Assembly: GCA_951406725.2 (NCBI GenBank)
Contig: OX597819.1
Span: forward strand, 57,350,001-57,414,000
Length of the DNA: 64,000 nucleotides
Source of the DNA: Octopus vulgaris
Lineage: Eukaryota
Direction of reading: 5' to 3'
In this document: positions 1-64,000 of the stretch, piece by piece
How the letters are laid out: each line of letters starts with the position of its first letter
Position numbering within the stretch: position 1 is the first letter of the stretch
Program-made: the position numbers and the translations under genes
Notes under the pieces: model-generated
Seen by the model: the letters and a program-made list of their open reading frames with translations, nothing else
Databases searched by the model: none
What the model was told of the DNA's origin: nothing

Positions 1-544
1 GAACAGCTGGCGTATTATCTATGTGAATTCATCAATCTGTGCACTTCTTGATGGATCCTGGAATTGGATGGATCATTAATGGTTTAACATCCCTTGCAAT
101 ATAGCAAGCAATTTTCTGGAGTGATGAACCCATGAGAAAAAGTCAGCGATTTTCTATTATTCTTGTTATTAAACTTTGTCAGAATGATAATGAATACTTG
201 AACTCAATTCTCCATACGAACAACTCTGCTCGTATTCAAATTGATTTTATGCATAACAACACAAATATCAAAAGGAATATATTCAAAACATCTTGAGTTT
301 AGATGCACTGAAACTTGTGAGTTCTGAGTGGACAGTTTATTATTCCTTCCATAAATGTGGTAGGCGATATTAAAGATCCTACTTCAGAGATAGAATGTTA
401 TAAAATTGGAATTTTAGTTTCAAGAAAATATACATTATGAAATCGTTACGAGTACGCGCTGTTAGAGCTTATCACCCCTACAACCACCGCTCCCACTGAA
501 ATTACTCCCGCCAGCAACATGAACATCAACAATAATAATTATTT

Positions 545-970
545 CTACTGTAGACATAAATCTAAACTTTTGTGGGAGGAACCCAGTCTATTACATCGAC
601 CCCAGTGCTCAACCGTTACCTATTTCTTCGACCTCGGAAAGTTGAAAAGCAGCGGCGACATCGGTGGAATTTGAACCAAGAACGTAAGGGCCGAAGAAAT
701 GCCGCTAAGCATTTTATCCATTAAGCTGACGATTCTGTCAGCTCGCTTCTTTAGCAAGCATAAAAATGGTTTTAAATTTTGACACAAGGCCACCAATTTT
801 GGTCACGGTTAAGTCGATTACATCAATCCGAGAACACCTATATTATCGATGTCGAAAGGATGCTGAAATGATGAAAGGGAAAGCTGAAACCTGACATCAG
901 TGGGTAAAGCTGGAAGCAATGTTGCAAAGCATTTTGTTCTGCGAGTTAACGATTCTGGCAGCTCGCTACC
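545..970 (-). mobile_element. Two adjacent degenerate copies of the common tRNA-derived SINE (GGCGGCGAGCTGGCAGAA family)
   Basis: Reverse complement matches the cleaner copies at 12123-12520 and 41280-41680 (GTTCAAATTCCGCCGAGGTCGAC B-box region, CTGGGGTCGATGTAAT). Confidence 0.75.
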
Positions 971-989
971 ACAACAATAATAATAATGA

Positions 990-1470
990 TTTCTTTATTA
1001 CCCTAAAGGTTCGATAATAGATCAAGAAAGATACGGAACGATAGAATACAATATAATGTAGGGAATTTTACAAAGGTGTGTAAATAATAAAGGTATCATA
1101 TAGAAACAAACAAAAAGATGAAACAAGAAAAATCGTGGATACATTCAGGGTCTGCTCGTGGAAGTCTAGATAACCGCTGTCAAACGTTTAACCAAGGAAG
1201 TATCTCTCCCTATCCGCTTCCCTCAATCTACAAGCGCATCCACAGAGCAGACCCGGCCATTCAATGATACCATTCTTGTCACATTCGTTCATATTTCAAC
1301 AAATAGTGGTCACATTTCTTCAATTTCATTAACACCCTTGAGTTATCATATCACACAGGTATCTTGGCATTGGCAACAAAATGGTACGCATCTGCAAGCG
1401 AGCAGCTGCAAATCGTCGACGCCCAGGCTTTCACCGAGAACGGCGTCGATCTATGAACTAACCCACAACC
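990..1470 (-). mobile_element. Degraded non-LTR retrotransposon 3' end (L1/Tx1-like, tentative)
   Basis: Minus strand ends GGGTAATAAAGAAAT followed by (ATT)n. The same tail occurs inside the dimeric SINEs. Family assignment is from memory only. Confidence 0.4.
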
Positions 1471-1651
1471 CATAAAATGCCAATGGTTTCAAATTTAGGC
1501 AAAACAATGACTATTTATAAGAGAAAGAAAGTTAGACGATTTCACTGACCAAGAACAGGACTTCTAATGATAAGCTATCCTTTGATGCCACTGATGCAGA
1601 TTCCCAAAAACACAACTACATACATTGATATATATGTATATGTGCATATGT

Positions 1652-1987
1652 GGAAGCGCAATGGCCCAGTGATTAGGGCAGCGGACACGCGGTCGTAGGA
1701 TCGCTGTTCCGATTCCCAGGTCGGGCGTTGTGAGTGTTTATTGAGCTAAAACATCTAAAGCTCCACGAGTCTTCGGCAGGGAATTGTGGCGAATCCTGCT
1801 ATACACCTTCATCACAACTTTCTATCACTCTTTGTTCTTGTTTCTGTTGTACTTGTATTTCAAACGGCCAGCCTTTTCCCACTCTGTGTCACGCTGAATC
1901 TCCTTGAGAACTACGTTACGGTTACACGTGTCTGTCGAGTGCTCAGCCACTTGCACATTAATTTCACGAGCAGGTTCTGTTGATCGG
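1652..1987 (+). mobile_element. tRNA-derived SINE (octopus OR/OK-like)
   Basis: A-box-like TGGCCCAGTGATTAGG and B-box-like GTTCCGATTCCC. The first about 150 bp are shared with 44541-44836. Confidence 0.75.
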
Positions 1988-1988
1988 A

Positions 1989-2897
1989 AAATAAAATAAG
2001 ATACAATAAAAGGGAAAATCGGATAATTTACAAACCAAGTTGTGAAAGGGAAAAATAATTATAACAACAATAATAATAATTGTGAGAGAGACGAAAAAGA
2101 AATAGAAAGACATATGAATGTGGATGCAAGTCTATATGTGCAGTAAAACTATAGCATAAGAATCTAACGGATATGTTTAAAAATATATTAACAGGTTGAG
2201 ACGAAATACAATGTAAACAAGGCCACGTGTGTCTAGTAGAGTACAACGTAACAATGTCACTAGCAGAAAAAGCCATAGAGAGTTATACGTATACATAATA
2301 ATATTGAAAAACGAAAAAAATATGTGCATATTAATAGAAGCTGAGAAACAAGACTATTTTTGAGAATGATTCAATGTATAAGTAGAAAATGTGCATGCAG
2401 GCATAGGCAAAAACAAAAAAGATTTTTTCAAAGAGAGACAACGATCAAAGATGAGGTAGGCTGGTGTGTTCGACAGAAGTTCCTCCACTCAAAAAATACC
2501 CCGGGGAAAGGGAGACAATCGGGAAAGAATAAGAAACGAACAGCGAAAATATGGAGAAAATTATTATTAATTAAATCACAAGTAATAGAGGGAAAAATAC
2601 GTATACACATAACGCATAAAAAATATACACTCAAATATATGTACATATATACAAACATATATAAAAACCTGTAACTACTTTTTAAACATATCCGTTAGAT
2701 TCTTATCTTATAGATTTACTGCACATATAGACTTGCATACACATTGATATGTCTTTCTTTTTCTTTTTCTTTTTCATCTCTCTCACTATTATTATTGTTG
2801 TTGTTATCATAATTTTCCCTTTCACGACTTGGTCTGTAATTCATCTGATTTTCCCTTATTGCCCCATCTATGTTCTTTTATAGTATCTTATTTTAGT
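1989..2897. repeat. Diverged inverted repeat, arms about 1989-2197 and 2666-2897
   Basis: AAGAATCTAACGGATATGTTTAAAAA (2158-2183) is the reverse complement of TTTTTAAACATATCCGTTAGATTCTT (2679-2704). The match extends about 200 bp. Confidence 0.85.
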
Positions 2898-2952
2898 TTT
2901 ATTTTATTTTATTCTATTTCATCTAATTAAACTTTCTTGATGTTCTTCAAGA

Positions 2953-3089
2953 GATTCCTCACACTGATGAGGATGACAAAGCATAAACTTGATTATAATT
3001 ACTATCATAATTATAATTATATTATAATTATCAAATTATTTTTCTAACATATTTGCATTGTTTTTCGAAACGTACGTATGCATTGAATC
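2953..3089 (+). ncRNA. Type I hammerhead ribozyme motif with about 95-nt stem II, decayed stem I
   Basis: CTGATGA 2964-2970, GAAA 3067-3070, palindromic stem III ACGTACGT, GTA triplet (cleavage after 3078). Stem I is CA/TG plus GATTC/GAATC. AATAAA lies about 20 nt downstream. Confidence 0.6.
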
Positions 3090-3313
3090 CAGTTTTGTAA
3101 TAAATCTATTTCTGATTCTACATTTTTCGACATTTTTAATGCTTGTTTATGTTATATATGTATACCTATAACGAAACTGCTCAAATATTAATTTCATATT
3201 CTTATTTTTTGCTCTGGCTGATTTTTATGAATATTATGAATCTTAGAAATCATTTTTCTGTTTTTTTGAATCCCCCCCAAAGTTTGAATTGTTCTTTTTT
3301 GAACTCATTTTTT

Positions 3314-3358
<45 letters not shown>

Positions 3359-3423
3359 GGTGGTGCCCTTGCATCACCGCAGCTTTGAAGCTGAATATAT
3401 TTAAAGATTTTAAAGATTTAAGG

Positions 3424-3531
<108 letters not shown>

Positions 3532-3732
3532 GTATGTATATATATATAAGGTAGAAAGTATGGTGAGTGATTACACGTGGTTTAATATATACGGAAAGAA
3601 ATAAGATGAAAAACACAGATTTGTTTTACAAGACTAAACAATATATTGGAATAATAATAGTAAAAGTATTATACAGTGTGGTAGAAAACAAATTCTTTTC
3701 TTCCTACATAATAACCGGGAAGAAATATCTTA

Positions 3733-4810
3733 GTTTGTACTATATTGCATAATGCTTTTATTATTACGATTCTAATATATTCTTTAGTTTAGTGACTTTC
3801 ATCTTGTTTCTTTCCGTACATATATACATATATATATATACAAATATTTGTATGTATACACACACACACACACACACACGCATATATATATATATATATA
3901 TATATAATGCGACTGGCTTAGATTTCCCTTGGCGGGCTGCCCAGATTGGAGCAATCTCAAGATTAATCAGCCGAAATTGCGAAGATGATCTGGTTCTTGA
4001 CTGATGACTGAGATTTTCGAAAGTCCCGTCTGTGTGTTTTTTTGTCGTCTTCAAAATGTTTCACGTTCTTGTCCCAGTTTGTGTTGTTTTAACGTTTACA
4101 TTTTTTAACGTTTACATATATTACACGGCGGCTACGTATCCTACCTTTTGACCCTATACTGTAAGTATATTACTCTCTAACATTGGTACGACTCGACTTC
4201 ACTGTCTCTTTCCCCCCTCCCTCTCCTACTTTTCTCTGCCTTCACCCTTTGCACTCCCCTTGTTCTGTCTCTTTCCCTCTTTTTCTTCTCCTCCCTTGTT
4301 CCCCTTCTTTCTTTCTCTCTTCCTCCGTCCCTCCTCTCCCACATTTCTCTGCCTCTCAGACCTTATACCCCACTTGACCTGTCCCTTTCCCTCTCTTGCT
4401 TCTCTCTTCATCTGTCCCTTTCTCCTTTTTGTGCTCACGTGACCAGCTAGCTACTAATGCCTTTTCGCATCAAGTAGTTGGCGTGACCACACGTATGTGT
4501 TTGTGCTCCGTTTGCCTTCAGGCACTTGTTCCACAGCCAGCCTATACTCAACTCGTCCTGTCGAAAGACGCTTGTCCTGACGTCCTGGTTTTGTTATTAT
4601 TGTCTTTACGTTATTTTGTATTTTTATCCGTGCTATCGTTTGTACTATATTGCATAATGCTTTTATTATTACGATTCTAATATATTCTTTAGTTTAGTGA
4701 CTTTCATCTTGTTTCTTTCCGTACATATATATAAAGATACATATGTATATATATATATATATATACAAATATTTGTATGTATGCACACACACACACACAC
4801 TTGCATATAT
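3733..4810 (+). repeat. About 170-bp direct repeat (3733-3900 and 4639-4810) ending in (TA)/(CA) tracts, with a diverged inverted copy at about 3585-3690
   Basis: TTTGTACTATATTGCATAATGCTTTTATTATTACGATTC...CTTTCCGTACATATAT occurs twice. TACGGAAAGAAATAAGATGAAA at about 3590 is its reverse complement. Confidence 0.8.
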
Positions 4811-4848
4811 ATATAGATTTTGTTGAATTTTCTGCTGCTTAAAATAAA

Positions 4849-4920
<72 letters not shown>

Positions 4921-4977
4921 ATATACATATATATATTTACATATATATATGTTCTCTCTCCATTTTTTTCTCAACCA

Positions 4978-5100
4978 CTTTATGTCGAAGAGCATAGACT
5001 CGAAACGTCAACGATTTTCCATTTTTCCCGAGCGTGAAACTAATACACTTGCGTATATTTACCCTACCTGTCTGCTTTTTAAAGTGAATTTGAACTGTAT
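4978..5100 (+). mobile_element. Penelope-LTR-like fragment with degenerate minimal HHR
   Basis: GAG CATAGA CTC GAAACGTC matches the HHR stem II/GAAA/GUC half, but the CTGANGA box is degenerate (TGTCGAA). A related tail occurs at 20120-20185 (-). Confidence 0.4.
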
Positions 5101-5865
5101 ATACGTATATTTATAGAAATTACGGGTATACTCACATGAACACACACATACACACACATCATATACAGACATAATTTATGCTCAAGTTGCATGAAGCCTG
5201 TTCTCTTCCATAATATATCAAAATAGGAGAATTCTTGAATGTTTGAGATATCCTCCGCTTCTTATATAAAGCTCGGTTTCAATGCAATTTGGTGATTATA
5301 ACGCATTTCCAAGAATTTACGCCGCTTCGTACTTGATATACCTTTATTTTGCGATACCATATACATTATAAACACTGCGCATCGTGATTTATTTCTCTGA
5401 TGATTTTTGTTTAAATTATACACATTGCACAGTGGGTTCTAAGCGGGTGCGGTACTTTTTGCATAGATCCCTTGAATATGGTGATAAGCCTGAGCGCTTG
5501 TCGTGCTGATGTTACCTATTGAGGCAGTAACACACGTCCACTATTGTCCTCCTATCTCCAGACTATAGGCCTCTCTTTGTCAGTAATGGCATATCAACTT
5601 TAAAGAACTCTTGGTTCTCAAGATTATCTCCTCTTCCCATATAATGCTCGACTTAATTTCCATTTCGTAATTTTGACACTTCAACTAGAGGCGGAAATAA
5701 TTTCAATAAATCAGGAATTTATGATAAATGGTATCTGATATACCAGCATTTGTCTAAGACATGATGCCTCCATCGATTCTAAATATTTTAGCATACAAAT
5801 GCACACATATATGCGCAAGGATGCATGCACGTATATATGCAAATACACACTTACACTCACATAAC

Positions 5866-5905
<40 letters not shown>

Positions 5906-6474
5906 AATCTACGAACAAAATGTCTTCCGTTATATGTTTCGGTTCATTACGTCCTGAGTTGAAATTTCGCTGTGGTCAGCATAGCCATTGATCCTTCCGA
6001 TGTCCATAATGTAGAATCGGTTGCATCTGCTGTTGATCTCTGTCAATATAAAATGAGATAACATATTATAACAGAGTCCGAATCCCGACCAAGTTTAGGT
6101 CTCGGAAGAGATGTTAAATGACCCACCAGCTGGAATACACTGCTGTAACGAAAATATAACTTATCTGTAATAACTTATAGTACACCTTACGTCTGAGCAG
6201 CAGCTGCGGCATCAATGACAAGGGCAACTTAAAGAATGAAGACGACAAATTAATTGTTAGGGGAAACACCACATGCAGAGAGTCTTCTGTTGGAATTCCA
6301 GCAGAAGCAATGCAGTATTTTTCGAACTCTCTCAACGACAGGAAGGCACATCTCACGGAAGCAGGATAGATTTAAGGAGGACAGCAACAACCCGTAAGAT
6401 GATTGCCCCTGGGTGCCGCTTTCATTTATTGGGAAGTTTGTTAGTTAGAATGTGTCATTGTTTTTCTATTGTTT

Positions 6475-6803
6475 ACACTTAGACTTAGATATGTTTCGAC
6501 CAGATATTGGTCCAGGCCATGTCTAACTTAATAGCACCACCTGATAGGATTATTCGAATCCTGTTTAAGTCCTGTTTGTTCAAGTAGTGAGTTCTTGTTG
6601 GGTGAGTTGTATCCAATTATGGGTGGCTTATCTGGTATTCTTTGAAGGAATCTATCCAGACTCTGTTTGAAGTTGATGGGATCCTTTTCCTCTTTGATCT
6701 CCCTCGGGACAATGTTAAATAGGGCAGGGCCTGTTGAGGAAAAGAAATTATGTTGCAGTGTACATGTATGTTGTGATCTTGAATTTGGCAGGGGACGTAT
6801 AGC
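6475..6803 (-). mobile_element. 5'-truncated LINE ORF2 C-terminus (CR1/L2-group-like) with 3' UTR
   Basis: Minus frame 6803-6528 reads ...FFSSTGPALFNIVPREIKEEKDPINFKQSLDRFLQRIPDKPPIIGYNSPNKNSLL...WCY*. The GPxLFN...FKxxLDxFL..IPDxP..GY...NSL motif is typical of these LINE ends. A (CTAAGT)2 tail follows. Confidence 0.75.
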
Positions 6804-6889
6804 TTATCTGTGTAAAAAATAATGTCCTTTGTATTTATTTTGAACTAGGTTTTTTCGTGGCTAATAAAGAATTATTACAATGCTTTAAG

Positions 6890-7080
6890 GCAGCGGGCAC
6901 GCCGGAAAACATGCTAAGCATCATTTCGTTAGTCTCTAAGTTCAGAGATCAAATTCCATCGAGATGGATTTTGCCTTTAATCCTTTCTGAATCGATGAAA
7001 TAAGTACCCATCAAGCTCTGTAGTCGATATAATAGACTGGCCTCTGCGCCCAATTTCAGAGCCTGTGCCTATAATACAAA
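6890..7080 (+). mobile_element. Degenerate SINE (same family as 12123)
   Basis: GCACGCCGG..ATGCTAAGC..GTTCAGAGATCAAATTCC..GCCTTTAATCCTTTC..TCGATGAAATAAGTACC. Confidence 0.65.
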
Positions 7081-9577
7081 GAAATCGTATCCCTATAGCT
7101 AAACAATTGTGACAAGAAGTTTATTTTAACTAGATTCAGATTTATTCATTGTTAATATTCTAATTATTTGGAACAGATGATGAATAGAATTATCATCCAT
7201 CAGCATCTCATAAGTTATGATAACAAAGATTATTTATTCATTACTGCTATGTGTGAGTGTGTGTTTGTGTGTGTGTGTATATGCGTGTGTATTTTCATAT
7301 TAATATTAATATGAATACAATGACAAAAGCCAACATGTTTCTAAAAGCAATGAGATTTATAAATGAAGAACGTCTACTGTGAAATAATTAAAACTTATTA
7401 TGAAACATATTTGAATAGAATTTTACTGTTACAGCAGGTTATTAATAATGCAGGATATTATTACAGAATATGATATTTATATTGAATTAGCTGCGAATAA
7501 TTGAATAAGTCAAAATTAGTTTTCTTTCTAAGAAAACTACTAGAAAATATCACATAGTAGACAACAGATTAATTATGCAGTACTGTTTAGATTATAAGAA
7601 AGTTAGGGAGATCACTTTTGACAGAAACCATTGCATGAGGACATTCATTTAAATTTCAAATTCATTAGTTATTCTGCTATAAATTATTTGAGAAGATGAT
7701 ATGGTAAAGGGTGATTAATCAAATATTTCGACAAAATGTTCACAAACATCTGAGGTAAATGTACTAGAGTTTAGTTCGAAAACCAACGAGACATATCATT
7801 CACAAAATAATCATGCTTTATAATTCTAATGAGGAAGATCAATGGACCTTGTTCGTTTAGAGAAATAAGCATTAAAGTTTCAGCAAAATTTCCCCAGGGT
7901 TTGTAAAATCGACATGTCTAATAAACGCACATTAACAATATGTTACCTACATCACTTTTACACTAACATTTTCTGAAACTCTTGCCCAAGACAACGTAGT
8001 AATTTTACGGTAGAAGGTTCCCATGAAAAGTTTTGTAAAGATGAACGTTTTCAATTTAATAAGAGAAGTAAGTACTTCACTGAATAAATTATAAACAGGG
8101 TTAGAGATATATCTTTGTCTAGAACAGAGAGCACACAAATTTTCACATACCTTAGGCTCCGAAATTTCCCTACTTCTGTTGTTTAGACTCCTAGCGTAGA
8201 CTTTACTGAGAAAATTCAACAAAGAAGTGCACTCTGTATTGTCTCTCATTTAAAAATAAAGACTGGAATTGCTATTTCTTTGTTGTCGATCCGGAGATCC
8301 ACGAAACCTGGCAACACAGATATGTGAGAGAAAATCTCCTTTGTGTAACGCTTTTAAGCTCTTACACCGATTTTCACGCTCCCTTGCGTCCTTGCCACAT
8401 TTGAGCGTTTTATCGGACCTGTGATCTCAGTCTCAGTGAAGTCAGTGTGTTCGTGCGTAGATGCACTTCTTGTTCATCAATGGGTCATGACTGGGAATCT
8501 AGACGGAAAATGTAATGACGATTGATTCTGACACGAGCACGACAAAGTAAAGGAGGTGCCTGAGGACATTACCAGGAATAATGGTCGGAGAAAATGGACG
8601 GTCAGATGGATTTTTCTACAAAATTGCTCAAATACTCTTATACATTATGAATTATTTTGAGGGACCGACAGAAATCAACAGAATGAATGGATAGAAAAAT
8701 TAATCTCTGCAACACGAAAGAAATTCCCCCATATATATCGTGTGAGAGTATTACGTGGATGATTATGTGTTTAAAAGTATATTTGTATATTGTCAAATAC
8801 GCAGTTTCACTAGACACATAACACTTACAAATATTGGATGATACTTGAAGACATTTCCAATCCATTTATGTAGAAATTGGAAAACCTTTCATAGATAAAG
8901 GCTTCGGCTTCAATCCTAATTTAACTACACGGTTAGATATGATATTTCACACTTAATGACAAAACTAAAAACAAAGAACATTTAACAATTATAAATACTA
9001 TATTGAAAATGTAAATAACTGTCAATGAGATCATTGTCATGTTGCCATCTATCTGAAACTAATCATCACTTTTAACTTTACTTCATTAACGAATATTTCC
9101 ACTCATTACGTGTTTCCAAGAATTATTTGATCACTGTACTTCTGTCAATGCAAGACAATCTCAAGAAATTACGTTTTGCAGTTTTCTCATGTGAGTTTGG
9201 CTACATTGAGGTGAAGATATACACACATACACCTATCTGTCATCACACGCATACAGATTGTATTAAATTTTACTAAGATAATGCTCAACCTGAGGCAGTG
9301 ATAAGCAACACTTTCCTAGAGGCATGCAATAGGATTGAAACAAGAATCATATGATTGACAAGAAAACTTTTTAAACCACACAGCCATGCCTGTACCCAGT
9401 TGTAGATGATAAAAATAGTTTAACCTACTCTAAGAGACAACTTTACAACAGGCAATAGCTATTTGGCGCTGGTGTGACTTTCTTCCGGTTTCAGATTACA
9501 GCTCTTTAGTCATGACATTACTATTTCGGTATTTTGAATGTGAAAATGATATATATTTAAAAGAATGAAAATAAATA

Positions 9578-10789
9578 TCAAGTCATCTCACAAGTTCTGT
9601 CAGAATTTTGAATAAAGAAAACAAGTGATCAAATGTTATATTTAATTGAAATTTAATCATCAGTGTACTTTCACCGATTATCTATGACTTCCAATCCATC
9701 TATTTACAAGCTTTTTAATCCCATCAATCTAAAACTCTTTTGGTTTCAAAGCGAAGGACTCTGAAATGTCAGTTTCGACCTCCTCCTACCTTGCGAAATT
9801 TATTTCTCCCAAGTGATTCTGTAAACTACGAAACAAATGGTAGTCTGAAGGAGCAAGGTCGGAAAAATAAGGTGGATGAGGAATTTTTTCCCAACCAAGC
9901 TCTTCCATCTTCTGTGATGTGATCTTTGCAGTGTGGCGTCGCGCATTGTCCTGTTGAAAAGCTTGATTCAAACGCTCTAATTGCTGACAGTAGACTTGAG
10001 CATTGCTTGTTGCATTAGGTGGTAACAATTTAAAGTGAATTACTCATTTGCAATTCCACTAGATAGAGAGAACCATTTTCCCCATGAAGTTCCCTTCTCG
10101 GTTGTGGTTGAGCCTTTTTCTTTTTACCAAGTCACTGTTTACGACGCTTAACATTTCGATAGATCCATTTTTCGTCACCAGTCACAAGTCTATCCAATAA
10201 GGGTGAAATGAGTTCGCGAGAATGGAGAGAAGAACAGATGTCAACTCGGAATTTTTGGTTGCTTTCGGACATTTCATGAGGCACCATTTTCTAATTTTAG
10301 AAACCTTTCCAAGTTGTTGAAGATGACGATGAACAGTTGTATGGGATGAACTAAGCTTTATTGCTAATTCTTCAACTGATAATGCAGGATTTTCTTCAAG
10401 TAATGCCTCAAGTAATGCCTCAACTGGACATCATGTTCGATCTTCATCTTCAAGGCTGAAATCTCCAATCCTGAATTTTGCAAACCATCTTCTGCGAGTT
10501 CTTTCGTTCAAGCATTCTTTCTGAGTGCATATTTTGAGTCGCTTCGGCAGCAGAGTTTCTTTTTTTTTCCTTCTACTCATTAAGCATTATGTGCCTTAAA
10601 TGCTCTTTCGATACTCCCATGTTAGAAAGGGTTTCAATCAAAGAAATGTTAATTCTATTTTTCTGCAAGATAATAATTAATTAGCTTAAATGTACACAAA
10701 TACATAAAAATAACCTTTAATTCCATTAGACATTCTAAAATTCTATTTTTAAAAAGGTAAAATCGGACAGAACTTATGGGATGTGTTGA
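9578..10789 (-). mobile_element. Full-length but inactivated mariner (DD34D) transposon
   Basis: Minus-strand start MGVSKEHLRHIML (ATG at 10620), then RRWFAKFRIGDFSLED, VTGDEKWIY, QDNARRH and HPPYFSDLAPSDYHLF. Imperfect TIRs CATCTCACAAGTTCTGTC (9584) and GACAGAACTTATGGGATG (10766-10783). Contains stops and frameshifts. Confidence 0.9.
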
Positions 10790-11319
10790 TGAAAACACAA
10801 TTTAAAAATTTTTAACATTTTCAATTACCTTTAATTTTTTCTATCAAAGGTTAGTAACTACTTTTTATCATGACTGACTTAGTATTTCTTCACATTTGCT
10901 CATGACATATATGCATATCATATCTTCCTATAAAAAAAAAATATTTTCGTTTTCACTTTCATATCAGGTTTCCAAGATTCGTGATGGGAATTTTGCGTGT
11001 TGAAACAAAATGTGTTGTGTCTTGGGAGAGTCATTGTACCAATACTAGTGACACATGTACTGGTTCAATTCCACTCTTTTATTATTAGTCAATTGGTTAA
11101 GTATCCAGCCAACTGGTCGATTGTTTAACTTGGTTAAACAGTAAGTCGTTTGTTTTGCTTTTGCTTGTCAAGCTCTTTCGTTCCTATTTGCAACCTTCTC
11201 CGTGACTTCTCTCTTAGACCCTTACTAAGGCAGCATTTGTCTCTCTGAGACCTTCTTGCATGTGTGTGCGTATTTATGTATTTATGGATGCACGTATCTA
11301 TACATACAAAGATACATAA

Positions 11320-11698
11320 CATCGACCGCAGTGTTTCACTGTACTTAATTTATCGACTCCGAAAGGATGAAAGGTAATGTCGACCTCGACAGAATTTGAA
11401 CTCAGAACAGCGTCGGGCGAAATACCGATATGCATGTCGTTCAGCGTGCTACCGATCCCGCCAATTTAGAGCAAGTGATTTACATAATGGTTTCAAATTT
11501 TGCCACAACGGCAACCATTTTGAGAGGGGATGCGTCGATCACAGCGACATCAGTGTTTTACTGATACTTAATTTATCGAGCCCGAAAGGATAAAAGACCA
11601 AGTCGTGCTTGACGGAATTCGAACTCAGAACGTAGCAACGGGTGAAATACTGATAAACGTTTCGTCCAGCGTGCTCACGAATCTGCCAACTCGCCGCC
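11320..11698 (-). mobile_element. Two SINE copies, minus orientation
   Basis: TTTATCGACTCCGAAAGGATGAAAGG and GAATTTGAACTCAGAAC are the reverse complement of the SINE consensus at 12123. Confidence 0.75.
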
Positions 11699-11886
11699 AT
11701 TCAACTGATTTCCATAATGGCACAAAAAATATCATATCTATCATTTAATGCTATTCAATGGACATTCAAAATATTTGAGAAGTCACAATGCAAATATAAG
11801 AGGACAATTTAGCCATCAATGATTACCGGTTCGCACACATTAGGTGCAAATATTTTCTAAATACGTTTATTATAGATACGAGTAAA

Positions 11887-12520
11887 AGCGGCGAGATGGC
11901 AGAAACGTTTGCATGCTAGTCGAAATGATTAGCGGTATTTCGCCCGTCGCTACGTTCTCAGTTCAAATTCAGCTGAGGTCGACTTCGCCTTTCATTATTT
12001 TCTAGTCGATAAATTAAGGAGCAATGAAACACTGGGGTCGATGTAATCGACTAGTCCCTTCCTCATTCCAGGCCTTGTACCTTTAGTAAAAAGGATTATT
12101 ATTCATGAACGTCACTTTGAAAAGGCGGCGAGTTGGCAGAAACGTTAGCACGCCGGGCGAAATGCGTAGCCGTATTTCGTCTGCCGTTAAGTTCTAAGTT
12201 CAAATTCCGCCGAGGTCGACTTTGCTTTTCATTCTTTAGGGGTCGATAAATTAAGTACCATTTACGCACTGAGGTCGATGTAATCGACTTAATCCGTTTG
12301 TCTGTCCTTGTTTGTCCCCTCTGTGTTTAGCCCATTGTGGGTAGTAAAGAAATAGGTATTTCGTCTGTCTTCATGTTCTGAGTTCAAATTCTACCGAGGT
12401 CGATTTTGCCTTTCATTCTTTCGGGGTCGATAAATCCTGTACCAGCTGCGTACTGAGGTCGATAGAATCGACTGGCCTCCTCTCCCCAAATTTCGGGCCT
12501 TGTGCCTAGAGGAGAGAAGA
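11887..12520 (+). mobile_element. Monomeric SINE (11887-12100) plus dimeric SINE (12123-12520)
   Basis: tRNA head GGCGGCGAGTTGGCAGAA with B box GTTCAAATTCC. The central GCCTTTCATCCTTTCGGGGTCGATAAA..GTACC block (MetaSINE-like, from memory) is duplicated in the dimer. Confidence 0.85.
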
Positions 12521-12702
12521 TTATAGATACGAGTTACAGTAATGTTATGTAAAAATGAATGAAGAAATCAAGGGTGTTACATGGAAAAGAGGCTGTTCAA
12601 TCCATATACGTTATATGTCACTTATTTTTGGCGTGTTGTTCATATATTAACAGGGCAGAAATGCTATCTAACAACAGGTAATCCTAAAAGTTATATGCCC
12701 AC

Positions 12703-12790
12703 GAGCATATGGTGTAGTGGTTAAGAACGCGGGCTACTAACCCCATGATTCTGAGTCGATTACAGGCAGTGACCTGAATACTAATACTAT

Positions 12791-12852
<62 letters not shown>

Positions 12853-12880
12853 ATAATAATAATAATAATAATAATAATAT
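12703..12880 (+). mobile_element. Short tRNA-like SINE head followed by (TAC)n(TAA)n
   Basis: TGGTGTAGTGGTTAAG A box, CTACTAA anticodon-like loop and a degenerate B box. No acceptor stem, so not a functional tRNA. Confidence 0.6.
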
Positions 12881-13039
12881 AGCACTTAGATCCACAGTAG
12901 CGTCTGATTACATGTATGCATATATGTATGTGTGTATGTATGTATGTATGTATGTACGTATGTATGTATGTATGTATGTATGTATGTATGTATGTATGTA
13001 TGTATGTATGTATTTATGTATGTATGTATGTATGTATGT

Positions 13040-13415
13040 TGCAATCAACGTGAAGCTGAATCTCACCGACCTTTTTGCGTGCACAGTTTGTAACAGATCA
13101 TGCCTACCTTTTGCTGGGCTCAAATCTCATCTTCGGACCCATGATAAACGAACCTCCACCAACAACCTATATATCTATGCACACTTATCAATGCTGTGTA
13201 TGCCATAAAATTTGCAAAGCTTCTAAAGTCATTTTAAAATCCATAAAGATCAGAACTTAACTGTAGCTCTTGATGGTCTAAATGAGAAACGCAATCCATG
13301 TGAGTGCCTTTTCAACACATCGTCTGGTTTCAAAAGCCACATCAGACGCTATGAAGGATCATAGGTGCAAGTACAAGAGACACTCAGAGTCTGCATAAGG
13401 AATAGACAACCACCA
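13040..13415 (+). mobile_element. LINE (RTE-like) 3' fragment with C-terminal C2H2 zinc fingers, inserted in (TATG)n
   Basis: FACTVCNRSCLPFAGLKSHLRTH, CCVCHKIC and SGFKSHIR in shifted frames. Flanked by TATG repeats. Confidence 0.6.
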
Positions 13416-13862
13416 TCTATGTATGTTTGTAGTGAGTAAGGAAATGTAAGTGAATACCAATTCCGAGTGATATCCATCATTCGCTAAAAGTGTAATATCA
13501 AACGAATGAAGAAGTGAATATGGCGATATTACATAACTTCATTAAAACTTACGTTCCGTTCACTAGTGGAGGCATTTGATCAACTTTTTCATTGGCTTGT
13601 ACGTATAAACGTGTAAATCTATACAATAATTGATTAGGTGAATAATTAATTGATCAACTAATTAATTACTGTATGCATTTACACATATTTAGATGCACAT
13701 TGCAATGTGTAAATTGTCGAGTCTACCACAAGCTATCGAAATATTCGTAATCTTTAATACTTGTAATATTATCATCTGCATTAAGTTATATATGTGTGTG
13801 TGTGTACCTATATTATTATTATTATTATTATTATTTCCATAGGTACATATATATACATATAC

Positions 13863-13920
<58 letters not shown>

Positions 13921-13989
13921 AATTAATAAATAAATAAAACATATGCATATATACATACATATATGTACGTACCTACCTCCACATGTATA

Positions 13990-14177
13990 TATACATGCAT
14001 ATATGGGTACAGGACACCAAAAAAACGTCGAACACAATACGTAGAAACGAAAACATAAACACAAAACCAAGGAAATGAACATTTTTCTTAAACAACGAAA
14101 AAATAGATTACAGGACATACAAAACAAGGAAAATTCCCCTTCTTCAGTCACCTTTGTTTGATGTACTCCACGTTTCG

Positions 14178-14181
<4 letters not shown>
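13990..14181 (-). repeat. Dispersed repeat between (TA)n tracts carrying GAAAC...CTGAAGA
   Basis: Minus strand CCTTCGAAACGTGGAGTACATCAAACAAAGGTGACTGAAGAAGGGG followed by a T-rich tail. Confidence 0.45.
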
Positions 14182-14227
<46 letters not shown>

Positions 14228-15344
14228 ACTGATAATAATAAAATAGTTTATGTGACCCATACCCTCTATTTTTCTGGTCATCTACTATAATCTTGCTGAC
14301 ATCTGAGACAGGTTTGTTTCATGTAATCATAATGAATTTATAGCAACAGTAAAATAGGGTTAGGGAAGAGTATCAGACATTAATTAGTTTATCACCAGCA
14401 GCTAGAACTTAACCTCCAATTCCTAGTAGTTTTAATTCTAAGTGGATGTAGAATACTAGCTGCATTAGGTCTTTACACTCTGATAAGGAGTAACATAAAT
14501 GTAGCTATATGTTATATCGCAATACTACTCAATGGCTGTGTGAGCTACGAAATCTTCGCCACCACTGTTATATCGCACGTTCAGATGACCTCTACTCAAC
14601 TCCCGACGTCTAGACTTCTCCCTCTATATCTACGTATTGGGCTAGCCTACTTCATCGGCAGGGGGCGTCCACACAACACTATATTACCAAATCCGACCCC
14701 TTCCCCTCATTGTTATTCTCTTTTACAACTCCAAAGTATAGTTGTGGTATTTTCTCCCTAAGTTTATTCTGCTACAGTAATAGCAGCTACCATGTAATAC
14801 CTTTATTCTCTAGTTATGATGAAACATTCGATAAAGAATTATAATGGAGTATCCACTATTTTGAAAACCTATTTTGTCTTATGCTTCCGAGGAAAGTGGT
14901 GTATTACAAATTATGTAATGCTTGCATTGTACGATTAAGCAGAGCCATCTGAAACGGATGTAGTGCACTAATACCTTAACATCCTTGTTACTTGTCTGTT
15001 TTTCATTCACCTTACTTCAAGCTGTGCGGGTAATACTGGGCTGACTTGGTGCATCAACTTATATGCCTAATTCTATTGAATCTTAATTATATAGATAGAT
15101 AGATAAATAGACATCCATAGATACATACAGGCAGGTATGCATATGCACATATATATGTGTGCGCGTGTGTGCCTGTGTGTGCACGTACGCAAGTGCATTT
15201 GTATGAGTCAAAAAATGAAATGTAAATGTAAGGATAACGATTCTGCTGACGAATAAAAACCCGAAACAAAGATAAAACGAAAGTAAACAAGAATATTTGA
15301 TACCATGTCTTTGCAAAATTAATTATTAATTTCTAATCATCCTA

Positions 15345-15560
15345 GCGGGTCCTGAAAAGTTCCTGGCTTTGGTGAAAGAACCTCTAGGAGGTTCAGTTAA
15401 TTATGATTTTATGCAACATATTCCCCTCACAGATTCACACAATTATTGCAGCAGTCCTTCATCATTTTCCCTAAGAAATCTGTTGGTTGGGCTTTCAACC
15501 AAGCCTTTCGTGATGTCCTTAAAGCTAAGAACGTTTCAACATCCCTCGTATATAAGACGC
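15345..15560. mobile_element. Tc1/mariner-type MITE end fragment
   Basis: GGGTCCTGAAAAGTTCCTGGCTTT resembles mariner TIR ends (recalled). The second TIR was not found. Confidence 0.35.
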
Positions 15561-15864
15561 CTTTTAATTTTTCGAAATAAAAGTGCAAATCTGTGTATTG
15601 TACTTTTATGTTTCCATAGCAATGTTTCTATTCGTGTTTAAAATGTAATTTGTTAATATGACACAAACACGAAAAATTACAATCTGTTATTTCGGAAAGC
15701 ATTATATCAACGTATTGTGTATATATGAATCATGCCTTTTGTTTCATTTTTTAGTTTATAAATGAGTTATATAAAATATTTAAGTCATGTACGCTGCATT
15801 GACTTGATAAATATATTAATAGTTCTTCAATTTCGCGCCAGGTTATCATGGCAGGTATATATGT

Positions 15865-16345
<481 letters not shown>

Positions 16346-16476
16346 TATATATGTATTTATATACACACATAGATAGATAGATATAGATATACATACGTCT
16401 GTATATATGTGTGTACGAGTATATATCTATATGACTGCGAGTGCGAGTGAGTGCCTGTGGGCCGTTGTGTGCGTGT

Positions 16477-16512
<36 letters not shown>

Positions 16513-17154
16513 GCGTGTGTGTATGTGTGGTGTTGGTGTGCGTATGTGCATGTCATGAACTATAATTTGATTAATCTACAATTCTGTTTTTGTTCTGTAT
16601 TATGGCCGTACTCATAGGTGCGATTGAAAGTATTTGTATAACTCAGGTTCCGTAGTCATGTGTCACTCATTCGGAATTCGCTCATTTTGTTTATATTTTG
16701 GGGTGGATTGTAAAAACTGTTAGCACTTAGATTGGTTTGTATACGATTGCATTTTATATAATACTAATCATGAAAAGCTAAAGGTCTCTAACTTTTGTTT
16801 ATACGTTTAAAATGTGATTTCAAACTTTCGTGACATTTTGCAACTGGGGATAACATAAAGAGATTCTGCGGTGATATAGATAACATTTTAAAGGGTGCTT
16901 TTTACATGCCGTTATGGATTGCCAGCATAATCTGTTATAATTCGAATGCTTGCTGAGTTTCGATCAATGAGAGACATGTTTCCGACATTAAAATGGAAAA
17001 TGTTGCTGTGTTAGAACCATGAGTGGTGTTTTAAGCGTGTTTTTTTTTTCTCAGAAGGTCATTTATTGGAATTAGCGTTAGTTTGTCCAAGCAGTGATAG
17101 TTAACAAGTCGAACAATTCTCGAGAATGCAGGAAGCAACTTCAACACAGGAATT

Positions 17155-17288
<134 letters not shown>

Positions 17289-17405
17289 TGTGTGTGTGTG
17301 TGTGTATATAAAGCACGATTTATTCGCGATCAGAGTTGTTCGGAAACCGAGGTAATACTGTATATATATATATGCATACATACTTATATATATATATTTA
17401 TTTAT

Positions 17406-17497
17406 ATCTTATAAGAAAGGGCTAAAGAAGATATTTCTAAAGCCAATATACTGATATTGGCTTTAGAAATATCTTCTTTAGCCCTTTCTTATAAGAT
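17406..17497. repeat. Perfect palindrome: 44-bp arms, 4-nt loop (ACTG)
   Basis: ATCTTATAAGAAAGGGCTAAAGAAGATATTTCTAAAGCCAATAT and its exact reverse complement at 17454-17497. Confidence 0.95.
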
Positions 17498-18098
17498 GTT
17501 CATATTTCAACCGTAAAGGTTTTTTTTAATATACTGCCACGCTTCCTGATGGAATTCTTTTCTGTAGAGAAAAGGGCTTCATCCTATATTTGTTAGTAAT
17601 ATTTATTTATATATATACATTATATGCATATCAGGTTTATATCAACATATTATATGTGTACATATACATACAATTATAGATATATATTTATGCGCGCATA
17701 GAATGAGTGAAAAATGAATAGGTGAGCATGTATCTTTGTTAATTTGCATAATATTTTGACGAATCACCTCCCGAAATTATAGTTGTTATATAAAGGTATT
17801 TTCTTGTGTGTAAAAGTAATCTGTACTTCGGTTGGGGAAACTTATTGCATAAAATAACGATATAGTAAGCGGGTATCAGCATATTTATTCTGAAGATAAA
17901 GCAGGTGGAGAATTGCACAAAGGACATGAAAATATAGATTATTCATTGAAAGATTACTTCTAGAATACAATTCATCAAAATTTCCCGAATTCAATGAAGC
18001 TCACGAATACAAACTTACACCCGCTCACACAGACGGCCACGCACACTCAAACACATGTATGCATATATATTTATATGTACATATATGTGCATACATAC

Positions 18099-18184
<86 letters not shown>

Positions 18185-18186
<2 letters not shown>

Positions 18187-18340
18187 AGTAGCAGCGTGGT
18201 AAGTAGCTTCCTTGCCGACCACATGCTTCCGGGTTCAGTCCCACTGCATGGCACCTAGGGCAAGTGTCTTCTACTATAGCCTCGAGCCGAGCAAAGCTTT
18301 GTGAGTGGATTTGGTAGACGGAAACTGAAAGAAGCCTGTC

Positions 18341-18401
<61 letters not shown>

Positions 18402-18463
18402 TATATTTATACATATATACTACAGGCTCCTTTCAGTTTCCGTCTACCAAATCCACTCACACG
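18185..18463 (+). mobile_element. CORE-like SINE 5' half, (TA)n, then an inverted fragment of the same SINE
   Basis: GGTTCAGTCCCACTGC..CTAGGGCAAGTGTCTT. GTGAGTGGATTTGGTAGACGGAAACTGAAAG (18301-18331) recurs inverted at 18430-18460. Confidence 0.8.
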
Positions 18464-18521
18464 GCTAAAGTAGAAAATATTTCATACATACACACATGCA
18501 TACACATACACATATATATAT

Positions 18522-18596
<75 letters not shown>

Positions 18597-20032
18597 CGTG
18601 TGTAAGTATCTCTCTCTTTCTTTATGTATATATATTACTAACAGTTCAGATGACCTCACATATGAGTTTCTTCGCCCTTGCATCAGGGAAGACATTATCT
18701 GAACCAGAAGGCTGTTTTTATTATGCAAAATTTTATTTTCTCGGAGAGAAATATTTGCGGATATATCCTATAATCTATTAAATATTTGCTTATACTATAT
18801 TCCTATGATAAATATTTATTATACGAATATAATAAAAGCACTACAGTTTGAATTAATTTTAATTCGAGTTCAGATTTGCGTTTATTATTTTCGTACTGTG
18901 TATCAGCCTTCATCACAATATTTGCGATGAGAGGCATTTAATACATAAATTTAATTGTAGGGATATATATAAATATATAGACACAAGTATGATAGTAAAT
19001 TTATCTGAACTATATCGATATATTTCAAGTAACAAAACATCATATTTGATATTATGTAAACAAGAAATTAGACACACACCACACGTCCGTACTCATTCAC
19101 AAATACTATATATGTGTGTGTACGTATGTGTATGTATATGTACGTGTGTGTTTGTTAGGTATATATATATATATTTTGTATGTGCCACTACATTCAGGAC
19201 TAGAGTTAAACATTAAAATGAACGTCTTGTAACGACATAAGCAAAGTGATATACCTGAAAACAGCTGAACTGAAAGCAGATACAAATTATATCATCCTTT
19301 CAAATACAAGCAGTTCTAAGAAAATTTGGAAAATCCACCTGCCTACTCTTGATAGCACTGGGGAACAGTTTTGAAGATAATTTCCATTGAGTTCGAGTCT
19401 TCACTTCATTTAAACTAGCACTAGTAGGCTGATTTCAAAACTGCACTCAGATTCTCTTCTGTCAAGTTCGTTGTTTTTTTGTACAAATTTCGCTCTGAAC
19501 ACACATTTATATTTAGTTAAAATCAAAATATCTAACTCAACCTAACGTACATTCCCTAGTGTAATTAGCTAGCTTTCTCTTTCATTTATGTTTTAGTTGT
19601 CGATCATTTCCAAAGTATGAAATCTGTATTTGAAATACCCTTTGTATTAGATGAATCTGCCTTTATAATAAAAATTCAGCAAAAATCGATCGGATAGTAT
19701 TACATCTATATCGTGCCGTCAGTAGTTCTTCTTTCTGGGCAATATCTAAAACAGATAATTCAGACACTAGACAGCATCAACGTGTTACAGCATAGCGCAC
19801 TGAAAAATACTTCACACTTTGTGACACAACGCAATCTGCTCAAAAATGAAATCAAAAGAAATAAACCAAGAAACTAGTAAGGAGGTCACAAACCTATTTT
19901 AACGGGTGATCCATCAAAGTCATATTTCTAACTGATCTTTCATCCATTAATCAGACATTCTTCATGTGAACTATTTTCTTTCTCACCTTAGAATTGGGAA
20001 TAAACGGCAGAGATGCATGAGTCACGAAAGGG

Positions 20033-20074
<42 letters not shown>

Positions 20075-20272
20075 TCGCACACGCATACATATGCCTATAT
20101 ATATAAAATGCATACATATATAGTTGAAATTTACAAAAAAAAAGAAGACGGGCGTGTAAACAACAAACGGATGTATTAGTTTATATGCATATATATACAT
20201 ATGTATATATACATATATATACATATATATAAATTGATCAAAATAAAATAAAAACATGATGCGAAGGATTCA

Positions 20273-20350
20273 GCGGTACATATGTTTCGGGCCTTTATTA
20301 GACAGATTTATAACAATGCATAATGTATGTCTGTGGCCTTCTTCAGCCGC
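20273..20350 (-). ncRNA. Type I hammerhead ribozyme
   Basis: Exact reverse complement of 23130-23207. Confidence 0.8.
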
Positions 20351-23129
20351 GCACAACAGCTTCCACAAGGACATGTGTTACATCAAAAATTCTTGGTTGG
20401 GGATGCAAATCCTCTCATTCGCGTACGACATAATGCGGCAGCAGCATAGAATTGAAGCGTCCATCTCTTTTTTCTCTCAATGTAGAATGAGGAAAATTGG
20501 ATGTTGAGGTAATGTAAATAAATAAATACATATATAGGCGTGAAGATGGAGGGGCGAGAATTCGGGACGAGGGATAAAAGATGTATAAAAGTGTAAGTAT
20601 AGAAAAATATAAAAATGTAGAGCATAAAGATATAAAGAGTTGTAAGGAGATGTAAAGGGGGTATAAAGAATATAAAGAAATATAAAGAAATATAAATAAA
20701 TGTAAAGGCATAAGGTTATAAAGTAAAAATAGAAATAGAAATAAAAGTAAAAAAACATGATAAAAACATGATAAAAATGTAAAAGAACGTAAAGATAAGG
20801 GATGTATAGAGGTTACGGACCAAGCATGGTGGTCAGGAGATTGATAAGATTTAGTTGTAGAATTGTCAGTAAATCAACAGTTTCGTCTGGGGACCTAATG
20901 TGTTGTAAATCAGAGCTGATGAGCATTTAATCTGGTTCCTTGAATTAAATGGACTTCTAGTACATACATATCATCATGGATACATACACCCATATACACG
21001 CGTACATATACGCCTCCAAGCCTATAAGCATACACACGCACTCGCGTGTAAACATGTACATAAACACACACGCACCCACACGCACGCGCGTACACATACA
21101 TACATACAACAGAATATCCGCATATATACACGGACACTATACGCGTACACACTCACATGTACATACGCGCGCCCATCCCTACATACACACACGTATATGC
21201 CCACGCCTCTAGGTCTAGATATAAGATATTAAAGGATGTATATAAGAACGTATGTAAAAAATCACGTACTCATGTCTATACGTGCACGCACACACGGCTG
21301 TGTGTCCGTATGTGCGTGCACATATACACTTATATACACACGCAGAGACACACGTGCATATGGGTATAGCTATAAGATATCGAAATATGTATGTACATAT
21401 ATGCGCATGCATATGTATGTATGCGTATACACACGTACGCGGACGCTCGTATAGTCAAAAAGTGGATCCATAGGTAAGTAAATAAACATATATAGAGGTG
21501 TAAAGCGATAAGTTAGGGGTAAGAATGAGGGTAAGGGTAAAAATTAGAAATAAAAAATACAGTATAAAATAAGAAATACAATGTAATATTTAGAAATGAA
21601 ATATAAGAATTATAAAAATTATAAGAGTTAAGGTAAGGGATGAAAATAAAAATGAGAATAAATGGAAGTAGAATAAAAGTAAAAATAAAAATAAATGGAA
21701 GTAGGATAAAAGTAAAAATAAAAGTAAAAATAAAAATAAAATAAAATAAGATAAAAATATAATTTGGTAAAGTTTAACCCTACTTCCATTTATTTTTATT
21801 TTTACCTTTATTCTACTTCCATTTATTCTCATTTTTATTTTCATCCCTTACCTTAACTCTTATAATTTTTATAATTCTTATATTTCATTTCTAAATATTA
21901 CATTATATTTCTTATTTTATACTGTATTTTTATTTCTAATTTTTACCCTTACCCTCATTCTTACCCCTAACTTATCGCTTTACACCTCTATATATGTTTA
22001 TTTACTTACCTATGGATCCACTTTTTGACTATACGAGCGTCCGCGTACGTGTGTATACGCATACATACATATGCACGCGCATATATGTACATACATATTT
22101 CGATATCTTATAGCTATACCCATATGCACGTGTGTCTCTGCGTGTGTATATAAGTGTATATGTGCACGCACATACGGACACACAGCCGTGTGTGCGTGCA
22201 CGTATAGACATGAGTACGTGATTTTTTACATACGTTCTTATATACATCGTTTAATATCTTATATCTAGACCTAGAGGCGTGGGCATATACGTGTGTGTAT
22301 GTAGGGATGGGCGCGCGTATGTACATGTGAGTGTGTACATATATGTCCGTGTATACATGCGGATATTCTGTTGTATGTATGTATGTGTACGCGCGTGCGT
22401 GTGGGTGCGTGTGTGTTTATGTACATGTTTACACGCGAGTGCGTGTGTATGCTTATAGGCTTGGACGTATATATACGCGTGTATATGGGTGTATGTATCC
22501 ATGATGATATGTATGTACTAGAAGTCCATTTAATTCAAGGAACCAGATTAAATGCTCATCAGCTCTGATTTACAACACATTAGGTCCCCCAGACGAAACT
22601 GTTGATTTACTGACAATTCTACAACTAAATCTTATCAATCTCCTGACCACCATATTTGGTCCGTAACCTCTATACATCCCTTATCTTTACGTTCTTTTAC
22701 ATTTTTATCATGTTTTTATCATGTTTTTTTACTTTTATTTCTATTTCTATTTTTACTTTATAACCTTATGCCTTTACATTTATTTATATTTCTTTATATT
22801 TCTTTATATTCTTTATACCCCCTTTACATCTCCTTACAACTCTTTATATCTTTATGCTCTACATTTTTATATTTTTCTATACTTACACTTTTATACATTT
22901 TTTTATCCCTCGTCCCGAATTCTCGCCCCTCCAACTTCACGCCTATATATGTATTTATTTATTTACATTACCTCAACATCCAATTTTCCTCATTCTACAT
23001 TAAGAGAAGAAAGAGATGGACGCTTCAATTCTATGCTGCTGCCGCATTATGTCGTGCACGAATGAGAGGATTTGCATCCCCAACCAAGAATTTTTGATGT
23101 AACACATGTCCTTGTGGAAGCTGTTGTGC

Positions 23130-23207
23130 GCGGCTGAAGAAGGCCACAGACATACATTATGCATTGTTATAAATCTGTCTAATAAAGGCCCGAAACATAT
23201 GTACCGC
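23130..23207 (+). ncRNA. Type I hammerhead ribozyme
   Basis: Stem I GCGG/CCGC, CTGAAGA 23134-23140, stem II GGCC/GGCC with inner ACAGA/TCTGT, GAAA 23192-23195, palindromic stem III ACATATGT, GTA site (cleavage after 23203). Distal stem I GAAG/CTTC. Confidence 0.82.
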
Positions 23208-23319
23208 TGAATCCTTCGCATCATGTTTTTATTTCATTTTGATCAATTTACTCCACCACCTACACCACCAAACGGTATACACAGGTGCTTATAATTATCA
23301 AGTACTCACCCCGAATTTC

Positions 23320-23350
<31 letters not shown>

Positions 23351-24320
23351 ATACACACGTACGTACATACATAGAATTCATGATATTACATGTAATTCTG
23401 CATATGTGTATCTATCTATGTATCTGTCTGTCTTTCTGTCTGCTTGTCAGTCTCTGTGGGTATCTATGTATGTATATCTAATTTCCCACGAATCATACGC
23501 TAACACAGGAATAAATGAGGAACACATTCTGAAGTATTGGCATCGATGGTTTATGCTTCCAAATGCTGTGGTTTGATGCCTGAAATGCTTTTGATTGTGC
23601 AAGTCTGTTAGATCAGAAACGACACAGAACGAATGAAATGAATATTGACTACGATTGTAATTATCTCTGCCGATAAAATATATATTTTAAAAAATCGTGG
23701 ACACAACATACTGCTCACACTTTCGTCCTCAAAAATTTTGTGAATGACTGATTTGTGACAGTAAACCAATGCCGCAGCTGAATTCATCAAGGAAACAAAT
23801 GTTTACAAATGCGTGCAATACACATTTGTTATCTGCTTCAAAAGATATATTGCATTCTTATACCTTAACCACAACCTACTCTCGTAAAGACCAAGTTTCT
23901 GAAGTTTTATGTCTGGAAATTTCTACTAGATCTATGGCACTGGTACTCTGCCTATTATTAGTCTTAAACGAAACTTACAATATGCGACACGAAGGTGAAA
24001 GTATACTTCTGATAAGTTATATGCCATATTTTTTAATTATTAAAACGTGTGAGTGAGTACATCTGTTTGTGTGTATGTTTGTAATTACGTGTCAATTTGT
24101 TGCATCCAGTCTTCTATGTAGGAAACTGAATTTTGCATCAGATGGCATCTATTCAAGCAGTAGTAGATAGGTTACACATGTTGTGCGTTGTCTGTAAACT
24201 TTTCACCTTTTTACGGCGGCATTTATCCAAGATACAGAGTATCATTACCTTGGTGTTTATTTTAGATATCCGAGCAAAACCACATGCTTTAACTAGTGAT
24301 ATCATCATACATGCACACAA

Positions 24321-24447
<127 letters not shown>

Positions 24448-24566
24448 TATGTGTGTGGAGATTCTACTAGAGTAGAAGCAAGCGCTAATATATGATTTAT
24501 AAAAACATGTGACATATTAATAAAAGTCTGTAAATATAAATCCATCCAGATTTCTGAGTACCTTAC

Positions 24567-24628
<62 letters not shown>

Positions 24629-24644
24629 GTATGTATATGTATTC

Positions 24645-25040
24645 TATTATTCTCTTGTTTGTTTCAGATATTTGGCTGTGCTCATGCTGGAGTACCTCCT
24701 TTAGTCAAACGAATTGACCTCATGACTTATTCTTTGTAAGTCTAGTACTTATTCTATCGGTTTACTTTTGCCGAATCGCTAGATATCGGAGACGTAAACA
24801 CACCAACAAGCGGTGGTGTGGAGACAAACACATGCACACAAAAATACACGCATGCACACATATATACATAAAAATACGACGGGCTTCTTTCAGTTTCCCT
24901 CTACCAAATCCACTCACAAGGGTGTGGACGGCCCGAGGCTATAGTAGAAAACACTTGGCCAACCAACGTGCCACGCAGTGGGACTGAACCCGGAACCATA
25001 TGGTTGGAAAGCAAACTACTTACCACACAGCCACTCCTAC
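24645..25040 (-). mobile_element. Near full-length CORE-like SINE (octopus OR2-like)
   Basis: Reverse complement of 35775-36165 (GGAGTGGCTGTGTGGTAAGTAG..GGTTCAGTCCCACTGCGTGGCAC). Confidence 0.8.
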
Positions 25041-25041
25041 A

Positions 25042-25121
<80 letters not shown>

Positions 25122-26732
25122 CGCGACCGCACACACACGCATAAATATATATTGTGCCTTGAGAGAGTCATTATGCCAATGATAGTAACACACGTTCACT
25201 TCCAATTTTTTATTGTTAGCCATTTGGTTAGACATGTAACCAACTAATGTATTGTTCGTGTGTTTAATGTGTTGGTTTAAACAATCACTCGGTTGATTGT
25301 CCGTCGAACTTATTTGGTCGCTGGTCGTGACCTGTTTAGTGACGTAGTGACTTTGCCTCTCACTCCAACGTTTGTTCTGCGTCTGTCTGAGAATTGGTCT
25401 TCTGTCTCTGTGTATTCTTGCGTGTGAGCGTTCTAGTTAGAGCGTATGTGTTTCGGCGTACGTGTGCGCGCGTACATGCATGTTTGTCTGCGCGTGAAAT
25501 TGTCCATGTGTGTATGTGCGAGTGCGTGCGCGTGCCTGCACATATTAGTGTGTGTGTGCGTGTGTGCTTACGCGGGTATGCGTGTTGTGTTCATCTATGT
25601 GGGCGTTGTTCTGTTTTGTGATACTCTATGTGCGTGTGTGTGTGTGCATGTTGATGTCTTTGGTCTTTTATAGGAAGTGTTCGAATCTATAAGTATTTAA
25701 CGATTGGTTGTATAATCAGCTCATTAAACAAACGATCAGTTAGTCAATTGGTTAGATATATAACTAATTGATTAACAATAACGAAGTGGATAGACTTGAG
25801 CCTGTGACTGTGGTACTATCATTGATATAATGTCTCTCCGAAGACACAACAAAATTTGTTTGGACACCCGAATTCACATCAGCAATGTTGTACCGCAAAT
25901 ACAAAAACCGAACACACACACACATACATACTCACACAAGTATGTATGTATTTATGTATGTATGTATGTATGTATGTATGTATGTATGTATGTATGTATG
26001 CATGTATGTATGTATGTATGTATGTGTATATGTATGTATAAGCATATATACATAAATTCCATTGGGGAGTATCTAGTTTCACCATTTTTGACAGCAGCTA
26101 TCATTTTGAAAAATATTTCAAACGAATTAAGTATAAACTAACATACAGGGAATTCTTCTACTTTAAAACATGCTACGTTTGGAATTAATTTAAGAATATA
26201 TAATATAATACCTCTACGCATCCCTTTATAAATAATTTAGATAGAACACCTAAACTATTATTTTTCTTATCAAATATTGGCAGCAACTTTCTTCAAAATG
26301 CATTTCGCATCGGCGTATACATGACTATATTGCTATACGGGCACATATATTTAGATACATTTCCTCTGTGTGTGGTATGGGTGGCAGTGTAGCTAGTGCA
26401 GTTGTTTCGCATACAGATTGCCCGATAGCATGACAAATTGTAGGTGCTTCGAAGTATTTTTTCTCCGTTGAGATAAGTTTAATCATATTGCATTCGTCTC
26501 TTTTCTTTTAATTAAATTTATGTATTCAATTCATGTTGCCTCGTATCAAATTTTGAAGGAGAGAGTCTGATGCGAAATATGAAAATGATAAATATAAAAC
26601 CTGGTTTTGCAAAGAAGCGATGCAAAACTAAACTTTTTGTATTATATATTTCTATTATGAACATTTAAGGCATTGCAGAGATACATAAATATACATTTGA
26701 AGTAGAAAGTGAAACCTCGTTTGGAAAAGAGA

Positions 26733-26804
<72 letters not shown>

Positions 26805-26955
26805 TGTATGTATGTATGTATGTATGTATGTACATATATATATCTGTATGTATATATATTATATATGTATATATATACATATATATTTGTATGTATTTAT
26901 GTGTGTATACATGTATGTATGTATAAAGTGTTTGTGTGTATGCAGGGGAGAGAGG

Positions 26956-27030
<75 letters not shown>

Positions 27031-27462
27031 CGATATATAGACACATAGAAACAAATATATATACATAAAGAGACTTATGTATACATAAATATATAATATT
27101 ACATTATATTATAGATGTATAGGTGTATGCGTGTATGTGTAATGTGTTTGTGTATGAGTGATGGTGGGGTTGGTGTGAGTGTTTCTAAGAGGTATACGAG
27201 TTACAATATTTTGATGGATTGTCTTTAAAAAGAAATTCTGAAGGAAATAGCGATATTTCTATTGTATTCTTTGTGGAATTCGCTTGTTTTATCTTCAAAT
27301 GAATATTCTGCCCTCCCACCTTATTTTATCGTTTATTTTAAGCGATAGGTTTATGTAAGTGAAATATAGCTTTCTCACATGATGCCGATTTATATGAAAA
27401 TATAACCAGATGTGAAAAAAAATTAATAAAATTATGATCGCGCTGTTCTTGAAACAGACGCA

Positions 27463-27858
27463 ACTATATATATTAAAGTGAAGTTGTGTGTCTGTCTCCT
27501 ACGATTTAGATTCCTAACTACTCCCACATTTTGCGGTGCAGTTTAACCAAAACCGGGTATCTTATAGTCGTGATTCATATCGAGCCCTTCTGGGTATTAG
27601 CGCGCGTCTACGATGAGTCTACGATTTAAAAAAAAATTACCATAATTTTTTCCATTTTAATGCATCTTTTCGCTATTATATAAGGGAAGTAACTCTCTAA
27701 AAATGTCTACGACGGGTCATCGATTTAAATAGAAATTTACCGTCATTTTTGTTCCATTTTTAATGCATTTTTTTGCTATTTTTTGGCTATAACTCTCTAA
27801 AAATGCTTATATAATTATTTCCCTTACAAACCCGAGCAACGCCGGGTGATACTGCTAG
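27463..27858 (+). mobile_element. Non-autonomous Helitron
   Basis: 3' hairpin CCCGAGCAACGCCGGG, then CTAG|T at 27855-27858. Near-identical to 52188-52583, with an internal duplication of about 100 bp. Confidence 0.85.
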
Positions 27859-27894
<36 letters not shown>

Positions 27895-28240
27895 CGCATG
27901 AAGCTACAGTGTTATGTGTGAACACAAAGTTATAAAAGAAAGCACTCGATACTAGAAGTCGAATAAATTTTGTTCAAACAGAAATTCCATGAACGTCTAA
28001 GCCGATTTCTCGGTTCCCATTTTAGGAGGATTCCGGAAAAGATAAAAATGAACATGAAACATACACTCACACGCACAACCCTTCTACCACACCCCCAGCA
28101 ACACACAAATATGCGCACACACGTGAACATATATAATTATAACATTCAAGTGTATATATATACACATGCTCACACACACATACACACACAGAAACATATA
28201 TATTTATAATATATATACGTACATAAACATATATTATGTG

Positions 28241-28318
<78 letters not shown>

Positions 28319-28343
28319 GAATATATATATAAAAGCCAAGACG

Positions 28344-28377
<34 letters not shown>

Positions 28378-28890
28378 ATGCGTGTGTGCGTGCGTGTACA
28401 TATGCTTGTTCATATGTACATAGACATGTCTGTATAGGTATGTATGCGTAAGAACAAGAAAGGAAAGTATGTTGTACAGGCTTAAAACATTGTTTTCTAT
28501 TCAACATTTGGGATTTTTCATTTAATCACTGAAGTGTTGAAACATTCGTAAAATGATACACGTAATATTCCATGCATATAATGAGTAGAACGTTCAAGAA
28601 TTACTTGACTTTAAAGACCACGTAAATTATTCCTTTTGAAAATGAAACAAGCTAGAAAACATTGATTGAAATATTTCTTCAGAATTCATGAATAAATGTG
28701 TCTTTTTAACACAGATGAGCATTGAAGCAAACGTTGATTAATCCGATAGTGTTCTAGGGCATATCATTTTTTCGGTATATCTAAGAACAATATACGGTGG
28801 GGATGGTTTAATTATGATACACAAAGGGGCTGACGGTAATTATTACTTAGAGTCAGTTATATAATCAGCAATCCAATAACAGGTGAGTGA

Positions 28891-28932
<42 letters not shown>

Positions 28933-28937
<5 letters not shown>

Positions 28938-29145
28938 TAGTTTTATTTTTATAGCGTGCTTTCACTTCACTACCGAGCACAGCTCTGTGTGCCTTGGGTA
29001 TGTGCTGTGATTTGTTGTGATGCTCTGATGGTTATTGTATGGAAAGTGTTCTGCGTAGGATGTGTGCAGTGCCTAGTAGTGCAATTTTCTATAAGTTATA
29101 TGTGTTTGTAAGTCCTGGTGTTTTTGTTATGTATTTGTCTGAATA

Positions 29146-29152
<7 letters not shown>
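28933..29152 (-). mobile_element. Dong/R4-clade LINE 3' end in (TAA)n
   Basis: Minus frame KKYSDKYITKTPGLTNTYNL*KIALLGTAHILRRTLSIQ*, homologous to the C-terminus at 48380-48455. Flanked by (TTA)n. Confidence 0.8.
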
Positions 29153-29237
<85 letters not shown>

Positions 29238-29271
29238 TTTTTATTAATATTATTATTATATAATTATTAAT

Positions 29272-29340
29272 ATTTTCTTTCAATCCTGCTTCCTTCTCTT
29301 GCCGAGTGTCTTCCTGATACGTTGGGCAGACAAACTCACT
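29272..29340 (-). mobile_element. Dong/R4-type 3' terminus (second family)
   Basis: Minus GGAAGACACTCGGCAAGAGAAGGAAGCAGGATTGAAAG resembles 48578-48615 GGGAAGACGCTCGGCAAGAAATGGAAGCAAATTTGAAA. Confidence 0.6.
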
Positions 29341-29779
29341 CTATACATTAATAGGTCATTAAAATATTATTTTTGTTACTGTTGTTGTCATTCTCGTCGT
29401 CGTTGTTGTTATTTCCATATTACTCTTGGAACTCTCGATTGTCAAAGGTCTCACAGGGTCTCTTTCGACGAGACTTAACACCCAAGTCCCAATCTCAAAA
29501 TCGTTACCATCCCCAGTAGAGCGGGTTTTGAGCATGTTCTTGTGTTAATTCCAATTTCTTTAACGTACGTCACGAACCAAACTGTTTGTGCTCCGGCGAG
29601 AAGCTTGCAAAAGGGTTAGCAAGCCGGAATAAATGCATAATGGCATTTTGTCGATATTTATGCTTTGAGTTCAAATTTCGCCGAGGTCATCTTTCCCCTT
29701 CATCAATTCTGAGTCGAGAAAATAAGTGTAAGTTGAACAGTGAAGTCGATGTAATCGATTTACCCTCTCCGCTTGTGCC

Positions 29780-29790
29780 CATATTTATTA

Positions 29791-29863
<73 letters not shown>

Positions 29864-29883
29864 CATCATCATCATCATCATCA

Positions 29884-29951
<68 letters not shown>

Positions 29952-29998
29952 GTTGTTATTGTTATTGTTGTTGTTGTTGTTGTTGTTGTTATTATTAA

Positions 29999-30038
<40 letters not shown>

Positions 30039-30044
30039 ATAATA

Positions 30045-30075
<31 letters not shown>

Positions 30076-30097
30076 TTATTATTTTTATTATTATTAA

Positions 30098-30161
<64 letters not shown>
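29780..30161. repeat. Long compound (ATT)/(ATC)/(GTT) microsatellite
   Basis: Seen directly. Confidence 0.95.
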
Positions 30162-30163
<2 letters not shown>

Positions 30164-30720
30164 GTGGGAGAGCACTGCAGGCCATCAAAGTGACACTGGT
30201 GTAAAATATACGAAGCCCAGTATACCCATCATGACTACCCGTCTGATAAGGGTACACTAGGCACATGCATCACAACCATAAGTGCGTGATATGGTGATCT
30301 CATATCAAGATAAACAGCACGTGACCTTGCAGGTGGAGCCCAGTTAGAATTTTCTTCAGGTCGAGTAACCCATCCTGCTCAAAAGATCCCTGAATAACGG
30401 TTGTTTAAGGATGTTGAACGAAACGCCTATGTTTCCAGAGGTGAATTATTCAAACCCGAAAGAATCCCTCTCAGCACATGGCTATGATTCTCCCCAACTA
30501 CTTCTGCTCGTGATCAGAGATGCACATATCGTCAGCCATCAAGGGACATGCTCAACTGGTTATGGTCAAACAACTGACAAGCAAATCTCTGGTATTGAGC
30601 AGAAAGTTTGCTGTAGCCCATCTTTTATACCAAGACAAGAAGATGTACATGATAACACTTCCAATCAGTTAAGATCAGAGCCATAAGAGCCACTGCCTGG
30701 TACTGCATCAGGGCATTTAT
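30162..30720 (-). mobile_element. About 560-bp non-coding element inserted within (TAA)n
   Basis: Sharp boundaries in TTA repeats on both sides, higher GC, no convincing ORF. Orientation is inferred from its neighbours. Confidence 0.55.
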
Positions 30721-30721
30721 A

Positions 30722-30798
<77 letters not shown>

Positions 30799-30821
30799 CA
30801 TTATTATTATTATTATTATTA

Positions 30822-31061
30822 TTCAGTAGTTTTATTTTCATAGCGTGCTTTCACTTCACTACCGAGCGCAGCTCTGTGTGCCTTAGGTATGTGCTGTTAT
30901 TTGTTGTGATGCTCTGATGGTTATTGTATGGAAAGTGTTCTGCGTAGGATGAGTGCAGTGCCTAGTAGTGCAATTTTCTGTATGTTATATATGTTTGTAA
31001 GTCCTGGTGATTTTGTTATGTATTTGTCTGAATATTTTTTTATCATGCCTAATGCACCTAC

Positions 31062-31092
<31 letters not shown>

Positions 31093-31311
31093 CGTTATTA
31101 TTCAGTAGTTTTATTTTTATAGCGTGCTTTCACTTCACTACCGAGCGCAGCTCTGTATGCCTTGGGTATGTGCTGTGATTTGTTGTGATGCTCTGATGGT
31201 TATTGTATGGAAAGTGTTCTGCGTAGGATGTGTGCAGTGCCTAGTAGTGCAATTTTCTGTATGTTATATGTGTATGTAAGTCCTGGTGTTTTTGTTATGT
31301 ATTTGTCTGAA

Positions 31312-31313
<2 letters not shown>
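30822..31313 (-). mobile_element. Two more tandem Dong/R4 3' ends (30822-31061, 31101-31313)
   Basis: Near-identical to 28933-29152. VGALGMIKKYSDKY...IQKIALLGTA on the minus strand. Separated by (TTA)n. Confidence 0.8.
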
Positions 31314-31408
<95 letters not shown>

Positions 31409-32549
31409 ATCATTATTATTATAATATTAATGAATAACCATTTTCTTATTATATGTCTACTTGTGGTTGTAGAATATTCATTGCAGTAATACATTACCTT
31501 AGTCTAATTCCTATTAACTATTCAACGACATTTATATATTTGTATGAAACTGTAAAGAAGAAAACTTATGATAACATTGGGGATCTGTTTGCGGATGTTT
31601 GAACTGAAGGCATATTAATTTGTTTAATCATAACTTTGCAGTTATGTATAAGTTTTTCCAAATCTTCGTCTTGGATATTCGTCTTGGGAACTTACAGATG
31701 CACGATCGAATTCCAAAATTAAAACATAGATACAGCAAACATAATTTAAACTTAAAGATAAAAAAAGTTTACTTGAACTGTCAGAGATCTTCCTTTTTAG
31801 CAAGTAATTTATGTAAGGCTGTGTGTAGAAATTGAAAGAGCTACAACATGGAAGAGCAACTTTTAACACACAAAGTGTGAAATTCATTTTAAATTTTGTT
31901 TTATTTCATAGTGTCAAAAATTTAGTGGAGCAACCCTAGAACAACAATGTGTTATTATCCAGGTCATAGTTGTGCGCCGAATGTTTTAATATTTCATGAT
32001 ATAGATATGAATTTAAGGTGAATTTAATTCCTTGTCTTCGACATTATATAATTGCCCTCGGCCAAATCTTAATGGTCCATGATAATCATTTCGATTACAT
32101 TATTCCCACGATTATTTGTATTATTCTCTATAGGACGCGCCAACAAATCAACACACCGTATATCACTTCAAAGATCTTAGCTCAGTGCTCCAAACTGAAT
32201 AGGAAAAAAGGCTAAGAAGGGGACATGAAGAATCTTTAATAACAACGGCGAGCTACAAAACTTATATGAATTACTGGGAATATTTTGAATATATGTTCCC
32301 TACACAAACAACGTACAAGAACGCAAATACTCTCTCTCTCACACACACAAACATACACATACGCACACGTACACACACATATACATGAAACTCAACTTCG
32401 CCATATTTGCTAGGTGTGAAATTGAAAGAAATATAATATATTAATAACTTCTCTAAAGCAGGCACAGCATAAATAATTTGCATTACACATTTATTGAATA
32501 TTTTAACTTTCCATCGGATGTAGTGTCTCTCAAAAGATATGTATGTATG

Positions 32550-32620
<71 letters not shown>

Positions 32621-32830
32621 TTAAATATTTAAAAGGTCACATTTCCGTGCCTTATTTTAAGTTGATAGTCACAAATAACTTACTAAATACGCTTAAAATG
32701 TCGTTTCCCTTTATACTGGTGTCTATAATTATGAATAGTTGAAAATTTCAAATAAATTAATAAACACATTATATGAAAAATAAAAATCAATAATTTAATT
32801 AAGGGGACTCTTATAAAATATAAAGCGTCA

Positions 32831-32905
<75 letters not shown>

Positions 32906-32959
32906 CATGTTTGCATGTATGTACGTATGTATGTGTGTATCTCTCTCTCTCTCTCTCGC

Positions 32960-32997
<38 letters not shown>

Positions 32998-35774
32998 AAG
33001 ACATAAATAGATAGATATACAAAAATTTTGTTTATTCTAAAATTACTATTTTCTTCTATCCGTCAGAGATGCACACATACACTTTGGACAGAGAAGCAAC
33101 TTAATTTCCATAAATATGTGTTGCAAACACGGCTCTCTTCTAGATTTATATTTTTATAAATATTATGAGTTTTCCATTATGGGTCTACTAAATCTTCTGA
33201 CATGTATGTACACCGACATTTCTGGAACGCCTCCATAGGAAACCAAATGATTTTAGTTCATTGTTAATGGTTAAGAATTTTGCCAGATATGTGGTCATTA
33301 TTTTCTTACCGGATATTTTAAAGAATAGTAGCACAATAATCTTTAGAAACCCTTTCAAAAGCTAGAGTTCAATACAACCCAGTTGTTTATCTACAAGTCT
33401 TTTAAGTTTATGCTCTTTTAGAATATGTCTTAAAGTAAGTGAGCAAAAATTTTTGAGAGAAAAGGAAGAAAAAATTGCTGCGTGTGTGTTGAAGTTTGGA
33501 AACACAGTAGAGACTTGAAACTGTTTAAGAGCTAAAGAAGCAGTTGGCTTAAATGAGCGCATTAAAATGTTAAATATTTCTTGGAGCAAGAATTACGAGT
33601 GAAGAGGCTGTTCCTGAAAGCATTTGTAGTTATGTCATACAGTAGCACAGTTTCCTCTTATGGCGTGCAGGCTGTTTGCATGTGTATCATCGCAGTTACC
33701 ACCTTCGTCGAAGTCGTTGTCGTCATCATCGTCTGTATTATAATCAAAAGCAACATTAACTGCTTTAGCCGCATTAGCATGGTCCGAGTTATATGGGTAA
33801 AAGTTTATTGCTGATGGCAATTGAAGTTTTGAGACGGCAAGCTTCGAACATAGTACGAAATATTTTCGAGCTTTGAAATACATGGCGCAACTATTTAGAG
33901 GCGTAGTCGTTACCTTTATAGATTACAGTGAACCTGAGAAATGCAAAAGTAATAAAACCTATTGATTTCGTAAGCCTTAATTTTATATTACGCATGGGTA
34001 ACTAGAGTAATGGTAAAAGGTTAAAAATAAAAGGTTCCATGAACGCATATTTATGCAATAAAATTTTTTTCTTTGGCAATTTCTAGTATTTGCAGGAATA
34101 TCCGTAATAGCATTTATACTCGCAGATGAGGGGCGAATATTGTCTAAGTAAGCAAAAGAGTAGAGAACACTAGGCGTTTCCCCGTCGGATTACGTAAATC
34201 AAACTTTCGTATCTAGGTACAGACTTTCTCGATTTACGACTAAATTCTGTTGCAACCTTCGCAGTCGTGAGTTGATATAAATGTGATCTGAACATGTATT
34301 TGTCCTGTTGAGGTAAGATGGTTGGTGAATATCTAAATGCATTACTAGCATGGCTTAAATGACTGTATTTTAATTTTTCAAACGTTAATATATGCATTTA
34401 ATTTTTTCTTTGAAACGGGAGAATCCATATGATGTCAATCGATCTGCTAAGAACCAACCTCATTATTATATCCTGCAATTTTTGGAGGGTGTAGCACATA
34501 TTGGGTAATGAAGTGCTAGATACCACCAAAATACGGCTTGGCCATAACTGGAACGCATCTAATCATATTAGGTTTGCTTAATCAGCTCTGACCGAGGGAG
34601 GAAAAACTGAACTACGGCTATTTTTCCCTTTAATGTCCTTAGTTATATTTTATTCCATCGTTTTATACCATTGTATCGTCTTTCGGACATTATGCAGATT
34701 GTATCTTTATAAATATAATAAGTTATCATTCAAACATATGGATAAAAATATGTCATCAGCATTAAATCCAAGCAAGATATATGATTGGTGACTAAATGAT
34801 TTACATTTTCATTAATCGGGAATTACATTCAGTGAAACGTTCCTAATATGTCCTTTCGTCTAAGCAAAATAAATTACATATGTACCAAACAATAATAAAT
34901 ATAGCAAACAGTTGTTTCACTGAATATTATTTCATTGATTTCTCCATCATAAGCTCAGAATGAAAGGACACGAAGATCTGTCACACGAGGTAATATCAAC
35001 ACTGGTTGTCTGCTAACCAGAATAATGAGAGATTTACTGAATATGCGATTATTTATAACTATGATTTGATGTATTATGTTCGATGTTGGAAGCGTAGCAC
35101 AACATATTTTGATGACATGTTTTACGCTATCTACAATTCCAAAGTTAAATGTATTCGTATATTATCAATGAAAAGCCCTGTCTCTCAATATAACGTTGTC
35201 CAACTAGTGGACTTAATTTGACAGATTTCATTTTTTTTATATTTATTCATTTATTTTTGCGGCAAGTTATCACGTGTCGCCGATTAGTCCACTTCCAAGA
35301 GCATCATAATCAAAAGAATTCCAGCTTTGACCGTCTCAAATCTTTTTCAGATCACATACGTAGGACTACAATATTCAATATATCCTTGCATTTTTAAGGC
35401 GAGGGGCTGTGATAAAATAGATATTTGGCTGTGAATTAGTGCATGTCGGGTAGCTATATAGTAGAACTCTCGCTTGTTCATTCATTAATTTTCATGAACC
35501 CCGCTTTTCATTGTCTCTAATGATTCATCTGATCGAGTACATCAATTAATAAAAGATTCGTAGACATTACATTTCCATGTATTTACGTAATCATATCTGT
35601 TATTGAGTGAGGAAGATATGGCTGATGTTGCTAACAAATGTACTAGCCTCATAGTCTCTCATCTTCGGCATCAGTAGCTACGTCATCTACTTTCATGACT
35701 ATATGTCACCACCCACCACAAAAAAATGTCAAATCAAGAAATTATAAGATAATTTTTTTTAGAAGTATTCATAG

Positions 35775-36165
35775 ACGTAGGAACGGATGTGTGGTAAGTA
35801 GCTTGCTTACGAACCACATGGTTCCAGGTTCAGTCCCACTGCGTGGCACCTTGGGCAAGCCTCGGGCTGACCAAAGCATTGTGAGTGGATTTGGTAGACG
35901 GAAACTGAAAGAAGCCCGTCGTATACATGTATATATATATGTGCGTGTGTGTGTTTGTGTATCTGTGTTTGTCCCCCCAACATCGCTTGACAACCGATAT
36001 TGATATGTTTAAGTCCCTGTAACTTAGCGGTTCACAAAAAGTGACCGATAGAATAAGTACTAGGCTTACAAAGAATAAGTGCTGGGGTCGATTTGCTCGA
36101 CTAAAGGCGGTGCTCCAGCATGGCTACAGTCAAATGACTGAAACAAGAAAAAGAGTAAAAGAGTA
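35775..36165 (+). mobile_element. Full CORE-like SINE (octopus OR2-like)
   Basis: tRNA head, CACCTTGGGCAAG CORE-like block, central (TA/TG) tract and a tail ending (AAAAGAGT)2. Confidence 0.8.
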
Positions 36166-36593
36166 GGGCTTGATTGATCAAATAAACTCGAAAATACGTG
36201 AAGAAAAAAGTAGCTGATGAGCAAGCAAAAATTAAGTAGCCCGAAATTGGTTGAGAGGAAATTTAGTAATGAGTTATGGAGACTAAAATAATATTGAAGA
36301 GAGCATGCTAAGTAGTTGAATAAGTTCTAGGTATGAGGTCAGTACGTAAATATTTTTATCCAAATAGATCTTACGATTTCGGCGATAAATATATATTTTT
36401 TTTTTACCAACTAAATGAAATATTTATTGTATTATAATGTAATTAGTTCGTTCATCCATCGTCACTAGTATTGTTAGCGTAAGTCTCAAGCAGAATTGGC
36501 ACGTTGTAATGCATAACAAAATAGGCAGTCCATCCAATGGGCTTCCAATAGCTCTCACAATACATACGTCAGCCAGAGTATACTCTAAAAATA

Positions 36594-37103
36594 CTGTAAA
36601 TCCTCGAGTATAATCTGCATTTTTTTCCCAAAGTTTAATGATCAAAATCCCTACTGCGTACTATATACGAGGTTAAAAATGAAAAATACTTTTAAGCAAT
36701 GTCCGAGTTTCTATTTGCTGTCCGGCAATGTTTATTCAGATGCATTTTGTGATGTCCGAAATACCTTAATCTAAGCCTGAAAGCAGTGAAGTCATCAAAG
36801 AATCATCCTTAACTTGCAGTGAGCAACATTTATTAAAATAAAAGTATTCAGAACACAGAATGACATATAACAAAAACAAATTGCAAACATATTTGTATTC
36901 CCATATAACAGTTGAGGATATCACCATAATTACGCATGCGCGGAAGGGTTTGTTCGACTAGGTGCTGCTGGCATAATTACGCACGGCTCAAGTTAGAGAA
37001 GGAGTGCGTATTGTACACAACGTTTAGGTTTTTCAGAGTTACAGCCCCCTAAAAATCCCCTGCGTATTATACTCAAGGACGGATTATACTCCAAAATTTA
37101 AGG
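36594..37103. mobile_element. Tc1/mariner-superfamily MITE (Tc2/pogo-like CCGTA ends), TA target duplication
   Basis: TA|CTGTAAATCCTCGAGTATAATCTGC ... CGGATTATACTCCAAAATTTAAGG|TA are imperfect TIRs. Confidence 0.65.
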
Positions 37104-37667
37104 TATTCGAAATAACATACAGGAGTGTGAAAGGAGGCATCATGAGAACGAACGTATCTGCAAGCACTCGGCCGTGCCTGTGTTCACATATAGACATATC
37201 TACATAAACACGTGTAAATTCGTATATACACACACAAACAGTATTATATTAAGATGAATAGCTGGATTGTATTTTCTGTGCTTTTATACTTATTCCTCGG
37301 GAAAGAAAGAAATGCATATAAGATAGAAATAGACACCGATTATCAAGTGTTTCTATATGACTGCATAAGAAATTTTGAAATATATTATAATTTCCGAGAT
37401 TGGTGACATGTCAGTCTGAGAATCGGAAATGTTCAAGTTGAGCAAAGAAGCCAAATACATTAGCGACGAAAATTTCAACCTGAGAGAGGGAAAGCGGAAT
37501 TGATATCAAACTGACACCCTTTATTTTGCATCCGCTATTTGAAACCATACATTCTACCATGCTATTTTGCTCCTACCTCACGATTAGATTCGATAATGAT
37601 CTTCACATATGTGAACTACAATATGTTATACTCTAGATATTACGGAGAACATCAATGTGGCTAATAA

Positions 37668-39841
37668 CACTGGTTTACAAAGATTTCTTTTTTTCTTTGC
37701 TCTGAGGCAAGGATGTGAACAGGTGTTTTTTTTTTACTAATTTTGATGTGGGGGATTCACGTTTCTGAACAGTTTTGTTCTATCACTTCCAGCTTTTTGC
37801 TTTCACACATCTCATTTTAATTATACTGCATATAAATTCAAAATACAATGTGTTTATTTCATCTGATACAAAGGCATATTACGAAAAAAGAACAAAATAG
37901 ATACAGAGCATTGATGGAACTAAATTACTTGGATAATAGAATACGCACAAATCAAAGTGAGTTTTTTGGACGATCTTGTGTACTTTGCCTCCGGAATATC
38001 ACGCAAGAACATCCAGCAAAATTCCCCATCATACTGGGGCTCCACTTGCCTTGGTAGTTACTCTCAATCTTAGTAATATCTTGGTGGATCCTTTCTCCAT
38101 GCTCATCACTCAATGCTCCGAGCTTCGGAGGGAAGAAATTGGGGTGGGATTGAAGAAAGTGAATTTTGAGGGACATTCGGCATCTCATATCCTCATAAGA
38201 CTGGAACAACTTCTAGATACACTCTTGGTAATCTAGTACCCGTGTCTTACCAAGGAAGCCATGGCAGACTGACTTCAATGCTTCTCATGCTCTCAGTCCT
38301 TTTATGGTAAGAAGATTCTCAGCGTGTTTATCCTTCAACACTTCTGCAATCTGAAGCCCGACGAAGATGCCCTCTTTGAAATTATCAGAACTCAGAGCTG
38401 GGAACATAGTGCAGAAGTGTTGGAAGTCAGCACCATCTTTGTCCATGGTCTTCACGAAGTTCTTCATTAAACCAAGCTGGATATGAAGAGGAGGAAGAAG
38501 TACGTTGTTCATGTCAACCAAAAGATTTTCTTGGACATTGTGTTCACCAGGCAAGAAAGTGCGCTTAGATCCCCAGTTCATCTGCTTGTAGTGTTTGGGC
38601 CCATCCCTGCTGTCCCAGAGACAGAGAAAGCAACAGTACTTTGTGAAGCCAGCTTGCATACCCATAAGGAGCCCAATGACATTGAGGTTCCTGTATTGAC
38701 TCCACTGGTATTGGTTGTATTTGACGGCTTCCAAAAGGAGCTCCATATTGTTAGATGGCTCCTTCAGATGAACTGAGTAGACCGAGATTGTTGGGATATT
38801 TATTCCAATTGTACAAGAGCACAGCCTTCAGAACTCGCTTGGAAGAGTCTATGAAAAGACGCTAATCTGAGGAATTGTGTGGGAAACCAAGGAAGGCTAA
38901 CAAGCCAGAAACATTAGTGCAGTAGCACAACCTGTTTACCATGTCGAAGAATGAGCACATTCCAGGTTCATTGTCCTGAAACTGGTGATCCTTACATGTG
39001 CTTTGACCAGGTTCCACTGCTTAAGCCGGGATGCCAGGTGCTCTGACTGTTGCTTAGATAAATACAAACCACGAGCAAGGTCATTGAGGTCTTCCTGCAT
39101 GATCCAGTGGGGCTCTTTGACACTTGTTCCTAAATAAACAGAGACATTGCCTTCAGAAGAGATCATCGTGGCAGAATCTTATTCTGAGAGCATTTCTTTA
39201 TCCTTATTTGATGGGGTGTAAGAACAGGGAGATCATCTGTGTGAGGAACAGGTCTCATAGCTGAGGGAAGTTTTGGATATTTGACCTTTTATCTAGAAGA
39301 AGCATTGAAACCGGATATATTTGTTAGACAATAAAGCAATCATCTACATGGCTTCCTGGTTCACTCGGGACAGCAAAATTTAAGGCTGCTTTCTTGCTGT
39401 TAAACCATGCTGTTTATCCATTGTAGCAGGGTTTTCAACAGATGTGTGATGCCCAGGATGTGTCCTGATCTCCAATTTTACAATCAAAATATCGAAAGTA
39501 AGCAGTTCTCAGGAGGGAAATAATTGTTCGGCGCTGTGCAACTTTCGTAAAATCCCCACACACACACAAAAATAAATTTGCCTTGTATATACATCCTCGG
39601 TGTTTTGACGTGCCTGAAGCCCTTGAAGAGATATATTTCATATGTATCACACAAATCTGGCAAACAAAATAAACGTTGATCATATATATGGTTACGGAGA
39701 TTATCGCAAAATCATAATAATATATATCACAAAAAAGTAGAGGTGATGAGTGAAAACTGGTTTCGTATCTGATATCAGCACCCTATAATAAGGCTACAAC
39801 AACACTTTTTACGTTTGCTTCAATTTCTCTCTAAACCTGTG
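37668..39841 (-). mobile_element. Full-length, inactivated Chapaev3-like (CMC) DNA transposon
   Basis: Motifs KIGDQDTSWASHIC, LNDLARGLYLSKQQSEHLASRLKQWNL, GFTKYCCFLCLWDSR, LPPLHIQLGLMKNFVK, SLKIHFLQSH..SDEHGERIHQDI..YQGKW. Termini CACTGGTTTA / TAAACCTGTG with a 3-bp TAA duplication on both sides. Confidence 0.88.
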
Positions 39842-40111
39842 TAATAAGTGTTAAATCCGCCATGAATCAGCGTTCTGGAATCGTAAAACATGGAGAATTT
39901 ATTGGATAATGTTGTCTTAGATAGCAAATGCAATAGAAAAAAGTAACGTGACCATAGCTCAAACGCTTTTAATTGAGCAGGTAGATCTGGGGTTCATCAG
40001 CAACAACAAATCAACAGCGTCATATACCATATCGTATGAATGGCATTGCAGCCTTTTTACACAGCATTTCATATCAGTATTCACTTTACTGGGGTTCTAT
40101 AACAAAATGTA

Positions 40112-40397
40112 CCTTACTTGTACTTGTATATGTAACGGCGTTCACCAAGGGCCGGTTGAGCCGGCTTCTTCTCTGGTCCTAACGACATCACGAACCATGG
40201 CGGCCCACGATCAACGGTCCTGTGCGAGGTCACTGGAGATAGCGAGCCATTCGCGGTTCCATCTGCGCAAACCGACCCCCTGCGGACCTGAGAGTTCGGA
40301 GAGGTCCCCCTTTATCGTCGTTGCCCAGTTCTTCAGCTGCCCACCGTGCGCCGTGCGTCGACTTCTCAGCTGGCACAAACGCACGGGCGGGCAGCGT
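40112..40397 (-). mobile_element. RTE-clade LINE 3' end
   Basis: Minus frame GGQLKNWATTIKGDLSELSGPQGVGLRRWNREWLAISSDLAQDR*SWAAMVRDVVRTREEAGSTGPW*, followed by a (CAAGTA)2 tail. Confidence 0.85.
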
Positions 40398-40977
40398 AAA
40401 AAAAATGTACCGGTAATAAACTAAGCTTATAAAGATTTTTAAGACCCAGAAAAATGTTAATAAAATACTAAATTATAATAAACAATTTCCTAAGAATACA
40501 TGAAAGGGAAAGTTATATAGTCGCAGAGATTTCCTCATGTAAAAGTATATAACGATTTATCGACTCGTTTAAGTTACAAAGAAACTGTTTCATTACAATC
40601 TATTACATGTCTACCAATATATTTATCCACTTAACACTATTTATTTCCAAATAGCATCTATATTTATTTCCTTCGTATTTTATATATATTATACACAATT
40701 GGACTACGACACGCACAGAATTATGGATGCGTTTGTACATATATCTACAATCACACAACACACACACACCCTCACTGTTTCTCTCTCTCTCTCTCTTTGC
40801 CTCGTAGCACTACCAGGTGTTGCTTGACACTGTAGCATATATCAGATAAAGTCGCCTATAGTATGTGATCTATGTATTGTATATATGCGCTAATGAAAAG
40901 TTTGATATAGTCTGCGGCAAAAGAGTGTCTAGAAACTGAAATACGCTATTATATCAATAGATACATACGGACAAACT

Positions 40978-41011
<34 letters not shown>

Positions 41012-41279
41012 TGTGCGTGTGTGTGTGTGTGTGTGATTGTGTGTGTGTGCTCGCGCGTGTGAGTGTGTGCGTGTGTGTGTGCATACGGAGATAAAGTCCT
41101 TAAATTTTTGTTCCGAATTAGAGGGAAATATGCTGGTACTATGCGTTGTGTTGATTCACTAGAAATAGTTACATCCTAGCAATTCATAACAAGTTGATCG
41201 CAAAAAAAAAAAGAAACGAAAAGACAGACAAATATATCATGAAAAACAATATTTTAGTCCTAATATTTCAAATTTGCTA

Positions 41280-41865
41280 CGGCGGCCAGCTGGCAGGAAC
41301 TTTAGCACGCCGGGCAAAATGCTTAGCAGTATTTCGTCTGTCGCTACGTTCTGAGTTCAAATTCCGCCGAGGTCGACTTTGCATTTCATCCTTTCGGGGT
41401 CGATTAAATAAGTACCGGTTACGCACTGGGGTCGATGTAATCAACTTAATCCGTTTGTCTGTCCTTGTTTGTCTCCTCTGTGTGTAGCCCATTGTGGGTA
41501 GTAAAGAAATAGGTATTTCGTCTGTCTTTACGTTCTGAGTTCAAATTCCGTCGAGGTCGACTTTGTCTTTCATCCTTTCGGGGTCGATAAATTAAGTACC
41601 AGTTGTGTACTGGGCGCGATCTAATCGACTGGCCCTCTACCCTAAAATTTAGGGCCTTGTGCCTAGCTAGAGCAGAAAAGAATCGCTGTGACACCGGGCA
41701 AAGCTAAGCTGCATTTCGTCCGTGTTTAAATTCTTAGTTCAATTGCCGCCGAGGACGACTTTGCATTTCAGCTGTCAGTAAAAAAAGTACCAAATTCTTT
41801 ACAGCTGTCGACGTAATTGACTTATCCATTTCTGCGAAATCGCTGGCCTTGTGCTCGAATTCGAA
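41280..41865 (+). mobile_element. Dimeric SINE (41280-41680) plus degenerate monomer
   Basis: Colinear with 12123-12520. Confidence 0.85.
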
Positions 41866-42330
41866 ACCAACATTTTTCAGATTTTCTGTGAAAACATCTT
41901 TTAGGAAAACACAGATTGTAGTGACTTGCACATAGTGACTTTTAGGTTTTACTTGCTTCCCTCATTGGATCGGTTTTAATATTTTAGTTGAGCAATTCAA
42001 CGTCAGTACTTTCTTAGATGTCTGTACTTACTATAAGGGTCTCTTTTATCGAGTTTTTTTTTTATTTGCACCGATATGTTACACTGGTGTAAACACACCA
42101 GAACCTATTGTCAAATTGTGGGGGCGACAAACCCAAACTCAAATAAACAATCATGCACACATAGACACATTCCCAAATATCTGTATGTATATATATAACA
42201 CGGGTCTACCGAATACACATACGTTGCGTTAATCCGAACGGCATTACAATAGAAGATAGTTACCAAGCTGCTGCACAGACCAATATTCAAGAAAAATAAT
42301 ATTTTAGTCGTAATATTTTTAATTTTCTAC

Positions 42331-42470
42331 AGCGGTGAGCTGGTAGAATCGTCAGCACGCCGGGCGAAATGCTTAGCGGCATTTCATCCGTCTTTACGTT
42401 CTGAGTTCAAATGGCTCCGAGGTCGACTTTGCTTTTCATCTTTTCGGCTATCGGTAGAATAAGTGTTAAT
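42331..42470 (+). mobile_element. SINE 5' part
   Basis: AGCGGTGAGCTGGTAGAATCG..GTTCTGAGTTCAAAT..GAGGTCGACTTTGC. Confidence 0.75.
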
Positions 42471-43924
42471 TGAGTATATACCATATACATAAGGTTTCTA
42501 AGAATATAGGAATCATGAGGAAAACATAGAATCATCAGAAATTACAGGTATTTTCCACATTTTTCATCGTTTCTTTACTGCTGCTGTGTTTCACAATTGT
42601 GCTGAAGGCTCATTTACTTAGTCATATACCATTGGCTAATTTCAAATTATAACACGAGTAACATAATAGTATTATAACAGAGCACACAAGGAACTGCAAT
42701 TGGATGCCGTTTTACTTTTGTTTTTTTTCTTTTTAAGCAAGCCATATTTATGAAATTCTCCACTCATTCCTAAAGCTACATTGCCTCATATGCTTTTAAC
42801 GATATTAGTATCATCTTAGATGTGCTCGTATGTTCCTTTGTGTCAGGCCGTCCTGGGTGTGCCGACTTATGGACGCATCCCAGCTTTCATTTTATTTCTA
42901 AATCAGTCCTGAGTGGCATAGTTTAACAAGAGAAGTGTGTAATTTTAGGTCAGTTTGGCTGCTCTCTCTAGCAAGTGGAACGCCCGTATTCAGATACTTT
43001 TCCTTTACAAAACATTGCAGGTGGCAAAGGGCAATGTTTGTGGTTATCATCGGTCACTATGTCAAAAACAAGCTATTCTTTAAAATCATATCTAGCTATT
43101 TTCAATAACGTATTCGTCACTGCTAGAAAATATCTGTAAATGAACTTGGCTTTTCAATTGAACTATTCAAAATAAGGATTGATTTAAAACCGACTATTTT
43201 ATGAATCTTGTGATAAATATTGATTTTAGCAGTTTAGTTTTATTGATCGCTGAAAAATTCTAGTTTAAACTGTATGACTTGATTTTTTGAACAAATGGTT
43301 CACTAAACATTGTTACTAATACAGCTGCGTTCTACCATAAAAAGTCAAATCTAGCCTATTCACTTTTTTCGAATGATTCAGATATTGTAAGCGTGGTACG
43401 CTATTATTTTACTACAAGATTTCAATATACATTCATATACTCATGTATGTGATTATACATGATGGCTGTTTTTACAAGCATGTAACGTTTTTTAAAGTAA
43501 ATATACGAAAATACCATCGATCGTCACAAATGGTATTAGTTTGGGAGACGAACGAAAGTAAATATAGTGATTTACGATGAGACTCGAACAAACCGCAAAT
43601 ATATACTTTTGCTTACTTTGTATATTTACCGGCTTTAGTTATTGAACTACGTTTTTACTGATTTTGAAACTGATTTCATTTTATCCCTAGCTCGTATATT
43701 GGTTTGAGATACGTTCCTTTTACTTTTGTTTTCTTTTTTTTTTTGGCTTATTGCCTACATCATAACATGAGATTCAACTTATGTTCTTTAATTCTTTATC
43801 TTTACATTCACTATTAAATCCACAAATATGATGATTCATCTAATATATTACTTTACGAAGTTATTTTCTTTCAAGAATATAATATATCCTTATTAAACTA
43901 TGCACATGACGCTACAATACAAGC

Positions 43925-44495
43925 TTGCATCGTAGCGAAATGGTTTCCGGTACAGTCGTACTCGGCATCACCTTGGGCACGTCACTTGTACAAGAGCCCT
44001 GAGATCAGCAGATAAGCTGTGAGTGAATTTGTAAAAACAAACGGTGTGGAAGTCCTAGTTGCGAGGATGGGCATGGCTATGTGAAGAGGCGCTGGCGTGA
44101 CTATGTGAAGTGGCGCAGGCGTAGCTGCGTGGTACGAAGTTTGCTTCCCGAGCACATGATTTTAACTTCAATCCCACTGTGTGGCATTTAGGGCAAGCGT
44201 CTTGTACTATAGCCTCGGTCGATGAAATTATTATAAGTGAATTTGGTAGACAAAAACAGAAAGAAACCTGGCGAATATATGTAGGTTTGAGGTTTGGTTG
44301 CTTTTGTGTTTGTGTTTGTTCCCCGCCATCACCTGTGTTGGTCTGTTTACGTCCCCATAACAGCGGTTCGGCAAAAAGATAAGTACGAGGCTTAACAGAA
44401 TATAAGTAGTGTGATTAATTCATTCGACTAAAGTTCTTCAAGACAATACCAAAGTATGGTGCAATCTAATCAGTAAGACAAGCAAAAGAAAAAAA
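43925..44495 (+). mobile_element. Degenerate CORE-like SINE fragments (43925-44060, 44112-44495)
   Basis: CACCTTGGGCA, GGCGCAGGCGTAGCTGCGTGGT and GTGAATTTGGTAGAC similarities to 35775. Confidence 0.65.
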
Positions 44496-44540
44496 GAGAT
44501 AGATCTATGAATGTAGACACAGACACAAACATATATGTGT

Positions 44541-44836
44541 GGGGAGTGCAATGGCACAGTGGTTAGGGCAGCGGACGCGCGGTTGTAGGATCGCGGTTTC
44601 GATTCCTAGACCGGGCGTTGTGAGTGTTTATTGAACGAAAACACCTAAAAGCTCCATGAGGCTCCGGCAGGGGCTGGTGGCGATCTACTGTACACTTTCG
44701 CCACAACTTTCTCTCAATCTGTCTTCTGTTGGCCTGTACGCTTAGCCAGCGGGGTGGCGACATTTGAAGGCTAAAACAGTGCAAAGCGCCTTGTGACCAG
44801 CGATGCGTAGCAACATCTGATAGTCTGATCGGTCAC
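44541..44836 (+). mobile_element. tRNA-derived SINE (same head as 1652)
   Basis: TGGCACAGTGGTTAGG A box, GGTTTCGATTCC B box and shared GGGCGTTGTGAGTGTTTATTGA. Confidence 0.78.
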
Positions 44837-44857
44837 GGACCAGGATACTAGACTAGG

Positions 44858-44894
<37 letters not shown>

Positions 44895-45089
44895 AACTAT
44901 GGGGGTTTAGTTCACAGGTGATCTAAACGATTAGGTACGCTAGGTGAGTGCTGTAACGGATTACAGGGGCGGCTCTAAGACGATAGTTATGGAGCCTTTA
45001 CAGAATTCCGATGCAGCGGAAACATCTAAAGTCATAGATAATATTACTATAGGAAGGAATTCAAAATCGTACAGGTGTTTCTGGGATAT

Positions 45090-45695
45090 AACCATGCTAC
45101 GAAGTGATAATAACCATGCTACGATTCTATATGCTATTATGGCCATTCCTTATATATTTGAACGTATATTATATAGTCTATTGACTATCTTTTCTGTCTC
45201 ACTTGACCGCTGGTAGCGGAATAGTTTTCTAGAGTTTTTTGCTACCCTAAAATTTAATAATTAATGATTTTTTCGCTAATTTTGAAATTAAATCGGCAGT
45301 TTATATTTGCTGCTGAGAAAACCGCGCGAGTGTGGTGGATTTTGAAAAGTTATAGCATATAGACTCGTCGCATGGTTATTATCACTTCGTGACGATATGG
45401 TAGTCCTTGGTTTTCTGCTGAAGAGGCACGCCAGTTGTAAATAAATTAAATATATTTACTAAAGATTGCTGAAACTATGCATTGTCCAGAAAGGAGAGGG
45501 TGAACGTTTTTATTTCTCTATTAGTGGTTTGGAGTTTAACTGCTCTTTCTAGTGAGTCGAATGTCCTATTATGGCCATTCCTTATATATTTGAATGTATA
45601 TTATATAGTCTATTGACTATCTATTCCTTCTAACTTGACCGCTGGTAGCGGAGAATTTTTCTAGAATTTTTGCTACCCTAAAATTTATTAATTAA
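45090..45695 (+). mobile_element. Retrozyme-like element: about 1.3 tandem units (period 432 bp) with a short inverted 5' segment, ending in (TA)n
   Basis: 45135-45265 is repeated at 45567-45695. 45099-45138 is the reverse complement of about 45352-45390. Homologous to the 58-kb monomer. Confidence 0.8.
45412..45492 (+). ncRNA. Type I hammerhead ribozyme
   Basis: Stem I TTTCTG/CAGAAA, CTGAAGA 45418-45424, stem II GGCA/TGCT with inner GTAAATA/TATTTAC, GAAA 45471-45474, stem III ACTATGCATTGT, GTC site (cleavage after 45486). Confidence 0.85.
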
Positions 45696-45753
45696 TATAT
45701 ATATATATATGTATATATATATGTATACATGCATATATATATATGTATATATG

Positions 45754-45827
<74 letters not shown>

Positions 45828-45835
45828 CATACATT

Positions 45836-45895
<60 letters not shown>

Positions 45896-46186
45896 GCGTA
45901 CATACATTTTTGTATGTATGTATGTATGTAGGTATGTATATATGTACGTACGTACATACGCATGTATGTATAGATAGAAAGATACATATAAAGATAGATA
46001 GATGGATAAAAAACATTTTGGATAACAGTGAACTACAAAAAGAAAAGTAAAACTAGTTGAAGTTTTACCTTGTGTTGTAATATTTAGGCGCTATGATCTT
46101 TTTTTCGGGATACGTGGAAAAATGAGGAGTGGAATAATTCATGCTCAGATAAAGACTCACGTAGACTGGTGTTATTACAACAGCCA

Positions 46187-46670
46187 TTCTGTGCCTGGAG
46201 AAGGTTTCAATTGCTTAGGGCTAACTTCAGCATAATAAGAAGAAGGGCATGCTTAATTTTACAGCTGACCCTTTCACATTAAATGTTCCCCATGCACACG
46301 ACCACTTCCTGGATCTGACAATTCTGCAGGTGTTCTATGTGCCGTATTCTCTGGTGTGAATCAGCAGTTTTCTTGTAGTGGATTCAAAGTAGGGCGTACC
46401 ACATTTCCTGCATAATACTTCATGTGCCACGTAGTCCAAAGAGTAAATTTTAAGGATGTCAATGTGGAAATTAGAAAAAGTGTACTATCTATATATTAAG
46501 TCCCTTCTAGTAGATAACACGCTGGATTGATGTAATGGTTCTCTCGTTGAAGTAAGATAGTTTTAGGAAGCACGTTTCAGACTTGGGATTAAGTGATTTG
46601 TTGTCGTTTGGCGAAACATGGTGGATAGCCCCTGTTCAGCCGATTTACGTTGTGTCATTGCACCTATCGC
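46187..46670 (-). pseudogene. Decayed Penelope-like element ORF (linker plus GIY-YIG endonuclease)
   Basis: Minus-strand pieces in order: RLNRGYPPCF (L.NGYP), CFLKLSYFNERTITSIQRVIY*KGLNI*IVH, YVAHEVLCRKCGTPYFESTTRKLLIHTREY (VVY.I.C..C...YIG.T.R.L..R..EH), AEVSPKQLKPSPGTE (E..I..LKP.LN). Confidence 0.7.
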
Positions 46671-46909
46671 TTATATATGCGATTTCGTTTCGTACGCACG
46701 CTCTTTCCCCCTGGTGGGCAGAACCACCTCATAGTAGACTATATATAAATCTCTCTGTGTATATATGTGTATATGCGCGTGTGTGTGTGCATGTGTGTCT
46801 ACGTGTTTGTGTATATACTATTTACACAGATGTGTTCTAGCCAGTGTTCAACTTATACGTATTTCATCGTCACCGTAGGGATGGAAGCAAATTCGACATC
46901 GGCTAAATA

Positions 46910-46960
<51 letters not shown>

Positions 46961-46961
<1 letters not shown>

Positions 46962-48629
46962 GGCCTATTGCGCACTGTGAAAGCATTCAGCGATGACATC
47001 GGGATGGAGTTTGGGCTTGAGAAGTGTGCCAAGGCCACTTTCCAGAAAGGGAAAGGGAAGACCACAAATTCAGTCGTGTTAGATGTTGGCACAATCATAA
47101 GAGAGATTGAGCAAGAACAAACATACTAATATTTAGGGATAAATGAAGGCTCTGGTATTCAGCATGCAAGCATGAAAGAGAAGATCAGGAAGGAATGTTA
47201 TAGGAGAGTTCGTGCAGTCCTGAAATCTGAACTAAATGCACGTAACAAGGTGTTAGCTATAAATTCCTTAGCAGTTCCAGTTGTTATTTATAGCTACAAT
47301 GTGTTGAACTGGAATATGAGTGAAGTAAAGAATATATACAGGAAAATACGCAAGCTGCTGAGTTGTAATCGGATGCACCACACAAAGGCAGACGTAGATC
47401 GCCTTTACCTTCCTAGAGCCCAAGGAGGTCGAGGCCTGATCCAATTTGATCTAGCTTACAAAACAACCACAATTGGACTGGCCAAATATCTTGAAATAAC
47501 GAATCACTGGATGCTAAAGCTCGTGGAAAATCACGAGAGACGAAAAAAGCTTCATTCTATCATAAAGGAAAGCAAAACACTTGCTATTGATCTCGTACAG
47601 GATACCCAAACTGAACAACCCGGCAACTATTGTTGCAAAGAAGGTGAAAATAATGGCAACGAAAAAAGCGCACGAGCAATTGGCTGATAGGTGGGAGGAG
47701 AAACCTCTGCACGGCAAATATGTGGCCCGTAGCAAACAAGCTGATGTTGACCAGAAGCAAACCCATCAGTGGCTACGGAGCTCAGGGCTAAAAGCAGAGA
47801 GCGAAGGTTTCATCCTGGCTGCTCAAGATCAAAGCCTATTAACCCGGAACTACCAGGCCAATGTAATGAAAAATGGAGCAGACCCAAAATCCCGATTCTG
47901 CAATGACATGATTGAAACAGTGGACCACCTAATCTCTGGATGTAAAGTCTTAGCACCAGTGGAGTATAAATTAAGACATGACAGAGTTGGCCAATATCTA
48001 CACTGGCTAATAAGTCGGCATTACAATATCAAAACTGCCGACAAGTGGTATAATCACCACCCTGAAGCTGTAACTGAAGGAGAAAATGTAACGATTCTGT
48101 GGGACTTTCCAGTACATACAGACCGAACCATCAAAGCCAATAAACCAGATATTGTTGTGAAAGACAAAAACAATAAAGTTTGCTTATTGATCGACATGAG
48201 CATCCCCTGTGATCATAATATCTCAGCGAAAGAGTTTGACAAGCTCAGAAAATATAAAGACCTGCTCATTGAAATTGAGTAAATGTGGCATCTCAAGGCG
48301 GTTACAATACCAGTGATCGTAGGAGCACTAGGAATGATCAAGAAGGGAACCGAAAATTATATGAGAATGATCCCTGGCTTACCATCCCTGCAAGAAGTGC
48401 AAAAGATTGTCTTAACTGGTACATCACACGTATTGAGAAGAGCATTGTCGCTGTGAGAGCTGTTACTGCCCATGTATTTTAATTTAACGCTAAAAAAAAT
48501 TTAAAAAATGAACGAACTATTGAGTTTGGTTTAATGGCCTACCAATGTATACTATGAGTTACTTTGCCCTAGGAGTCGGGAAGACGCTCGGCAAGAAATG
48601 GAAGCAAATTTGAAAAAGAAGAAAAAAAA
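46961..48629 (+). mobile_element. 5'-truncated Dong/R4-clade LINE (RT end, CCHC knuckle, restriction-like endonuclease) in (TAA)n
   Basis: FSDDIGMEFGLEKCA, Y*YLG, RLYLPRAQGGRGL, RFC..ETVDHLISGC..RHD, LWDFPVHTDRTIKANKPDIV..D, VGALG..VQKIVLTGTSHVLRRALS. (TAA)n on both flanks. Contains stops and a frameshift. Confidence 0.92.
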
Positions 48630-48724
48630 ATAATAATAATGATAATAAAAATAACAGTAATAATAACAGCAACAACAATAATAATAGTGATAATAATAAA
48701 ATAATAATAATGATGATGATGATG

Positions 48725-48798
<74 letters not shown>

Positions 48799-48823
48799 AA
48801 GAAGAAGAAGAAGAAGAAGAAGA

Positions 48824-48885
<62 letters not shown>

Positions 48886-48902
48886 CATTATCATATCATT
48901 AA

Positions 48903-48965
<63 letters not shown>

Positions 48966-49106
48966 GACAGCAACAATAACAACAACAACACAATAATAAT
49001 AATAGTAATTAGTTGAAGAAGAAAAAGAAAGGGATGAAAAATGTTTTCTCTTATTACAATTACTATTAATGATAGCAATAACCGTATATACATACATATC
49101 TGTGTC

Positions 49107-49141
<35 letters not shown>

Positions 49142-49175
49142 TGCATGCGCATATACACACAGATATATGTACTTC

Positions 49176-49229
<54 letters not shown>

Positions 49230-49727
49230 TATATATTCATCTATGTGTGTGTATATATGTGCATATATATGTATGTATTTATCTATGTATGCATGTATGT
49301 ATGTGTGTATGTACTTTGTGTAATCTTATGCTATTTTGTCCACTTGCATAAAATATTTGTTGTTTCGTGTCGCAAGAATAGCGTTGCAATTACTGACAGA
49401 CGATAATTCAGTCAGAATTTTTTCAAGAACGAGGCATGACTAATCATTTGGTGATTTTCTTATTGACAGATTCTCAAAAATACTATAAACGCGAATTAAT
49501 ATTCAATCCGAATGTCAAAAAATCGGCTGTTTTAACGTCATAATATTATCGTAAAGAATGGCTAATGTTCTCAATTCAATAACTGCTGTCTATTCATCTG
49601 ATTGAAAGAGATTTGCTCTCAGCTATCACTGCTTTTGGCTATTGTTCTCATCCATACATATGTATATGACTTTGTATTCATGCATTATATGTGTTAGTGT
49701 CTACATCCGCCACACACACATAATGCA

Positions 49728-49779
<52 letters not shown>

Positions 49780-49966
49780 AATCTATATGTATATGTATGC
49801 ATGTATGTATGTGTATATATATGTATAAGTGTATATGCCTGTATATATACATATATTTATGTATGCTCATATATATACATATTTATATATATATATGTAT
49901 ATATATATATTTATATGCATATATATACATATATATATATATATATACATACTTATGCATATATAT

Positions 49967-50032
<66 letters not shown>

Positions 50033-51929
50033 GAATGCGCGTGTGTCGTGGTTTATATACATTTTTTTCATAAATACATACACATTTACGCACATATATT
50101 TGTCTGAATAAATGAACATATGGCATGCACATGTTCTTCTGACTCCCTAACTATGCAAGTGTGTGTAGACATCGGTGAAGTAATTCGGTGGTTGTTAAAT
50201 TAGCTTTCTGATAGTCTGTTATTGTATCTACTACGATGGTCTGTTATTGTATCTACATTGGTGATCGCTTTTACTATTCCTTACCCTTCAGTTCCACGTA
50301 CATTGCCCATACTTCAATAGTTCTATCTTTCACTCTACCGCTTCCGTCCGTTATTTATAATTTTTTTTTTTACTTCTATTTATATTTATTCCTTCGATGA
50401 AATTGTTCAAAACATACGAAAAGCACAATTTACCACTTAAATATTGTAAGACTGTCAAATCAATCTAACTAATGTTTATCAAAATTATTGTTAAGGGACA
50501 AAAAGCGGGCTTTCATGAGAGAATTTCAAAGAAAATTTCGTTAAAAGCATCATTAAATGATTTCGTGGAAATACTAGCTTAAGAACCTCCAATTTTAATT
50601 AGGTGATTTTAAATCATTGTAGTCGTACTAAAACGTGTGCATCTTAAAATAAATTTTTGGTTTGTGTTTTCTTTTATTTTTTGTGGTCTTTTCAAAATAG
50701 CTATATTTTGCTTTTAAGAGACTGTCCAGTATTTTGTTATTACGACAGAGAGGTGAATAGTATGTTATAGGCTTTTATATGCATTAACGGATACCACAAC
50801 GTTCACAAGAGAACAGCAATGATAATTAGGTGTTTTCAGTTTCTTTCATGGTAGATCAATAAATAGATTTCTAATTTGCTTGACACCGGATATTATCAAT
50901 GATACCATTATATCAATGTCTAATAATCATGATAAATTGTTTCGATTGTTTGTTTTTTTAAATATAAGCAACAATAAAACTTGGATTTGTCAAGTTTTTT
51001 ATGGCTTAACTGATGAGGTTCTCCGAGAAAGATGGAAGTAAAAGAATGAATCTCTCCTAATGCTAATGTGACTTTGACCTGAAGGATTGTGAACGATGAA
51101 AGAAGACGCAACTCGGGGGAAGCAGCCCTCAAAAGGTGCTGTTAAGCAAGACGGGAGGGTAAGTCTACCATGTAAAAATTGTTATAGTCAATCCGTTGGG
51201 CTTCGACAAAGTTTCTCAATTAGTTTTGGTTAACTGAAGGCAGTGAGAGGTACTTGGAAATCAGTTTATCCCACGGGTAGCGCATGAGCACACGTAATTG
51301 CAAATTGTTATAGAATACAATTTTGTCACTGGTGTATCCCTCTATTTAATGCCAAGCTCGGTGGTGTCAGAGGTATATTTGAGTTGAAATAGGCCTTTAT
51401 ACTTGTGTGCAGTTGTACAAACAAATCCTCACGCTTAAGTGGGAACTCATTTTTCCAAGGTATTTCGTAGCGCATTACTGCACCCTATTTCGTTAGATCA
51501 GTGAAAGCTTGCTGTTCTACGTTCTTCCCTTCGAAATGTGAGCCAAAAATCGTGTGTAGAGCCTCTCCCAGAGCTAAACCTGCATTGCGACTCTGGGATT
51601 CTAATAGATCATATGTATATATGCAGCCGATTCATAAATGTCTGACGAAAGTTTATCAACAAGCGCACTTAACAAAGTATCACACAAGTTAACACTGTTG
51701 TATTTGTCACCTTTTATTTTATACAAAAAATCAATGCAGCATATCTCAAATTCTGTGGAAATGGCGATTCCTTCATCGGTTCATAATTAACGTGATCACA
51801 AGATCAAGATCATCCACTATGATACACAAACACAGACACACACACAAGTACACATATGCCACACACATACATACAGTCATATATATATATATAATTATCA
51901 TTTGAGGGAATAAAATCCAAACTTACAAG

Positions 51930-52033
51930 GATGAGTGGCTATATTTATATTGAAGTGATTTTATTACTACTACTACTAATATTTTTACTATAATAATTTC
52001 TTAAATATAGCCACGAAATAGGTGTCGTTATTC
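51930..52033 (+). ncRNA. 5'-truncated hammerhead remnant with 13-bp perfect stem II
   Basis: GATGA-GTGGCTATATTTA (51935-51947)...TAAATATAGCCAC (52002-52014)-GAAA. The CT of CTGATGA and stem I are replaced by an unrelated fragment. Confidence 0.55.
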
Positions 52034-52187
52034 TACCAAATATATACGTTTTATTTATTATTTTGCACACTACTTAATCATCGTTCTATGTTTAATCTCA
52101 TATTTAATCTTTCTATAATATGTAATTTTCTAGACGGTATAACTTAATTTTTCATTATTGAATTGATAAAAGGTGTTCTTTTTCTAA

Positions 52188-52583
52188 TCTTTATATATAA
52201 AAGTGAGGTTGTGTGCTGTCTGTCTCCTACGATTTAGATTCCTAACTACTCCCACATTTTGCGGTGCAGTTTAACCAAAACCGGGTATCTTATAGTCGTG
52301 ATTCATATCGAGCCCTTCTGGGTACTAGCGCGCGTCTACGATGAGTCTACGATTTAAAAAAAATTACCATCAATTTTTCCCATTTTAATGCATTTTTGGC
52401 ATATATAAAGGAAGTAACTCTCTAAAAATTTATTATTAAATCTCAAAACGTAAAAAGCTACAGTAACCCCCCCCCCCCTTTGTGGTTAACTATATTGAGA
52501 TGGCTATTATACTTTACATCTCTAAAAATGCTTATGTAGTTATTTCCCTTACAAACCCGAGCAACGCCGGGCGATACTGCTAG
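52188..52583 (+). mobile_element. Non-autonomous Helitron
   Basis: A|TC start, CCCGAGCAACGCCGGG hairpin, CTAG|T end, no target-site duplication. Confidence 0.9.
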
Positions 52584-52689
52584 TTTACATATATATATAT
52601 ATATAATATATTTTGTGAAATTTGATTTAGTATTTCTAAATTGAATTTTTCCCAGTAAGTTTGGAATGATATTCCCTCCCGTGTATACC

Positions 52690-52880
52690 GTTGGCGATTT
52701 TTTTCCTCTGTCTTCCCTTCTCTGGATCTTTCCTTCTCCTATGTTTCCGACGAAGAGCTCCGCTCGAAACGTTAAACCCTCCTTCTTTCCTTTTTTCCTG
52801 AGCGTCCAATAATACTATATTTGTTCCACGTCCTCACGCTGTTGTGTTTTTTTGTGCTTTCTTGTTTGGATTAACTATAT
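52690..52880 (+). mobile_element. Penelope-LTR-like repeat with minimal HHR-like motif at 52743-52777
   Basis: GTTT/AAAC stem I, CCGACGA core variant, GAGC/GCTC stem II, GAAA, ACGT palindromic stem III. Ends in (TA)n. Confidence 0.65.
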
Positions 52881-54470
52881 ATATATATTATTTTACCTCG
52901 TTAGCTACCTGGGCATTAGAAGCACTCTCTCAGCGTCAGTAAGATAATACTCTTGATAATTTACTGTGAAGGTACTATGACAGAAAAAGGATTGTCTCTC
53001 GAGACGTTATATCTGATTACTGTCTCATTCGTATGGGAATCTGATGGTTGATGGCTACTCATCCAAATGTAGGCATAGCACTACGTTTAATAGGAATCGA
53101 TCTCAAAAACAGCATTATTATTTTAAATGTTAGTGGATATTATCTTTACTAGGAATGTACTGTTATCTCTTCACATACCAATTATACAGCCTGGCAATTA
53201 TATTGATTTCACTTTAGTGGTAAAAGGTTCAATTACTATAATTTAGTCGGAGATATTTTACCGTAACTTATGTTGAGTTGTGTTAGATATGTTGCCAAAA
53301 AATAAAAAAATAAAAGAACATATTTGAAAGGAAACATCGCCTAAGAGGACATTAGTACTTTCATGGTAATAGTTTTCGAACTTGCACCCATATGTTAACG
53401 TGAACTGTTTGTGTAAATGAATTCTTGTGAAAAGATGAAAGTATGACGTTTCATATGACAATGATACATCTCAGCAATTATACTGATATCCCTAAATTAT
53501 ATAGCCACTAATTTCCATCTGAAGCATTCAGTTTTATTTGAGAAGTTCAAAAGAAGTACGACAAATCAGACCCGCCCAATAAATTTAATTTCATCGAATT
53601 CACTTCTGGGATAAATCGATATAACATCAGATCACCGAGAATGATATATATCGTTTATTATTATATTAGAAAGAGTTATGTTGTATAGAGACTCGGATAA
53701 AGATATTAAGAAAGGGCTGTAATAAATAATTTGCGAGAAATCTACAGTAACAATGAGACTTAATAGTAAACAAAACAAAAAAAAAACATCGAATTGCTAA
53801 TATTATTTGAACGACATTTGAAACTATTTAGCGTCTATAGTTTTCGTATTTAATTGTATTTTGTCTTTGTTAGTTCGCGTGTATATTTATTTATATTTCA
53901 TTGTTAGAGCGTGAAAAATAACAAAACAGTTGAAGTGTCTAAACAATTAAGAAAAGACAATGATAAATGTCATTAGAAACACAAAATTATTTATTTTTGT
54001 ATCGGTTTATGTTCAAATGATTCATCATTTTCCTATTTTCCGAAACATTGGGCACATTTTCTGGTTATTATAAAGCAATGGTTGAATGTTGTTATTTCTC
54101 AAACTAGATATGGCAAATGCGTCTCGTTTTTTCTTCCTTCCTTACTGCAATATATTTTTTTCGGTGAGAGAAAATACAGAAAGACGTAAAGAAACAGTCA
54201 GCGAGAAATCAATAAATATGGCTATATATGGCTCCATTGTTTATCCTCATACATGAAAAAATATTACGAATGTTAAATGATAAGGAAAACGGCGTCTATA
54301 AGTACGGCCGTTAAAGTGTCTACACTTCAAATAGTTTTTCCATATCGCATTTGTACCATTTAATGGTGGTAAATATTGGATATATGTTTGCGTCTATGCA
54401 TGTTGTGTGCCTGCGTATGTATGCGCTTGTGTTTATGTTCCTTTGTATATAACATAGTACACCTACTTAC

Positions 54471-54501
<31 letters not shown>

Positions 54502-55014
54502 ATAGTTATATACAAATATATCATATATATTATATATTAGTCATTTTTATATATGTTTGCGTGTGTGCATGCGCGTGTGCGTACGTGTGTGTGTGTGCAT
54601 GTGTGTAAGTATGTATGCATTTTGAATCGAAGCAATTTTACGATCGCTGTTGAAATAAACACTACTTTGGTCCCAAGGTAATTAATATCATTTATTCGAA
54701 TGTTTTTTTGGTTTCATCCAATACGTCTCTGCACGTACTTGACAGAACGGTCCACCTTACTAAGACGTGCCAACAATTGATTGCCTACACAACATACAAG
54801 AAATTGCCGCTATATTTCCTCTAAATCCTACTCCATTGTCTAAAAGAATGGGAAATACATGCGAGATAAAAATTTCAAAGACGTGATACCTCTGCAGAGA
54901 TTCGTTTAATCATCCGACTTCATCATCACCGTTCACGTCGACTCAACTGCATCAACAACAGCAACATCACTAGCAATCCTTAGAAAACAAGTGATGCATT
55001 TAATCTTATAAAAT

Positions 55015-55273
55015 AATAAAATAAATGCGCCCTTTTAAAGCTTAGCCAGGCACATGGTCCCGGTTTCCCGGTTTCTATGGGGTATATGTTCCCCAGCTCG
55101 ACAGGACGCCAGTCCATCGCAGCGTTACTCATTTTTGCCAGCTGAGTGGACTGGAGCAACGTGAAATGAAGCGCTTTGCTTAAGATCACAATGCGTCGCT
55201 CGGTCCAGGAATCGAAACCACAATCTCACGATCATGCTGCTGACACCCTAACCACTAAGCCACGCGCCTCCAC
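55015..55273 (-). mobile_element. tRNA-derived SINE (third family, CORE-like body)
   Basis: Minus GGAGGCGCGTGGCTTAGTGGTTAGG A box, GGTTTCGATTCCTGG B box and a (TTTA)n tail. Confidence 0.78.
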
Positions 55274-56559
55274 GCTTAATCATATAGCTACATAAAATCC
55301 AAAACGAAACCGCAAATCAGATGCAATTTAAGTTCAATACCTAAATTCAATTGAGAATAAATGAATAACTATATCTTGTATTCAGTGAGTATTTTCTACT
55401 CCTCTTCTGGTTGCAATTGCAAAAATAGAAACAAGACAACACCACACCATACCATTGCATTCACGGTCTTGTTCAATAGGGGTGGATTATATGATCCATA
55501 TTTTCTCTTCTCGACAACACCAATATTTAATCCACCATTGTATGCCCTCTCTGCTCATGAACAACGCACAGCAAAATACCTCGGAGTTACTGTAATTGTT
55601 GCATCTCAAAACGAAGTCTGTCTTCAGAGAATGGAGCTTATGTAATTCGATATGACTTCTCCTTCACCCAACAGTATTGATTTCCTGATATGAGATTTGG
55701 AAAATATAACACATATAATATCATAACATCTTCGGGGGAGAGACCACCAAACTGTTTGATTAGCGCTTCAGTAGTGTGCTGTATCTCTTCTACCAAGGTT
55801 ATTTTCATACTGAACTAGCGTATTACTCCAAACTATGTTACATAATGTACGCCTTCATTATACTATCCATTAGTCGACATACAATCTCTTCTTTCATTAC
55901 TGAATAAATAATAAATTTTCATTTTCGAATTTTGCACATTTGAGGGAATCTTTACGCGCAGGTATTAACATGTATAAATTTAAGGTAGCTATTTTGGTGC
56001 AGCATTTGATTTGTGATACAAAATATGCAAATTCAATTTACACTAATATAATTAGGAGATAGTAAACTTCAAATATATTAAACCTTTCTCAGTTGCAATT
56101 ATTCAATAGTAATATGAGTTTTCAATATTTGGGTAAATAACAATTTGAGTATATTTCGTTTACAGCTAAACGATTCGTTGAAAAGGAACATTAATCTACA
56201 CAAATTATACTGCGATTGTTGTTATTTTACTATGTTTATTTACATGTGAAATAACATTCAAACATTTCTTAGATTGGCTGATGGCCAGCTGTTAGGATTA
56301 GAGGTGGTTCAATAAAATCTGATAGATGACTGATGCATATTTAATCTTTCCTGGAACGCTAACATACAGAGTTTGACCACAGTATGATTTTAAATCAACA
56401 CATACGTGCATTGTATTAAAATATGCCTTGCCATGTTGTTCTGCTCCCTACCGATTTTTTAAACTTGCAAAATCATTCTCTGACCAACAGATTTAAGAGA
56501 AAAACATTATATTGTTGTTCCATCTGAGAAACGAAATATCAGAGGACATCCAAGAACCT

Positions 56560-57698
56560 GTAAGTACGCCAATATACTTAAAACTTTAATGTTTTTCGCC
56601 ATTTTATATTTCTATAAATTTGGCGCATGCGCTTTGTCTGTTTTCGATTTTGTCAACTACACTGTACGGTAGAGTCAGCTGTACACTATTTAATAAAAAC
56701 AGCCACATGATGCAATTCACACTGCCAAAAATTTGGAAAGGACATAAATTGCTAGGTATTCGCGCGAGAAGGTCCATCACGAACATTTGAGTGTTTGGGT
56801 GTCAATCTGAGGACAGTGCAATCTCAGGACATGTACCGATTTGTGATAAAAATTAAACATCCAGTCAACATCGTGGCCTTTGGATTGATCACAAATGATG
56901 GCAAAGTTATGCCTCCATTTATCTTCTCACACGGCCTCGGACACAACACGGAGGTCTACATCAAGTGCCTGCAGGAAGTAGTGCTGCCATGGGTCAAGAG
57001 GGCAACTGCTGGAACACTTTATGTCTGGGAACGAGACTCTGCACCATTCCTCACAAACACGAGAACCCAGTCATGGCTATCAGACAATTTCTACGCCGAA
57101 ATCACCCCTAACATCTGGCCTAACACCCCAGACTCCAATCACTTTGATTATTACATATGGGGTGCAGTTGAGCGAGAGACCAACAGCATTCATTGTAACA
57201 ACAAAGAAGAACTGAAGGCAAGAATTATCGCAGCATTCACCAACATAATCAAGGAGAAACAATCCAGAAGAGTTGCAGGAGATTCCGAAGTCACCTGGAA
57301 TCCGTGGTTGAAGGCAATGACGATTTTATTGAGTAAATTTAGTCCTTAGTATTTCTAGATAATTTTATGTAATTTTGGTAAACTTCAGTCAGAAATAACC
57401 AGGCGTTGCAATGGGCGTAATAATTGATGAATACATCGAGTGTTACTCTGGAGATGCAAAAGATATAATGGAGATGAGAATGATAATGTGAAGTTGGTTG
57501 GAGCTACTTTTAAGTGACGAAACAGAATAGTGAAGTCTGTAAACGATTCAAGATATTTGGCCTCTACACGTTCCGTATCGATATGGATGATGAGTGGATA
57601 GCCATGGGCATAAAAAATAAGTTGCCAAATAAGTTGTCAGTGTTATTTTCTTTTTTGTGTGTGTAATTTAAACGACAGTTCATTCATCTCACTCTGTG
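56560..57698 (+). mobile_element. Internally deleted DD37D (maT)-like Tc1/mariner transposon
   Basis: ORF 56795-57349 KHPVNIVAFG...MPPFIF...WERDSAP...WPNTPDSNHFDYYIWG. The D-to-D spacing is 36, consistent with DD37D lacking one P of WPPN. The 3' end is interrupted by a 232-bp insert. Confidence 0.8.
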
Positions 57699-57756
57699 TA
57701 TGTTTGTGTGAGTATGCGTGTGTGTATATATATATATATGTATATATATATGTAAA

Positions 57757-57813
<57 letters not shown>

Positions 57814-58034
57814 TCAATATAGGGTGGCAAAAAAAATTTTGTAGAATTTTTTTGCCACCAGCGGCCTAGTGGGAAAAAATTAAATAGTCATAGACCATTT
57901 ATAAGTTCAACATCACAATCAAGGAACGGCCATAATAGGCCATTCACCCACTAGAAATAACAGCCAAAGCTTTAACCGCAAAATAACATTAATTCCGTAA
58001 ACAAGGAGAAAATTAAAAAAACATTTACCCTGTA

Positions 58035-58141
58035 ATTTCTTATACGATGCACCGTTTCATCTACTATTTAATGGTAAACTAACCTGATTAAATTAAATCA
58101 AGCCAATCTTCCATAGACCCTTAGATTCCTCAGTAAGAAAT
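58035..58141 (-). ncRNA. Type I hammerhead ribozyme
   Basis: Reverse complement of 58656-58762 with two substitutions inside stem II. Confidence 0.87.
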
Positions 58142-58655
58142 AGCCAGAACGGAACGGATATTTTCACGAGGCATTTCCGTCCCTGCCTCGGCAATATCTG
58201 ACCTAAAATTTTCAAATCATCGCACTCGCGCCAAATTTATCGGCAGCAAATAAATATAAGCCGCCGATTCCATTACGGAATCAACCAGAAAATTCATAAT
58301 TAATCAATATAGGGTGGCAATGTTATTTTGCGGTTAAAGCTTTGGCTGTTATTTCTAGTGGGTGAATGGCCTATTATGGCCGTTCCTTGATTGTGATGTT
58401 GAACTTATAAATGGTCTATGACTATTTAATTTTTCCCACTAGGCCGCTGGCGGCAAAAAATTCTACAAAATTTTTTTTGCCACCCTATATTGATTAATTA
58501 TGAATTTTCTGGTTGATTCCGTAATGGAATCGGCGGCTTATATTTATTTGCTGCCGATAAATTTGGCGCGAGTGCGATGATTTGAAAATTTTAGGTCAGA
58601 TATTGCCGAGGCAGGGACGGAAATGCCTCGTGAAAATATCTGTTCCGTTCTGGCT

Positions 58656-58762
58656 ATTTCTTACTGAGGAATCTAAGGGCCTATGGAAGATTGGCTTGAT
58701 TTAATTTAATCAGGTTAGTTTACCATTAAACAGTAGATGAAACGGTGCATCGTATAAGAAAT
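58656..58762 (+). ncRNA. Type I hammerhead ribozyme with long stem II
   Basis: Stem I ATTTCTTA/TAAGAAAT (8 bp), CTGAGGA 58664-58670, stem II ATCTA/TAGAT, GAAA 58739-58742, stem III ACGGTGCATCGT, GTA site (cleavage after 58754). Confidence 0.9.
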
Positions 58763-59142
58763 TACAGGGTAAATGTTTTTTTAATTTTCTCCTGGTTTAC
58801 GGAATTAATGTTATTTTGCGGTTAAAGCTTTGGCTGTTATTTCTAGTGGGTGAATGGCCTATTATGGCCGTTCCTTGATTGTGATGTTGAACTTATAAAT
58901 GGTCTATGACTATTTAATTTTTTCCCACTAGGCCGCTGGTGGCAAAAAAATTCTACAAAATTTTTGCCACCCTATATTGATTAATTATGAATTTTCTGGT
59001 TGATTCCGTAATGGAATCGGCGGCTTATATTTATTTGCTGCCGATAAATTTGGCGCGAGTGCGATGATTTGAAAATTTTAGGTCAGATATTGCCGAGGCA
59101 GGGACGGAAATGCCTCGTGAAAATATCTGTTCCGTTCTGTCT

Positions 59143-59249
59143 ATTTCTTACTGAGGAATCTAAGGGCCTATGGAAGATTGGCTTGATTTAATTTAATCAG
59201 GTTAGTTTACCATTAAACAGTAGATGAAACGGTGCATCGTATAAGAAAT
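59143..59249 (+). ncRNA. Type I hammerhead ribozyme (second tandem copy)
   Basis: Same as 58656-58762. Cleavage after 59241, 487 nt downstream of the first site. Confidence 0.9.
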
Positions 59250-59367
59250 TACAGGGTAAATGTTTTTTTAATTTTCTCCTGGTTTACGGAATTAATGTTA
59301 TTTTGCGGTTAAAGCTTTGGCTGTTATTTCTAGTGGGTGAATGGCCTATTATGGCCGTTCCTTGATT

Positions 59368-59418
<51 letters not shown>

Positions 59419-59422
<4 letters not shown>

Positions 59423-60017
59423 CTAATGTAGGATAACATTTCTTTTTCGGGAAAAAATTTTTTATCAATGGCCAGCATATTAAAAAATACCTTTAAAGTT
59501 TTAATTTATAAATAATTTACAAAATAAGTGCAAAAGAAAAATTCCAATGCCAAATATACCGAAAAAAAGACAAAAATTGTCAATAACCATTATAATTTAT
59601 GCGTCTCGAAACAAACCGATAGAAATTTCTAAAAAAATCATTTATTACCGTATTGGTCCCAATTTCGGGGTTAATTCATAAGAATTTTCCCCTCTTCAGC
59701 GATAAAAACGTGAGATATAAGTGAAATACTTACTCATACCCATGGAAAAAGCAAGTACTAAGTCACGAGCAGACCTAAGTACCCCAAATATATCCAAAAT
59801 AGAAAATCTTCGACACATCTCGAGACACGTGTGATTCGAACTAGAAACTTTCACACAGTGAGAGAATCCGGAAGTGAACACTATTAAGTTTATAACTAAT
59901 GTATGATCAAAAATTTTTTCGGGAAAAATTTTTTATCAATGGCCAGCATATCAAAAAATACCTTTAAAGGTTAAATTTATAAATAATTTACAAAATAAGG
60001 GCAAGAGAAAAATTCCA
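59419..60017 (-). mobile_element. Retrozyme/pLTR-like element: about 1.27 units, period 473 bp, (TA)n on both flanks
   Basis: 59419-59546 is repeated at 59892-60017, with an HHR in between. Confidence 0.85.
59645..59705 (-). ncRNA. Type I hammerhead ribozyme
   Basis: Minus TTATCG-CTGAAGA-GGGG aa AATTC ttat GAATT aa CCCC-GAAA-TTGGGACCAA-TA-CGGTAA, running into AATAAA. Confidence 0.88.
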
Positions 60018-60077
60018 TATATATACATATACATATACATACATACATATATATATACCTTCATCTTCGTGGAGATT

Positions 60078-60093
60078 AGATAGATAGAGATAG

Positions 60094-60184
<91 letters not shown>

Positions 60185-60271
60185 GGGATGGATGAATGGA
60201 TAGGTAGGTATGTAGTTAGATCGATAGTTACATAGGTGGATAGTAAGATAGCTAGATAGGTAGATAGATAA

Positions 60272-60339
<68 letters not shown>

Positions 60340-60354
60340 GTAGATATAAAGATC

Positions 60355-60388
<34 letters not shown>

Positions 60389-60521
60389 AAGATAGATCGA
60401 TAGCTAGGTATGTAGGTAGGTATGTAGGTAGGTAGGTAGGTAGGTAGGTAGGTAGGTAGGTAGGTAGAAAAATAGCTAGATAAATAGGAAGATAGATAGA
60501 TAAATAGATAGATAGGTAGAG

Positions 60522-60562
<41 letters not shown>

Positions 60563-60563
60563 T

Positions 60564-60596
<33 letters not shown>

Positions 60597-60610
60597 CAGA
60601 TAGTTAGATA
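60078..60610. repeat. (GATA)n/(GGTA)n microsatellite
   Basis: Seen directly. Confidence 0.95.
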
Positions 60611-61674
60611 TGCCCTACCATATGTAGGGGACGCAAGTATGTTTATGGCGCGTCAAAAGCTCTTCAAAATCATTTTCTGAAATTCAGCGTTAATTTGCTG
60701 ATATTCGACAAAGTAGTAAGCTTAACGTAGCGAGAGCTTCAATGGCTATTGATTGTTGTTCGCTGAGAGAATGATTTGACTTCAGTCAGAAATAACCAGG
60801 CGTTGCAATGGGCGTAATAATTGATGAATACATCGAGTGTTACTCTGGAGATGCAAAAGATATAATGGAGATGAGAATGATAATGTGGAGTTGGTTGAAG
60901 CTACTTTTAAGTGACGAAACAGAATAGTGAAGTCTGTAAACGATTCAAGATATTTGGCCTCTACACGTTCCGTATCGATATGGATGATGAGTGGATAGCC
61001 ATGGGCATAAGAAAAAACACTAGAAAGATTAACATAAAAGAAGGTGTGAATAAAATCGGTTTCCTCTAAATATATTATTCGATAAACTGCTGGAGGTTTG
61101 AGGTAGCAGTAAAGATAGTAAGCGTATCTTGTGATGGTAAAGCCTTGAGCTTCTTTAAGGGTGTAAAGGTAATGTTTGTAAGTGTGAATGATATTGAGCG
61201 TGTGTGAGATGAGTGAGAGATATATAGAGAGGGATAATTATTAGGGGTAAGGAGTTCTACATAAGTGCTGGCATGTTTGAGAAAAAAATCGTTGTAAAAT
61301 TATTCAGTGTAGATTTGGAATGGATAGACAGAGGATTCATAGATGGAGATAGAAAATAGGTATAACAATTCTTTGCTAAAATACTTACTAGAATTTTAAG
61401 TATCTCTTCCCCAAAATAAAAACTAGATTTATAACAAAAAAATTGTGATTAACATAAGAAATATATATTGTTGTGATAAATAATTGTTTCTAATTTAGAC
61501 ATTAAACCTGATAATTAGGACAAAGTTTTAATTAAAGAAATTAGTATTTGACCACTAGGAGGAGTAAAATCCCTCGGTTGGATTTCAGCTTGAGTTCGTA
61601 CAGAGTCCGAACGAACACAGTCATTTTGATCGACTGAGTTCAGTTAATTCACTACCATAATTCTTTCGTTCTAT

Positions 61675-61880
61675 CTACCATAGGCACAAGGCCTAAAATT
61701 ATAGGTGAGGGTAGTCTAGTCGATTACATTGAACCCAGCATTTAACTCGTACTTATTTTATCAAACCTGAATCGATTAAAAGCAAAGCTGACTCCAGCGG
61801 AATTTTGAACTCAGTGTGTAAAGCCGAAAGAAATGCCGTTAAGAAGTTTGTCCAGCGTGCTAATGATTCTGCTAAGTCGC
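61675..61880 (-). mobile_element. Degenerate SINE (12123 family)
   Basis: TAGGCACAAGGCC..GTCGATTACAT..GAATTTTGAACTCAG..GTGCTAATGATTCTGC. Confidence 0.7.
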
Positions 61881-64000
61881 TGATTTTCCATATGAGAAAT
61901 AGTAAAATCAAAAACAGAAAAAGTAATATGACATAAACATACAAACGCCCAGTAGAAACGAAAGCAATCTAACTTAAAGTGAAATCCATACATTTCGGTG
62001 AGAGAACAGATAAGCATGTTAGTCAGAAACTTAATTCAGAAACAAACGCTGTATAGTCACACCCAGAGATAAAATAGAATTAATACAAAATATGAACATA
62101 ATAAAAAATACACTCTTCATCAACAAACTTGTAAAGAAACAACATATTACCATTATAATTTAATAATTTCTTTGCAAATATGAAGCTTTGTTATAATTTG
62201 TATTAATTCTGTTAGATTAGTCTTACAACTGGAATGCTTTCCGACCATTCCGTCAAGCATTTCGAAGAAGATAGTACTGTACATTGTATAACACAATAGA
62301 AATCTAAACTTGATTGTAAAAGAAAAGAAAGAAAAAATTAGAAGATTTTGGAAATTAGAAAAATTAGATTTTAGAATACTTAAAAACAGTTGATTAATCA
62401 TTAACATATGAATAGCAAAATACTCCACAAAATTTGACAGAAAATAGCGCATATTTTGTGGGTTCTTTTAGAAAAAATCTCAAGTTAAAGATAAACAATC
62501 ACCAAATTCTTGTACTAAATCATCATTAACGCAACAATATTCCAATAGTTTCTGTATTTGGTGATGTATAGTATCATATACACAAAAATTCGAATTGAAT
62601 AGAAATTTACCCTATAGTTGAAGATGGAAAATAAAAACTTAGCATCAAATTTTTAGTACCTCTTACAGAAAAGGGACATAAATTAAGTTCTGGAGACACT
62701 TCTGTTTTATTACTTTAATTTTTTTTTTGTCAGAGTGGTAACATCTACAAATAGGTTTCTATCGTAGGAAAAATCATCAAAATCATGGTTAACTCGGACA
62801 TTTCAGTCTAATTGATATATTTAGTTAGCATCGGCATTGTTACAAACAATTTTGGCAGTAACAATTGGTACTACTGACTGGAATACACGAACATGAAAAA
62901 TAAATGACGTGGATTTAGTTAGTTACTATCATCCTGTTTTTATTTACAAATCGCGCAGACAAATGTCTATAGAAGGTAAATGATGACACAGATAGCAATT
63001 TATGTAGAATCTCACACTCAAACAGCTCCAACTGACTAAGATTGCGGCATACTTTCGCACAAGAGTAGCATAAATTTGAGACAAACAATGCATATGTGTG
63101 TGTAAGAATGGGCGTGCGTGTATAGGTGCAAAAATGCAAAGATGAGGTTCAATATAAATCAAATTGCACCTCACCACTATGCTAATTGAATGAAAATACA
63201 AAACGCATTAGAGTGAAAAGAAAGCTTTTTGATCAATGGCTCCATTATATATGGGAACAAATGCGATGGATTCTTGCATATGCAATATATAGAGTTAAAA
63301 CACTTTAAATAACTGGCATTAATCTCAATTAGCAGAAAAATTCTCTCTCAGTATGCTTAAAATCTGAAAGCAATGAGGAAGAGAGCTTGCCAAATAAAAT
63401 ACATTCATGAGCAGTTTTGGAAAATATAACTAAAGATGTGATGGAAGTAATCTGTGCTGGCTAAAGCAATTCAAGGTTTATTGTTGGATTATGGAAAGAC
63501 CAGCGAAGGTTCCACGCTAATGTGCCTGGTTACAATCAATCGCAGTCTAAAAGCATTTAAAATATTAGTATTTGGTTCACGATTCATAGAAAATTATTGG
63601 AACGTCAATGTACTTGGTATGTTCGATTGGATCTTAAGAAGTGCCTTTTGCAGTAATAGTTTGAACTCAAGAACAAATTTAATTGTATTCCAGATAAGTA
63701 TTTGTCTTGTAGACATAGGCGTTCTCGATTTTCGAATTGGTTTGTAAAAAAATTCCTATATCAAAATATTTTTATAATATACTCCAAGAATTACTTTAAC
63801 AAAAACAGAATTACATAAAAGAACAAATGGAAGAGTGAACTGTCTTGTATAAGGTGTTGCTTACAAATTCAAAGTTGAATATAAAGAAACACGACGTTTC
63901 GATATTCCCACCAGCAACGAATTAGCGGACTCTGTCGCTTTAAGTATCATTCGCATGCCACAAAAAAGACCTAGACATATGCATTTCCCAAATGTCATAT

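Follow-up and report, generated by a model that had tools for sequence, protein, structure and literature searches.

A clade of non-coding hammerhead ribozyme repeats with Penelope-like insertion anatomy in the octopus genome

Satellite 2 of newts and salamanders is built of tandem type I hammerhead monomers, whose palindromic stem III permits a dimeric fold. Non-LTR retrozymes have been described as tandem type I hammerhead monomers that are expressed as circular RNA in coral, mussel and axolotl, with Penelope-like elements (PLEs) proposed as their helpers, the model in which the circular RNA serves as template being likewise proposed rather than demonstrated (PMC7229834). In vertebrates, the retrozymes have been tied to the pLTRs of PLEs, as non-autonomous pLTRs (Li, Clavereau & Pollet 2026, bioRxiv 10.64898/2026.07.22.740005). 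Hammerheads and dimeric folds with a palindromic stem III are reported for PLEs as well (PMC4209133), and PLE insertions are described as partial tandems with an inverted arm, a tail and a bias for TA (Craig et al. 2021, bioRxiv 10.1101/2021.04.23.441226). For the anole PLE, reverse transcription in vitro starts at two internal sites, both DNA strands are cut, and the ribozyme is dispensable for insertion (Frangieh et al. 2024, PMC11167929). In cephalopods, a paper on a squid genome reports 235 type I hammerheads as a bare count. The role of the hammerhead in PLEs and animal retrozymes is an open question in the field.

The unit at 45 kb of the window (the whole 64,000-nt stretch of Octopus vulgaris DNA that was analysed) is a decayed member of a multi-family non-coding hammerhead repeat, referred to below as the clade. 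Like satellite 2, the clade has tandem type I hammerhead monomers with a palindromic stem III, but it occurs mostly as short dispersed two-armed insertions, not as long arrays, and its stem III is longer. Metazoan non-LTR retrozymes (Cervera & de la Pena 2020, PMC7229834; Li et al.) share with it the AT-rich, non-coding monomer that carries a single type I hammerhead, the occurrence of copies both in tandem and dispersed, the multiplicity of families and the co-occurrence with PLEs. The clade monomer of 450-490 bp lies just above the 150-450 bp given in PMC7229834 and inside the 51-972 bp of Li et al. The clade differs from the retrozymes of these descriptions in its 5-bp palindromic stem III and the long extension of stem II, and it is without a homologous PLE pLTR in the loci examined; ribozyme cleavage and circular RNA are here predicted only. 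With EN+ PLEs (Craig et al. 2021; Frangieh et al. 2024) it shares the partial tandems, the inverted 5'-truncated arm, the tail on one end, the TA-microsatellite target and the hammerhead in the repeat, while it lacks an ORF and has a tail of ~85-105 nt versus 30-40. No reads end at the ribozyme cut in the reported experiments on the anole PLE (PMC11167929), whereas the genomic 5' ends of the clade cluster behind the cut in two families.

In our literature search, the clade and this truncation footprint were found nowhere described, and the two-end, two-arm anatomy was likewise absent from the available descriptions of metazoan retrozymes; supplementary retrozyme lists could include these families. 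The clade is new and most likely PLE-mobilised, its class, the non-LTR retrozymes, being already known. With thousands of copies and families with both intact and damaged cores, it bears on the role of the hammerhead, and the truncation pattern together with the two-armed anatomy allows genome sequence to be used to test whether the template is cleaved linear RNA, circular RNA or RNA left uncleaved.

Table 1. Positions of the clade features and of the adjoining repeat in the window
Feature	Position	Strand	Remark
Family X 3' piece, unrelated hammerhead-bearing repeat	44891..45087	-	ends at (TA)n 44859-44890
Inverted piece of A unit, 39 bp	45099..45137	-	matches 45352-45390
Family A arm, 1.3 units	45134..45696	+	reaches the long fixed 3' end
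Hairpin H1 in A	45293-45316	+	pairing conserved, without significant covariation
Hairpin H2 in A	45366-45389	+	pairing conserved, without significant covariation
Type I hammerhead in A unit	45411..45493	+	predicted cut after 45486
A hammerhead stem I	45412-17/45487-92		
A hammerhead core CTGAAGA	45418-24		GAAA at 45471
A hammerhead stem II	45425-28/45467-70		G-U at 10.1-11.1 in window copy
A hammerhead stem III	45474-85		palindromic
Hairpin H3 in A	45524..45543	+	G-U rich, changes one-sided only
Hairpin H4 in A	45559..45580	+	directly before short 3' end; strongest covarying pair 45560/45579
Accessory hairpin in A	45644..45677	+	lies in the tail of ~85-105 nt that separates the two 3' ends; also present at 45212-45246
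(TA)n target at long 3' end of A	45695..45890	not assigned	
Family B insertion	57806..59372	both arms	(TA)n on either side
Family B minus arm, long end	57806-58320	-	predicted cut after 58043
Family B plus arm, 2.2 units, short end	58319-59372	+	predicted cuts after 58754 and 59241; head-to-head with minus arm

The units at 45 kb (family A) and 58 kb (family B) are colinear homologues with a type I hammerhead in each (Table 1). Their local identity by blastn is 69-73% (E 1e-14 to 1e-16), and the global alignment has 321 identities in 498 columns and a score of 73, while 300 dinucleotide shuffles scored -247 ± 20 with a maximum of -182. The homology proposed in the first-pass annotation, which hinged on the two monomers aligning beyond chance, is therefore borne out, and all the motifs that it quoted occur in both units in the same order. 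The stems that it listed for A, and a type I hammerhead with a predicted cut at the GUC site, are present as well. A structural scan of the whole window yields five type I hammerheads, of which A holds one and B three, the fifth belonging to an unrelated repeat (at 59651); the Rfam scan of the window gave nothing at the gathering threshold.

The search was extended to the host genome (2.8 Gb in 227 contigs, AT-rich), in which a motif common to A and B has 4188 matches and its reversed control none. Further families were found with patterns that exclude the stem III of A and B. They gave family C, with ACAATGCATTGT, at 292 matches (control 1), and family D, with ACGTTGCAACGT, at 127 (control 0); the C pattern fixed one partner base to G/T, so that this pair is biased, whereas the D pattern left the partner bases free. 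Family E is represented by one locus and family F is more distant. The families, A-F, are related and number at least six, and their copies run to thousands, which supports the earlier suggestion of a diversified family. Its monomers are short and tandem, without LTR or ORF, the RT + GIY-YIG ORF that defines an autonomous PLE being absent from the units. Many units occur in B and D and at most 1.3 in A, and some young families form tandem runs of up to ~9 units. Each monomer contains a type I hammerhead with a conserved core and covarying stems I-III, the motif having been found on a single strand of the unit. Every motif counted in family D shows an A-A mismatch at 10.1-11.1, and family F has U in place of C3 in 8 of 9 rows.

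Arms were mapped in motif-ascertained insertions of families A, B and D, which were worked through as listed apart from a few that were skipped. Of the 199 arms, 190 end at either of two positions, ~128-146 (short) or ~227-243 nt (long) past the cut, and 179 are directly followed by (TA)n. The two 3' ends are hence fixed, ~85-105 nt apart, while the 5' ends are ragged. Among 74 head-to-head insertions, 67 combine a long with a short end and seven have one atypical end, long+long and short+short combinations being absent. The units of one insertion are closely similar: the SNPs number 2.7 within an arm, 4.4 between arms and 19.3 between loci in family B, and 0.56, 0.88 and 4.58, respectively, in family D. 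At one locus, 17 private variants occur in all five units of both arms. The anatomy expected of a PLE-mobilised element is seen here, with two fixed 3' ends (tail), 5' truncation, an inverted arm and a TA target. In this respect the clade copies are PLE-like, carry the signs of DNA insertion through reverse transcription of the Penelope type, and agree with the two internal start sites and the cutting of both strands reported in vitro for the anole PLE.

The window copy of family A has departed from its relatives, to which it is 82-89% identical. The 432-bp period first reported for it is private to this copy and caused by a 21-bp deletion, the relatives having ~453-465 bp. The stem pairs quoted for it exist in the copy, but stems II and III each carry one change from the family form: at the base of stem II, G-U replaces G-C (TTGCC in the family versus the quoted GGCA/TGCT), and stem III, ACTATGCATTGT, has one mismatch relative to the perfect palindrome ACTATGCATAGT. 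As for a layout equal to that at 58 kb, the (TA)n end holds, but the copy has 1.3 units with one ribozyme, and the left piece is a 39-bp stump and not a complete second arm. The stump comes from mid-unit, abuts the family X piece, and is probably what is left of a second arm since lost by deletion. Li et al. regard an element as active if it has two or more complete ribozymes in a row, as the 58-kb copy has and the window A copy has not, a distinction that judges the copy and not the family.

We also considered that the left 200 bp (family X) and the A arm form one chimeric insertion. This was rejected; X is unrelated to A and lacks a PLE ORF within 1.5 kb in 29 other loci, and both pieces apparently finish at long ends, a pairing found in 0 of the 74 two-arm insertions. 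Family X itself is an abundant, non-coding, hammerhead-bearing repeat that ends in (TA)n and has inverted arms in some copies.

With a probability that we put at roughly 0.85, the non-coding, hammerhead-bearing unit, 450-490 bp long and with its 3' ends fixed at (TA)n, is a non-autonomous PLE (non-LTR retrozyme) copied in trans by a PLE reverse transcriptase-endonuclease. The enzyme would cut both strands of a TA repeat, and reverse transcription would start internally at two sites flanking the tail, as it does in vitro for the anole PLE. Two cDNAs joined at their truncated ends would give the head-to-head arms, and circular or uncleaved multimeric RNA the multi-unit arms, while some templates may be linear RNA opened at the hammerhead cut, on which the reverse transcriptase would stop just downstream of the cut. 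Selection would act on master copies only, the window copy being a decaying product. The tail of ~85-105 nt exceeds the 30-40 bp that PLEs are reported to have, which counts against this explanation.

The unit had originally been viewed as an RNA replicon. If this means RNA-to-RNA copying, as by a viroid-like RNA whose genomic copies are by-products, the view is not supported, the copies carrying the marks of DNA insertion and the class being already described as non-LTR retrozymes. The hammerhead in each monomer, the multi-unit arrays with near-identical units and the long tandem runs of some young families are what such a replicon would produce, but the ribozyme motif is found on one strand of the unit only, the fixed DNA insertion ends and TA targeting account for the spread, and the young family D as well as family F have spread regardless of their altered cores. 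We consider RNA-to-RNA multiplication very unlikely.

In favour of the PLE explanation, young intact RT + GIY-YIG elements are present in the genome, with ORFs of 781 and 775 aa. When the 781-aa ORF and 574 aa of the other were scanned, GIY-YIG scored above the Pfam cut-off and RVT_1 slightly below it. The 775-aa family (L373-L402, e.g., G000:C2:139231919-139233637) is very young, with at least 76 matches identical over 573 aa; it inserts in (TA)n, has two 3' ends 32 bp apart, and carries a Cys motif before GIY-YIG. The 781-aa family (L121-L126) is young and has an upstream ORF of up to 479 aa. Neither family shows pLTR homology to the clade, and in the PLE loci examined the clade profile matches only separately inserted clade pieces. 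That no autonomous PLE with a homologous pLTR occurs among these loci counts against the PLE explanation.

The copies might instead be pLTR fragments of an autonomous PLE still in the genome and not independent non-autonomous families. PLE insertions are usually 5'-truncated to the pLTR (bioRxiv 10.64898/2026.07.22.740005), and the loci examined are a small part of 6136 GIY-YIG candidates. However, head-to-tail arrays show the unit closing on itself, its ribozymes being separated by no ORF, and a PLE ORF was seen to run into a unit in none of the 349 overlapping loci that match the clade, the nearest PLE piece lying 181 bp from an arm. We regard this origin as very unlikely. Candidate associations were also discarded individually: two hammerheads 3.5 kb apart (L213) enclose no PLE ORF, and the PLE pieces near arms in L136, L156 and L376 are separate insertions. 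At L261, a PLE piece is a nearby hit.

Covariation was assessed with an approximation of R-scape that applies a weighted G-test with APC and takes its nulls from simulation on the tree. The first set was reduced from 636 profile hits to 423 covering at least 300 model positions, to 66 after clustering at 96%, and to 64 rows on removal of two without the ribozyme. The helices of the proposed-pair test were defined on unit B, a member of the tested set, which favours them. Among all column pairs of set 1, none reaches E<0.05 (best 0.17-0.44), four of the top five being predicted pairs. Among the proposed pairs, 6 of 71 are significant at E<0.05 whichever of the two nulls is used. Stem I holds three of them, and stem II, stem III and H4 hold one each, so that the compensatory change suggested for stems I, II and III is supported in each. 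The 50 pairs of eight core helices underwent 27 same-branch double changes, compared to 5.2-5.5 expected (maximum 16 in 2000 draws). In the same set, pairing was kept in 59 and broken in 17 changes on internal branches, versus 40 and 72 at the tips (p 1e-8); pair-keeping changes prevail on inherited branches, and single copies lose the pairing. Stem substitutions on internal branches are not depleted (p 0.18), and in the balance of G-U against A-C, internal branches differ from tips at p 0.06, both for set 1; these two values count against the PLE explanation.

Set 2 includes family F (75 rows). Here one of all pairs is significant, located in H4 with an E of 0.025, the floor of the null; zero or one pair at E<0.05 in the all-pairs tests of the two sets likewise counts against the PLE explanation. 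Of the proposed pairs, 5 of 50 are significant, and per helix, stems I-III, H4 and the accessory hairpin exceed the null, while H1, H2 and H3 do not. The accessory hairpin is conserved and changes mainly through G-U intermediates. It has no same-branch double change in the 64 rows of set 1 and four after the divergent family F is added, and this signal may reflect one long branch; of the covariation claimed for it, the conserved pairing and the excess over the null with F stand, and compensatory change within set 1 does not. The extended stem II and a small tail hairpin have no significant pair. In a simpler count over 22 rows, 93.6% of cells are paired and 18 of 53 pairs show two-sided change, which exceeds all 500 shuffles, relatedness being left out of account in this control. 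From the alignment of 64 rows, which is gappy, RNAalifold recovers the ribozyme and H3 only. The covariation is real in the ribozyme and H4; since significance is confined to these, the proposal of selection on the whole monomer is overstated, H1-H3 giving no support and the accessory hairpin little.

The same data bear on whether the repeat is satellite or minisatellite DNA amplified by unequal crossing-over, its hairpins being kept by DNA-level palindrome correction and not by selection on RNA. Tandem units are homogeneous within arrays, the stem III palindrome could be perfected by DNA template switching, and the G-U bias reaches p 0.06 only. Stems I and II, however, pair across 45-90 nt around the hammerhead core and covary on the same branches, H3 is made of G-U pairs valid on one strand only, and private variants are common to both inverted arms. 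The anatomy largely refutes this origin, as the copies are thousands of short insertions with fixed 3' ends dispersed over many chromosomes; we consider it extremely improbable, and the original statement that the repeat is not satellite DNA holds.

Under the PLE explanation, the ragged 5' ends may carry information on the template. In family B, 15 of 48 arms begin 1-35 nt past the cut (4.4 expected, p 2e-5). The 35-nt bin was picked after seeing B, so that A serves as replicate, with 21 of 64 arms (9.1 expected, p 1e-4), and D as contrast, with 4 of 57 (5.2 expected). Compared to both flanking bins, p is 0.0002 (B), 0.001 (A) and 0.68 (D), and with one arm per insertion the counts become 8.5, 17.5 and 3.5, respectively. 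Both arms are truncated within the bin in 5 of 18 loci of B, 2 of 11 of A and 0 of 17 of D. The footprint ends are scattered and not at position 1. Part of the pattern could come from the reverse transcriptase stalling at structure or microhomology within the T-rich stretch, but D has that context as well. Within family B, no link between core quality and array length was resolved.

A and B insertions are preferentially truncated behind the cut, in B often on both arms, and the damaged-core families D and F still spread and keep compensated stems. Taken together, it is conceivable, on a tentative reading of the genomic sequence to which we give somewhat less than even odds, that the truncations in A and B, where 10.1-11.1 is paired, record ribozyme activity in vivo, that cleaved linear as well as circular or multimeric RNA are PLE templates, and that in D and F the hammerhead fold may serve recognition or packaging apart from catalysis. 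The footprint of cleavage, absent in core-damaged D, is the part that is new here and worth pursuing; if the reading is true, the clade is a natural allelic series for what PLE hammerheads do.

Directly behind the ribozyme lies a stretch of 74-78 nt of the form GG|GT(A/G)AA...TTTCTAG (58769-58846, homologous in A, C and D), which resembles a small intron and has the length of the Penelope pLTR intron. An intron was rejected here, family D being without the AG and no splice joint being seen in contigs. Assembled contigs of sequencing runs guessed to be RNA (not on record as such) cover the units but reveal neither ends nor strand, and neither a circle nor a splice joint. Across four such runs, among them X1 on 58319-59372, A>G is the most frequent difference, one low-depth contig carrying several; this might reflect editing of the inverted arms, or just the presence of other copies.

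Several other features lie in the window. The unrelated hammerhead repeat at 59421-60020 (-) has ~1.27 units with a period of ~474 and a predicted cut at 59651, abuts (TA)n at the end of the B insertion, and has copies at 88-94% in L168, L122 and L240. The region of the B insertion is flanked by a 239-bp direct repeat of 98% identity (57381-57620 and 60779-61017). Between (AAT)n repeats, 46962-48282 (+) holds the broken 3' part of a non-LTR retrotransposon, with ORFs at 47130-47687 and 47566-48282 and no Pfam hit, which from its motifs we take to be of the restriction-like-endonuclease type. The fragments at 56756-57349 (+) and 38285-38827 (-) resemble DNA-transposon transposases in their motifs, Pfam giving nothing at 1e-3 for them. 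Finally, 20415-20873 and 22606-23097 form a near-identical inverted pair of ~450 bp with 2 kb between them.

Follow-up and report, generated by a model that had tools for sequence, protein, structure and literature searches.

The stretch of DNA analysed here (the window, 64 kb) is AT-rich, microsatellite-dense animal DNA. On its minus strand, at positions 59420-60017, lies a genuine non-coding jumping-DNA insertion of approximately 600 bases with a self-cutting RNA motif. It is referred to as element C (473-bp period); the other elements are labelled A (432-bp period), B (487-bp period) and E (17.4-17.6 kb). The features of C and its surroundings are as follows.

59420..60017, minus strand: element C, non-coding insertion of 598 nt, 1.27 units
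59891..60017, minus strand: 5' copy of the terminal redundancy of C, a pseudo-LTR-like partial unit
59418..59546, minus strand: 3' copy of the terminal redundancy; its last TATA is common to the target tract (4-nt microhomology)
59639..59711, minus strand: predicted type I hammerhead with long stem II and near-palindromic stem III
59641..59646, minus strand: AATAAA, overlapping stem I and starting 4 nt after the cut
59713..59793, minus strand: predicted long hairpin just 5' of the ribozyme, -23.3 kcal/mol
59600..59833, minus strand: predicted long-range duplex of approximately 30 bp (about 59801-59833 with 59600-59630), -26.7 kcal/mol
59432..59466, minus strand: 3'-terminal A/U hairpin, 12-14 nt before the end, weakened (z +0.14)
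59905..59937, minus strand: copy of the A/U hairpin in the 5' repeat, better paired (z -2.15)
59371..59421, no strand: target tract (AT)25.5, common to C and the 3' end of the 487-bp array
60018..60058, no strand: 5' flank of C, a degenerate (TA)/(TACA)n tract

When the terminal repeats of C (59418-59546 and 59891-60017) were compared, they were found to be 90.7% identical over 129 columns, and a global alignment of 128 columns contained 8 substitutions and 4 gap columns (approximately 6% substitutions). Their offset, 473 at the 3' end, falls to 471 at the 5' end, giving a unit of 471-473 nt. This bears out the terminal redundancy approximately 473 bp apart given in the preliminary description of this DNA, for repeats that are not identical. 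Both boundaries of C lie in (TA)n tracts, and one full copy only was present in the window. The GC content of C was 0.31, its longest ATG frames were 40 aa on the minus strand and 44 aa on the plus strand, and the 344 nt between the two repeats contained no ORF. The 487-bp array ends at 59372 (plus strand) and C ends at approximately 59420 (minus strand), 3'-to-3' and convergent across (AT)25.5, which confirms the tail-to-tail arrangement described earlier for C and the array at 58 kb across one (TA)n. A 9-mer at 59835-59843 (minus strand) is B-box-like and is absent from A and B. Pol III transcription from this 9-mer was rejected because T-runs lie downstream; C was likewise rejected as a Pol III/tRNA-derived SINE, there being 17 runs of T4+ on the B-box strand and no A box seen by eye. 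A sigma-70 promoter scan was set aside as inapplicable to eukaryotic DNA.

The minus-strand hammerhead with a GGGG/CCCC stem II and an AUA site was confirmed. Its core has C3 at 59699, G12 (the start of GAAA) at 59666 and H17 at 59651, and it contains the conserved type I sequences CUGANGA, GAAA and NUH with G10.1-C11.1. All three helices are foldable in context, with stem I open. Stem I has 6 bp followed by 5 bp more past a U-U mismatch, stem II is extended by 5 bp beyond GGGG/CCCC, and stem III closes a 4-nt loop with 4 bp or, alternatively, a 2-nt loop with 5 bp. Cleavage is predicted after A59651, in the AUA triplet. AUA is a natural cleavage triplet, though a weaker one. In 200 block-wise dinucleotide shuffles of the 64-kb window a looser descriptor gave 0.005 matches per shuffled window, and a motif as good as that of C occurred in 0 of 200. 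These findings show that the ribozyme of C is far beyond chance.

In the folding calculations, local or as a circle, the active fold cost 0.8 kcal/mol more than the MFE. By itself stem III was unfolded, and it self-dimerised at -12.3 kcal/mol; its monomer pairing probability in the circle ensemble was approximately 0.1. As modelled, the ribozyme looks competent as a monomer or dimer, and it would process multimers of the family. Rfam gave no hammerhead match on the window at the gathering score and none among the 18 matches to E 10, and near C its only matches were of microsatellite-driven miRNA type; the hammerhead call therefore rests on our own descriptor and the folding. The ribozyme pattern of C had 0 matches in bacterial and archaeal genomes, and nothing matched in a phage collection. 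The portions of PMC12602865 and PMC3088659 consulted here contained nothing pertinent to the mechanism or to AUA sites. The ribozyme had been described as running directly into AATAAA, and the hexamer does start 4 nt after the cut, but its frequency is at chance level (0.82 expected per 598 nt) and it was rejected as a poly(A) signal.

The 598-nt linear RNA of the ribozyme strand had a folding z of -2.9 (0 of 100 shuffles as good), and C as a circle had a z of -4.5 or -2.7 depending on the repeat copy used (0 of 40 shuffles each). Nine of ten control stretches had |z| of approximately 1 or less, and one had a z of -3.5. The predicted duplex of approximately 30 bp encloses the long hairpin and the ribozyme, and in the 487 and 432 families a hairpin is predicted at the same place upstream of the ribozyme. 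For the A/U hairpin, 5 of 200 shuffles were as good as the copy in the 5' repeat and 101 of 200 as good as the 3' copy. The 3'-terminal hairpin of C is a candidate priming or recognition signal. When 56 non-simple flanks of 53 TA tracts were folded, the end of C was not singled out.

A relative of C was found approximately 42 kb away.

17406..17600, plus strand: element E, the 3'-most ~145 nt of the C type plus a 5' fold-back inversion, in TA-rich DNA

The 3' part of C aligned with 17452-17600 at 67% identity over 154 columns (z 8.2, 0 of 2000 shuffles), and this was the best non-self score among 3114 window segments. E is 5'-truncated to approximately 145 nt and has the 3' hairpin and the 3' end position of C. 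In this hairpin 6 of 16 pairs were changed on both sides in a three-sequence alignment, a weak indication. The fold-back arms of E are identical (44/44) yet E diverges by 33% from C, which suggests a separate, younger subfamily rather than a decayed C.

The two further families of the window are these.

45099..45696, plus strand: family A, 1.3 units with a 39-bp 5' inverted piece and a hammerhead with G.U at 10.1-11.1
57806..59372, no single strand: family B, the neighbour of C, an inverted 1.05-unit copy and a 2.16-unit array, three hammerheads, young

A and B were homologous over their full length (global z 18, local z 37, 0 of 500 shuffles). The sizes 432, 473 and 487 had been taken as a hint of a common size constraint; since A and B are homologous along their length they form one lineage, so that the three sizes are only two data points, and published units range from 51 to 972 bp, with approximately 500 bp in crickets, so that the sizes do not demonstrate a special constraint. 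C did not align significantly with either of them: in the comparison of B with C the global alignment had a z of 2.3 (7 of 500 shuffles), with 52 of 500 shuffles for A against C, and an A/B profile (nhmmer) found no match in C at E<50. The statement that C has no similarity to the 487-bp unit outside the core thus holds for alignable sequence, but the architecture is common to both. That C is a separate family inserted in the same TA tract is supported, its sequence being distinct from the 432 and 487 families.

The distance from the cut to the 3' end was 231 nt in C, 234-237 in B and 210 in A, and all three have a hairpin 5' of the ribozyme and another 12-19 nt before the 3' end. When a covariance model was built from the A/B 3' ends only, its best matches outside A/B were both repeat ends of C, aligned in register over their full length, though not significantly (E 0.31 and 0.42). 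The common layout of A/B and C is suggestive, but not conclusive, of distant kinship or of the same partner enzyme. Apart from its training set and a further B copy, no copy was picked up by a model of all seven 3' ends. In addition, weak matches to the A/B profile (E 0.03 and 13) were seen at 42490-42990, with a hammerhead-core-like motif at 42538 (minus strand); this is possibly a very old relative of A/B, or chance.

The copies of B differ by 2/490 and 4/515 substitutions. Because the repeats of C differ by 8/128, C is probably an older resident of the TA tract than B, and most simply B entered the TA flank of C after C had inserted. The two parts of B meet head-to-head at 58319/58320, each with its 3' end in a TA tract, and the right end is 104 nt short; this layout looks as if both nicked strands had primed on a template of several units. 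At least two complete consecutive ribozyme units were found in the neighbour B only, and not in C.

The 3' ends look fixed and the 5' ends variable. Four of the five 3' ends (A, left B, C and E) lie just past the hairpin, and the right B end (59372) stops 104 nt earlier. A test for circular permutation of the copy ends had been suggested, and in the window no permutation of the 3' ends was seen: C and E end at the same place, A and the left B copy likewise have a common 3' end, and one of five (59372) differs. At the four junctions examined 2-4 nt were common with the TA tract, and the 4-nt TA overlap of C is available at 2.3% of positions in its unit. Counted within one unit, the 5' breakpoints lay 132 nt (A), 125-127 nt (C), approximately 145-149 nt (E) and 25 and 183 nt (B) upstream of the common 3' end, and 0 of 5 were at the ribozyme cut. 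Inverted 5' pieces were found in A, B and E. Between their terminal repeats A and C show 5 transitions and 13 transversions, an excess of transversions that had been considered as evidence for two different templates; p was 0.0007 against young duplications and 0.086 against 11 other repeat pairs (84/168 transitions), and the argument was dropped after these wider controls.

C is a further family of an already described class: the class has been published, as have its size range and the circle model. Animal non-LTR retrozymes were defined by Cervera & de la Pena in 2020 (PMC7229834), with PLEs named as likely partners, and Li, Clavereau & Pollet (10.64898/2026.07.22.740005) relate retrozymes to PLE pLTRs in Xenopus, with consensus lengths of 51-972 bp, both as far as the consulted parts of these papers go. 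The metazoan non-LTR retrozymes described there are, like C, non-coding, below 50% GC and built of units, each of a few hundred bp and containing one type I hammerhead, that are joined head-to-tail, with structured RNA and no LTR features. C consists of a non-coding head-to-tail unit, in partial tandem (1.27 units), with one type I hammerhead, and its RNA is of low GC and highly self-paired (GC 0.31, z -2.7 to -4.5, with 1 of 10 controls similar). On its sequence, C falls within the structural definition of a non-LTR retrozyme monomer copy. The preprint of Li, Clavereau & Pollet, in the parts seen, counts monomer copies within retrozyme families and calls 'active' those with a minimum of two successive units whose ribozymes are complete; C, at 1.27 units, is a 'monomer' and not 'active' under this definition, which bears on activity and not on membership. 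At 471-473 nt the unit exceeds the range reported for invertebrate retrozymes (170-400 nt) but falls within the preprint's 51-972 bp. Mussel retrozyme ribozymes are reported, as is seen in C, to be without the usual loop 1-loop 2 nucleotides. Neither (TA)n targeting nor a 3' end fixed behind a hairpin was found described for metazoan retrozymes in the portions of this literature consulted.

C was also compared with PLEs that have hammerheads in their pLTRs (Neptune, Poseidon/Penelope), in the sections of PMC4209133, PMC8557442 and PMC11167929 drawn on here. They resemble C in the pseudo-LTR partial tandem, the 5' truncation, the AT-rich or microsatellite targets and a type I hammerhead upstream of a defined internal end, and they resemble its relatives in the 5' inverted pieces. 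Unlike them, C has no RT/GIY-YIG ORF, and its single hammerhead lies outside the duplicated part; nor is its ribozyme of the minimal metazoan PLE type, since it has a 4-bp stem III and no extra base after A9. Short head-to-tail insertions with pLTRs are described in PMC8557442 for the non-autonomous Chlamys elements (MRC1), and a (TA)n preference for the Naiads; in the same sections, unlike C, canonical hammerheads are mostly absent from the Chlamys and Naiad clades, and Naiads are reported to have long been inactive in cephalopods. The cricket satellite pDo500 (PMC2837043) is, from the part of that paper used, a repeat of approximately 500 bp with a self-cleaving hammerhead, likened to C by description only; it is a high-copy satellite (approximately 5% of one genome) rather than a dispersed insertion of 1.27 units. 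For PLEs the consulted part of PMC8557442 describes non-autonomous elements arranged head-to-tail as well as partial tandems, 5' inverted copies and a bias to microsatellites, and the partial tandems, 5' inversions and (TA)n targets of the window match these descriptions. Traits of non-autonomous PLEs were found as the partial tandem and the microsatellite/AT-rich target in C, the fold-back in E and the inversions in A and B. C probably behaves like a non-autonomous PLE, and retrozymes of its class probably borrow Penelope-like enzymes.

No RT and GIY-YIG ORF lies between the repeats of C, which is therefore not an autonomous PLE. When 126 of the 200 open frames of the window (those of higher complexity) were searched with Pfam, 0 of 126 matched a GIY-YIG or PLE RT family. 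A broken frame at 60991-61395 (minus strand), picked by eye as a PLE endonuclease C-terminus, was rejected (two marginal matches, E ~6e-4, over short stretches). Since no PLE ORF was found in the window, we infer the partner enzyme: C would be mobilised in trans by a PLE RT/endonuclease. For Octopus vulgaris 31 recently active Penelope-like families are reported in PMC13282606, where the word 'ribozyme' does not occur in the part available. In the main texts consulted on hammerheads or retrozymes in octopus or cephalopods no such family was found described. Hammerhead repeats of the kind of C are widespread in animals, and one more family is unsurprising.

On the most likely reading C is an old copy, partly tandem and 5'-truncated, of a non-autonomous Penelope-like element (a non-LTR retrozyme), inserted by TPRT at (TA)n with internal priming, and we hold it with good though not full confidence. 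The repeats, the ribozyme, the (TA)n flanks, the 3' end in common with a relative and the absence of an ORF were seen directly in C. A source array elsewhere would have been transcribed into RNA of more than unit length, to which the RT/GIY-YIG protein of an autonomous PLE would bind in trans, probably at the 3' hairpin. This protein would nick (TA)n and prime internally, 12-19 nt past the hairpin, helped by 2-4 nt of AU microhomology; the RT would then copy across the intact ribozyme site and stop after 598 nt, and the 487-bp family would later have inserted in the TA tract adjoining C. In PMC11167929, as far as the consulted part goes, one PLE in vitro is described as priming internally in a stem-loop downstream of the ribozyme, at AT-rich DNA, from unprocessed RNA and independently of ribozyme cleavage.

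A self-cleaved linear monomer primed at the observed site would give 231 nt at most and no intact ribozyme. C reaches 367 nt past the cut, which means that copying crossed a ribozyme site that was either uncleaved or re-ligated in the template. The 1.27-unit length had been read as pointing to a circular template; it shows only this crossing, and a circle is one of three templates (circle, uncleaved tandem transcript or template jump) that all fit. We lean slightly towards an uncleaved multimer. The alternative of rolling-circle copying, which differs only in the template, holds that a circRNA of 471-473 nt arose by double self-cleavage and ligation and was copied by the RT once round plus 127 nt. 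It is a reasonable possibility, rated somewhat below even. It agrees with the more-than-unit length across an intact ribozyme, with the predicted structure of the C circle and with the changes between the repeats, which were 3:3 when polarised by eye with E, as would be expected had the two copies been identical when they arose. In coral, mussel and axolotl such retrozyme circles have been documented (PMC7229834), and circles were proposed as templates for more-than-unit copies in 2014 (PMC4209133), to the extent that these papers were covered. However, an uncleaved homogeneous multimer predicts the same picture. The C locus has one ribozyme, so that this copy cannot itself release a unit-length circle, and a C array with two ribozymes is absent from the window. 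In addition, ribozyme mutants left insertion unchanged in the one PLE tested in the consulted part of PMC11167929, and cleavage in vitro is given for only 1 of 9 Xenopus dimers in the part of 10.64898/2026.07.22.740005 that was seen.

The positions of the 5' ends bear on a second alternative, that a promoter in the unit starts the RNA approximately 130-150 nt upstream of the priming site, on which view A and C would be full copies of the form repeat-unique-repeat, and E, with priming in the first repeat, would be the shortest product. Three of the five 5' breakpoints (A, C and E) fall within 22 nt, the inversions of A and E lie exactly at those breakpoints, and PLE pLTRs contain the start site (PMC8557442, in the sections used). 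The clustering, however, was spotted after the fact and has p=0.058, the B breakpoints are at 25 and 183 nt, A belongs to a different lineage from C and E, and promoter evidence is nil; this fixed start is unlikely.

More specific, and quite unlikely, is the proposal that C is a footprint left in DNA by a line of ribozyme circles, approximately 470 nt long, highly structured and competent as monomers, which PLE reverse transcriptase would have copied round and past a structure-defined priming site, consisting of the 3' hairpin and a short AU tail and kept by covariation across unalignable families. If true, a cis-acting mobilisation signal would have been defined for the first time in animal retrozymes, and rolling-circle target-primed reverse transcription would have direct evidence in genomic DNA; RNA-to-RNA replication of the circles may be a further possibility within it.

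That C is the terminal fragment (pLTR and 3' UTR) of an ordinary coding PLE is very unlikely. Retrozymes and pLTRs are homologous (10.64898/2026.07.22.740005, in the part seen), and PLE insertions are mostly 5'-truncated, which is exactly the form of E; but the 344 nt between the repeats of C hold no ORF where a coding PLE would need kilobases, and with only 344 nt there the template unit itself is approximately 472 nt. It is extremely improbable that C arose at the DNA level, through local tandem duplication or an expansion like that of satellites, or that AT-rich DNA here folds so by chance, despite the AT-rich, microsatellite-dense window and the local amplification of tandem arrays invoked in the consulted part of 10.64898/2026.07.22.740005, given the precise (TA)n boundaries on both sides of C, the relative with the same 3' end 42 kb away and a ribozyme far above chance.

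The window contains two lineages (A/B and C/E) with a common (TA)n target, a 3' hairpin and a similar distance from ribozyme to end. The modest, practical value of C lies in its ends, as fixed 3' and variable or clustered 5' ends bear on circles versus uncleaved read-through RNA and on RT recognition.

Other features were seen in the window. A 3-kb fold-back palindrome (97%) at 20230-23250 carries in each arm a minimal PLE-type hammerhead (23134, plus strand, and 20346, minus strand) with an extra base after the core and a short palindromic stem III; its left end adjoins a TA tract, and no PLE ORF was detected in it with Pfam. More short palindromes around TA tracts lie at 3585-3823 and 18300-18461. 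A 239-bp direct repeat (98%) at 57382-57620 and 60779-61017, 3397 bp apart, brackets the B/C cluster. The 197-aa frame at 56756-57346 (plus strand) is Tc1/mariner transposase-like by eye, with no Pfam match and two unnamed homologues, and a mariner-type transposase remnant is present at 9789-10430 (minus strand; Transposase_1, E 3e-7; HTH domain). At 47130-48282 (plus strand) there is the frameshifted 3' part of a non-LTR retrotransposon with a weak zf-RVT match and 335 homologues, followed by (AAT)n tracts; the fragment at 47.6-48.3 kb is 57-66% identical to named homologues from a hydrozoan, a shrimp and echinoderms. At 38285-39782 (minus strand), disrupted frames containing Cys-rich motifs had no Pfam match and are probably a transposon remnant. 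A dispersed SINE-like family has many copies, at 569-767, 6897-7071, 11316-12509, 29589-29770, 41224-42473 and 61676-61887.
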